NCBI GenBank assembly: GCA_036630325.1
Contig: CP142731.1
Span: 744,001 to 808,000 of the forward strand
Direction of reading: 5' to 3'
From: Vairimorpha necatrix
Lineage: Eukaryota
DNA length: 64,000 nucleotides
Part shown: positions 1-64,000 of the stretch, piece after piece
Position numbering within the stretch: the stretch's first letter is position 1
Layout of the letters: each line of letters opens with the position of its first letter
The notes under the pieces: model-generated
Database searches by the model: none
Told to the model about the DNA's origin: nothing
What the model saw: only the letters and a program-made list of their open reading frames with translations
Position numbers and translations under genes: made by a program

Positions 1-40
1 TTTTCGTCTCTTCTTTGCTCCTCCTTTTTTTACACTTCAT
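1..40 (-). CDS. 5' end of a CDS running off the window edge (MKCKKRRSKEETK...)
   Basis: Minus-strand CCCCAAAA-ATG at 40; frame open to the edge. Confidence 0.5.
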   Translation of the reverse strand, partial: MKCKKRRSKEETK

Positions 41-285
41 TTTTGGGGTTCGGAAAAAAAAATCGTAGCGCCTCAAATGCGGGGGCTGTAAGTTCTCTTT
101 AGCCAAAAATTATTTTACTTGGAAGTTTTTTTTTTACAAAAAATTTAAACATATATCTTTAAATCTTTTTATTATAATACCGAAAATAAAATGTTACAAT
201 TTGATAATTTAAAACTTCTATATAAACTTATTATTAATTTATTATTTAATTGTGTCCATTATATATTTACAAAAAATTACCCTAT

Positions 286-615
286 ATGATTTTTTATATT
301 ATCTTGTTATTGGCTTCAAATATTGAGAATTCACATACTATAGATACTGTACTCGAAATGTCCCCGATTAGTTTCTCAAATAATGTTTCTGAAGCCCCAA
401 TTAAAGTTATTAAACATAAACGCGCACTAGGTGGAAAGCAGTGTGAAAAAAGTTGTCATATACTTCTTTCTTCGCTTTTCATAGTATCGATAATATTATT
501 GGTTTTGGGCTTTAAAAATGGAACTTATTATATATTTGCAATGATATGATTATTAATGTGGATTTTAATAGCAGGGTTGGTTGCGTGTTCGGTACGTCTA
601 GGAATATTTTCATAG
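286..615 (+). pseudogene. Small signal-peptide/2-TM membrane protein, paralog of 17486..17800, with in-frame TGA at 547-549
   Basis: CCCTAT-ATG at 286; similarity to the paralog continues past the TGA (MI*LLMWILIAGLV vs MIGLASWVLIGGLF) to TAG 613-615. Confidence 0.7.
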
Positions 616-820
616 AAATCGTAAGTATTTTAAATTAAACAATTTTATACAAATCAAAAACAGTTATAATGCATTATAGTAAATATACCACATGTTGATT
701 CGGAATATATGTCTAAATTTTATCTTTAAAATTGTCTTTCACACAACCAAATTATGACATAATTAGTACATGTATTTATTTATCATATTTGGGGTTCAGA
801 AATATAAGAATATACAGTCC

Positions 821-996
821 ATTTCATTTTTATAGACACCTTGTTTCATAATTATAGACACCTTGTTCCATTTTTATAGACACTTTGTTTCATTTTTATA
901 GAACCCTCATTTCATTATTATAGATACCTTGTTTCATTTTTATAGAACCCTCATTTCATTATTATAGACACCTTGTTTTATTTTTATAGACATCTT
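821..996. repeat. 8 x 22-bp tandem repeat in left TIR
   Basis: Unit approx. GTTTCATTTTTATAGACACCTT. Confidence 0.9.
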
Positions 997-1145
997 GTTA
1001 TAAAATCTATTTTTATTTTTTTCATAATTTATTTATATAGTTGAATCGTAAAGAAGAGATAACGATATAGATATAAACATCAATATTTACATGGCAAACA
1101 ATTAAAACATCTTAGAAGTTTTTAATTAAAATGTTTAATATTAAT

Positions 1146-2235
1146 TCAAAAAAAATTCGCATTGACAAGAGCTTTCTCGATAAATTCTCTCATATGAGAA
1201 AAGTAACCATCCATGACGAATACTTCTGTGTTCAACACGTCCTCAATACAATCAAATAACAAAGGAGTGGTTGTTGGTCTAGGTCTCTGTTTTACTCGAA
1301 ACTTGAAACTGTTTAAAAACTCCTCGATGGGGTTTAGTTGTGGAGAATATGGAGGGAGAAGTTTTAGACTGTGTCATTTGTTTCTAGCTGCAGCAACTAC
1401 TTCGGATGTTCTGTGTATAGATGTGTTATCCAATATTATAGATCTGTTTTCCTCTTGCTCACAAATAGGTAAATAGTTGTTAATGAATTGACAAAATCTG
1501 TAGATTTAAAATTCCGACTTTAGTTTTATGCGCTTATAATCCAATAACGCTTATAGCACACATTAAAGAAATATTAGTCCCTTTCGAATTCAAAGCCGTT
1601 ACACAACACTTAGTATTTCTTAAAGAATAACCAAAAGTATTGTTAAGGTGCAGATTTAAACCAGTTTTATCGAGAAATATTAAATTATCATTTGATATGA
1701 TATCTATTACCCTCGCATATTGACACCTTAACAGCTTGTTCTGAGGACTGTTTCTACTTAGTGGAATCAAAGTCTGGGTTTAGAACTATACCCTATTTTT
1801 TTTAACAAGTCTGCAAACAGTTGACTTAGAGTAATGTCCCGTGGAATTTAAATTTTGCAATTTATCGGATAAATTATATAGACCTAGACAAGGATTACGG
1901 GCCATTTCCGTTGCAATAATATTTGAAACCATAGAAATATCTTTTAAAGATTCACTCTTTTTTTGTCCTGCCGTTTTAAAGTTAAAGGTCGGTAAATTCT
2001 CCGTAGGATATCTTTTATATAGGCGTTTAACGCTAGATTACTGAGATTTAAAGCAACTTCCATATCAATAAGTTTCATACCAGGTCGAGTAACGAAAGAA
2101 AATTTTTGATTATCGACCTGGTAATCATCTTCCTGGTTTTTCTTGGAGTAGAAAACTCCGTTTTATCTTCTTTCTCATCAAATGATCTTTTTTACGATAT
2201 TCCTTAAGTTCATCTCTGACATTTAGGTTTCTCAT
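1146..2235 (-). pseudogene. Frameshifted DDE transposase (Tc1/IS630 family)
   Basis: Motifs LIFLDKTGLNLH, IILDNTSIH and LLPPYSPQLNPIEEFF spread over broken frames. Confidence 0.85.
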
Positions 2236-2283
2236 ATTTTAAGGTTTAAAAATTTTAAAGGAAAGTAAAATAAATTTTAGAAC

Positions 2284-2481
2284 AAGGGTTCTATAATAAT
2301 GAAATGAGGGTTCTATAAAAATGAAATAGGGTGTCTATAATTATGAAATAGGGTGTCTATAATTATGAAACAAGGTGTCTATAAAAATGGAACAAGGTGT
2401 CTATAAAAATGGAACAAGGTGTCTATAAAAATGGAACAAGGTGTCTATAAAAATGGAACAAGGTGTCTATAAAAATGAAAT
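2284..2481. repeat. 9 x 22-bp tandem repeat in right TIR
   Basis: Unit approx. AAGGTGTCTATAAAAATGGAAC, the reverse complement of the left unit. Confidence 0.9.
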
Positions 2482-2499
2482 GGACTGTATAACATCCCC

Positions 2500-5400
2500 C
2501 CTCCAAGACGGTTAGTCTCCTACATCACCATTAACCCCAAGCAGATTTTTCAAGTCATAATGTCTCTTTTTAACATATCGCCCATTAGATAGCTTCACAA
2601 CTTACAAGTCCCCAGGGCATATCACCATTATAATACCTTCGTCTAAAAACCTTCCCTTTTCATATTTATTACATCCTTTGATGTTTTCTTTCTTAGCTAT
2701 CCTTACTCGTTGTCCTTCAATAAACCGCTCTCTATATCTTCTAACAAATCTTTTACTGTAGTCTCCTTCTGGTCCATTTAATATCATCACTTTTCCCGTA
2801 TTGTCTTTTACCGCCTCATTGGGAGTACTTCTTATACCTTCGTGGTAACTTTTATTATAAATTTTAAAGCTTTCCATCACTATGTCTTTTAAACTCGCCG
2901 TCTCTTTACTCATTTTCAATATTGGCTCTCTCAGCGTTCCTAAACTCTTTCAACTCTACCATTGCTTCTATAACACTCGACACTCACCTTATTATGGGCA
3001 ATATCCAATTTTCTACACAAATAATTAAGTCAACATTGTCAAATTCCTTCCCATTATCCGTTATTATTTCCTCCGGCCTCCTGCCATTTCTACATAAGTA
3101 TTCAATAAATTGGGCCGCAGAGGATCTCTTCTTATCGTATAATACACATCCCCACGCTACCTTGTATGGTAATCTATCGCAACTAATACATATTTGCCCT
3201 TATCTCTAAAATCAATCAAATATAACGCTACTTTTTCTAAATACCTGCTTGTAGCAACAAAAATACATTCTCCAGACCTTTTTATTGTAAATTTGACACT
3301 CCTCGCACCTTTTTATCATTTTACCTATATCTGCTTTTATTCCTGGCCAATAATAATCAAACTTCATGGCATAATACATGCTTCCTAGTCCTCCGTGTCC
3401 ATGCTCTTCATGATAACGTCTCATAAGCTCATTCTTTCTTTTTTAGGAATCAATGCTTTCCTTCCCGAATCAAAATTCCAGTATTCTTTACCGTCTATTG
3501 TCTCGACGTGTTTCAACCATTTACCTTCAATTTGACGCTCACTTCTTTTTTTTATCATCTCTTTTCTTGGATCAACCTCCTCGTGTATCCTACTCAAAGC
3601 ATCCGCCACGACCATTTTTTCTGTTTCCTGTAATCTATTTCAAAGTCAAATTCTTGGATCTTTTCAATCCATCGATTAATTCTATTATTATTAAAACACG
3701 GCTTTCTTCTTATTTTCGCCAATGCTTTGCGATCCGTTTCTACTTTAAATTTTCGTCCTCTTAACTCATACTCAAATTTCTTTATTCCCCAATATATGGC
3801 ATACATTTCCTTTTTACTTATACCATATCTAGTTTCCGTCGGGGTGAATTTCTTCGATGCCCATTGTACTGGCACCCACTCTTCTTTATCATTCTTCTGC
3901 ATGAGTACTGCGCCCATTCCTATATTACTCGCGTCAGTTCTTAATAAAAATTCCTTGTCATAGTTTACAATTTTCAACTTACTCATACTTCTTAACGTTT
4001 CCTTCATATTTTCGAACTCTTTATTCAAGTCATCAGTCCAATTCAATACTTTACTTTTACCTTTCAAACTTTCAGTCATATATAATGTCTTCTCCGCATA
4101 ATTCTTAATAAATCCTCGAGTCATTCACTCAGTCCTAAAAATCTTTTTATGTCAGACACATTCTGCGGCGTTGGAAACTCTAGTGCTTCATTTTCCTTGA
4201 TTTCAGACGGCATCATATCATCTCCGTTTAGTGTAATTATTAATAACTTTACTTCCTTTTAGCAATACTGAATTTTCTTTGAATTTATCCGCTATTATTC
4301 CGTTCTAACAATTCCATCGCTTCTACAAATAGTTTTCATGTTCTTTTATAGTCTTCGCATGAATCACTATATCGTCCATGTATACTTCTATTTTACCACC
4401 CAAATGTTTTTCAAAAATCTAATTCATAATTCTCTGCGTGGTCTGGGGCGAGTTTACAAACCCCATGACCATAATATTCCACTCATATACTATCTTATCA
4501 TACTTAAATGCAGTCTTATGCTTATCTTGCTCTTCTATTTCGATTCCATAAAAAGCCTCCTTAAGGTCTATAACACTAAAAAACTTCGACCCTTGCGTGT
4601 TCCTTATGATATCCCTAATGTTCACTAATTTATAAGGGTCTTTCTCCACTAAATCATTAAATGCCATGAGATTGCTAACCAGTCTTATACTTCTATCTGG
4701 CTTAACTAAAGCTTTAATCGGATTTCTCCATTCCGACGTCGATCTTCTTATGACATTCCTTGTCTCTAACTTCTGAATATATTTTCTTAGCTCTTCTTTA
4801 TGCGCTTGTGGCACCTGCTGACCTTTTCTTACAACTTTCTTACATTCTTCAGTTCTGATTCTGCATTTTTCGATTTTACAATATCTTATTTTCTCTTCTT
4901 CGTTGTCTACAACGTTCCTAAACCTCTTTCTCATGTCTTCTAATGTTAGACCGTTCTTTTCTACCTCATCATAACATATTTTATTTATTGTCTTCCATTC
5001 TTGTTTCTTTTGTCTTTTAGCATCCCATGTGTTCCTATAAGTCCTTTCATCACAGCTACTGCTACCTTCTTCTTTAATCTTCTCACATTCGTCTTTATTC
5101 TTAATATTTCTATATCTATAATAACACATTTGACTCTTATGTCCCATTCTTGAACCATTATAACATCTCATTGTTCCTCTCTTTTCAAATATTTTTTCCT
5201 CTCTACTAATATTTCTAATCTCCTCTGCCACCTTCTTTGTGACCTCCTCAATCATCAGTAAATTCATATCCCTTTCCTCCTGTACTTTAACAGTTCCTCT
5301 AATTTGGTTTCCATAACTTTCCAATGATCTCCAATCTTAATATTCTTAACCATAAATTCTTTCAACTCATCAGTTCTAAGATCAAAAATCTCATTCTTTA

Positions 5401-5542
5401 CATTCTTCTCAAAATCATAATCAGACAATACTAGTCCATAAACAATCCTCTTAAAATCTTCAAATAACCTTCTGGCCTCTTGACCACAGCCAACACCTGT
5501 TAACTCACGATTCGGTATCGCCCCCATGTATTTATTTATCAT
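2500..5542 (-). pseudogene. Fragmented gag-pol of element 1
   Basis: Decayed Zn knuckle CYNGSRMGHKSQMC; RT FSVIDLKEAFY; RNase H LRTDASNIGMGAVL and VVADALSR; integrase HGHGG..CEEC; many frameshifts. Confidence 0.88.
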
Positions 5543-6517
5543 AATTGGGGTTCAGAAATATAAGAATATATAACAGTACATACCTTTCAAAGGACCTCAA
5601 AAAGTATATTTATAAGCAAGAAACAGTACTTGTTTACAACGAACTTATCGGCGTGAGCAAATAATAAGCAATGCTGTGATTTAAGGATAAGATATATATG
5701 TTAAGCTTGAACGATATATTATTACATAAATACCTTGTTTTACAATTATACTATTTACTTTAGCCAAAAATATTATTTAAATCATAAATGTTTATTTAAA
5801 TTCTGTTTTTTTGCCATGATCCAAACTTACAATATCATCTATATGTATGTAGTAGTACCTTCAAAATTTTCTACAAAACAAATTAATGCCTAAAATAAAA
5901 CATTTTTTCTTTGTGTAATGAACAGTATATACAAATATAAAATTTTATAGGAATTAAACATATTAGCAATAGAGTAGACCAAAGGAATATTTAACTGTAA
6001 GCTCTTCAGTATTATTACTCAAAATTTACAGATTGTGCAGTAGGCATGACGAAATAAGAAAATGTTATCTACATATAGGTAAAATCCGATGGGATGGAAA
6101 ACTTAATATAGATGTATATTGCAAAATACAGATAAATATAGTCATTTTCTTATTATTCTGTCAGGTGTTGCAAATTTAGCATGCCATTGCATTTATAAAA
6201 TGTTTGATAGACAGAGCTTGTGACTCTCTATAAAAACATTAAACTAATATTTATTTTTGTTCGCGCAAAAAGGTCATCAAACCTACATTATTTAAGAGAG
6301 AAAAGAAACTACTATTTATTTATATTGTAATATTTTCACGATTATAGTTTATACTTATTTTTTTATCTAAGAACAGTTATTATGAACTATAAAAAATACA
6401 AAAGATTTCTTAATTTCTATGGATTATGTGTAATAAAAATGTTTTATAGGCTATGTAAAAATTTAATAATAATTGCAATTTTTAATAATAATATTTAACA
6501 ATATGTAATTAATTTTT

Positions 6518-8770
6518 TTAATCCTTAATTGCTGTTATTAGTATGTCAGTTAACTCAACCCCGGAATTATTATTCATAATTTCTATCAATTCGTGCTTAT
6601 TTAAAATTTTATGTATAAAATTCAATTTGTCTTCACTTTCCTCTTTTTTACGTTTATCATTTATAAAATTGCTTTCAAATAACGTCATCATCGTTCTAGG
6701 CAATTCTTTTATAGCATTGGTTTTATAATTTTCATTGACATATTCAGTCACAGCCTTTTTAATTTTTTTTTCAAGATCAGTTTTATATTCGACTACAGAT
6801 TCTTTATTTATATTCAGTGCTAGAATTTCATTCTCGTGGTAATTATAAGTTTCTGCAATCTCTTTCATTGCTTCAATTATTAGCTCGTTTTCAAATTTTA
6901 TCTTACCATTTTCATCGAACTTATTTTCAATATTGGCATTCAAACCCATCAAAATGATTTTTTTTAGTTTTGCGATCAAATCATCATTTAGAAATATTTT
7001 AATGTACTGTTCCATTTCTTTAATTTTTTTATTCCTTGCTTCTTCATATTTCCTTTCTACGATAGCATTTTCTGATAATTTTTTTAATATTATCTTTGCA
7101 TTAATTTCAATATTATTTTTATCAAATCCAAGGTAATTAATAAATCTATCATTGTTATGATTCAATTGATGGTATTTATTTTCTTCAAAATTATTTAATT
7201 CTGTGAATAGTAGAATCATTTTACAGAACCGTACAAGAACTTCAAATTTAAAATTGTGAATATTATTAATATGAATGCTTAATTTTTCTTCAATTATTTT
7301 CACTAAACTAAAATTTTCTTTTTTGCTGCCACTATCATATTCCCTTGTATAAGTTTTATCTTTTGAAAGATTTATAATTTCTAATAAAGTACCAAATAAC
7401 TTATCCCCATCTACTTCATCATCATTCATATAACTTTCGGATTCTAAGAGTAAGCAAATCTTTATCAAGTAAAAATGAAGACTATTTATTATTTTGTAGT
7501 TTGTCATTAAGATTTCTATTATATGGCTTATTATCGAGTCAAGGTTTGTATCTTCTTCTAATTCTAATAGCAAATTAAATTCAATTTGGTTAATTATATT
7601 CCCAGATAACAATAAATGTACAGATAATATATTTAAAGGAGAACCTTTATTTTTTAATATTTTAGCCATTATTGTTTCTATCTTGTTATGCCTCCTTAAA
7701 ATTCTAAAAAACATTTCAACTCCTTTAAAAAAACATTCGATGTTATTTATTTCTGAGATCTTTTTAAGGATTTGCTTGAATTCGATAAAATTTTTTTTTT
7801 CAATGAAAAAGTGGTTATATTCTAGAAGCATATCATTCGTGGTATAATAAAAATAGTAACCATAAGTTTGCTTGATACTTATTTTATCAGACTCTATTTC
7901 AAGTATAAAGTTTATATTTGGGATTTCGATTTTACAAGACGTACATATAAATTGAAATGGGATAAAAAATGTTTCAATCCCATAAATATCTGATAGTTTA
8001 CAAATTTTTAGAAGTTTATTTAGTATATCTTCGTCACGTTTATCATTTATTCTTATATTTGCATCACTCAAAGTATAAAAGGTCTCAACTTCAATTTCTT
8101 CGGAGTTTAATTCGAATAAATAATAAATTCCGCAACTTTCAATGTAGAATCGAACATATTCATCATGTGTTTCTTCTTTATGAAAAAAATAGACTTTATA
8201 CATATCTATACTATCTTCATTGGTAGTTGTTTTGTGTTCTGTTTCGTGCAACTTTTCAAGCAAATATGAATCTTTTTCACAAATATGTTCATAATAAATT
8301 TCCCATGCCTTTTTATTTACTCTCCTCTTTTTATTAATGCTTTTAATATTTTCTATAACTTCTTTCATTGTGGGACAAGTGCAAAAATTATATGGATCGT
8401 ACATTAAGATCTTGGAATAAGTGGTTAAATTTTTTAGATTTAATACTAAATAATGTTCAATATCTTCACTGATCTCATGAATAGATTTGTTATCAAAATA
8501 ATATCCAAATTTCTCTACATTATAATTGCAATCACCTGACAAATGTTTTTCTATGTCTAAATAAAAAATTTTACTTTTTTCATTAAAGAAAATAGTAATT
8601 TTATTAAATTGTTCCTTGGCATTGAATTGAACATAATCTCTGTTTTCTTTTTTACTAATAATCATATTCTTGATATTTTCATATGTTCTTTGATTATTTT
8701 GCATTTTTTCAAATGCAATCTGTGTTGTATGAATAATTATAAATGAAAACATTATTGTAATTATATTCAT
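6518..8770 (-). CDS. 750-aa lineage-specific protein with N-terminal signal peptide; paralog of 12515..14773
   Basis: Long ORF; CCCAT-ATG start; hydrophobic N-terminus; end-to-end similarity to paralog (e.g. HLLLSGNII, SLHFYLIKICLL). Confidence 0.88.
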   Translation of the reverse strand: MNIITIMFSFIIIHTTQIAFEKMQNNQRTYENIKNMIISKKENRDYVQFNAKEQFNKITIFFNEKSKIFYLDIEKHLSGDCNYNVEKFGYYFDNKSIHEISEDIEHYLVLNLKNLTTYSKILMYDPYNFCTCPTMKEVIENIKSINKKRRVNKKAWEIYYEHICEKDSYLLEKLHETEHKTTTNEDSIDMYKVYFFHKEETHDEYVRFYIESCGIYYLFELNSEEIEVETFYTLSDANIRINDKRDEDILNKLLKICKLSDIYGIETFFIPFQFICTSCKIEIPNINFILEIESDKISIKQTYGYYFYYTTNDMLLEYNHFFIEKKNFIEFKQILKKISEINNIECFFKGVEMFFRILRRHNKIETIMAKILKNKGSPLNILSVHLLLSGNIINQIEFNLLLELEEDTNLDSIISHIIEILMTNYKIINSLHFYLIKICLLLESESYMNDDEVDGDKLFGTLLEIINLSKDKTYTREYDSGSKKENFSLVKIIEEKLSIHINNIHNFKFEVLVRFCKMILLFTELNNFEENKYHQLNHNNDRFINYLGFDKNNIEINAKIILKKLSENAIVERKYEEARNKKIKEMEQYIKIFLNDDLIAKLKKIILMGLNANIENKFDENGKIKFENELIIEAMKEIAETYNYHENEILALNINKESVVEYKTDLEKKIKKAVTEYVNENYKTNAIKELPRTMMTLFESNFINDKRKKEESEDKLNFIHKILNKHELIEIMNNNSGVELTDILITAIKD

Positions 8771-9756
8771 ATGGGATAAAAAATTATCAAATATATATAA
8801 TAAATGATACGTTTATACGTTAGAATACATAATTGTTATATAAATCTGTGCGTTTATTGATATTGAACGATATTTGCAAAAAAAAAAAAATTTAGTACAT
8901 AAAATTTATTTATTTAATCAACGATGACGTTCCTTGAAATATTTGACATCTAAATAAATTATTATAAAAAAATATATTATTACATGGAACTGTCTTAAAA
9001 ATTTTAGTCTATACAAAAGTCAGATTATATTTTATTTTTCAATCTGACAAAAAATATTAAAAACAAAAAAAACGTCAAACATCAAAATGACACGATCTCG
9101 ACATGCCAAATGACTTAATATAAATTTTTTGTTCATAAAAAATAAATTTTAACATACAAATGATACAAATACAAACAATTCTAACATAAAACAAATAATA
9201 ATTTCTAAAAGGGAAAAAATAATAATAGATGGAATTTTGCATTAGATAGTAAATCTATATATTATTGTAAATGATATTATTCATATTGTTTTATTCGATT
9301 AACCAAGTTCTTACATACTTTGTCTAATTTATAAAATTTTTTAGATTATAAAGTACTTCCATTTAAATCTTTTGTTTTTAAAAATTTAAAGAAATATGAA
9401 AACAATCAACAGCAAAAATATGTTAGAAATATCCAAGTTAAGGGGGATTTAATAATAAAAATATAAAGTAAACAATGACATGAGAATGTCACAACAAATA
9501 CTTATAGATCTTTTAAATATTGTATTAGAAAATGTAAAATATTTATTTAAGTCAAAGTTATATTACTACTATAACTTTCCAATTAAAAATCTATTATATA
9601 GTAAGAATATAGGGGTTGGGGTTTAAAAAATTGTTTGAACGAATAATGTTATAAATTTGTGTTTTGTTAACTTAAAATGCTCCCTATGTATTAAAAATAA
9701 ACAATTTTGAAATTTTACATGCTATAGATAACATTAAAATATGTAAATAATTTTTA

Positions 9757-10306
9757 TTAAATTCTTAGTGGTTTTTTCGTAATACTTCTCTGAATTTCAC
9801 TCATTTGATAATCATAAGATTTCCAAAGATTTAAAAGTTTTAGTTTAGTATTTTTTCTAGCTTGATTTTTTTTAAAGCGATAATTTAATGATTTCCTCGA
9901 CTGTCTTTTGAGATTTTGAGATTCGGCCATAATTTTTTCATTGCAAATATTCATCGCCATATTAAATTCCTCCATATAATATCCAATTTCCCTTTTATTT
10001 ATATTATTAAAATATGACAACATTATGTAGGCAATTTAAATAATTAGCCTTTTTATCTTCCATTCTATTCAAACTATTGAATATTTATCTGCTTATATTT
10101 TCACTACATGATTTGATTTCTGCGTCGCTTATTTTTGCAAATTCTTTTTTCTCCTTTTTATATCTTTTTAAAAATCTTTTTGTTCTTATTATTTTGATCT
10201 TTGTCCTCTTATCAACAATGATATTTATGTTCTCTTTACCAATAGATTTATATCTAGAAGTGTTTATAATTGTTATATATAAAGTTACTAGATACATCAC
10301 ATTCAT
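9757..10306 (-). pseudogene. Probable disrupted secreted-protein gene
   Basis: CCCAT-ATG at 10306 (MNVMYLVTLYITII, signal-like); TAA at 10085-10087; coding-like sequence continues and shifts into ORF 9757..10023. Confidence 0.45.
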
Positions 10307-10689
10307 ATGGGTAAATATAATATAACAAAACATTAACGAAATTTTCTACGAATAAACGTAGTCAATTGTGATAAATAATTTGATCGATTGTTAAATTTTT
10401 AAAAAATATTTTTTAATGTTTTAATAAAATATTTAATTGGGTTTTTATAAAATGGTTTTTTCAGTCATAGTTACAAACATTTCCGAGCCTATTTATGTGA
10501 ATTAGCTCTTCATAGTTTAAACTTACCGTTATAATGTCCATGTACGCTGAAAAATTAAATTTCCTCATTTCACAACACCTTTTCTATATAAACTATCTCC
10601 TGGGTATAACATTTACAGTATAGCCTTTTTTTTCTATAACATCTTTCTGGTCGCATTTCGTTTTCTATTAAGCATTTGGGGGTTGAAGT

Positions 10690-11300
10690 CATCTTCTGCA
10701 TAATTTGGCGATATATGCTCAATGAAAAGGTTAGATTTCTATCATTATCGTATTTTATGGAATTTGATCATAACACCTTTCCATGTCTTTGAGTATAAAA
10801 CTTTTCAAGTCTAGATTTATGCATAGGACCCTGTTTATTTGCAAGAAGATTATATCTCTTAGCAATGAATTCCCGATTGTAATAGATCGATTCTGGTTGA
10901 TTATTCCAACTTTTATAGTATATATCTTCCTTTTCGCCTTATCAAGCACATGAATATAAGAATTATTATAATTCTCGTAATATGAATATGTATCTTGTTT
11001 CTAATCTTATTTTAGTTCGCATTTTTCATGATCTCCACGTCGATTGTTTACGTATCTTTTTCGTTCTTTAATACTATTTTTCTACATAATAAGAGATGAA
11101 TGTAAATAACTTACTCGTGGTAGCTTTTCAAATGATTTAAAACAATATTTGATTGCTCTTAGTAGCTTTTTATCTCGTAATCCTATGTAATTTACAATGA
11201 GAATATTGCCATCTTGTTTACGTAATACGGTTCAACGTGATGACGTAATATATTTCTCGAAATTGGCTCAATTGTTCGTTTGACATGCAGGCCAGAGTTC
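10690..11300 (-). mobile_element. Decayed 3' part of a REL-endonuclease non-LTR retrotransposon
   Basis: Fragments VLDKAKRKIYTIKVGI, KRYNLLANK and TWKGVMIKFHK parallel those of the copy at 27.9-28.9 kb. Confidence 0.6.
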
Positions 11301-12514
11301 TAAATGTTTTTTATTGATTTTCTTTGAGTTTAGCCGACATTACGCGATTTATTTTGTTTCTAGGTTATTGTAAAGCACATTTTCAGATCTTATATCTTCT
11401 TTTGTATTTCTTTTCGCAGAAACCTTTACTGGCAAAATTTTACTAGAATAAGGCATAGCAGAAATACATTTTATTTTGTATTAAAAATAAAAGCTTTAAC
11501 GAAAAAAGCCAACATATGTTCGAAATTACAACATTCTCTAAAAAACATAGCAATATATTATTGAAGTTAAAATAGGGCTATTCATTACGAATTATTTAAT
11601 AAAGGAAAAAACAAACATATAACATGAAGAAACAAGCTGTTTTTAATAATCTAAATCACGTTCTATAGAAAAGTCAAAAAAAGCATCAAAGGATTTATTC
11701 AAATAGGATGGCCGAAGATGTTTAAGCATGCTGTTTGACAACCTAGTAGAGGCAACTTAAATTTAGTGAGTTACACAGTCAAAAAGGTGTAATGTAATAT
11801 AGATTTAACATAATTTGGCCTCGAAAAATAACTTATTACATTTATGAAAATAGGCCATTCACTTAGACTATGCACAATATCGTAAACAATGACAAAGGCT
11901 AAATTTATTTTTTTTGCTTCATGAGTTTGATCTAATCTTTGAACGGATAAATCTTTAAAAAAAAATGAATTTGTAAAAGATTCAAATTAGAATAAAATTT
12001 ATTGATATGAGGTGTTCGTACTTTTGATCCTAATAAATGTTGTAACCCTCCAAGACATTTTATAGCAATAGAATATCTATAAAATATATTACACATGAAA
12101 TATTTTTCGAATGAGGATAAATTGTTTAATTAGAATCCAATGAATCAATAATGATCATTTTTATAAGTTACGTTAAATTTTGAAAAGTCGATTTAGTAGA
12201 TATTCGAGAGGGAAGTTTTTTGTTGATATTGTGTCATTGTAAAGGCTATCTACTAGACTAGCCCAAAAAGATATTTCACGGAATGTTATAATAAAAAATA
12301 TAACTTACAATTTGCATACATTAATGTTAAGTAGCTACGACATATATATGTTGTTCTTGAAGAAATTCGAAGTTCTAATAAATTTGAATCAGAATAATAA
12401 TTTTTACTGTCCGTTTTATTTAAAATACATATACATATATTAGTAATTGTATATGAACACAAATATGCCAAATTTAAAAATGTTTGAAATTCCATAAAAT
12501 AAATAACTATTTAA

Positions 12515-24431: not shown

Positions 24432-24689
24432 CAAAAACCAAGATAATTTATAATGGGGATGTATAAAGGTAATATATATAAGGGATATATAAAGATAATA
24501 TATGATGCGTTTTTATGTATAGTACATATTATAAGACATATTATATAAGACATATAATAAGCTATATAAAATTTATATAGTACATATAATAAGCTATATT
24601 ATAAGACCATATACAAAGTATATATAATAGGACATATATTATAAAGTACATATAATAAGATATTATAATAAGTTATAAAACATTCGTTT

Positions 24690-24974
24690 TTATTTGGGGT
24701 GTAATTTAATATTGAGGGCCTTCTCAAAGGCCTTTGCTAGATTCTTGTCATAATTCGCCGTCCCTTTCTCCCACTCTTTTACTACACTCACTTTCTTGTC
24801 CATCTTCTTAGCTAAATCCTTCTGGTCCATCTCTAGTCTCACTCGGGCTTCCTTGATCTTATCTTGAATATCCTTGGGGACGAGCTTGAGAGTGACATCA
24901 TCATCAAGAGTGACGAGACTGGATTTGGGAGCGGGTTTATTCTTACGGATTATAATAGGCTTGTCATAATTCAT
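24690..24974 (-). CDS. MBF1: Multiprotein bridging factor 1 (HTH)
   Basis: IKEARVRLEMDQKDLAKK..EWEKGTA..EKALNIKL; CCCCTTT-ATG start. Confidence 0.85.
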   Translation of the reverse strand: MNYDKPIIIRKNKPAPKSSLVTLDDDVTLKLVPKDIQDKIKEARVRLEMDQKDLAKKMDKKVSVVKEWEKGTANYDKNLAKAFEKALNIKLHPK

Positions 24975-25474
24975 AAAGGGGTAAAAAAAACAAAAAAAAA
25001 CATCAATGTAAAATTGAACTATATATACAGAATAAAACTATATATAGAATAAAAATGAGTATTATAGGTAAGGGTAAAACTACGTTACATAAAATATATA
25101 GAGAAAATAATACGTACATAGAAATTAATACGTACATTTAAAATATCCTCAATTTTCATTAAAACTTGATTAAATTTTTTATAATGATACATTACATTAT
25201 CTATATAAATCTATTTGATATCTATATCTATATCGAAATTATATATCTATATAAAATCTATTGGATATTTATATATATTCATATGTGTCAAATATATCAT
25301 TGAATTATTGAAAAAATATTTAATAATCTATTATTCTATACTAAAATATCAATTTATTAGTTTATTTTAATTTATTAATAATCTACTTCTATCCTAATTT
25401 TTTTATACCTCTCTTTTTCCCTTTTTTTAATTAATCCACTTATAAAATATTTTCTTACCTTTTTCTATCATAAA

Positions 25475-25828
25475 ATGGTCGATATCAACAAACAAGAGCT
25501 TATTGTCCAAGCTGCTCTCGGTCTAATTAAAATTAAAAAATCTGGTAGAGAAGAAGACTTAGATCTAATGAGAAATAAAAAGACATTATTCCAAAATACT
25601 GTATTAAAAGAAGTATTTAAATTAAATAAATATCCATCTACTCAAACAAAAATAGATTTGGGAATATTATTAGATTTAAGTATACGAACTATACAAATTT
25701 GGTTTCAAAACGAAAGACGTAATAAAAAAAGTGAAAGTAAAGATGAAAATAATTATAAATGTGAAGTTGGGCCAGTTATATTGTGGAGGATTTATAAAAA
25801 AGCGAAGAATTTCATATTTTATATATAA
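25475..25828 (+). CDS. Homeodomain transcription factor (microsporidian HD type)
   Basis: KTLFQNTVLKEVF..YPS..RTIQIWFQNER. Confidence 0.9.
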   Translation: MVDINKQELIVQAALGLIKIKKSGREEDLDLMRNKKTLFQNTVLKEVFKLNKYPSTQTKIDLGILLDLSIRTIQIWFQNERRNKKSESKDENNYKCEVGPVILWRIYKKAKNFIFYI

Positions 25829-26519
25829 AAAAAAAAATATTTTTATACTTTAATTAAAGAGATAAGAAAAAAATAATAATAATCAATAATGTAATTAATA
25901 AATAAAAAAATTATAAATAAATAAAATTTTGTGGGGTTTGATGGATTTTTAGTAAATGTTTAATTAAATATTTAGAAAATATTCAAAGCCGATCAAAAAA
26001 TTTTAAAAAATTTTAAATAATGTATACACAGTGGAGATACTGTGTATACAAAAATATATGCTATTAAATATTGTAAAAATGTATATAAAAACATGGTGTG
26101 TAATATAAAAAATGCTAGTATATAATAAATATTCAAGCGAAAGTGTATGAAATAATACATCAATACGATTTTTAAGATCAAAATTAAAATATCAAATGCT
26201 TTTTATGTTGAGACATTTGACAGCTATGAGTGACAGATGTAAAAAATTTATGAAAATCGCAGAAAATATCTTGAAAAAAAAGGTATGAAGAAAATTTATG
26301 CTTTTATACATGTCTAAGAAGCGAAAATAAAGCGGCCAGAGGCGCGATAAAAGCCTCATATCTTCATAATAATGCATGAAACCTCGCATTTAATATTCTA
26401 CCAAGACATTAAATAAGAGTTAATCTATCGCAAGATGAGTAATGCAAAGAATATTTTCACTAATAAGTTTTAAAAAACGACGACTATGACGTGGCAACAC
26501 TTCGACGAGTTTGATGGGA

Positions 26520-27095
26520 CATAACATCAAATGTGTCAAATACGAAGCACTTACACGTGATTTGTGAAGGTTTAACACTTTAAATGTAAATAAACGAAGC
26601 ATGCCATGGCAATATTAAAAATATTTGAGGCTTTTTACATCAAACATGTCAAAGCCGAAAGCATTGTCTCGAGATTTTTGAAGGCTTTCTGGTATTTAAT
26701 GTTTAAAGAAAAGGCATTGCCTTGAGATTTTTGAAAGCTATAAAGTGTGAAATGTCAAAGACGAAGCATTGTCTCGAGATTTTTGAAGGCTTGAAGTTTT
26801 TATGATAAAAAAAGAAAGCAATTGTGGTATTGTCTCGAAACTTTGCAAACTTTCAAGTATAAATTGTTATGAGATGCAGCATTTGTGATATTCTTGTGTG
26901 GTTTTTTTTAACCTATAACTCCAGATATCATAAAGGAACGGCGTATCGTGATATTTTTGAATGCTTTTAGGTATAATACGTCAAAGACAGAGTATGTCGT
27001 GGCATCATCTCGAGATTTTTGAAGTCTTGTAACATAGAAATTTTAGAACCAAGTCATGACGTGGGGATGGAAAGAGATTTTTGAAGGCTTTTGCC
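26520..27095. repeat. Degenerate non-coding tandem array, about 10 units of 52-63 bp
   Basis: Core GAGATTTTTGAAGGCT or close variants at 26671, 26724, 26776, 27012 and 27074; weaker copies in between. Confidence 0.75.
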
Positions 27096-27932
27096 CTAAC
27101 ATAAAAAAAAAATTAATGCTTGCTACTACTTCAAAAATTTTAAAGCTTAAAGTTTCAAAAATGTGTAAAGAGGTTGGTAAACAGGACTATGAAAGTTCAA
27201 ATCGTTACAGTAAATGATTAATAATTTTACGGAAAAAACACGTTAATAGACGAAAAAAGCCTCCTCTGCAGACAAAAACAATGTCTTGACTCACAATGTG
27301 TAAAATAGTTATGATAGACATCTTGTTTATCTATAAAGCGTTGTAAGAATATATATAGAATTAAATAATTTAAAACAGTGTGAAAGAATATACATATATT
27401 CATATGTATATAAGAGTCTGTACGAAGGTACATAGCTGTTAAGACTTTTTTTTGTACAATAATATCAAAAAATCAATTAAGAACTTTATAACAATTGATT
27501 ATCTGAAAGATCCACAAAAGAAGTTATGTGAAAAAAAAATATACTAACTTATCTTATTTATGCCCAAATAGTGTGATAAGATTTTCCTACAGCGCTATAA
27601 AACTCATACGAGATTAAATTTATAGATCAATTAGTAGATTTTATTATAAATTTAATGATTTTAAAAGCTTTTTGTATTGAAAAACACAAAAAACAACTAT
27701 AAAACAATCGACTCATCGGGTTACCCACAGGGAAACGGCCTGTTTGTAAATAGCATTCTATGATTTTTGCAATATAATAAGAATGTTTTCTAAATTTTCA
27801 CGTGGACTATTGCCAATTCTCATATTACAACCATAGGATTGGCGCACACTTATTTTTTTAGTATAAGTTCATTTATTTGCTAACTTTCATTTTTGTGTTT
27901 AACATTTTCAATTATATAAAAAATTACTAAGA

Positions 27933-28970
27933 ATGCTTTTACTTAAAGAATTTGAAAGCATAAAAGAATCTGTTCTAAGACGAAAAGCGATTTTCAACTT
28001 CGAGAAAACTGGTTACACATATCTATCAACCATACAAGGATATATAAAAGAGAAATATGAACATAACGAAAACTTCACAGTTAAAATATTAAAAGAGGCT
28101 CGACCCGAAGTTCTTTATGGCAATATAAAAACAAAAATAAATTATTCAAAGCCATTTAGATTACGAGACGATCCATCATTGATATAAAACAAACTACTAC
28201 GTGGTTTACAAAAGGAAATATAAGCCCAAGAGAGGAAGGCAATTTATGTGCATTACAGGACAGAGACAGAAAAAATGCCCACACTGTCGTGAACATGAAA
28301 AGACAGTAGATCATATTGCCAATAATATGATCGTATGCTTTCACACGATTACATGAGATGGCACATTGGGGCCACTGCGATGCATACACCCGCAGTTATG
28401 TAAACCGTATGGTTATTTCAAGCTAAAAGAATTAGAAACTATATGGTCCAGGAATGTGTAGCTAATTTTCTTGAGATAAGATTTGACACTTAAATACATT
28501 CAAGTATCAAAATAAAGCATAACAAGCCCGATATACTAATTGTGTACAAGTTGAGGAAAGAAGTGATCGTTGATGAAGTTAGAATCACAAGCTTTATTAA
28601 CCTTCATGCGGTAGAAACAAAAAAAAATAAACACGACTTGCTTGCAAAATATGTGGCTTCTCGTATAAATATAAGCCATAAATTTTTTCTTATGTGATGA
28701 CTTGGGATGGAATATTAACTAATTTCCACCGCTCGTATATCAAAGAGCTCTGATTAGAATACTAGCATATATACAGACAAGAGTCCTTAAATGACTTAAG
28801 AAAGCCTAATTATGTAAATCAGATATGGGCTTGATACTGATCAGGAATGGGTATTCGAGGACATAATATGTAAATTTTAGAAAAAAATCCGAGAACTGTT
28901 AGAAGAAATTGTGAGTATAGCTTGTGAAAAGTAATTAGTAAAAAGATATTTTATAATACCCAAATAAATA
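27933..28970 (+). mobile_element. 5'-truncated, decayed REL-endonuclease non-LTR retrotransposon
   Basis: WFTKGNISPREEG..LQDR, CPHC..TVDHI, HNKPDILI..EVRIT and YVMTWDGIL; no RT core visible. Confidence 0.75.
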
Positions 28971-29174
28971 ATTTATTTTCTAGAAAATCAGAGCGAAAAA
29001 ATTAAGTAAAATATTGTGGATAAATAAAAAGCAAAATTAAGCTTTTATATTTGTTTTTAGTCCATTTAAAATTATTAAAAGTCAAATATCATTTTACTAA
29101 ATTTTTTTAGATGTTATACAATATTCAGTAATACTGCACACAAAATGTTTTAGTAAATTTATTTTTTTTACCCC

Positions 29175-30491
29175 ATGGAAGATTCTTCAAAATTAGAAAA
29201 AACCGTTAAACTGTCAAATTTTAATGAATATACTAATAAAATAACCGTTTTCTTACAATCTTACAACATAGTTTTAGACGTAAAAATTTTACTATCTTCC
29301 ATTAATACATCCAATAGATCTTTTAAAGACGTCTTAGACACTTTTTTATTAAAATATTCCGAAAAATATAAAATTTTAAATTCTCTTTACAATAAAGAAT
29401 ATCCTTACGATTTAGAAATAAATAAAAAGTTAAACTTACAAAATATAAAATACGACGTAAAAAATGAAAATTTTTACGGAGTCAAATTTAATAATTTTGA
29501 TATAAAAAATATTTTAGAAATTTGTACTACTAATAATGTACTGGTAAAAGGATTACTGGTAGATAGAAAGTATAATATAGAATATTTGGTCAATTATATT
29601 AGTAAAATGAAAATTGATATAGAAATTAAGATTTTAATTGATAATATTTATAATATATTTGTGGTAGTTAAAGATCAAAATAGTCCTTTGATAAACAAAA
29701 TCGTGTTATATGAGATTTTTAAGAAGTTAAAAGGTACTAAAGAGATGACACATAGTGGGATTTATACTAGAGATGTGAAGATAAGTGTAATAAATAATAA
29801 GTTTTTAGAGAGATTTTACAGCGATAACTCTGTTTATTTTAGTAATAAATCAGATAATAATAAAGATGCTAGTAGTAATGATATTGTCGATATATCATAT
29901 TGTATTAGAGAATATTTAGATAGAAATGGATTTCTTATACATTTTTCTACTCTGTGTATAGACTCTATTTCTATTATCTTAAATATCAAGAACAAGAATT
30001 CTACTGACTATTTGCGAGATTTTCTTAGATTTAAATTCACTGGTTACAAACTCATTAATAACTCAATCTCAAATACTTCAGACAATAATATCTTGATTTC
30101 TATATATAATTTTAAGTATACAGTTACATACCCGCCACTAGACATATTAAACAGACTTAAATATCTTAATAAGCAGGTCTATACACAGTATTATACGAAG
30201 ATAATGTCTTCATATTACAAATGTAGAGATATTAATTCTAAATTGAACTTTATAAATTATAATGATTATGATTTAGTTTTGTCAAAGATAAATATTAAAG
30301 GAAGCTTACCTATTAAATATAAAGAAGATGTTAATGAAATATTTGAGTATAGAGATAGTAGAGTTTATATGTTCTATAGTAGGAGTAGTCATACATTGAT
30401 GGTGAAATATAAAGAAGAAATTGATAGAGAAATGTTTTTAATGTATTTGATAAGTAGTTGTAAGTTTGACTATGTACTAAAAAATTATTAA
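29175..30491 (+). CDS. Hypothetical protein, 438 aa
   Basis: Long ORF with CCCC-ATG start; no motif recognised. Confidence 0.8.
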   Translation: MEDSSKLEKTVKLSNFNEYTNKITVFLQSYNIVLDVKILLSSINTSNRSFKDVLDTFLLKYSEKYKILNSLYNKEYPYDLEINKKLNLQNIKYDVKNENFYGVKFNNFDIKNILEICTTNNVLVKGLLVDRKYNIEYLVNYISKMKIDIEIKILIDNIYNIFVVVKDQNSPLINKIVLYEIFKKLKGTKEMTHSGIYTRDVKISVINNKFLERFYSDNSVYFSNKSDNNKDASSNDIVDISYCIREYLDRNGFLIHFSTLCIDSISIILNIKNKNSTDYLRDFLRFKFTGYKLINNSISNTSDNNILISIYNFKYTVTYPPLDILNRLKYLNKQVYTQYYTKIMSSYYKCRDINSKLNFINYNDYDLVLSKINIKGSLPIKYKEDVNEIFEYRDSRVYMFYSRSSHTLMVKYKEEIDREMFLMYLISSCKFDYVLKNY

Positions 30492-30801
30492 AAAAAAATA
30501 AAAAATTTATGATTTTGATTTAATAAAACAGTAATGTATAATTGACTTATAATAAAAGAATAATTATATAAATGACTTATAATCTAATTAAAAGTATATA
30601 CTAATGACTTATAATTAAACACTAAGTTTGCAAATTGACTTATAATAAAAATTAAAAAAAAATATAATCCGACTTTAAGTACTAGTAAGGACAGAACAAC
30701 TTATAGAGAAATATTGCAAGATGACAAAGACACAAGCAAAAACGCAAACCCAATTATAATTTTAGGAGTAAACTTACACGTTTTCAAATTTTAAGTATAT
30801 T

Positions 30802-31179
30802 TTATTCATTAAATTCTCCATCTACAAATCCTTCATCTTCATCCTCAAAATTGTCATCAACAAACTCTTCAAATTGTTCTTCCCCTTTGTATCCCATTAC
30901 CATTTTCATTTTATTCATATTTTTATCCACTTTAATTAATGTAGGAAAATGTGTCAGGTTATATTTCTCTTTACATATTTCCATATCTTCAAAGTCTGGC
31001 CTTTTAAGTTCAAATACCACGAGATCTTTATTAGTCTCAAATTTGTCTAATAACTGGCTTAATACTTTACAAGGAGGACATTGTTCAGAACCAAAGAAGA
31101 GTAAGACGTCTTTGTTGAGATTAGAGATTTTTTTTTGTACGTCGGCGAATTTTGTAAAATTTTTATGACGGGTGAGCAT
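30802..31179 (-). CDS. Thioredoxin-like protein
   Basis: FFGSEQCPPCK active site; cis-Pro motif FPTL. Confidence 0.88.
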   Translation of the reverse strand: MLTRHKNFTKFADVQKKISNLNKDVLLFFGSEQCPPCKVLSQLLDKFETNKDLVVFELKRPDFEDMEICKEKYNLTHFPTLIKVDKNMNKMKMVMGYKGEEQFEEFVDDNFEDEDEGFVDGEFNE

Positions 31180-31394
31180 TTATTAAAAAGAGGGTGAAGA
31201 ATAAATATAGAATTATGAAACACAGTTTAGAAACAAACAACAGGCACTTAATCAAAACAAAAAAGAAAGAAACTTTACAACAAATTTATAAAAAAAAAGA
31301 CCATATGTATTAAAAATACTTCTTGTGTTTATAGAAAGCTGGTTATGTGTTTTCTGACTAAAAGTTTTTTTTATAATTTTTTTTACCCTCTAAA

Positions 31395-31790
31395 ATGTCT
31401 GACGAAGAATACAAACCAATAGTAGAACAACAATATACACTCAGAGATGCCCTTACTCAAGCATGCAGAGCCGCACGCATAAGTAACAATCTAGCAAAAG
31501 GAGGCAGAGAGTGTGTGAAGAAGATCTGCGCAAATAATGCGAAATTCGTCTTACTCGCAGAAGACTGCGAGCCGAAGATCAAGACTGTGGCCACATTCTT
31601 CTCCCAGAAAAACAAGATCCCGATCATTTCTATAGAAGATAGGAAAGAATTAGGGAGAATACTGAATTTTGAGAAAACTAATCTAGCCGGGAAAGTAAGG
31701 AACAATGGATGCGGAATAGCACTTATATCAGAGTTCAATGAGAAAACTAAAGCATCAGAGTTTATTCTCAATGAATTAGAAACCAATTAA
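31395..31790 (+). CDS. RPS12: 40S ribosomal protein S12 (eS12)
   Basis: [24 protein letters not shown] and terminal GKVR..GC pattern. Confidence 0.88.
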
Positions 31791-32538
31791 ATTATTTTAA
31801 TTTATGTTATGTTGAGACTATAAAACAAAGACATCCTGTACAAAATGTATGGTAAATATTATTATGTATTACACATGACTAGTTTATACTTAAAAAATGT
31901 GCTAGACTGTCTTAATTTCAATATACCAAGCCTGTAAAAAAATTTATCTCTTTTTTGTAGATTGAGCTTACACCTTGAGATATATTTTTAAGATTATATA
32001 CGTGAACTAATACAAATTTTATTGTCTTTATATTTTCTAAATATATCTATAAATAATATATATGTATTCCTTAGTCTATAGTGAAGAACGTATATCAACT
32101 ATTATTGTACATCGTATATAACACGAGTATTAAAATTCTAGGTTTCACATTAAATGTTTGATGTGTAATTTTAAAATCAATTTACATTTAAAATTATAAA
32201 ATTAAAAATTTTTGTAATTATATCTAAAATTCGTGAAAGTAACGGTCTATTATGGAACACTTATAATATGTCTTATAATTTAACTATATTTAATAGGCAA
32301 AGTATTTTAAGTAGTAATATTTGCAAGTTAAAATAAAGAAAAACATGTTATATTTAAGATCAGTTTTTTTTTCATCAAGTTTCAAATAACGTAAATAACA
32401 AGATGTACAAATTATATTTAACGATAGTACAAATTAAAATGCCAACAATTCATTTATAAATAAAAAATTTATTATAGAAGACCTGAGTTAGTGAAAATAA
32501 AATTTTTTATACAGATTTTTACAAAGGTTTAGCCCCCA

Positions 32539-33601
32539 TAGTGCCATGTTTGAATTTATAAACACATGATTGAATTATTTATACCCATAAAGAAAAGAAA
32601 AGAAAGTTTCCCATAACTACTAATTTAACAAACACGTTTTTAAAGTTTTCGAATACGGAAAACGATCTATAGCCGAAATATCGAATAAAGTTGATTTACA
32701 TAGTAACCCCGTTGCATTTATCGTAAGTAAACAGCTACATCAACCTGTTGGGCCCAATCTGCAGATCGGCCAAAGCAAAATACTTTCGTATAAAGAGTGT
32801 ATATAAAAACATAGTTGATTGTGCAAACGATATGACTCTACATGAAATTTTAACGAGTTGAATATACGAACAAATGTATATTTGACTATATCTTATATAG
32901 AGAACCCCGGCACAACAAGAAAAATGCTCTCTTTATTCCTGTCGAACGTAATTTCCTGGATAAAATAAATAAAAAGTGTTTTATGCCTTTGAAATTAGTA
33001 GGTACATAGTTTAAAACCTTGTTTTTTGATAAAACTGGGTCCAATACTCACACAACACGTAGTGACGGATACTCAGAGAACACTACTCAAGCCTATACAA
33101 GTGTGTAAGCAAATCTTGACCAAAAAATTAGCTGCATGTGCGTAATTACAATAAATGGATTTTGGCACTTGAGTATACTCGTGAAGCGTTTAACTTTAAG
33201 AGTTTATGAATCAACTTTCTATGTTCTCTTGAATAATCAGGGTACAGTTTCATAATAAGTAATGCTAATTTTCATCATTCGCGGGAAGTTTTACAAAAAT
33301 TAAATAATCTAGGCATCATTCAAAGATTTCTGCCTCCTTATTCTCAGGAATTAATTCCATCGAAGAATTCTTTCAATGTTTAAGGCAAAATTTTATAATT
33401 GCATTTTCAAAAAAGTCCAATTTAAACAAGTCTTGATAATGTTTTGAGTTGAGATTATGGACGTGAGTATCCTGGGGTTTATAGAAACATGACAGGCCGC
33501 CTAGAAAAAGCAGAGCAAAAGTAGATTTTATTTTAAAACTTATTTATTTATTTCCAAATTTTAAATTTTTATAGCACTATAAAAATTCGAACTTGGCACT
33601 T
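32539..33601 (+). mobile_element. Heavily decayed Tc1/IS630-like transposon
   Basis: Imperfect TIR AGTGCCATGTTTGAATTT / AAATTCGAACTTGGCACT; remnants FDKTG and FLPPYSQEL..IEEFF; absent from duplication copy B. Confidence 0.65.
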
Positions 33602-34434
33602 TAGAAATTCATCATGGGAATATGACGATTCAATCCCCTGTAATATACAATGAATACCACCTTGGTATGAAAAATTTTATAATCGAGGGGTCTAAGTAAA
33701 AACGCACTTTAAAAAAAATATACCAATTTGCCAAAAATATAAGGCTCTTCGTTAAATATAGAAAATTATTAGAAATTTTTGCACAGCTTCGCCGTGATTT
33801 TAAGTATAAAAATCTAGTTTAAAATACAAACATAAATTTATAAAAACTCAGTGTCATATTTTAGGAGTTGTCGATTATATGTATTCTACTATACATTACA
33901 TAATTCTATTTGGTCACTAAAAAATTTACTTATATAAATAAAAATCTTTTGATTCTTAGTCTCATGTGATGCGATTCATTGTTTTTGACATTCGCCGCGA
34001 GATTTTTGAAGGCTGTCTTGAAACAATAACTTAAAGATTAAGTAAATTGATTGTTTTTTTTTGAATGAAATGTACGAAGTCCTGATGCTTAAAATTTGTT
34101 GATTATGTTTTTTCCTGGATACTATTTGACAATTAAAAGTTTTATATTGATTTTTGACTTCGCTTTATTAAATTTTTTCTCTTACCATTTAATTGTTTTC
34201 AACAAATAGATCTCAAAGTACATGTATTTTTATTGAAGATATGTTCTTTATTAATTCTAACTACTAGTTTTTTATTTATTTATCTGACAAAAAAATACTT
34301 CTAATTTTTTACATAAAATTCGAATGATTTATGACAGCTAGTAACAAAGTAGTGTTTTATAAATCTGTCTTCTTTTTATATTAGAATTAAAATCATTCTT
34401 CTCTTTATATATAAAAATTTTTCACTACCCTTTT

Positions 34435-35001
34435 ATGATATTTTCTATGTTCTTTTTATTTACTTTTCAATCTACTTCTTTGACATCCACTTCCGATCTT
34501 AACGTACCATCGTACATTGATGATTACTTGGAATCGGCCATCCACGACAGAATTCTTCTATCAAATTACGATCATATACTCAGACTAACCTATCACAATT
34601 TAAAATGGCTATCTCATACTAACAAAATAGGCGTAAGATATTATTTAATGTCATTCGACGAGATAAGTAAAAATTTTATACAATACGACGATCTTAAACA
34701 GATATTTTTTCAAAGTAATGTCACGTCAGAATATAAAAAGTTTTATATGGATGTTTACCAAAGGCTGCAGTTGGGGAACGTCAGTTTAGCGTCTTTGGAT
34801 GAATTTACAAATAACTTTAAGCAGCCACTGATTTTTCCACTGAAAAATATACCTGCTAGTGATATTTTGTATGAAGACGTAAATAGAAAAATATTGGAGG
34901 ATATCAAAAGAATAAATGATCTTATAGAGATATACTGTGGGTTTATATATAAAGTAAGATCTATATATTTCTATTTTAAAACAGGCATTACAAAGCAATA
35001 A
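34435..35001 (+). CDS. 188-aa putative secreted protein; paralog of 42263..42829
   Basis: CCCTTTT-ATG; hydrophobic N-terminus; high identity to paralog. Confidence 0.85.
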   Translation: MIFSMFFLFTFQSTSLTSTSDLNVPSYIDDYLESAIHDRILLSNYDHILRLTYHNLKWLSHTNKIGVRYYLMSFDEISKNFIQYDDLKQIFFQSNVTSEYKKFYMDVYQRLQLGNVSLASLDEFTNNFKQPLIFPLKNIPASDILYEDVNRKILEDIKRINDLIEIYCGFIYKVRSIYFYFKTGITKQ

Positions 35002-36551
35002 AATACATTATTTAATCATTTAACTTGCAATCAATATATTAAAACAATTTTTTTATTAATATAACTTATAGGTGATATAAAAATGAGTAAAAAATATTTT
35101 ATTTAGATTTTGTTGTATACTGAAACACTATTTTATTGTAAAAATTCTTAAATACTTTTCTATATATCAAATATCAATAGTTGTTCATCAAGATATTTGC
35201 TTTTCAACAACACAGTATTTGATGTTTACAAGCTTAAATAGTCAGAGAAGCTGAATTGTAAAAATTTGATTGTGTATTTATTCTATATCTTTGCTTTAAA
35301 TGCTATACTATAGTTTATAGGAATGTAAATTTGTAAAGAACGAAGAAATCTTATATTTGAAAGCGTATATTACAGAAATATGCGATTTAGCTACCTTAAT
35401 AATGTTTCCCCAAATGTATCACAGATTAGAAATTAAATCATAACAAAACTAATAAATTTGAAAGTAAATCTATATAAATGATATTTTGAAGAATGTAGAA
35501 CTGTTAGTTACCACTCTATTTTAAAACATGATTAGTTTTTAATATATAACGAATATTCGGAAAGAACGTGTCATGTTCATATAAGTTCCCTTTGTTTTAT
35601 TACAATATTAAATAAGTCTGTGTGTTAAATTCTAATTAGGGGTTTGTTTATATCTATCGATTTATGTTTTTTAATTATATTTTACCTCTCATTGGTAAAA
35701 ATCATTTCAATTAAATTTCGAATCAATAATACAGTTCAACGACATTAACTGAAAAATAAAAATAAAACATAATGAGCTGTAAGAAAATTTAAAACTTTTT
35801 CCTAAATTAATTTATTCCATTTCAATTTAATTTTGATTTTACAATTGTATTTAATTAGTATTTATAACTTAATATAAATATATGTGACGGAACTCGTAAA
35901 TATTAAATAACAAAACATTATTTTGTATGATATATGAATCGAATTACAAATTGTACTGCCATTTTATATTTATGAGTCTTTTCCGACTACGTCACATATT
36001 TAAAAGATAGTATATGTATCTATTCTGTGCGAAAAAAAAAAGTTATCATGTACTATTTGTACCATCGTTAATGGCACAAGTATTTAAAATCTCGGAGTTA
36101 ACTTTAATTGTTTGATATGTAAACTTAAAATGACCAAAATCAATTCTCATTATAATTTTAAAAATTAAATTTACGAGTTTATGTATAAAATTTGGAGTGG
36201 AAGCTGGTCTATTATGAAGCGCATATAACTGAATTTAATAGGTGCAATACTTAAAGCCAATGATTTTGTTGTACTTGAAGATTAATAAACACATGTTTTA
36301 TTGAAGATCTGTTTTTTTTACATTAAGCATCAAGATACGTAAATAACGAGATATGTAAATGATATATAACGATGAGTATAGAAAATCTTATAAAAAAAAA
36401 TTAGTATAAGAGATCTGAATAAGTAAAAAAAAATTTTATACAAGCCCCGTCTAATATATTTAAACACAGCTAAGGTCGTGGATTATGATCAAAAGGCTTG
36501 AATATAAACGCACTCCAAAAAGCAATATTAATTCAAAAATATAAGAATCTT

Positions 36552-37214
36552 GGTACATGACCGTTCGGAACCCGCTTTGGAATTTTAAAGGACCCCCTTT
36601 AAAAAAATAACAAAATTGGCAAAAACAATGTTTGTTGAGGCAGATGAGGTTTTTAGTGATGTAATGTATTTATACGTGGAATATAAAGAAAAGTTTATTT
36701 TGGAAACATTTGATGCTGAATCGGCGTGCGCCTTGCTCGTTTTTGTAACTAGTAGAAATACTGCTTTTTCCTTGAGGCAATACAAGAAAATGTATAACCT
36801 GTTTCTATTATGATCTCTAATCAATGGGTAGCATATTTTGCCACATTAGCTAAGCAAATGGATGGAGCACAGTACTAAGAATTACTCCATAAATGCCGTA
36901 ACCTCTGGCGATTCTGAGTCACAATGCCATATAATTTAGTTGGTTTTGGCTCATTTCTATAAGAGATATTCGATCTAGATATAAACAAAGAAGAACACTA
37001 TGAGTACCTTTTACAGTTCCACTGGGCTTTCCAAATTCACAAAAATCACCGGATAAATTGTCTTCTGTCATTATTTAAAATAAATCATCAAGTCCCTTTT
37101 TGAATTTTTTTTCCCTATTTTTGAATTTTTCAAAGCAGGTTTATTTTCCCCAGCGGGTTCATTTTCCCAATGCGGGTTAATTTTCCCAAAGCGGGTTCCA
37201 AATGGTCATGTACC
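36552..37214 (+). mobile_element. Non-autonomous Merlin (IS1016-like) transposon, 663 bp
   Basis: 29-bp TIR GGTACATGACCGTTCGGAACCCGCTTTGG (2 mismatches); 8-bp TSD AGAATCTT; subterminal tandem repeats 37131-37200; empty site in copy A near 33735. Confidence 0.82.
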
Positions 37215-37341
37215 AGAATCTTTTGCGATGTAGAAATTATTAGAAATTTTGATACAGCTTCACTTTGATATTAAAATTAAATAAAAAGTGAAAAACTAAT
37301 TTTATATACAAACATTATTGGAATGAAAACATGGTTTATTT

Positions 37342-40300
37342 TGTGGTATTATAAATACCACAAATTATTTCTTTTTATTTTATCAATTTTCCCTTTTTGG
37401 AAAATAGACCATTCGACCGGTCTATTCCAAAAATCAAATATTTATTTCCTTTTTGCCCTGACCCCCACACAAAATTATGAGACAAGACAAAGATCAATAC
37501 CCTTGGAATCCACGACCAAGGAAGGGCCTCAGAGCCAGGGACCAGTATCCCATTACGGATGCCCAACGAGGCTTTAATCAATTAAATAAAACATATAATT
37601 TAATAGAACTATATTTGTCCAGAGGTAGCTCCTCTGGATTGCGTCATTTTGAATTCAAAGACGAATTAAATAGTAAGTACGAAGATAGAAATTCCATGTT
37701 CGAATACAGAGAATTCGACATGAAGATCACTGGAACAGATGTGATAAGTAAAGAAAAAATAAAAATTATTAAAAAACCATCAGAAATTTCAATGGTGGAG
37801 CTACAGAAATTTGAGAATCTAGCAGAGGCCAATGGCTGGAATGATGAGCAGATGGGAAGAATATATGGGACCATGTTAGTTGGCGATCACTTTTTAAACG
37901 CCAAGTATAGTAAATCATACTTAAAATTAAGAGCGGCATTACTAGAAATTGCCTATCCTAGAAACATGAGATTTAGAATTGCACAGGAGCTCGAAGATGT
38001 TAGGCAGTGCAACCACATATATCTGGAAGATTATGTGAAGAATATTTCCCAAAAGTTAGATGCCTACAGTTTCTCAAATAATTTAACTAAGCAAGAAGCT
38101 GAGAGAAAATTTTCAGAAGTATTTTTTAGAGGACTAGGTAAACAAACTGAGATGGAACTTTGCAAAAATGAGGTTAATACGCGGACCACTTCAGACGTTA
38201 TTGCTTATCTAAAGACTTTAGAATCAACTATTATTTCTCAAATAGGAAGACGAAACGAGAATGGATATGTACCTAATGAAACAAGCAAAATTTGCAATTC
38301 AAGAAATCCTTATTGTAGTGTGCACAAGAGCTTTTCGCACAATACAAGAGATTGTAGACTTCGGAACAATCTCAAAGATACTAAAGATAAAACGATACAT
38401 TTTGAAGAAAAAACAAAAAGAAATAATATGGTTATTCAGCTAGGAACAACAAATAATCAGAAAGAAGTAAAAATAGTAGGAATATTAGACTCAAATAATT
38501 ACTTATTGTTAATCGATACAGGTTCACACTTGAATTTTGTGAGTGAACAAGTGGTCTACATGAATGATCATATAGCTGAACCGTGTCAGCCCTTCACTAC
38601 TATATTTGGAAATGGAGATGAAAGAATGATTAACACTAAAGCTAGAATACGAATAAGGTTGTCTCCAATTATTATCATGGATATTGAATTCTATATTATT
38701 AAAAATTGCCCAGTCGATTTACTACTAGGATCTGAATGGCTTAGGAAGAATAAAGCTACAATTGATTTTGCTAACCAATCACTTGTTATTAACAATGAAG
38801 AAATTCCCTTTATGGACGCGATACCAAACACGGATGAGATGTTAAATGAACGATTAAACAATTTACTTTATGTGTCTCCTTCGAAGGAAATTTATATTTC
38901 ACACCTTGAAAATTATAAGAAACTAAATGATAAATTTTACTCTATGAAAATGGATGAAGCTCGATTTACGGTTATAAAGAAGTTGAATATCACGCGACAT
39001 AAATTCTACAATATAGCTTTCAAATATTATGAAAGAGCAAGAAAGGAGGTTAAAAGATTACTTGATGAAGATATTATAGAGAAGTCTAGAGCAACTTTCG
39101 CAAGCCCAGGATATTTTATCGAAAAGAAAACTGGTGAATTAAGACTGGTCATAAATTTTAAAGAGATAAATGATCACATCGAAGATGACATCTTTTCAAT
39201 ACCAAAAATAGATGACTGTATACTAAGGATGGGAAGAAATAAGTACTTTTCTCAAATAGATTTAAAGAACGGATTCAACCAGATTAAAATCCAGCAAGAA
39301 AGCAGAGACTTGACATCATTTATGATTATGGGAGCCCAATACCGATACAAACGTATACCCTTTGGCATTAAACCGGGTCCAAAAATTTTCCAAAGATACA
39401 TCACTGAAATATTACACGAAGTGGATAACTGCTTCGTGTACATAGATGATATTGTATTATTCTCAGAAACCAAGGAAGATCACAACAAATTAATAGTAAA
39501 TGTTTTGAACAAACTCAAAGAGAAAAATGTAAAAATAAACTTTGAAAAAAGTAACTTTATGAAAGATGAAATCACGGTACTAGGAAATACAATAAATGCT
39601 GATGGTGTGTTTCCAGCGAACAAATTGATTCCTAAAGAAATATTAGAGAGAAGACTAAAAACTAAAAGAGATGTCCAAAAACTATTAGGGACGATTGGAT
39701 GGTATAGAAAATTCCTACCAAATTTGTCTACAAAATTACTCCCATTGACAAACATGCTGCAGCAAGGAGCAAAAATAGAATCGACTCAGCATGTTAAGAA
39801 CATTATTAAGGACATAAGCGAATTTATTAAAAATAGAGCGAGATTAATCTGCCCAGATTACACAAAGTCATTCACCTTAGAATGTGATGCTTCTGATATG
39901 GGGATAGGTAGTGTACTTTACCAAGAGGATGGTCCAATTGGATATTTTAGTAAAAAATTTGGAAAGGTTGAACTAAATTATAGTATTGTAGAAAAGGAAT
40001 ATCTTGGAATCCTTTTATCACTCATACACTTTAAAGGCATCTTGCAAGGAAATTTTGTAGAAGTCAGAACAGACAGTAAAAATTGCTTAAACAACGTGAA
40101 ACTAGAAACCTCAAGAATGTGTCGTTGGAAGTTAATCATTAATGAATTTAACCATAAATTAATACACATAGAAGGTAAAGAAAATGTAATTGCAGATAGT
40201 TTATCGAGATGCTTCACAATTATCAAAAACAATGAAGATGGATACATAAAAATGGTCAAAGATGCAATGATAAAGGACAAAAATCAAAGGATAAAAATGA

Positions 40301-41557
40301 ATAAAGACGGAAAAATTTTTATGAAACCAAACAAAGTAAAACACTGGTTATATAAAATACATCATGAACAAGGCCATAGAGGAATAACAACAATGTATAA
40401 TAATCTAAAGAATTTTTTTTATGTTCCACATCTATTCCATAGGATCAAACAAATAGTAAATGATTGTCGAAAATGCAAAACTTACAAAGTAACTTATGTC
40501 AAAAGAGAGGTAGGAGCCCATATGTCAGCTGAAAACAATCTTGAAAGAATTAGCTCGGACATATATGGTCCATTTAATTTAGAGAAATTTAAGAACGCGG
40601 GTAAGCATAATAAAGGATTTATTATTACAGTAACAGACATAAAGACACGATACACGAAACTATATTTAGCATATAAAATAAGAGGAGAAGAGATTATAAG
40701 CGCAATCAGCAATTGGACTGAATTAACAAAATCTAAACCTACAATACTAATATCAGATAACGGAAAGCAGTATACAAGCAAACAAGTTGAACAATATTTA
40801 AACGAAGTGGACATAAAGCACTTACGCGTTCCAACATATACCCCAAGTTCAAATGGTATATCAGAGTCAGTAAACCGCACTATAACATTCATACTGTCTA
40901 TAATGAAAGGCGAAAATATAATCACAGCCATTGATATGTGCGAATGGGTGATCAATAATAACTATAATAGATCAATAGGATGTTCCCCCAATGCTGCGTT
41001 AAATGGGAAAGAATACTATGATCCACTAGAAAGAGCAATACAAATGCGTAATATGAAAAAAACATTAACTACTCCCAAATTCAGGCTAGGCGACGAAGTA
41101 TATGTAAGGAATTTGACAGCTACGAAGTTAGACCGGAAGTACTTAAGAAAGAGAAAGGTAACGCAATTAGGATCCAAAGGAAAATGGGTAAAGGTTAATG
41201 GAATCTCTGAGTGGATACATGTCAAGAACATTAAACTTTAGAGGGGGTAGAATGTGGTATTATAAATACCACAAATTATTTCTTTTTATTTTATCAATTT
41301 TCCCTTTTTGGAAAATAGACCATTCGACCGGTCTATTCCAAAAATCAAATATTTATTTCCTTTTTGCCCTGACCCCCACACAAAATTATGAGACAAGACA
41401 AAGATCAATACCCTTGGAATCCACGACCAAGGAAGGGCCTCAGAGCCAGGGACCAGTATCCCATTACGGATGCCCAACGAGGCTTTAATCAATTAAATAA
41501 AACATATAATTTAATAGAACTATATTTGTCCAGAGGTAGCTCCTCTGGATTGCGTCA
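37342..41557 (+). mobile_element. Intact Ty3/gypsy LTR retrotransposon (element 2)
   Basis: Identical 305-bp LTRs 37342-37646 and 41253-41557; TSD TATTT; PPT GAGGGGGTAGAA. Confidence 0.97.
37477..41241 (+). CDS. Gag-Pol polyprotein (Gag with CHHC knuckle, PR, RT, RNase H, IN)
   Basis: CSVHKSFSHNTRDC; LIDTGS; YIDD; ECDASD; HHCC; ISDNG. Confidence 0.96.
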   Translation: MRQDKDQYPWNPRPRKGLRARDQYPITDAQRGFNQLNKTYNLIELYLSRGSSSGLRHFEFKDELNSKYEDRNSMFEYREFDMKITGTDVISKEKIKIIKKPSEISMVELQKFENLAEANGWNDEQMGRIYGTMLVGDHFLNAKYSKSYLKLRAALLEIAYPRNMRFRIAQELEDVRQCNHIYLEDYVKNISQKLDAYSFSNNLTKQEAERKFSEVFFRGLGKQTEMELCKNEVNTRTTSDVIAYLKTLESTIISQIGRRNENGYVPNETSKICNSRNPYCSVHKSFSHNTRDCRLRNNLKDTKDKTIHFEEKTKRNNMVIQLGTTNNQKEVKIVGILDSNNYLLLIDTGSHLNFVSEQVVYMNDHIAEPCQPFTTIFGNGDERMINTKARIRIRLSPIIIMDIEFYIIKNCPVDLLLGSEWLRKNKATIDFANQSLVINNEEIPFMDAIPNTDEMLNERLNNLLYVSPSKEIYISHLENYKKLNDKFYSMKMDEARFTVIKKLNITRHKFYNIAFKYYERARKEVKRLLDEDIIEKSRATFASPGYFIEKKTGELRLVINFKEINDHIEDDIFSIPKIDDCILRMGRNKYFSQIDLKNGFNQIKIQQESRDLTSFMIMGAQYRYKRIPFGIKPGPKIFQRYITEILHEVDNCFVYIDDIVLFSETKEDHNKLIVNVLNKLKEKNVKINFEKSNFMKDEITVLGNTINADGVFPANKLIPKEILERRLKTKRDVQKLLGTIGWYRKFLPNLSTKLLPLTNMLQQGAKIESTQHVKNIIKDISEFIKNRARLICPDYTKSFTLECDASDMGIGSVLYQEDGPIGYFSKKFGKVELNYSIVEKEYLGILLSLIHFKGILQGNFVEVRTDSKNCLNNVKLETSRMCRWKLIINEFNHKLIHIEGKENVIADSLSRCFTIIKNNEDGYIKMVKDAMIKDKNQRIKMNKDGKIFMKPNKVKHWLYKIHHEQGHRGITTMYNNLKNFFYVPHLFHRIKQIVNDCRKCKTYKVTYVKREVGAHMSAENNLERISSDIYGPFNLEKFKNAGKHNKGFIITVTDIKTRYTKLYLAYKIRGEEIISAISNWTELTKSKPTILISDNGKQYTSKQVEQYLNEVDIKHLRVPTYTPSSNGISESVNRTITFILSIMKGENIITAIDMCEWVINNNYNRSIGCSPNAALNGKEYYDPLERAIQMRNMKKTLTTPKFRLGDEVYVRNLTATKLDRKYLRKRKVTQLGSKGKWVKVNGISEWIHVKNIKL

Positions 41558-42262
41558 TATTTATTAGTAAATATTTAAAAAACGACGTGTCTTTTGTTTA
41601 AAGATTGACATCGCCGGATTTGACATGTGTTCCATTTTCTGCAGATATAAATCTATTTTTACTCAGTGTCATATTTTAGGAGACGCCTATCTTATATGTA
41701 TTCGCACAAAATATTACATAATCTCATTTCTCTCAATAAAAAGACATTGCTTTCAAAAACCAATATATTTAGTGGTTCTTAATTTTATGTAATCGTTCCT
41801 TTATTTTTTAGACTTATCATGAGATTTGTGCTAGTTTTAAATTTTTATTTATTAATCAAGTAAATTGATTAAATTTTTTTATAAGTACACAAATTTTAAG
41901 TATTATGATACTTTCTTGTTTGTTATTGGATAATATTTGACAATTAAAAGTTTTTATATTAGTTTATGACTCCATTTTATTAAATTTTTTCTCTGACCAT
42001 TCTATTATTTTCAACAAAGATATCGTATTTCTACAAGCAATTATAAAAAATGTGGTTCTGTTGCTGCTATATTCTTTGTTAATTCTAGTTATTAGTGTTT
42101 TAATTTATTTAACCGACAAATAAAGTACATCTTATTTTCATATAAGTCCAATGATTTATGACAGCCAGTTATAAAAAGATGTTTTAATTGAGTTTTTTAT
42201 CTTTTTAAATATGAATAGAATATTTATTTTGTCGGTATTTACTAAATATTTTCTACCCTTTT

Positions 42263-42829
42263 ATGATAATTTTTAAATTCTTTTTATCTACTTTCCAATC
42301 TACTTCTTTGTCATCCACTTTTGATCTTGATGCACCATCATACATAGAAGACTACTTAAAATCAGGCATCCACGATAGACATCTTCTTGTAAGTTATGAC
42401 CATATACTCAGAATAACCTATTACCATCTAAAATGGCTATCTTATGTCAATAAAATAGACATAAGATATTATTTAATGTCATACGACGAAATAAGTAAAA
42501 ATTTTATACAATATAAGGATCTCAAACAGATATTTTTTCAAAGTAATGTCACGTCAGAATACAAAAAGTTTTTTATGGATGTTTACCAAAGGCTGCAGTT
42601 GAGGAACGTGTGTTTGGCGTATCTAGAGGGATTTATCAACAAGTTCAAGAACGTGGAGATTCGTGCACGTAAAGATAACAATGCCAACGATATATCGAAT
42701 AACAACGGAAATAAAAAAATATGTGAAGAAATTAAAAGAATTAATGATCTTTTAGAGATATACTGTAGGTTTATATACAAAGTAAGATCTATATATTTCT
42801 ATTTTAAAGAGGATATTACAAAGCAATAA
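42263..42829 (+). CDS. 188-aa putative secreted protein; paralog of 34435..35001
   Basis: CCCTTTT-ATG; same length as paralog, high identity. Confidence 0.85.
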   Translation: MIIFKFFLSTFQSTSLSSTFDLDAPSYIEDYLKSGIHDRHLLVSYDHILRITYYHLKWLSYVNKIDIRYYLMSYDEISKNFIQYKDLKQIFFQSNVTSEYKKFFMDVYQRLQLRNVCLAYLEGFINKFKNVEIRARKDNNANDISNNNGNKKICEEIKRINDLLEIYCRFIYKVRSIYFYFKEDITKQ

Positions 42830-43786
42830 AAAAGGTTATTTAATTATTTAAATCGCATTTAATATATCGGAACCAATTTATTTTTATAAACTAGAAAAAA
42901 TTAGATTCATATGAAAATGTGTAAAAAAACATTTTGTTTAAATTTTATTGTATATTAAAACATATTAATCTAAATTTTTAAGTACTTTCACGCCGCAAGA
43001 AATTTATACTTGTTCATCGTGATATTTGCTTTTTAACAACACAGTATTTGATGTTTACAAGCTAATATAATCAGTGAAGATACACTTGTAATGATTTTAT
43101 CGTATATATATTCTATATCTTTGCTTCAGATGCTATACTATAACTTACAGGACTATCAATTTGTAAACAGACATAATTAATTTTATATTTAATGGCGTAT
43201 ATAGCAGAACCGTGTGATTTAGCTATCTTAATGTTGTTTCTTAGTATGTATAATAAATTTAAAATTAATTTATAACAAAACTAATTAATTAGAAAGCAAA
43301 TCTGTCTAAAAAGTAATTTGAAAAATGTAGAAATGTTCGGTAACACAGTAATTTTACAAAAGCTGTTTAGTTTCCTACAGTTGTAAAGAAGATTCCAAAA
43401 ACATGTATCATGTCAATATAAAATCCCTTTGTTTTAGATTATACTGTTTGTATTTTTAAAAAACCAAAATTGATTTTTTTGTTTATTTATGTTGTTCAAT
43501 TATACTTTTACCCCCGGGGATAAGATAATTTTCCAATTTAATTTTTAATTAAAAATACAGTTCAACGACATTAACTGAAAAATAAATTTAACACAATGGG
43601 CTGTAAAGATATTTTATATATTTTTTTAGTAATTATAAAATATTATTTTAAATCTTAATTTTACAATTTAATTAAATTTTTATCCTGCAACTTAGAACAA
43701 TTATATAAAATTTACTTGTCAATTTATAATCCAAGAAGATTCTATCAAATATTTTCTAATGATATTTGTTTTTATTCCCCCTTAAA

Positions 43787-44218
43787 ATGCAAAGTGCCGA
43801 ACGTCTTTTAACTGAACAAAAAAATTTAAGAAAAAACAGGAAATATTTATTCTACGCCATTCCTACGCCTTCTAAGTCTAAACACACAGTCTGGGAATGC
43901 GGCTTCCCTGGCCCAGACACAGATATTTATAAAGATTCATATTTCACTGTCCATTTAATTTTTGATACTAAATATCCTATAAACCCGCCCTCTGTTAAAT
44001 TTATAGATCCCGTGTATCATCCTAATGTTTACACAGGTGGAAATGTGTGTCTTGATATAATTTCATCAAGATGGAAACCCTCTATGAATGTTATGAGTGT
44101 GTTAAACGGGCTGCAACATCTTTTAGAAAATCCCAATATAAAAAGTCCTGCTAATGTGCCAGCGGGACAATTGTTTAGGAAGGATAGAAGTAAATATGAA
44201 TATCTTAGTGAGAGATAA
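43787..44218 (+). CDS. UBC9: SUMO-conjugating E2, Ubc9-like (may extend to 44261 through a +1 shift)
   Basis: CCCCCTTAAA-ATG at 43787; WECGFPG, YHPNVYTGGNVCLDII, WKP and PNIKSPA. Confidence 0.85.
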   Translation: MQSAERLLTEQKNLRKNRKYLFYAIPTPSKSKHTVWECGFPGPDTDIYKDSYFTVHLIFDTKYPINPPSVKFIDPVYHPNVYTGGNVCLDIISSRWKPSMNVMSVLNGLQHLLENPNIKSPANVPAGQLFRKDRSKYEYLSER

Positions 44219-44288
44219 TATACGAATGTATCATTATAAACCAAAATTCAGAAAAATGTAAAAAAAAAATAAAATTTTTACCCTCAAA

Positions 44289-44813
44289 ATGTTAAAAAAA
44301 TATGAAGAGAATAATAATGAAAATAAAAACAAAGATCTAAAAACTACTGATGAAAATAATGATGACGACTCATTAGATATGATTCTTAATCCACATGTTT
44401 ACGCTTTAGACGACACTCTAAAATCAATTCATAGTTCGTCGTCTACAGACGAAAAAAATCAACTCATCGACGAATTAACTGTAATTTTTACTAAAGACGA
44501 CATTTTATTTAATAGAAAAATCCAAGCAAGATTTCCTGATATTCTAAATCTTTTAAAAAATCCCGATTTATACAATAATTCGTGTATTTTGATAAGTGAC
44601 ATGGTACGTCATAAGCCAATTATACAAGAAATTTTTTTTCTTTTAAAAATTTTTGATTTTTTAAATTTTGAAAAATATAAAAATACGATGTCTTTGGTTT
44701 TTAGTATGTGTTATGGGAATAAAAAACTTACAGAATATTATTTTACAGAGATTTTTAAAGAAGAAAGAGATAATGAAAATGAATTAGTAAAAATTTTAAA
44801 AGAGCAAAAATAA
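44289..44813 (+). CDS. Hypothetical helical protein, possibly Fes1/armadillo-like (weak)
   Basis: CCCTCAAA-ATG; 174-aa ORF; AATAAA downstream. Confidence 0.7.
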   Translation: MLKKYEENNNENKNKDLKTTDENNDDDSLDMILNPHVYALDDTLKSIHSSSSTDEKNQLIDELTVIFTKDDILFNRKIQARFPDILNLLKNPDLYNNSCILISDMVRHKPIIQEIFFLLKIFDFLNFEKYKNTMSLVFSMCYGNKKLTEYYFTEIFKEERDNENELVKILKEQK

Positions 44814-44854
44814 ATATTATACAATATAATATCCAATAAAAGTAATATTATTTA

Positions 44855-47800
44855 TGTAGGAAGTGCTACACGTGTCAAATATATAGTGTACTTGTTTTGA
44901 AATATTTGACACCGTGTTTCTTTAAATAATTTAAAATAAATAAACCCATGTTTTTATCCCAACAATTTGGCGACAACGTCAGGAACTTTCTCATTTTCAG
45001 AAATGAAGAGAAAGATGATCCACAGCAGTTCTTGGAGGACTTGCAGGATGTGGGGAGGCTGATGGAGTACAGTGAGAGTAAACTTGTACTCCTTTTCAGA
45101 ATATCGTTAAAGGATGAGGCGAGGGATTGGCTAATAGCGCAGCCAATTGGTCTTTCACTTGAAAGACTGAAAGCCTTGTTCCAAGAAAGATTTGTGGGTC
45201 CCATGGCGATGAAAGTGAGTCTAGATAAACTTTCCGCCCTTCAATATCATGGTGGATCTCTCGCCAACTATCTAGATAAGATGGCGGGATTGGCGCGTAA
45301 AGGGAATGTTCCAGAAGGCATATTGATTGCCTTTGTACTGAAAGGAATTCCAGATTATTTAGCAAACGCGGTTTTAATAAACAAGAAGAACTCATTATCT
45401 TGGGAGTGCATATATAAGGCCTTAAGGAATGTTACCGCAATGGATGAGGTACGTTATACAGAATTTTTGCATGGAGGTTATATGAATGTCAAAGCGACTA
45501 GCTTCAGGGATCACGATAAAAAGAATTTGACTCCCGAGAGGACTTTTAAAATGAAGTGTTTTATTTGCGGAAAGAAAGACCATATTGTGTCAAAGTGTAA
45601 ATTCAATAGCTTCCGTAGAAATAAAAGAGAAGCTAAGAAAGGTCAAGAGAAAGAAGAAGGAGAAACCAAGAAGACAGATTCAAAGGAATTTATTTACAAT
45701 TACTCCGTTACCAAATTAAAGGATAATAGAACTACGCTAAAGAAAGCGTCATTAAATGATTCAGAAGTCAATTTTAAAGTGCTCATCGATACAGGAGCCG
45801 ATATAAATTTAATTAGGCCAGAGCTTTTGCCAAAGAAAACCGTTGTTAATCGTTCGAAACAACAGCTTAGGGCAGCCAATGGATCGAAAATAAAGATCAT
45901 TGGGGAAACAGTAATCAATATTAAAATTGAAGGGATGATTTTCGAAGATAGATTCATTATTACTAGGGATATCACAATTCCCTGCATAATAGGACAAGGG
46001 TTACTTGATAAGTATAAGATAAATTTAAAATTTGGAAACAACAAAATGGAAATCGAATCTGGATATTTGGCAAGGGGGAAAGCCATAGGGTATCATAAAA
46101 TTATTACAAAGGATGATAACCCGATACTATCTCAGTTATACAAGTTGGGTGGAGCAAAAGAGAATATTGCATCCCAAATAGTGAAAGAGCATCTAAAACT
46201 TGGAATAGTTAGACCAAGTGTAAGCGCATGGCGAAGTCCGATAATTATAGTCCCAAAAAAGAATGGAGATCATAGGTTATGCGTGGATTATAGAAGATTA
46301 AATGATGCGACCATCAGAGACGCTTATCCAATGCCCCGCGTAGAAGAGTTTATCAATGCTTTAGAGGGCGCAACGTATTTTACTAAATTAGACGCTGAAT
46401 CGGGCTATCACCAAATAGATATGGCGCCGTGTGATATTGAGAAGACAGCTTTTGCCTGTAGAGAAGGCTTATTTGAATTTATGAAAATGCCATTTGGACT
46501 TGTTAATGGCCCAGCTACATTTCAGCGGGTGATGAATAACATATTAAGGGAATTTTTATTTAAGTTTGTTGTAGTATACATGGATGATATACTCATATAT
46601 AGTAAAACTAGAGAAGATCATAAGAGAGATGTTCAAATGGTATTAGAAAAGCTCAAGTCGGTAGGGCTTAAACTTAATAAGGATAAATGCGAATTTTTTA
46701 AGACTGAATTAAAAATTTTAGGTCATGTAATATCAAAAGAGGGAATAGGTGTAGACGAAGAAAGAGTTAGGAGCATTCAACAGTTACCCATTCCTAAAAG
46801 TAAGAAGAAATTACAATCTTTGTTGGGACTGTATAATTATTGTGCTAAATTCATAAAAAACAGTCACAGGGTGGTTAGCCCACTATTTGACATAATCAGG
46901 CTCAAGGATGAGGAAGCAGATTGTTTTTGGAAAAATGTGGAACAAAATGCTAAATATCGTAAGGATATTGAAGAGGTAAAACAGGCCATGAAGAGAACGG
47001 CCTTGTTGACTATCCCAAATTTAAGGGATAAGTTCATTTTGACTACAGATGCATCGAACGAGGGATGTGGTGCTACATTGGCACAAATAATTGGAGGGGA
47101 AGAAAAGATTGTTTCTTATTACAGCTACTTACACTCGAAGACAGAAAAGAATTACTCCGCGACGGAACAAGAACTATTGGCGGTTATAAAATCCATCCAA
47201 CACTTCAGAGAATATTTATTATTGGGCAAGTTCACATTAAAAACTGATCATCAAGCTCTGAAATATCTGTTCAAGTCTGGAAATGTTAAAGCCAGGTTGG
47301 CTAGATGGTCGTTGATTTTACAAGAATATGACTTTGATATTGTGTATATAACAGGACCATCGAATCATACAGATCACCTAAGCAGAGAATTTAAAAAGGA
47401 GGAAGAGAAGGTTTATCGAATAAATTTAGTACAAAAGAAAATTATTAAAAAAGAGAGAACATTGGCATTAATGAGGTTTTATCATGATTTATTAGGTCAT
47501 GGATCAAAACAGAACATGAAGTATAATATCGGACAAAAATACTCATGGAAGCATATGAATAGAGACATAGAAGACTATATTGAAAATTGTGAAGTTTGTC
47601 AAAAGGAAAAACCACAGAAAAAATTTAAGGATATTATACCGGTGGTGGCTAATAAATTAGGAGAGATCTGGGAATTGGACATGGTAGGCCCTCTGAAGGA
47701 GAGTGAGCAAGGATATAAGTATTTATTGACAATGATTGACCATTTCTCAAAAATTGCAGAAGTTGTGCCGGTTTATACAAAGGATATGAATACGGTTGTT

Positions 47801-48558
47801 CATTTGATTGATAAACATATAGTTAGGAAACATGGTGTACCGAAAGTCATTCTAACTGATAATGGCAAAGAGTTCAAAAATAAAATTTGTGATGAATATG
47901 CAAAGGTTAAGAACTTTATCTGGAAATATGGTTCCCCCTATAAACCTACGACCACGGGGCTTGTAGAGAGATTTAATAGAACAATAGGTTCTAAGTTAAG
48001 GAAAATTACGGAATTTGGGCAATTCGATTGGGCAAGATGCGTTCCTAAGTTGATCAAGGCCTATATGCAGTCTTACCATAGGGCTATAGGCTGCGCTCCA
48101 GTAGAACTTATCACAGGAATGACACTTAATAATATGGACCTTCAGGAAGGGATTAAGACCTTAAAAGAAAAGGAAGAGTATCAGAGACAGGCCATTAAAA
48201 ATTTAGAAGCCTACAGACGTGAATATAACACAAGTGGGAAAGAGAATGCTGATAATAAGGACACCATAAAGGTAGGAGATAGAGTCTGGTACTATTTAAT
48301 TCTCCCTATAAGAGGAAAACTAGAACCTAAATGGGAAGAAAAAGGAGTAGTTGTAGAACAAAAATTTCATTCATTTAAAGTTTTATTGGACAGTGGGAAA
48401 ATAGTTACGGCGAGTCGAAATCATGTTAAACTTTTAAAGGAGGGGTAGTGTAGGAAGTGCTACACGTGTCAAATATATAGTGTACTTGTTTTGATATATT
48501 TGACACCGTGTTTCTTTAAATAATTTAAAATAAATAAACCCATGTTTTTATCCCAACA
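44855..48558 (+). mobile_element. Intact, compact Ty3/gypsy LTR retrotransposon (element 3), 3704 bp
   Basis: 110-bp LTRs 44855-44964 and 48449-48558 (1 mismatch); TSD ATTTA; PBS TGGCGACAACGTCAGG at 44968 (tRNA-Ser-like, inferred); PPT AAAGGAGGGG. Confidence 0.97.
44948..48448 (+). CDS. Gag-Pol polyprotein (CCHC knuckle, PR, RT, RNase H, IN)
   Basis: CFICGKKDHIVSKC; LIDTGA; YMDD; TTDASN; LTDNGKEF; VERFNRT. Confidence 0.97.
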   Translation: MFLSQQFGDNVRNFLIFRNEEKDDPQQFLEDLQDVGRLMEYSESKLVLLFRISLKDEARDWLIAQPIGLSLERLKALFQERFVGPMAMKVSLDKLSALQYHGGSLANYLDKMAGLARKGNVPEGILIAFVLKGIPDYLANAVLINKKNSLSWECIYKALRNVTAMDEVRYTEFLHGGYMNVKATSFRDHDKKNLTPERTFKMKCFICGKKDHIVSKCKFNSFRRNKREAKKGQEKEEGETKKTDSKEFIYNYSVTKLKDNRTTLKKASLNDSEVNFKVLIDTGADINLIRPELLPKKTVVNRSKQQLRAANGSKIKIIGETVINIKIEGMIFEDRFIITRDITIPCIIGQGLLDKYKINLKFGNNKMEIESGYLARGKAIGYHKIITKDDNPILSQLYKLGGAKENIASQIVKEHLKLGIVRPSVSAWRSPIIIVPKKNGDHRLCVDYRRLNDATIRDAYPMPRVEEFINALEGATYFTKLDAESGYHQIDMAPCDIEKTAFACREGLFEFMKMPFGLVNGPATFQRVMNNILREFLFKFVVVYMDDILIYSKTREDHKRDVQMVLEKLKSVGLKLNKDKCEFFKTELKILGHVISKEGIGVDEERVRSIQQLPIPKSKKKLQSLLGLYNYCAKFIKNSHRVVSPLFDIIRLKDEEADCFWKNVEQNAKYRKDIEEVKQAMKRTALLTIPNLRDKFILTTDASNEGCGATLAQIIGGEEKIVSYYSYLHSKTEKNYSATEQELLAVIKSIQHFREYLLLGKFTLKTDHQALKYLFKSGNVKARLARWSLILQEYDFDIVYITGPSNHTDHLSREFKKEEEKVYRINLVQKKIIKKERTLALMRFYHDLLGHGSKQNMKYNIGQKYSWKHMNRDIEDYIENCEVCQKEKPQKKFKDIIPVVANKLGEIWELDMVGPLKESEQGYKYLLTMIDHFSKIAEVVPVYTKDMNTVVHLIDKHIVRKHGVPKVILTDNGKEFKNKICDEYAKVKNFIWKYGSPYKPTTTGLVERFNRTIGSKLRKITEFGQFDWARCVPKLIKAYMQSYHRAIGCAPVELITGMTLNNMDLQEGIKTLKEKEEYQRQAIKNLEAYRREYNTSGKENADNKDTIKVGDRVWYYLILPIRGKLEPKWEEKGVVVEQKFHSFKVLLDSGKIVTASRNHVKLLKEG

Positions 48559-48762
48559 ATTTATATATACACCATTGAATTGTGTGTTTTTTTGACTTTT
48601 TTTTACATGTTTTATAGATATACAAAATTTCAATATAAAATCTAACTAAATTATTCTAAATACATTTTTTTAAAAGCAAATTAAATTCAGACAATATAAA
48701 TACAATATTAAAACATAAATCAATGTACATTTGCAATAAATAACGAGCTTTTATTAAATTTC

Positions 48763-49944
48763 TTATTGAAATCCTATTGGTCTGTTTTTTGTTTCTTTGA
48801 AAAATACTATAACTATCATCAAAAATATCGTCATAACACCACCATAAAGTAAAAATAAAGTATTACCAATCTTATCATGTAAATAAAAACTTAGTATAGA
48901 CAAGAAAAAAGCAGATAACCAATTTGCGCCTATTGATAATCTCATAGCAGGCATAACATATTTAGGCTCAAAAATCTCATTAGTAATAAACCAAGGTATA
49001 GAAGCAATGCCTATATTATAACCAAACATGTATACATAAGTAATAAGAGGAGTCATATCTATGAAATTTATATATAAAGTACAAAAAATAATAATAACCG
49101 TACTAATAATAATAAATTTTTTTCTACCTACTTTGTCTATAAAAAGTGAACTAATAATTGATACAAAAGCTGAAAAAGCGAGCGTAAGCACGCTTTGTAA
49201 TTCAATATTAGAAGATTTATCGAAAATAGCTTCTAAAAAATTAGTAAAAAATTCTATACCACAAGCATGTTGCGAAATATGAAAACATAAAGATAAAAAC
49301 ACAGATTTCCTCGCCTTCTTATTTTTTAGTAGCTCAGTAATCGTAGTATGATCATTTTCACTAGTCACATAAGGACAATTTCTAATAAAACATAAAGCGA
49401 TAGTATGAATTACAATAAAACAAGTAACAGACAAATAAATAAATCTCCAACCATCAGTTCCATAGATATATTGTAACAATTTCCCTAGTACAAGTCCGAA
49501 AACTATACCTATAGAATGAAAAGACATATAAAACCCTCTATTATCATCATTAGTGACACTGAACAGATAATTTGGCACAATACAACAAGAATTACCTGCT
49601 CCTATTCCAATTATAAGTCTAGCACATAGTGAAACACAAATATCTGAAGAAACTAAAGACAACAGACAAGCTATTAAATAAGTTATATTATTTAAAATTA
49701 AAACTGTTTTTCTATCAATACCAGTAAAAATATAATTCAAACAACTAATAAAAAACGCACCTAAGAAAACTGAATAAGCAAACATGTTCTTGTAATTGTC
49801 AAATGAGATAGCGAGATTGTAAGTTGAAAAATTTTCTTCTAATTTTGGGTATAACACTTGTTCAGATGTGAAGAGTAAACCGAAAAGTAAAGAAGAAAAA
49901 GAAGCTGTTGTTGAATATAAAAATGTTTTGATTTGTTCTTTCAT
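48763..49944 (-). CDS. MFS sugar (hexose) transporter
   Basis: About 12 hydrophobic segments; DKVGRK, IPWFITNEIF, ANW and ETK signatures. Confidence 0.9.
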   Translation of the reverse strand: MKEQIKTFLYSTTASFSSLLFGLLFTSEQVLYPKLEENFSTYNLAISFDNYKNMFAYSVFLGAFFISCLNYIFTGIDRKTVLILNNITYLIACLLSLVSSDICVSLCARLIIGIGAGNSCCIVPNYLFSVTNDDNRGFYMSFHSIGIVFGLVLGKLLQYIYGTDGWRFIYLSVTCFIVIHTIALCFIRNCPYVTSENDHTTITELLKNKKARKSVFLSLCFHISQHACGIEFFTNFLEAIFDKSSNIELQSVLTLAFSAFVSIISSLFIDKVGRKKFIIISTVIIIFCTLYINFIDMTPLITYVYMFGYNIGIASIPWFITNEIFEPKYVMPAMRLSIGANWLSAFFLSILSFYLHDKIGNTLFLLYGGVMTIFLMIVIVFFKETKNRPIGFQ

Positions 49945-51048
49945 ATAAAAGGGGTAAATTTTTTTTTTTATTTTTATGAATTAAAAAATTGACGAAATGT
50001 TTTTGTTTAAATAATGATGTCATAAAACGGAGAGAAACAAATAAAAATGATGATTAGATAGGAAATAAATAGAAATATTAATTAAATTTATAGAAAATAA
50101 ATAAAGATATTTTTTAAAATGATGTTGTGTATCAAATTCGGAGTATTGATGGATTTACAAGATAATCAAATTTATATATTTTAATTAAGTTCCTTTTAAT
50201 TAAAAGGTAAAATATTGCCAAATAAATCCTTTTTAGCGTAGTAAGAACAATCAAGAATCCAAAGAGAAATATGTATAAAAAACTCACATTTTGTTTAAGG
50301 CGATTTTTACTTGCAAATTTCTTTTATCACTAAGTTTATTACATCAAAATAAAAATGAAACACTGTTCATTTTACAACTTTTCAAAAAACCTGTCAAATA
50401 TTCAATCAACGTTATTTGACATCTGTCATGCCCAATGTTATTACTAAATGAAACGCCGAGTTAATTGTAAAACGACTTTAAAAATTCAAAGATGTTTTCT
50501 GTGTCAGTAATAAATATGAAAACAAATGTGCGGTCCGATTTAAAATTCTATAATTGAAAGAAATAGTAATACAATCATAAAGCCAGTTAAGATCGGAAAT
50601 GGAGTCGATTTTTAAAATTGTAAAATTTGAAATCAAATATAAGAGACCAATAAAAATTTTAAATTTCTCATTTTTTATAAAATAATTCAACGTATTTTTT
50701 ACAAAAAACACATTTAAGAAATAAAACATTTTTACAAACGAAAGTACAAAATTGATTCATTTCAAGAATCAGTACCTGTAAACCAATAATTATACCTGAT
50801 AAAAATTTATTGATTTACCCACCTCCTTAATTTATATTCGAAAAAAAAATAATACACAAAAAACTTCTAAATATACGTTTTATATCTGTTAATTTATTGT
50901 AAATTCCCGCTTTATCATTTTTTATTCGAATAAATCCAATTACATAAAAAAGGAGGTCTTTTAATCATTAACCCCTTATGATTAATAGTATTTTTATTGG
51001 TATAAAAATTTTTATAAAACTATTTAAACAGAAAAAATTCGTCTAAAT

Positions 51049-51843
51049 ATGTACAAAATATCTTCATTGTTATTCATATTAAAGAATATATCAGCTAATA
51101 CTTGTAGTGTTAGTGAAGAAGACAGAAATAGGTCGTTTTTGTTTGGTAGATCGACTACACAAAAACTACAAGATCAAACATTTAGAGATGATACTTGTCC
51201 TACTGGAGATAGGATTAACGAAGAATTATTGTTAAACAGTACTAAGGAGAATGAATTGGGAGGAATGAAATCGAAGTTGTGCGGTGGTACTGAACCTTCA
51301 CAAGAAGAAAGTGTGAAAAAGGCAAGCCTGATGGGATTTGGAGAATCAAAGAAGTCTGAACTTTTAGGATGTGGCAATGCAGCGCCCGCTTCGGAAGAAG
51401 AGATCAAAAGGGCCAATTTGTGTGGTATTAGTTTTTCAAAAAGCGAAGATGATAAAGAGAAAGCTAAACTTTTAGGAAGTGGAAATACGGCAGCAGCCTC
51501 GGAAGAAGAGAATGTTAGTTCTAAACTTTTGGGAAGCGGAAATACGGCAGCAGCCTCGGAAGAAGAGAATGTTAGTTCTAAACTTTTGGGTAGTGGAAAT
51601 ACTGCTGCAGCCTCGGAAGAAGAGAATGTTAGTTCTAAACTTTTGGGTAGTGGAAATACTGCTGCAGCCTCGGAAGAAGAAATCAAAACTTCCAATTTAT
51701 TCGGAAGTGGCACTACTGCACCTGTATCGGAAGGTGAGAAGACCAAGTCCAGCTTTTGGGGAAGTTTTGTAAGTTCATCAAGTCTATTTGGAAATGACGA
51801 TAAGTCATCAGAAGAAAAAGGTGACTTAAAACCAGGTGAATAA
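51049..51843 (+). CDS. Secreted Ser/Glu/Gly-rich repeat protein
   Basis: Signal-like N-terminus; 19-aa repeats SKLLGSGNTAAASEEENVS. Confidence 0.85.
   Translation: MYKISSLLFILKNISANTCSVSEEDRNRSFLFGRSTTQKLQDQTFRDDTCPTGDRINEELLLNSTKENELGGMKSKLCGGTEPSQEESVKKASLMGFGESKKSELLGCGNAAPASEEEIKRANLCGISFSKSEDDKEKAKLLGSGNTAAASEEENVSSKLLGSGNTAAASEEENVSSKLLGSGNTAAASEEENVSSKLLGSGNTAAASEEEIKTSNLFGSGTTAPVSEGEKTKSSFWGSFVSSSSLFGNDDKSSEEKGDLKPGE
51464..51680 (+). repeat. About 4 x 57-bp coding tandem repeat
   Basis: Repeated CTAAACTTTTGGG..GCAGCCTCGGAAGAAGA. Confidence 0.9.
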
Positions 51844-52469
51844 AAAATGTTAAATATAAATATATTATTTTTCCAATATATAAATGAATTTATTATAAAT
51901 ATATTTTATTTTACTATTTTAATGTGGTATATCCTGCTTATAGGCGATCAGATTTCTCATACGTGTGGTTTTTTATTGCAGTTATGCTGCATTTTTCAAT
52001 ATGTTTGATTTTAATTGTGCTGCATTTGTATAAGTTAATAGTCATTTTCTTATGTATCATGCGATTATAAAAACTATGTATGTTGTTGTATATTTAAGAT
52101 AAGATCTTAATTATTCTTATCTACGAATATATCTCCGATATATTTTAATAAAAGATTTTATTAAAAAACCCAAAGATCTATACCTTTTCAAGCAAATCTA
52201 TAAGAGGAAAATAAGCGCATTAAGTGAGTGTAAAGAAACTATACCTTTTATTTCTCTAAAATGGCATATTGATATTTCATTTTTAGATGGCAAGCTTGAA
52301 TGCCTTTATACCTCCAATCAATTGTATATTTTGGATTTTCCTTCACCCGTGATTAGGATATACAAAATCATAAATAAATTTAATTAGGGCATGCTTAGTA
52401 AAGTTTATACTTCTAATTTAACAAGGATAGGTTACGCGTTAGTGTCTCGTGCTTGTAGGCAGATTCCGG

Positions 52470-52990
52470 CTCTATAGTTCTTCCACATCTTCTTCGGTAG
52501 TCCAGAGAAATGCTCTTTGGCGTGATCATCTGAATGTACGCTCTTAACAATTCTTGTGATATAAGATTTGTGATACTTAGTCAATATACAGTCCCAAGTG
52601 ATTACATAGGGGTTTATTTCTGTAGGATATACATCATTTTGTATAGGTATAATATCTTACTTATTAATTACTTTTCACAAGATACACTCACAACATCTTT
52701 TATTAGTTCCTTCTGAATCTACATGCTATCTCAAATACTTCTTAGTGCCAGGTATCAAGCCCATGTCTGGTTGGCCTAGTTAGGCTTTTTAAGTCAAATT
52801 AACTTTTAACCTATATTTTTCTGTTCTGGGTTGATGCCTAAAAATTATCATTTTCAAAATTAATATATAATTTATTCGGGTATAATATTCGGCTTATTAA
52901 TTACTTTTCACAAGATACGCTTACAGTCTCATCTGGCAGTTCCAGGACTTCCTTCTGAGATTCACTCATTGGGCTCTCGAAGACCCCTAT
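52470..52990 (-). mobile_element. Stacked 3'-end fragments of REL-type non-LTR elements
   Basis: PYVITWDCILTKYHKSYI..AYIQ..SISLDYRR; two copies of the terminal motif also seen at 28921. Confidence 0.65.
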
Positions 52991-53551
52991 CATTTTCGAA
53001 TTTTAACTTATATTTAATATAAAACTTATTTCTTTTTCTGGCTTACAGAATAAAAGTAAGGAAATAAATAATATGTTTCATGTAGAAGTTTATTTTGAAA
53101 TAAAGTTTAGATTTTGCTATAAATAATTTTTAATTATTCTTAAATTTAATAAACTTTACTTTATTTTTCTATTTAAAAAAAAGAAAAGTAAAATATTACG
53201 TATTAATCTCAATAATAACAAAGGGTAAGATATACCATTTCATGAGATTTTAATCATATTAAAAATGGAGAAATAAAGTAGATTGTTACCTGACTATTAT
53301 AGTTAAGATCATATAGAGTTTTATTTGAGCAGTCCTATATCTATCAGACTCTCTATAGACTGCCTTTTATTTGTCGACGATGACGTATTTATTTATATCT
53401 GTGACTAGGCTTATTATCATCAAGATTGCCTTTTAATAATCAAGAAGTCTTACTGAATTACAAGAGACATGAGATCCTTGTCCTGGGAGACTCATCCTTA
53501 AATATTTATATTAGGAAATAGACTTATGAACTTGGAAATATTTCACCCTTA

Positions 53552-55729
53552 ATGGTAAAAAAGAAACAAGTCGGTAGACCGAGAAAAGCAAAGAAAACTT
53601 CAATAGAAAATGACAAGGCAGACTCTGAGGAAATTATAGAAGAAAACAAACAAAATGAAAATAAAGGCAGAACAAACAAGAAGAAAGCAATAAATAAGAA
53701 GAACATGAAGGATAAGATAGATGAATCAAAAGAAAAGAGAACAGAAACAAATGAAGTAAAATCAAAAGAGGAGATCGAAGAGTCAAAAGAAGAAAACGAA
53801 AAAACAAATAAAAAGAATATGAAAGGAAGTTTAAAACAAGCGAGCGCTAAGGCAAAAGACAAGAGCGAAGAATCAAATGAAGTAAAATCAAAAGAAGAGT
53901 CAAACGAAAAAAGGGAAGATATTAACAAAGAAGGCACTGAATCAAAAGAGAAAACCACCGTATCAGAAGAAAAGGAAAGCGACGAAATAGAAGAGGCGAG
54001 TGTCAAGAATATAAAGGATGAAAAACAAAAGAAAGTAAGGAATATTAAAGGCGATTCAAATAGGAAGAAGCCAAAGAATATGAAAGAAGAAATAAAAGAA
54101 AAGAGCGCCGAGTCAAAAGAGAAGAGCACAGAATCAGTTGAGAAAAGCGTAGAATCAAAGAGCGATACCACAAATACAAACGAAGAAGACACTGAGCTGA
54201 AAAACGAGAGCACAGAAACCAGCGAAGAAGAACCAAAAGGCAAAAGCACAGAATCAGAAGGTGAGAGTGATGAGTCAAATGAAGAAGACACAGAATCAGA
54301 AGGCGAGAGCACAGAGTCAAAAGAAAAAAGCACAGAATTAAAGGGCGAGACTACAAAATCAAACGAAGAAGACACAAAATCAGAAGACGAAAGCGATGAG
54401 TCAAATGAAGAAGACACAGAATCAAAAGGCGAGAGCGATGAATTAAAAGAAAGTTCTGGTGGGAAGAACCCTAATGATATTAAAAGAGAATCAAATGAAA
54501 GAAGCACCCAATCACAAGAAGAAAGCGATAAGTCACAAGACGAGGGCAAGGAATCAACAAACGAGGAAAGCTCAGAAACAAATGAGAAAAGCATAGAATC
54601 AAATGAAGAAAAAACAAACGAAAAAAGCACAGAAACAAATGGAGAGAGCACAAATTCAAACAAAGAGACATCTGAGTCAAACGAGAAAAGTAAGGAATCA
54701 AAAGAAGAGACCTCTGAGTCAAATGGGAAAAGCACAGAAACAAAAAGCGAAACAGACGAATCAACAAATACGAGTAAAGACGAGCCTACAAGTGAGAGTA
54801 TAAAAGAATCAAATGATAAGGAAGTAGAGGACACAGACGAAGAAACAAATAGCAAAGAGAAATCAGAAGATAAGAATGTTGAATCAACAAATACTTACAC
54901 AGACGAATCTACAAATACAAGTAAACCCGAAGCAAATGAAACGAGCGATAAATCAACAAATACAAGCAAAGACGAATCTACAAAAGAAGACACAGATGAT
55001 GTAAAAAGACCTCGTCTTGAGACAGAAGATACCAAGGAAATTGATAATAAAAATAAATCTTCAGGTATTCCCGAGCCTCTAAAAGAAGAAGAGAAGTCTT
55101 TCAAGTCCCTTGCCTCAGACGACCCTTTTTATCTGCTAAATAAAAGGAAAGATTGGTTTGACTCAAATAATGGAATTTTCAAGAAGGACACAGTCCCATC
55201 CACCACTAAAGTAGAAAGAGAGGTGTGTGCACTTATCACTTCTGACATTACAGTAAAAGAGAGGAGCGATTTATACAACAAAGACAATGACATCTTCAAA
55301 ATAGACCCGAACTCTGCGCCTAAAAAAGTAGTAAGAAAAGAGTGTGCATTCCTCACTTCTACGTATAAAAAAGAAGAGGAAAAGATAAAAGAAGAAGAGG
55401 AAAAGATTAAAGAAGAAGAGGAAAAAGATCTCGGAGACTTGATTTTCGAGTCAAATTGCACATTGTACACATTCATTAATAAGAAATGGGAGAAGATCGG
55501 CCTTGGGACAGTTTACGCTTATGAGACTGACGAAGTCAGGCTTCTTTTTATAAGAGAGGGGCTTATGACAGTGCCCTTTGATTTCTTTATAAATTTTGAT
55601 ATTAGAGCATACCGAAAAGGAGGGGGAGTGGGCTTTTTGACACCAGGAGGGAAACTTGTGCTTTTAATGTTTCAGGATCCTGAAGAACAAGATGAATTTT
55701 ATGACATTTTACGAAATGAAACCCAATAA
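53552..55729 (+). CDS. E/S/K/T-rich disordered protein with C-terminal RanBP1-like (PH-fold) domain
   Basis: CCCTTA-ATG; C-terminal LIFESNCTLYTF..KWEKIGLGTV..VRLLFIRE. Confidence 0.8.
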   Translation: MVKKKQVGRPRKAKKTSIENDKADSEEIIEENKQNENKGRTNKKKAINKKNMKDKIDESKEKRTETNEVKSKEEIEESKEENEKTNKKNMKGSLKQASAKAKDKSEESNEVKSKEESNEKREDINKEGTESKEKTTVSEEKESDEIEEASVKNIKDEKQKKVRNIKGDSNRKKPKNMKEEIKEKSAESKEKSTESVEKSVESKSDTTNTNEEDTELKNESTETSEEEPKGKSTESEGESDESNEEDTESEGESTESKEKSTELKGETTKSNEEDTKSEDESDESNEEDTESKGESDELKESSGGKNPNDIKRESNERSTQSQEESDKSQDEGKESTNEESSETNEKSIESNEEKTNEKSTETNGESTNSNKETSESNEKSKESKEETSESNGKSTETKSETDESTNTSKDEPTSESIKESNDKEVEDTDEETNSKEKSEDKNVESTNTYTDESTNTSKPEANETSDKSTNTSKDESTKEDTDDVKRPRLETEDTKEIDNKNKSSGIPEPLKEEEKSFKSLASDDPFYLLNKRKDWFDSNNGIFKKDTVPSTTKVEREVCALITSDITVKERSDLYNKDNDIFKIDPNSAPKKVVRKECAFLTSTYKKEEEKIKEEEEKIKEEEEKDLGDLIFESNCTLYTFINKKWEKIGLGTVYAYETDEVRLLFIREGLMTVPFDFFINFDIRAYRKGGGVGFLTPGGKLVLLMFQDPEEQDEFYDILRNETQ

Positions 55730-55855
55730 AATATAGTAGTATAAACCATATATAATATTATATTTTTAAAACCTTTTTTTCTTTTTAATATTGGCCTCTT
55801 TTTGTTCTTCTTTTTCTTTTCTCTCTCGCTTTTCCTACGTGGATTATCCCCGTTT

Positions 55856-56182
55856 ATGAAATTTACTAAAATCAAAGATTTAAAAACTTCCATGAAAAAT
55901 GTAAATGTGGATTTTATAGTCATAAAACTACTAGAGACAAATACTACCAAAGACAACGACAAAGTGTACACATACCTGGTAGCAGACGAAACTGGGTCTA
56001 TTGAGGCGTCAATATGGAATATCTTATTAGAGATAGGAGATCTTATATGTATAGAAGACGCGTATGTATCATTATTTAAAGAAAGAAAACGAATATTCAA
56101 AAGCGGGAATGGAAATATAAGGAGAATAGGAGAAATCAAAAAGCAGTTTAGACTTAGTGAAGAGCATAAGAATTTAATATAA
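55856..56182 (+). CDS. OB-fold ssDNA-binding protein, SOSS-B/SSB1-like
   Basis: CCCCGTTT-ATG at 55856; IKDLK..NVNVDFIVI, LVADETGSIEASIW, IRRIGE. Confidence 0.82.
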   Translation: MKFTKIKDLKTSMKNVNVDFIVIKLLETNTTKDNDKVYTYLVADETGSIEASIWNILLEIGDLICIEDAYVSLFKERKRIFKSGNGNIRRIGEIKKQFRLSEEHKNLI

Positions 56183-56349
56183 AAACAAATAAAGTAAAAT
56201 AATAAATAATATATTAAAACTTGTATTATACATGTCAAATGTATCAAAACGGAAACATGACATATTTGACACACACACCACTTTTTTCAATTTGTAAAGA
56301 ATGTCAATATTGAACGAGATAAGAAAATATCATAATCAATATAAAATTA

Positions 56350-56373
56350 CGCTCCTGGAGAGACTCGAACTCT

Positions 56374-56406
<33 letters not shown>

Positions 56407-56422
56407 ATTGCGCCACAGAAGC
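56350..56422 (-). tRNA. tRNA-Asn(GTT)
   Basis: GCTTCTG..CAGGAGC acceptor stem; anticodon arm TTCGG-CTGTTAA-CCGAA; GTTCGAG T-loop. Confidence 0.96.
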
Positions 56423-56536
56423 TTATGAACTCAAATATTAAACAATATACCAGAAACACATATTGGGCCCTTAAAAATCTAATTGGTTATTCTCCTTAAT
56501 TAAAAAATATAAAAACCAGAAAAATCTAAAACCCTT

Positions 56537-58561
56537 ATGACTACATACATTCTAAACAAAAATCTCATATATTACGCATCAAGACTCAATAAAAAGGACT
56601 CTCATGCCGCTTTATTCGGTACACAATTCAAAACCTCTGATACTGCTAATAAATCTTCAAAAATAGATGTACAATACGAAAAAACATCAGACGAGATCAA
56701 ATTATATCTAAAACCAAGATGTTTTATAGAAAATTACATTTATAATCAAAATTTTATATACGTAGGTGCACTAGAAACAGATTGGACTATAACGGAATCA
56801 GATCACGAATATATAAAAAAATTGTGTAAAAAAAATAATATAATACCTATATTTGATACACCAGGGGAATACGGTACAATGATATCTGATATCTTAAACA
56901 GTGACACATTTAATTATATACATTCAAATTTGAATCATAGTGAAATATATAAAAAATATTGTCAATTTAATGAACAAGTAAAAAACGAAATAGGAACTAT
57001 TAATGACACAGATGTGGTTTGGGCACAAGATTATAATTTTATACACGTTTTGAAAGAATATAAAAACACTATTTTGACAGTAAAAAATTTTAATGATTTA
57101 TGGAAATGTATACCCTTTTATAAACTTTTATTAGATGACATTTTGGAAGTTAAAAGTTTACATTTTAAATGTGAAAATGATATAAAAAATTTTGAGATAT
57201 TTGTATCTTACACTTATTTCCCTGAATGTAAAAAATTACCGAATATTAATTGTCAATTAATAGGTATAGATAAAAATTTTATCGATAAAATTCAAAATAG
57301 TAAAATACAACTAGAAAAGAATACTATACTAGTCCCATACGAATCATTATACCATTTAATTTGTCTTGATAAGTTTATTAATAAGTATAATATACATTTA
57401 AAAATATATTTACTAAATATTAGTAATAAAAAAATAGGTCAGGACGTATTAAATTATTTAAATTATTTACGACTAAAAACAGATGTGGAAATTGTGACAC
57501 CAGAAACAGATGAAGAATTTTTACATGTAGTTAGTTCATGTCAAATCGGATTTTATAAATCGATAGATGAGTATATGAAATATTTTGGTAGACATGTTAT
57601 AAAAAATAGTGTGTACGATTATGATAATGTAGCAGACGAAATTTACAAGAAATTGCATTATATTGACGATCAAGAATATAAAATAAGTGATATTAATGAT
57701 GATATACCTAAGATATTGGATTTTATTAGGTCAGACGAAGAAATCGAATATAAAAAACAAGTAGTAGAATTGCCAAATAAAAATATGAAAATTAAAAAAC
57801 AGATAATTTTAAACACTGACGAATCAAAAGAAAACACTAATCCTTCTAGAGTAGTCGAACCAACACAATCAAATCCTACACAAGTACATATAAAAGATTT
57901 ATTACTAGACAATTTCTCAGCCATAATTCTCGATTATGATGGCACTTTAGTGCCTCTAACAAACAAACCAGACGAATGTTATCTATCAGAAGATACAAAA
58001 CAAACACTTTTAGAACTCAATAAACGTATAAAAGTCGTCATAGTAACAGGTAGAAAAAAAGAAGATATGGACAAATTCATACCAAAAGAACTCGAAGTCT
58101 TTTCAGAACATTGCGCTTTTACACGTAAAGACGAGAAATGGTCCACTTTATCTTCAAATATAAATTTCGAGTTAGAATTACGTATAGCAAATTTTTATAA
58201 AGAACGAACACCTGGAAGTTCTGTTGAAATAAAGAGTAATGGATTTGTGTTTCATTATAGGAATTGTGATCCTATATTGGGAACTTTACAAGCACAGAAG
58301 TTGTATACGGATTTAATAAAAATTTCTCCGTATATAAAATTGGGTAAAAAGATTATTGAATATAAAGTTGGTAGTAAAAATGATATATTTAAGTATTATA
58401 AAGAGAATCTTATTATTTGTGGGGATGATGTGACGGATGAAGACATGTTTGATGAGAGTAAAGGAGTGACTATAAGAGTGGGGTATTGTGAGAATAGTAA
58501 AGCGGAATATTATGTTAAAGATGTTAATGAGATGGTATCTTTTTTAAAACATCTTATATAA
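56537..58561 (+). CDS. TPS2: Trehalose-6-phosphate phosphatase with degenerate N-terminal GT20-like domain
   Basis: VWAQDY; HAD motifs LDYDGTL, VTGR and GDDVTDEDMF. Confidence 0.88.
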   Translation: MTTYILNKNLIYYASRLNKKDSHAALFGTQFKTSDTANKSSKIDVQYEKTSDEIKLYLKPRCFIENYIYNQNFIYVGALETDWTITESDHEYIKKLCKKNNIIPIFDTPGEYGTMISDILNSDTFNYIHSNLNHSEIYKKYCQFNEQVKNEIGTINDTDVVWAQDYNFIHVLKEYKNTILTVKNFNDLWKCIPFYKLLLDDILEVKSLHFKCENDIKNFEIFVSYTYFPECKKLPNINCQLIGIDKNFIDKIQNSKIQLEKNTILVPYESLYHLICLDKFINKYNIHLKIYLLNISNKKIGQDVLNYLNYLRLKTDVEIVTPETDEEFLHVVSSCQIGFYKSIDEYMKYFGRHVIKNSVYDYDNVADEIYKKLHYIDDQEYKISDINDDIPKILDFIRSDEEIEYKKQVVELPNKNMKIKKQIILNTDESKENTNPSRVVEPTQSNPTQVHIKDLLLDNFSAIILDYDGTLVPLTNKPDECYLSEDTKQTLLELNKRIKVVIVTGRKKEDMDKFIPKELEVFSEHCAFTRKDEKWSTLSSNINFELELRIANFYKERTPGSSVEIKSNGFVFHYRNCDPILGTLQAQKLYTDLIKISPYIKLGKKIIEYKVGSKNDIFKYYKENLIICGDDVTDEDMFDESKGVTIRVGYCENSKAEYYVKDVNEMVSFLKHLI

Positions 58562-58592
58562 AATATTAAAGAGGTTTAAATTTAAATTATGT

Positions 58593-59411
58593 TTATTTCC
58601 TCCTTTTTACTTTTAAAATTGTTTTACTTTCTTCTTTTTTTGTTTTTTCAGGTCTGTTAAAAATTTTTATAAAAAATTTTTCAGTTTTCAAATTATCGTA
58701 CAACTTTTTACTTGATTCCAAAATATCCTCTTCTCCATTAAATGATAATTCAAGTAGTTGTTCTTCCAAGGTATTAACTTCGCATGTATGTGGAATTTTA
58801 TCTTGACCTATCAAACTTGATTCTTTTACTGCATTTAATTCTATTAATTTATCATTTTTTACTAAATAAATAAGACTTCCCTTCATAAAATCATTTCTAC
58901 AACTTAATATTTCATACAATTTGTCCAATTCTAAATCTCCCACATTCTCTAATATCTTCGACACAGGATCATCATTAAATCTTACTATTTCTTTACTACT
59001 TTTATAAATATCTTTAAGATAATTCTTACTATTAAATTGTAATACAAACATATTCGCTTTATCATTATACATTCTAAATATGTCAATCCAATATTGTTTA
59101 ATATCATTTAGTACTTTTTTATTTTCATTTCTAAATACATATACTAGTTTAGATAGAGAAAAACAATAAATAATTCGACATGTTTTACAATATTCTGATA
59201 AGATTGTCAAGATAAAATCCTTGCTTTTGCATTTTAAGGAGTGCCCTGTGCTATCCAATTTGTCGATGAAACAAGTGTCATTTTTTATGTGAAATGAAAG
59301 ATAGTAAATGGCGATTTTATTGTGAAATAATAAGAAAGAATAAGTGGTACAATTTTGATAAGAAGATATTTCTTTATATATTTCTAGACAAGAGTCTTTA
59401 TAAGTTTCCAT
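58593..59411 (-). CDS. RTT109: Rtt109-like histone acetyltransferase
   Basis: FIDKLDSTG, NKKVL, RFNDDP and ILSCRNDF resemble Rtt109 blocks. Confidence 0.65.
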   Translation of the reverse strand: METYKDSCLEIYKEISSYQNCTTYSFLLFHNKIAIYYLSFHIKNDTCFIDKLDSTGHSLKCKSKDFILTILSEYCKTCRIIYCFSLSKLVYVFRNENKKVLNDIKQYWIDIFRMYNDKANMFVLQFNSKNYLKDIYKSSKEIVRFNDDPVSKILENVGDLELDKLYEILSCRNDFMKGSLIYLVKNDKLIELNAVKESSLIGQDKIPHTCEVNTLEEQLLELSFNGEEDILESSKKLYDNLKTEKFFIKIFNRPEKTKKEESKTILKVKRRK

Positions 59412-59663
59412 AAGAGGGTAGTAAATTTCAATGTACTATTAATGTAAATTAATAACGGTCAAAAATACCAAAGGGGATATTTTAACTTATAGCAAAATCG
59501 TTATGAATTTAGAATTTTACATTGTCTTATTAATTTTAAGATGCGATTGTTTTATAAAAATTATTTAAATATCTTTGCACAAATTACACTACATTAATAT
59601 TATTAATTATGCTTTTTAAAGTACAAACTTGTTGTATCAAATAAAACTATTAAATTTATTTTA

Positions 59664-59843
59664 TCATTCAATATTCTTCTTATCTTTCCCATTGCTTAAA
59701 CACTTCTTATACAAGAAAAAAGATGCCATAATCACTAATAAAAAGACACTTATAAATTTCCAATTAAATGCGAAGTCTATAAAATCAAGTATATTCACAG
59801 TATCAACACTTAGAACATCAAATTCTAAAGGCTCTTCGGGCAT
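59664..59843 (-). CDS. 59-aa single-pass membrane microprotein (below the ORF-track cutoff)
   Basis: AAATTTACCAAGGGA-ATG; MPEEPLEFDVLSVDTVNILDFIDFAFNWKFISVFLLVIMASFFLYKKCLSNGKDKKNIE; AATAAA just after the stop. Confidence 0.65.
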   Translation of the reverse strand: MPEEPLEFDVLSVDTVNILDFIDFAFNWKFISVFLLVIMASFFLYKKCLSNGKDKKNIE

Positions 59844-60715
59844 TCCCTTGGTAAATTTTTTAGTTTTTATATTTTTTATTAAGAAAATTAATTTAGCTAA
59901 AATTTAGTAGAAAAAAGTATAAAGAGATCAAGTAAAATGTTTTACTGTACAAATGAGATTTAAAAATCAAATGACTCGATATGACTAAGTACAAAAATAA
60001 ATTCTTGTCTTTTTTAATCTATATAGATATTGAGAAATAATAGAAGTTTGCAAGTTGTGCCCTGTTAGTCACAATGAGTCATCGAATAATGAGAGATAAT
60101 TTATTAAATCTCCAAAATATAACCTAGTATTATACTCTTAAAATTAGATTATAGAAGTTTATACTTACTATTGATAAAAGACTAATAATTTACTTTAATA
60201 TAATTTATATATAAAGCAAAACTATCATGGTTTTTTAAATTGTCTCATTTACGACTAAATCAAAATCTATCAAGCGAAACTTTGACCAATATTCCTTATA
60301 TATCTTTTTAAAGTTTTTAAGTTTCCTTAAAATATGCACCAGATAGAACTATCTTATTAAATATAAAAAGCCTAATAAATAAGCAAAAAAAGTGCCTTGT
60401 ACTATTGTTTAATGTAAAGGCTTGTGGCGGAGACTGAATATTCCTAACTTTACCAATAGAAATATTTAGAGCATTTCTTTATATTACAATTTAACAAGAA
60501 GTGTGGCCGTGAAATTGTTTCTTGGTATGAAATGATATTTAAATATTAGTAAGTTAGGATAGACTATCTTACCGATAGTAAACCCATTTTCTTTCTATGA
60601 ATAAGCCATGAATAGATCTGAAAATATATACTGTTTAATACCATACCTACAAATACGATATTAACTTATAAAAATGTTTTCTTCTTAAATTTCACTCCCC
60701 TTTTCTACCCCGTAA

Positions 60716-61702
60716 ATGAATGACAATCTCATAAATAAATTCATCACAGATGAGAAATTCCACAAACTTGCTTCTTCCTTCAAATTACATCCTCAAAAAT
60801 ACAATTATAGAAATATAATCCCGCCTTTCGACCAATTATACAAATCCCATATCTCTTACATAAAAACCAAAGATTTCTCATCTTCTCTAAATGTCTTAAA
60901 AACTTCTTGTCTTTTACTTGATTGTCCAAATAAGAACAAGACACGCGTCTTGTTCAAATTTATAATTCAGAATTGTATAAACCAAATTGACAATAAAATA
61001 AACTGCGAAGAAGAGACTAGATCTCTAATCAAGATTATATTAGAAATATATAAAGATACTAAATATCATGTACTCTGTAATATATTATTTAGATTATATT
61101 TTAAGATAGACAATTATGAACTTGCTTATAATTTCTTATTAGTCACTACTAATACAAGAAAAGGCAAGAAAGATTTTTATATTTACAACTTGTATAAGAG
61201 TTTGTTGTATTTGTACAAAGGAGACATAGAAGAAGCCAATGAGTGTATAAATATAGCGTATATGAGTAAGAATATAAGGACTGTAAATGACAGTAATGTC
61301 TTGTTTTTTATTATCAATTTGATTAATAATAAGGCAGTGAAGACACAAGATCCTTTTCTTATAAAATTGAGAGATGTAGTCAAACTTGGTCTTTATAGTA
61401 AAATATTTGCACTTTTAGACAATGTTATGTTTAGAAGATTGAATATTTTTGAGATAGTGCGGACTTATTTGCCACTTGTGTGTTTTACAAATCTGATAAA
61501 GAGGATTTTCTATCTTAAAAGTGAAGATTATAAATTGAATCTTGACTTTTTACTGGAAGTGTTAGATATGGAATATGAAGAGATGATCAGTTTAGTGTGT
61601 AGTGTGATAGAAATAAATCTAGTGAAGGGGTATATAAGCATCAATAAGAATATGATGGTATTTAGTAGGAAAGACCCATTTCCAGAGTCCTTTAATAAAT
61701 AA
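60716..61702 (+). CDS. PCI-domain protein, PCID2/Thp1/Csn12-like
   Basis: C-terminal NLVKGYISINKNMMVFSRKDPFP; CCCCGTAA-ATG start. Confidence 0.78.
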   Translation: MNDNLINKFITDEKFHKLASSFKLHPQKYNYRNIIPPFDQLYKSHISYIKTKDFSSSLNVLKTSCLLLDCPNKNKTRVLFKFIIQNCINQIDNKINCEEETRSLIKIILEIYKDTKYHVLCNILFRLYFKIDNYELAYNFLLVTTNTRKGKKDFYIYNLYKSLLYLYKGDIEEANECINIAYMSKNIRTVNDSNVLFFIINLINNKAVKTQDPFLIKLRDVVKLGLYSKIFALLDNVMFRRLNIFEIVRTYLPLVCFTNLIKRIFYLKSEDYKLNLDFLLEVLDMEYEEMISLVCSVIEINLVKGYISINKNMMVFSRKDPFPESFNK

Positions 61703-62001
61703 TATTAATTTTCCAAATTACACATTAGTATAAATCTGGAAGGCCGCTGAATACCCTTAGGATTTGGTCTTATTTAAATTTCAGCAGAATTCCCTTGCTT
61801 TTTTAGATGTTTTTAAATACTTTTTGTAGCCAATCAAATATGTCCATTTGTCGAAAGATAATTGTCTAAGACAAGCCTATAATAAATAAATGCTATGCAT
61901 CTAAAGTTTGTATTTGCAAGTAAGAGGTAGGGAGAAACTTCACAGAATTACCATGAAATATTTCCATTTTTTGTTTTTTCTTTATGCTGTTTATGCCCCT
62001 C

Positions 62002-62520
62002 ATGGAAATTTATAAATTTACCAAAAACCAGTCAGCAATAAACAGAAGAAAAACTCTCCCCAAATTCGGCTCTATTAGTAAAATATCAGTAGTAGAAAAT
62101 ATTGACAATTTCTCTTTTATAAAATGCACTAATGATAAAATAGAAATTAAAGAAGAAGTTGAAGTTGAGCATGTCGCCTACACACCAAATATCTCTTATA
62201 AGCCTAAAGAAGAGACAGTAATAAATACTGGTCAATATATCCCGCCTGTGAGTACTCGATCTTATGAGAATATAAGTGTCAAGATATCGAATTATGATTT
62301 GAATATGAAAAGAGAAGAGCTTTATAGAATTCTGAGTCAGCACACTAAAGTGAAATTTGGGAGATTTCATATGGTCTTTGATAGGGAGACTGGGGTAAGC
62401 AGGGGGTACTCATTTGTAAGTGTGGGTAATAAAGAAGAAGCGAGTGAATTGATAAATGATTTAAAAGTGGTAATTATAGATAATTTAAGACTATGTGTAG
62501 AACTAGCCAAAAATAAATAA
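62002..62520 (+). CDS. TIF35: eIF3 subunit g-like RRM protein
   Basis: CCCCTC-ATG at 62002; GQYIPP; C-terminal RRM DRETGVSRGYSFV..DNLRLCVELAK. Confidence 0.75.
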   Translation: MEIYKFTKNQSAINRRKTLPKFGSISKISVVENIDNFSFIKCTNDKIEIKEEVEVEHVAYTPNISYKPKEETVINTGQYIPPVSTRSYENISVKISNYDLNMKREELYRILSQHTKVKFGRFHMVFDRETGVSRGYSFVSVGNKEEASELINDLKVVIIDNLRLCVELAKNK

Positions 62521-62687
62521 TAATTTAGTTATATCAGATTTCGTAGCCGATCAAATATTGGCCAATCATATTCTTACAAATGGACAGGTTTGATTGGCTA
62601 CAAAAAGTATTTAAAAACATTTTCAAAAGAAGGATGGAAAATAGAAATAAACTTAATGACACTACATTTGTATAATATAAATAATAC

Positions 62688-64000
62688 TGTGGTATAATAT
62701 CTCATACCACATGTTTATGGTGACCAATAGACGATGAAACGCTAATGTGCTTTGATACACGTCAAGCATCTCTAATTGTTAGTGGACAGTTCTGAAACAC
62801 TAATTTCTAATTGGTTACACACAAATATAAATAACGAAATTCATCACTTAAAAAGAATGAGGATGCCTAAGAACAACAACAGCCGCACTCCAGCTCAGGC
62901 CCATGACGCCAATAACAATAAACACTATTCAAATACATTTACACCTACCTTGGGAATTCACGGTACACATAACCGTAGCATTATTGAATGCTTTCTTGCC
63001 ACTGGCACAATTCCAGGTAAATACGCCAATTTGAGCTCAAATGGCAATAAAGGTACAAAGTCATTTACAACTGGAGATAAACATCATTACGCGGAATTTA
63101 AAAGAACTGTTGAAGGTACAGACGTACCAATCCAAGACTATATACTTAAGATATTTAATATCAAATCAGATCTCACTACAGCAGGTCTCAAAGAGTTTGA
63201 AACTCTTTCTGAATATAACAAGTGGAATGACACACAAAGCGGTCATATTTACCATAGTCTAATCTATGATTCTACTTATAAGGATAAACTTACTAGGAAC
63301 AGTTACAAGGCACTGAGAAAAGAACTTCTAGACATACTGTATCCAAAGACCCAACACAGGATTCTCTCGCAAAAAATTGACAATATCAGGCAAACTGATC
63401 ATTTTTCCATTAACGAGTATATGGAAACAATTTCTAAAGGATTAGAAGGCTACATTCATGTCAACGATCTTTCAAGAAAGGAAGTGGATAGAAAACAAGA
63501 AGAAATATTTTTCAAAGGTTTGGGAAGATATACCACTATCAAGATTGCCGATCAAAGACTTAAAACGGCTCCATTTCAAGAAATTATTCAATTTTTAATA
63601 GAACTGGAAGAAAGCATATTATCCCAGTCCACAGAGACCAAACAAGGCTTAATAACCCAGACAACGGGTGCGAACAAGACTAAATACGCCTTTACTAATA
63701 AGAAGTGGTGTAAATACCATCACTCGAAGTTTCACAACACTATAGATTGTTCCCTTCATAAAACCTCACAATCAGAAGATGTCAAAAGCATGATTATCAC
63801 TGAACTTAAAGTCGACAATCATGAAGGGATAAAAATTCAAGGAGAATTAAATGGAACTAACCTACAGTTATTTGTTGACACGGGTGCATCTTGCAATTAT
63901 ATTCACGAAAAACTGTTAAAGTCCTTAAAGCTGAACACAATTGAAACTAAACCTCTAACTATGATATTTGGATGTGGTACTAAAGAAACCACTAGTCGAG
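62688..64000 (+). mobile_element. Ty3/gypsy LTR retrotransposon (element 4), 5' part, related to element 2; predicted 5' LTR 62688-63028
   Basis: Starts TGTGGTAT..ATACCACA like element 2; homologous Gag; LTR end inferred by analogy only. Confidence 0.85.
62857..64000 (+). CDS. Gag-Pol N-terminal part, open to the window edge
   Basis: Own translation: CKYHHSKFHNTIDC knuckle and LFVDTGAS protease; aligns with element 2 Gag (EGTDV/TGTDV, KWND/GWND, FFKGLG/FFRGLG). Confidence 0.9.
   Translation, partial: MRMPKNNNSRTPAQAHDANNNKHYSNTFTPTLGIHGTHNRSIIECFLATGTIPGKYANLSSNGNKGTKSFTTGDKHHYAEFKRTVEGTDVPIQDYILKIFNIKSDLTTAGLKEFETLSEYNKWNDTQSGHIYHSLIYDSTYKDKLTRNSYKALRKELLDILYPKTQHRILSQKIDNIRQTDHFSINEYMETISKGLEGYIHVNDLSRKEVDRKQEEIFFKGLGRYTTIKIADQRLKTAPFQEIIQFLIELEESILSQSTETKQGLITQTTGANKTKYAFTNKKWCKYHHSKFHNTIDCSLHKTSQSEDVKSMIITELKVDNHEGIKIQGELNGTNLQLFVDTGASCNYIHEKLLKSLKLNTIETKPLTMIFGCGTKETTSR

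What the first reader, a model, noticed from the sequence alone, without database searches (positions are those of the whole stretch)
37642..37663. Palindrome in place of a tRNA primer-binding site, conserved in two diverged LTR elements: candidate non-canonical priming/dimerisation system
Seen: intact element 2 has identical LTRs but no TGG-type PBS after the 5' LTR (ends 37646). It has a perfect palindrome TTTGAATTCAAA (37648-37659), extended by CGTC..GACG over the LTR end. Diverged element 4 has ATTTGAGCTCAAAT (63029-63042), extended by GCC..GGC, at the homologous Gag position. Both centres lie 7 nt past the terminal CA (inferred for element 4), and the core changes symmetrically (GAATTC vs GAGCTC). 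A U5 hairpin precedes each (TCCAGAGG/CCTCTGGA at 37618-37638). Elements 1 and 3 have ordinary TGG PBSs. Known: Ty3/gypsy elements use tRNA 3' ends or, in the Tf1 group, self-prime with the transcript 5' end; I find no complement of this site in the LTR. Inference: this lineage may prime minus-strand synthesis from a self-complementary RNA (fold-back or partner genome), or use the site for dimer initiation.
Basis: partly seen in the sequence, partly recalled or inferred. Interest (0 to 1): 0.8.

Follow-up and report, generated by a model that had tools for sequence, protein, structure and literature searches.

The report
Palindrome replaces tRNA primer site
A family of small jumping genes in microsporidian-type parasites has, exactly where such elements normally bind a host tRNA to start copying themselves, a short self-complementary sequence that is kept by matched mutations, which points to a start or pairing mechanism that does not use a host tRNA.

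Summary
Element 2 (37342-41557) is an intact Ty3/gypsy element with identical 305-bp LTRs and a 5-bp target duplication. It has no TGG primer-binding site. A perfect 12-nt palindrome starts 2 nt after the LTR's CA. Element 4 has a 14-nt palindrome in the same register, differing at the two central bases in a complementary way. The two are read in different frames, so the DNA/RNA is conserved, not the peptide.

No DNA of relatives could be fetched, so I tested relatives through their proteins. 62 of 78 aligned Gag leaders fit a palindrome of 12 nt or more at that column, against 3.7% of background positions. The middle residue is N, S, I or T in 58 of 58 rows. Two outer base pairs covary (0 of 5000 shuffles each).

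This argues against a fixed host tRNA partner, Tf1-type self-priming (no complement in the LTR) and a simple hairpin (the central bases also pair). My best reading (0.55) is an RNA-RNA duplex between two genomic RNAs at the primer-site position, probably supplying the minus-strand primer. Priming itself is not shown, and host tRNAs could not be tested.

A similar palindrome in fungal GalEa copia elements was published in 2017, with its mechanism unsolved. I rate this a new variant of a known kind.

The parts
37342..37646 (+). 5' LTR of element 2 (TG..CA, 305 bp). It holds the ATG of the polyprotein at 37477.
   Evidence: Identical to 41253-41557.
37337..37341 (.). Target-site duplication TATTT. 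The second copy is at 41558-41562.
   Evidence: Flanks printed.
37617..37639 (+). U5 hairpin, 9 bp with a 5-nt loop, 2 nt before the extended palindrome.
   Evidence: Fold: MFE -19.8 kcal/mol for 37610-37672, z = -4.1, and 0 of 200 shuffles fold as well.
37648..37659 (+). Perfect 12-nt palindrome at the primer-binding-site position of element 2. It is 14 nt (37647-37660) if the terminal U.G pair is counted. It is read as F58-E59-F60-K61.
   Evidence: It is the only complement of 9 nt or more to itself within the element.
37642..37663 (+). Extended self-complementary stretch: CGTC, a 2-nt bulge, the palindrome, then GACG. It spans the LTR end.
   Evidence: The T-A pair of element 2 corresponds to a C-G pair in element 4.
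37477..41241 (+). Single Gag-PR-RT-RNaseH-IN open reading frame (1254 aa). It starts 170 nt before the LTR end and reads through the palindrome.
   Evidence: Pfam.
41240..41252 (+). Polypurine tract before the 3' LTR.
41253..41557 (+). 3' LTR of element 2.
62688..63028 (+). Inferred 5' LTR of element 4 (341 bp). The end is inferred, not seen in a second copy.
   Evidence: Same start motif as element 2, conserved CGYCA at the end, and the ATG at 62857 lies 172 nt before the end.
63029..63042 (+). Perfect 14-nt palindrome of element 4. Together with base 63028 it is read as N58-L59-S60-S61-N62. It is extended by GCC (63025-27) and GGC (63043-45) with a 1-nt bulge.
62857..64000 (+). Gag-PR part of the element 4 polyprotein. 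It runs off the window.
   Evidence: 29% identity to element 2 Gag, E = 1e-47.
44968..44980 (+). For contrast: the ordinary TGG-type primer-binding site of element 3, 3 nt after its 110-bp LTR (44855-44964). It also lies inside the ORF, which starts at 44948.
5509..5526 (-). For contrast: the ordinary TGG-type primer-binding site of element 1, directly after its LTR's CA.

Best explanation
The palindrome is the functional equivalent of the primer-binding site in a microsporidian-type clade of single-ORF Ty3/gypsy elements. It acts as nucleic acid, not as peptide. Two genomic RNAs pair through it into a symmetric duplex of 12-14 bp, about 20 bp with the flanking GC pairs, that abuts U5.

Inferred, not shown: one strand is cut at the 3' edge of the palindrome, by the element's RNase H as in Tf1 or by another nuclease. 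The new 3' OH of the partner RNA then primes minus-strand synthesis across U5 and R of the other genome. The same duplex would also serve as the dimer linkage.

Shown: the position, the absence of a tRNA-type or Tf1-type site, and conservation of complementarity by compensatory change. Inferred: RNA rather than DNA as the acting form, the cut, and the priming.
For: Position:
- In element 2, whose LTR ends are certain, the palindrome starts 2 nt after the CA. That is where elements 1 and 3 of the same window have TGG sites.
- By the logic of LTR formation (established knowledge), the primer must pair within a few nt of U5.

No other primer site:
- There is no TGG for about 85 nt.
- The best duplex between the site and the LTR is no better than in shuffled LTRs. 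89 of 100 shuffles (element 2) and 56 of 100 (element 4) do as well.
- Exact complements in the LTR are at most 7 nt, and at most 6 nt where they overlap the palindrome.
- Inside the whole element, the site's only complement of 9 nt or more is itself.

Nucleotide-level conservation:
- Elements 2 and 4 are 29% identical in Gag, yet share 10 of the 12 palindrome bases in the same register to the CA. They are read in different frames (F-E-F-K against N-L-S-S-N).
- The two differences are complementary (AT against GC), as is one pair of the flanking helix.

Relatives, from proteins only:
- 352 Gag relatives were found.
- 86 of 175 proteins placed on the profile reach the site.
- 62 of 78 fit a palindrome of 12 nt or more in element 4's frame, against 995 of 26992 background centres.
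- In 58 rows with [L/M]-x-S, x is N 24, S 15, I 13 and T 6, and never K, R or M. These are the only four residues that a codon A-b-c with complementary b and c can give.
- L at codon 2 goes with a codon 5 that can start with A (39 to 0). M goes with a codon 5 that starts with T (13 to 1). Fisher p = 1.7e-11.
- Dealing codon 5 or codon 1 out anew never reaches the observed fit (0 of 5000 each). With distinct pentapeptides only, 1 of 5000 does.
- On a tree there are 10 L/M changes and 21 middle-residue changes. Of the independent pairs, 4 go the same way, 0 the other way and 1 shows no difference.

Duplex rather than hairpin:
- The central bases stay complementary.
- The dimer energies are -12.4 and -17.3 kcal/mol for the 14-mers, against -0.3 and -0.4 for the hairpins.
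Against: - Priming is not shown by any data here. No RNA run holds the element.
- DNA was seen for only two diverged elements. The test on relatives rests on best-case codon choice, which is permissive for L and S. Real codons may differ.
- 16 of 78 aligned relatives do not fit, and 7 more rows have gaps.
- With kinship controlled, only 4 informative pairs remain (sign test p = 0.125).
- The host tRNA set and tRNA fragments could not be tested, because no genome is held.
- Element 4's LTR end is inferred, and a TGG lies 14 nt after it.
- Element 2 also carries E-L-N-S-K, in non-palindromic codons, six codons after its palindrome. This could mean that the L-x-S peptide itself matters.
- If the template genome were cut 3' of its own primer site, its minus strand would lack that site. 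The model therefore needs only one of the two RNAs to be cut, which is an added assumption.
Confidence: 0.55

Rival explanations
1. The palindrome is only a dimer-linkage or packaging signal. It holds two genomic RNAs together, as the palindromes of retroviral leaders and of Ty1 are thought to do. Minus-strand synthesis is primed in some other, unidentified way.
For: Self-complementarity with central pairing and strong dimer energies. Palindromic sequences are proposed to mediate Ty1 RNA dimers (PMC4974528, passages).
Against: The site sits exactly at the primer-site position, and no other candidate site exists next to U5. A dimer signal has no need to abut the LTR's CA in the same register in two diverged elements.
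Confidence: 0.2
2. Fold-back priming in cis. The palindrome and its GC extension form a hairpin in one RNA, which is cut and extended on itself.
For: Hairpins are predicted in both elements: -4.8 kcal/mol (z = -1.3) and -7.4 kcal/mol (z = -2.9). A strong U5 hairpin lies beside the site in element 2, as the U5 inverted repeat does in Tf1 (recalled).
Against: A hairpin would leave the central four bases unpaired. Yet the middle codon is always one that allows a complementary centre (58 of 58, no K, R or M). The 14-mer hairpins alone are worth only -0.3 and -0.4 kcal/mol.
Confidence: 0.08
3. The site binds a host RNA as primer: an internal part of a tRNA, a tRNA half or fragment, or another small RNA.
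For: Half-tRNA primers and internal tRNA sites are known (PMC6317226 and PMC5445492, passages). The host tRNA set could not be tested.
Against: A fixed host partner would hold the sequence constant. Instead at least three base pairs change in a compensatory way across the family. tRNA-Asn, the only tRNA in the window, has no complement of 6 nt or more. There was no Rfam match.
Confidence: 0.07
4. A DNA-level site. The palindrome is bound by a dimeric protein, either a host transcription factor or an element protein, just downstream of the LTR promoter.
For: The three bases on each side next to the centre are nearly invariant across the family. Regulatory sites downstream of the LTR are known in other elements (recalled).
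Against: Base identity changes while symmetry is kept at the centre and at two outer pairs, which is typical of pairing and not of protein recognition. The near-invariant bases are also fixed by the L/M and S codons. The element would still lack a primer site.
Confidence: 0.07
5. Chance together with a conserved peptide motif. L/M-x-S is kept for Gag function, and the palindromes of elements 2 and 4 are accidents of an AT-rich genome.
For: There are 50 perfect 12-nt palindromes in the window. Element 2 keeps L-N-S-K in non-palindromic codons a few residues downstream. Best-case codon fitting is permissive.
Against: Element 2 keeps the palindrome in another frame. Element 4's five codons are the one palindromic choice among 864 synonymous ones (my count from the standard code). 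Codon 1 / codon 5 and codon 2 / codon 5 covary by first, second and third codon letters, not by residue chemistry.
Confidence: 0.03

Closest known systems
[quoted passage not shown] 2017, PMC5445492; I read section 10 in full and passages of the discussion)
   Same: There is no tRNA-type site. A conserved palindrome lies directly after the 5' LTR, and its variants differ at symmetric positions. There is no Tf1-type complement. The authors propose that it takes the place of the primer-binding site and say that no known model fits.
   Different: GalEa is copia-type; this element is gypsy-type (order PR-RT-RH-IN). The GalEa palindrome is 10 nt and includes the last A of the LTR; here it is 12-14 nt and starts after the CA. 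GalEa has a second inverse-complementary box 12-41 bp downstream; none is found here. GalEa's site is described as non-coding; here it is translated. Their Additional file 4, which lists the sites, could not be seen.
Tf1 / Tf2 / Tj1 self-priming (PMC4600332 and PMC6317226, passages)
   Same: No host tRNA is used. An RNA-RNA duplex of element RNA forms at the primer-site position, and a cut makes the primer. There is a U5 hairpin next to the site.
   Different: In Tf1 the partner is the first 11 nt or so of the same transcript. No such complement exists in these LTRs. No chromodomain was found.
Palindromic dimer-linkage sequences of retroviral leaders and the Ty1 PAL sequences (PMC4974528, passages; the retroviral cases are recalled)
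   Same: A short self-complementary RNA near the 5' end that can join two genomes.
   Different: Those elements have a separate tRNA primer site, and the retroviral palindromes sit in hairpin loops. Here the palindrome occupies the primer-site position and no other site exists.
Half-tRNA and internal-tRNA primer sites (copia-type lineages; PMC6317226 and PMC5445492, passages)
   Same: There is no TGG at the start of the site.
   Different: Those sites match a fixed host tRNA. This one covaries with itself.
Microsporidia-specific single-ORF Ty3/gypsy groups (Parisot et al. 2014, PMC4202319, passages)
   Same: One gag-pol polyprotein. The closest Pol relatives (40-47% identity) carry microsporidian names in their sources.
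   Different: That paper's main text does not mention primer-binding sites or tRNA (0 occurrences).

Membership tests
Canonical tRNA-primed LTR retrotransposon | A site of 8-18 nt that starts with TGG, complementary to a tRNA 3' end, 0-5 nt after the 5' LTR. | tested here: not met
   Element 2 has no TGG for about 85 nt after 37646. Element 4 has a TGG only 14 nt after the inferred CA. Elements 1 and 3 do meet the feature.
Tf1/sushi-type self-priming elements | The site is complementary to about 11 nt at the start of the transcript, within the LTR. | tested here: not met
   The longest exact complement in the LTR is 6-7 nt. The best duplex is no better than with shuffled LTRs (89 of 100 and 56 of 100 shuffles do as well).
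Tf1/sushi-type self-priming elements | A chromodomain at the integrase C-terminus (chromovirus). | tested here: not met
   There is no chromodomain among the Pfam hits of the 1254-aa polyprotein.
Half-tRNA-primed elements | The site is complementary to an internal stretch of a host tRNA that ends at a cleavage point. | not testable with these tools
   No host genome is held. tRNA-Asn alone was tested and has no complement of 6 nt or more. The covariation argues against a fixed partner.
GalEa Conserved Hairpin Site | A conserved palindrome directly after the 5' LTR, in place of a tRNA site. | tested here: met
   It is conserved in relatives by protein inference.
GalEa Conserved Hairpin Site | A second inverse-complementary box (CHSeq2) 12-41 bp downstream. 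| tested here: not met
   The best second copy matches 9 of 12 (element 2; 103 of 1000 shuffles reach it) and 7 of 12 (element 4; 758 of 1000).
GalEa Conserved Hairpin Site | Membership of the GalEa clade of Ty1/copia. | tested here: not met
   The domain order PR-RT-RNaseH-IN is that of Ty3/gypsy.
Ty3/gypsy LTR retrotransposon | LTRs with TG..CA ends, a 5-bp TSD, a PPT, and a polyprotein ordered Gag-PR-RT-RH-IN. | tested here: met
Retroviral-type dimer initiation site | A palindrome exposed in the loop of a leader hairpin, in addition to a primer-binding site. | tested here: not met
   The palindrome forms the stem or duplex itself, and no separate primer site exists.

The most novel reading that the evidence does not exclude
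Reciprocal priming between partner genomes would be a third way to start reverse transcription in LTR elements, after host tRNA and Tf1-type cis self-priming. In this model two packaged RNAs pair through a palindromic primer-binding site. One is cut at the edge of the duplex, and its 5' fragment primes cDNA synthesis on the other. Dimerisation and priming would then be one and the same structure, and the element would need no host primer. The same solution would have arisen twice, in fungal GalEa copia elements and in microsporidian gypsy elements.
Probability: 0.35. Interest if true: 0.8.

Novelty: new variant of a known kind. Interest (0 to 1): 0.62.

Why it matters
How reverse transcription starts is a defining trait of retroelement lineages. 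Only tRNA priming, half-tRNA priming and Tf1-type self-priming are understood. A palindrome in place of the primer site was reported once, for fungal GalEa copia elements in 2017, with no mechanism.

This finding shows a second, unrelated lineage with the same solution. It also adds what the first report lacked. The site is conserved across reading frames. Compensatory changes occur at the centre and at outer pairs, which favours an intermolecular duplex. The family is large (352 Gag relatives), which makes the question testable by comparison and by simple RNA biochemistry.

Independence from host tRNAs could also help explain how such very compact elements persist in reduced parasite genomes. 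That last point is my speculation.

Tried and rejected
- DNA of relatives: the search for related loci found nothing of this lineage.
  - It found nothing in viral contigs with the polyprotein or with the Gag core.
  - It found nothing in metagenome contigs in two scans.
  - The genome-contig scan gave machine errors three times and was then capped. The short contigs filed under bacterial MAGs (P0003, P0014, P0018, P0019) could therefore not be fetched.
  - A broad Pol alignment in viral contigs gave 7 distant loci at 23-33% identity. The best, L001, is an env-bearing insect-type element and not this lineage.
  - A degenerate LTR-end-plus-palindrome pattern gave 102 matches in viral contigs, and none encodes a retroelement.
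- Gag residues 1-330 against the 5.8-billion-protein word index: no hit at near length. The exhaustive profile search later found 352 relatives.
- Sequencing runs: no RNA holder is listed. Contigs of two runs hold the family. X1 record 1 (37498-37758, 2 other letters) and X2 record 10 (37618-38445, 0 other letters) bridge the LTR/palindrome junction. They are near-identical copies, so they say nothing about conservation. 290 differences were not shown, so diverged copies could not be read at the site.
- Longest possible palindrome anywhere in each leader: not discriminating, because best-case codon choice for L, S and R allows long palindromes at many places. I replaced it with the fixed-column test.
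- In one search the arm lengths were mislabelled by one pair. One search is the corrected run.
- Rfam at a permissive threshold on both 5' regions: only chance-level matches, E = 0.67 or above, and none at the site.
- Other copies of the element 2 or element 4 5' ends in the window: none.
- Literature:
  - Searches for microsporidian elements with primer-site descriptions found none.
  - Searches for palindromic primer sites found only the GalEa paper, plus a bivalve TRIM paper that cites it.
  - The 2006 description of Nosema bombycis LTR elements (recalled) is not in the searchable library and was not seen.
Full report
**1. What is there**

Element 2 spans 37342-41557. Its two LTRs (37342-37646 and 41253-41557) are 305 bp long, identical and end TG..CA. 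They are flanked by the 5-bp duplication TATTT, and a polypurine tract lies at 41240-41252. One open reading frame of 1254 aa (37477-41241) carries protease, reverse transcriptase, RNase H and integrase in the gypsy order. [quoted passage not shown]

The same layout holds for the other compact elements of the window. Element 3 has 110-bp LTRs (44855-44964 and 48449-48558) and the TSD ATTTA. Its ORF starts at 44948, and an ordinary TGG site lies at 44968-44980, 3 nt after the CA. Element 1, on the minus strand, has a TGG site directly after its LTR's CA. A primer-binding site inside the coding region is therefore normal here.

The host genes (Sec1, trehalose phosphatase, Hop2, a sugar transporter), the 22-36% G+C and the closest Pol relatives fit a microsporidian genome. 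That is an inference.

**2.

After the CA of element 2 (37645-46) comes one T and then the perfect palindrome TTTGAATTCAAA (37648-37659). No TGG follows for about 85 nt. CGTC (37642-45) and GACG (37660-63) extend the complementarity across the LTR end, with a 2-nt bulge.

Element 4 has ATTTGAGCTCAAAT at 63029-63042, flanked by GCC and GGC with a 1-nt bulge. Both centres lie 7 nt past the CA.

Element 4's LTR end is inferred, because its 3' LTR lies outside the window. Three points speak for it:
- Its LTR starts at 62688 with the same 8-nt inverted repeat as element 2.
- The ATG lies 172 nt before the inferred end, against 170 nt in element 2.
- The five bases before the palindrome are conserved as CGYCA.

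One caveat is a TGG at 63042-44, 14 nt after the inferred CA. Element 2 has nothing like it at the matching place.

**3. Is it more than chance?**

The window holds 50 perfect 12-nt palindromes, so a single one means little. What is not chance is the pair.
- The two Gag proteins are 29% identical.
- In the DNA alignment, the block from the LTR end through the palindrome is the best-conserved stretch of the region.
- 10 of the 12 palindrome bases are the same.
- The two differences are complementary to each other, and one pair of the flanking helix changes from T-A to C-G.
- Most telling, the palindrome is read in different frames. In element 2 it makes exactly four codons, F58-E59-F60-K61. In element 4 it is N58-L59-S60-S61-N62.

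The nucleic acid is conserved relative to the LTR end, not the peptide.

**4. Relatives**

I could not obtain DNA of relatives. Four scans of viral and metagenome contigs found nothing of this lineage, and the genome-contig scan failed and was then capped. I therefore tested the prediction through proteins, which is possible because the site is translated.

A profile of the two Gag sequences finds 352 relatives at E of 0.001 or better among 1.84 billion representatives. The closest Pol relatives carry microsporidian names in their sources. Of the 265 proteins held, 175 match the profile locally and 86 should reach the site.

In a MAFFT alignment of these 86 leaders, I read the five columns of element 4's N-L-S-S-N:
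- Element 2 was set aside, because it uses the other frame and its DNA is known.
- 7 rows have gaps in these columns.
- 62 of the remaining 78 can be coded by a palindrome of 12 nt or more in element 4's frame. 16 cannot.
- The same test at all other positions of the same proteins succeeds at 995 of 26992 centres, or 3.7%.

Five of the 16 misses are distant plant-type proteins. The other misses have no L/M-x-S nearby, apart from P0157, whose N-M-T-S-E has the motif but not the outer pairing. They may be truncated, misaligned, in another frame, or truly lack the site.

**5. Covariation inferred from residues**

58 of 85 rows have [L/M]-x-S.
- **Centre.** x is N (24), S (15), I (13) or T (6) and nothing else. 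These four residues make up 32% of the neighbouring sequence, and K makes up 11%. They are the only four residues that a codon A-b-c with complementary b and c can give. K, R and M, which also have codons starting with A, never occur.
- **Codon 2 against codon 5.** When codon 2 is L, codon 5 is a residue whose codon can start with A (39 rows against 0). When codon 2 is M, codon 5 starts with T (13 against 1). The one exception is a protein whose first residue is that M. Fisher p = 1.7e-11, not corrected for kinship.
- **Shuffles.** With codon 5 dealt out anew among the rows, the 10-nt fit averages 37.7 of 55 rows (maximum 50), against 54 observed (0 of 5000). With codon 1 dealt out anew, the 12-nt fit averages 40.9 (maximum 49), against 54 (0 of 5000). 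With distinct pentapeptides only, 1 of 5000 reaches the observed value.
- **Tree.** On a FastTree of Gag with the site's own residues left out, L/M changes 10 times, the codon-5 class 9 times and the middle residue 21 times. Of the independent pairs on well-supported branches, 4 go the same way, none the other way and one does not differ. That is too few for significance (sign test p = 0.125).

Further variants fit the same logic. One row reads L-H-A, where the middle codon would start with C and the next with G. A group reads N-L-S-L-K.

All of this rests on best-case codons. Only elements 2 and 4 are confirmed as DNA.

**6. What it is not**

- **Not a tRNA 3'-end site:** there is no TGG.
- **Not Tf1-type self-priming:** the LTRs hold no exact complement longer than 6-7 nt, and the best duplex is matched by 89 of 100 (element 2) and 56 of 100 (element 4) shuffled LTRs. 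Within element 2, the only complement of 9 nt or more to the site is the site itself.
- **Very unlikely to bind a fixed host RNA:** the sequence changes in a compensatory way. I could test only tRNA-Asn, the window's one tRNA, and it has no complement of 6 nt or more.
- **Not a known Rfam family**.
- **Not the same as the GalEa Conserved Hairpin Site in one respect:** there is no second inverse-complementary box downstream.

**7. How it most likely works**

The primer must pair within a few nt of U5, because U5 ends where cDNA synthesis starts (established model of LTR replication). The only pairing partner that the data allow is another copy of the palindrome.

A hairpin in one RNA would leave the centre unpaired, yet the centre stays complementary. 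The 14-mer hairpins are also worth only -0.3 and -0.4 kcal/mol, against -12.4 and -17.3 for the dimers. With the GC extensions the dimers reach -18.8 and -28.3 kcal/mol.

I therefore favour a duplex between two genomic RNAs. By analogy with Tf1, where an RNA-RNA duplex at the primer site is cut to make the primer (PMC4600332, passages), a cut at the 3' edge of the palindrome in one partner would give a 3' OH paired next to the other's U5. The strong U5 hairpin at 37617-37639 resembles the U5 hairpin that Tf1 needs (recalled).

The cut and the priming are inference. The rivals are a pure dimer signal, cis fold-back priming, a host RNA primer, a DNA site for a dimeric protein, and chance together with a peptide motif. 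They are weighed in their own section of this report.

**8. What is known**

Donnart et al. 2017 (PMC5445492; I read section 10 and passages of the discussion) reported that fungal GalEa copia elements lack a tRNA site. Right after the 5' LTR these elements carry a conserved 9-bp box. It is CTGATCAGT or CTAATTAGT in 85% of families. It becomes palindromic when the last A of the LTR is included, and its variants lie mainly at positions 3 and 6. A second complementary box follows. The authors state that no known model fits. A bivalve TRIM paper cites this (PMC6934838, passages).

My searches found no report of such a site in gypsy-type or microsporidian elements. The main text of the survey of microsporidian elements does not mention primer sites (PMC4202319).

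**9. Verdict**

This is a real, selected, nucleotide-level element at the primer-site position of a large clade. I rate it a new variant of a known but unexplained kind. The new evidence is frame independence and central covariation, and it narrows the mechanism to an intermolecular duplex.

**10. Left unexplained**

Element 2 carries E-L-N-S-K in non-palindromic codons six codons after its palindrome.

Noticed in passing
44855-48558; 5509-5560 (minus strand); 37477; 62857: All four compact gypsy-type elements of the window start their single gag-pol ORF inside the 5' LTR and translate through U5 and the primer-site position. Element 3 has LTRs of only 110 bp.
   Followed up: partly
37663-37677: Element 2 encodes E-L-N-S-K, the peptide that relatives encode with the palindrome. 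It lies six codons after its own palindrome and uses non-palindromic codons. It may be a relic of a small duplication, or a sign that the peptide matters too.
   Followed up: no
proteins P0142, P0172, P0186, P0191, P0227: Several relatives' predicted proteins begin with M-[N/S/I/T]-S. In the M-type variants, the ATG inside the palindrome may therefore serve, or be called, as the Gag start codon.
   Followed up: no
proteins P0003, P0014, P0018, P0019: Polyproteins of this microsporidian-type family are filed in public records under bacterial MAGs (Lactobacillaceae, Aeromonas, Bacilli), on contigs of 3-4 kb. This is probably eukaryotic parasite DNA binned into bacterial genomes.
   Followed up: no
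34374-35522 and 42202-43354: Direct repeats 76-79% identical and about 7.8 kb apart flank element 2 on both sides. They could be an older duplicated segment or older element remains.
   Followed up: no
776-1034 and 2258-2502: Arrays of a 22-bp tandem repeat in opposite orientation, 8-9 copies each. One lies next to a copy of element 1's LTR end (769-814). The other lies about 1.5 kb away, downstream of the element's integrase-like stretch.
   Followed up: no
51445-51729: Four or more copies of a 57-bp tandem repeat inside the ORF 51049-51843.
   Followed up: no
6518-8770 and 12515-14830 (minus strand): Two paralogous ORFs of 750 and 771 aa, about 71% identical in DNA over the compared stretch, with no Pfam family.
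   Followed up: no
37394-37433: A 40-nt imperfect inverted repeat (81%) in the U3 part of element 2's LTR. In addition, both element 2 and element 4 LTRs begin with the 8-nt inverted repeat TGTGGTAT..ATACCACA.
   Followed up: no
37469-37471 and the LTR in runs X1, X2: Contigs of two public runs show LTR variants of the family. These have a different stretch just before a conserved ATG, and LTR depth is far higher than internal depth, which suggests many solo LTRs or copies.
   Followed up: no
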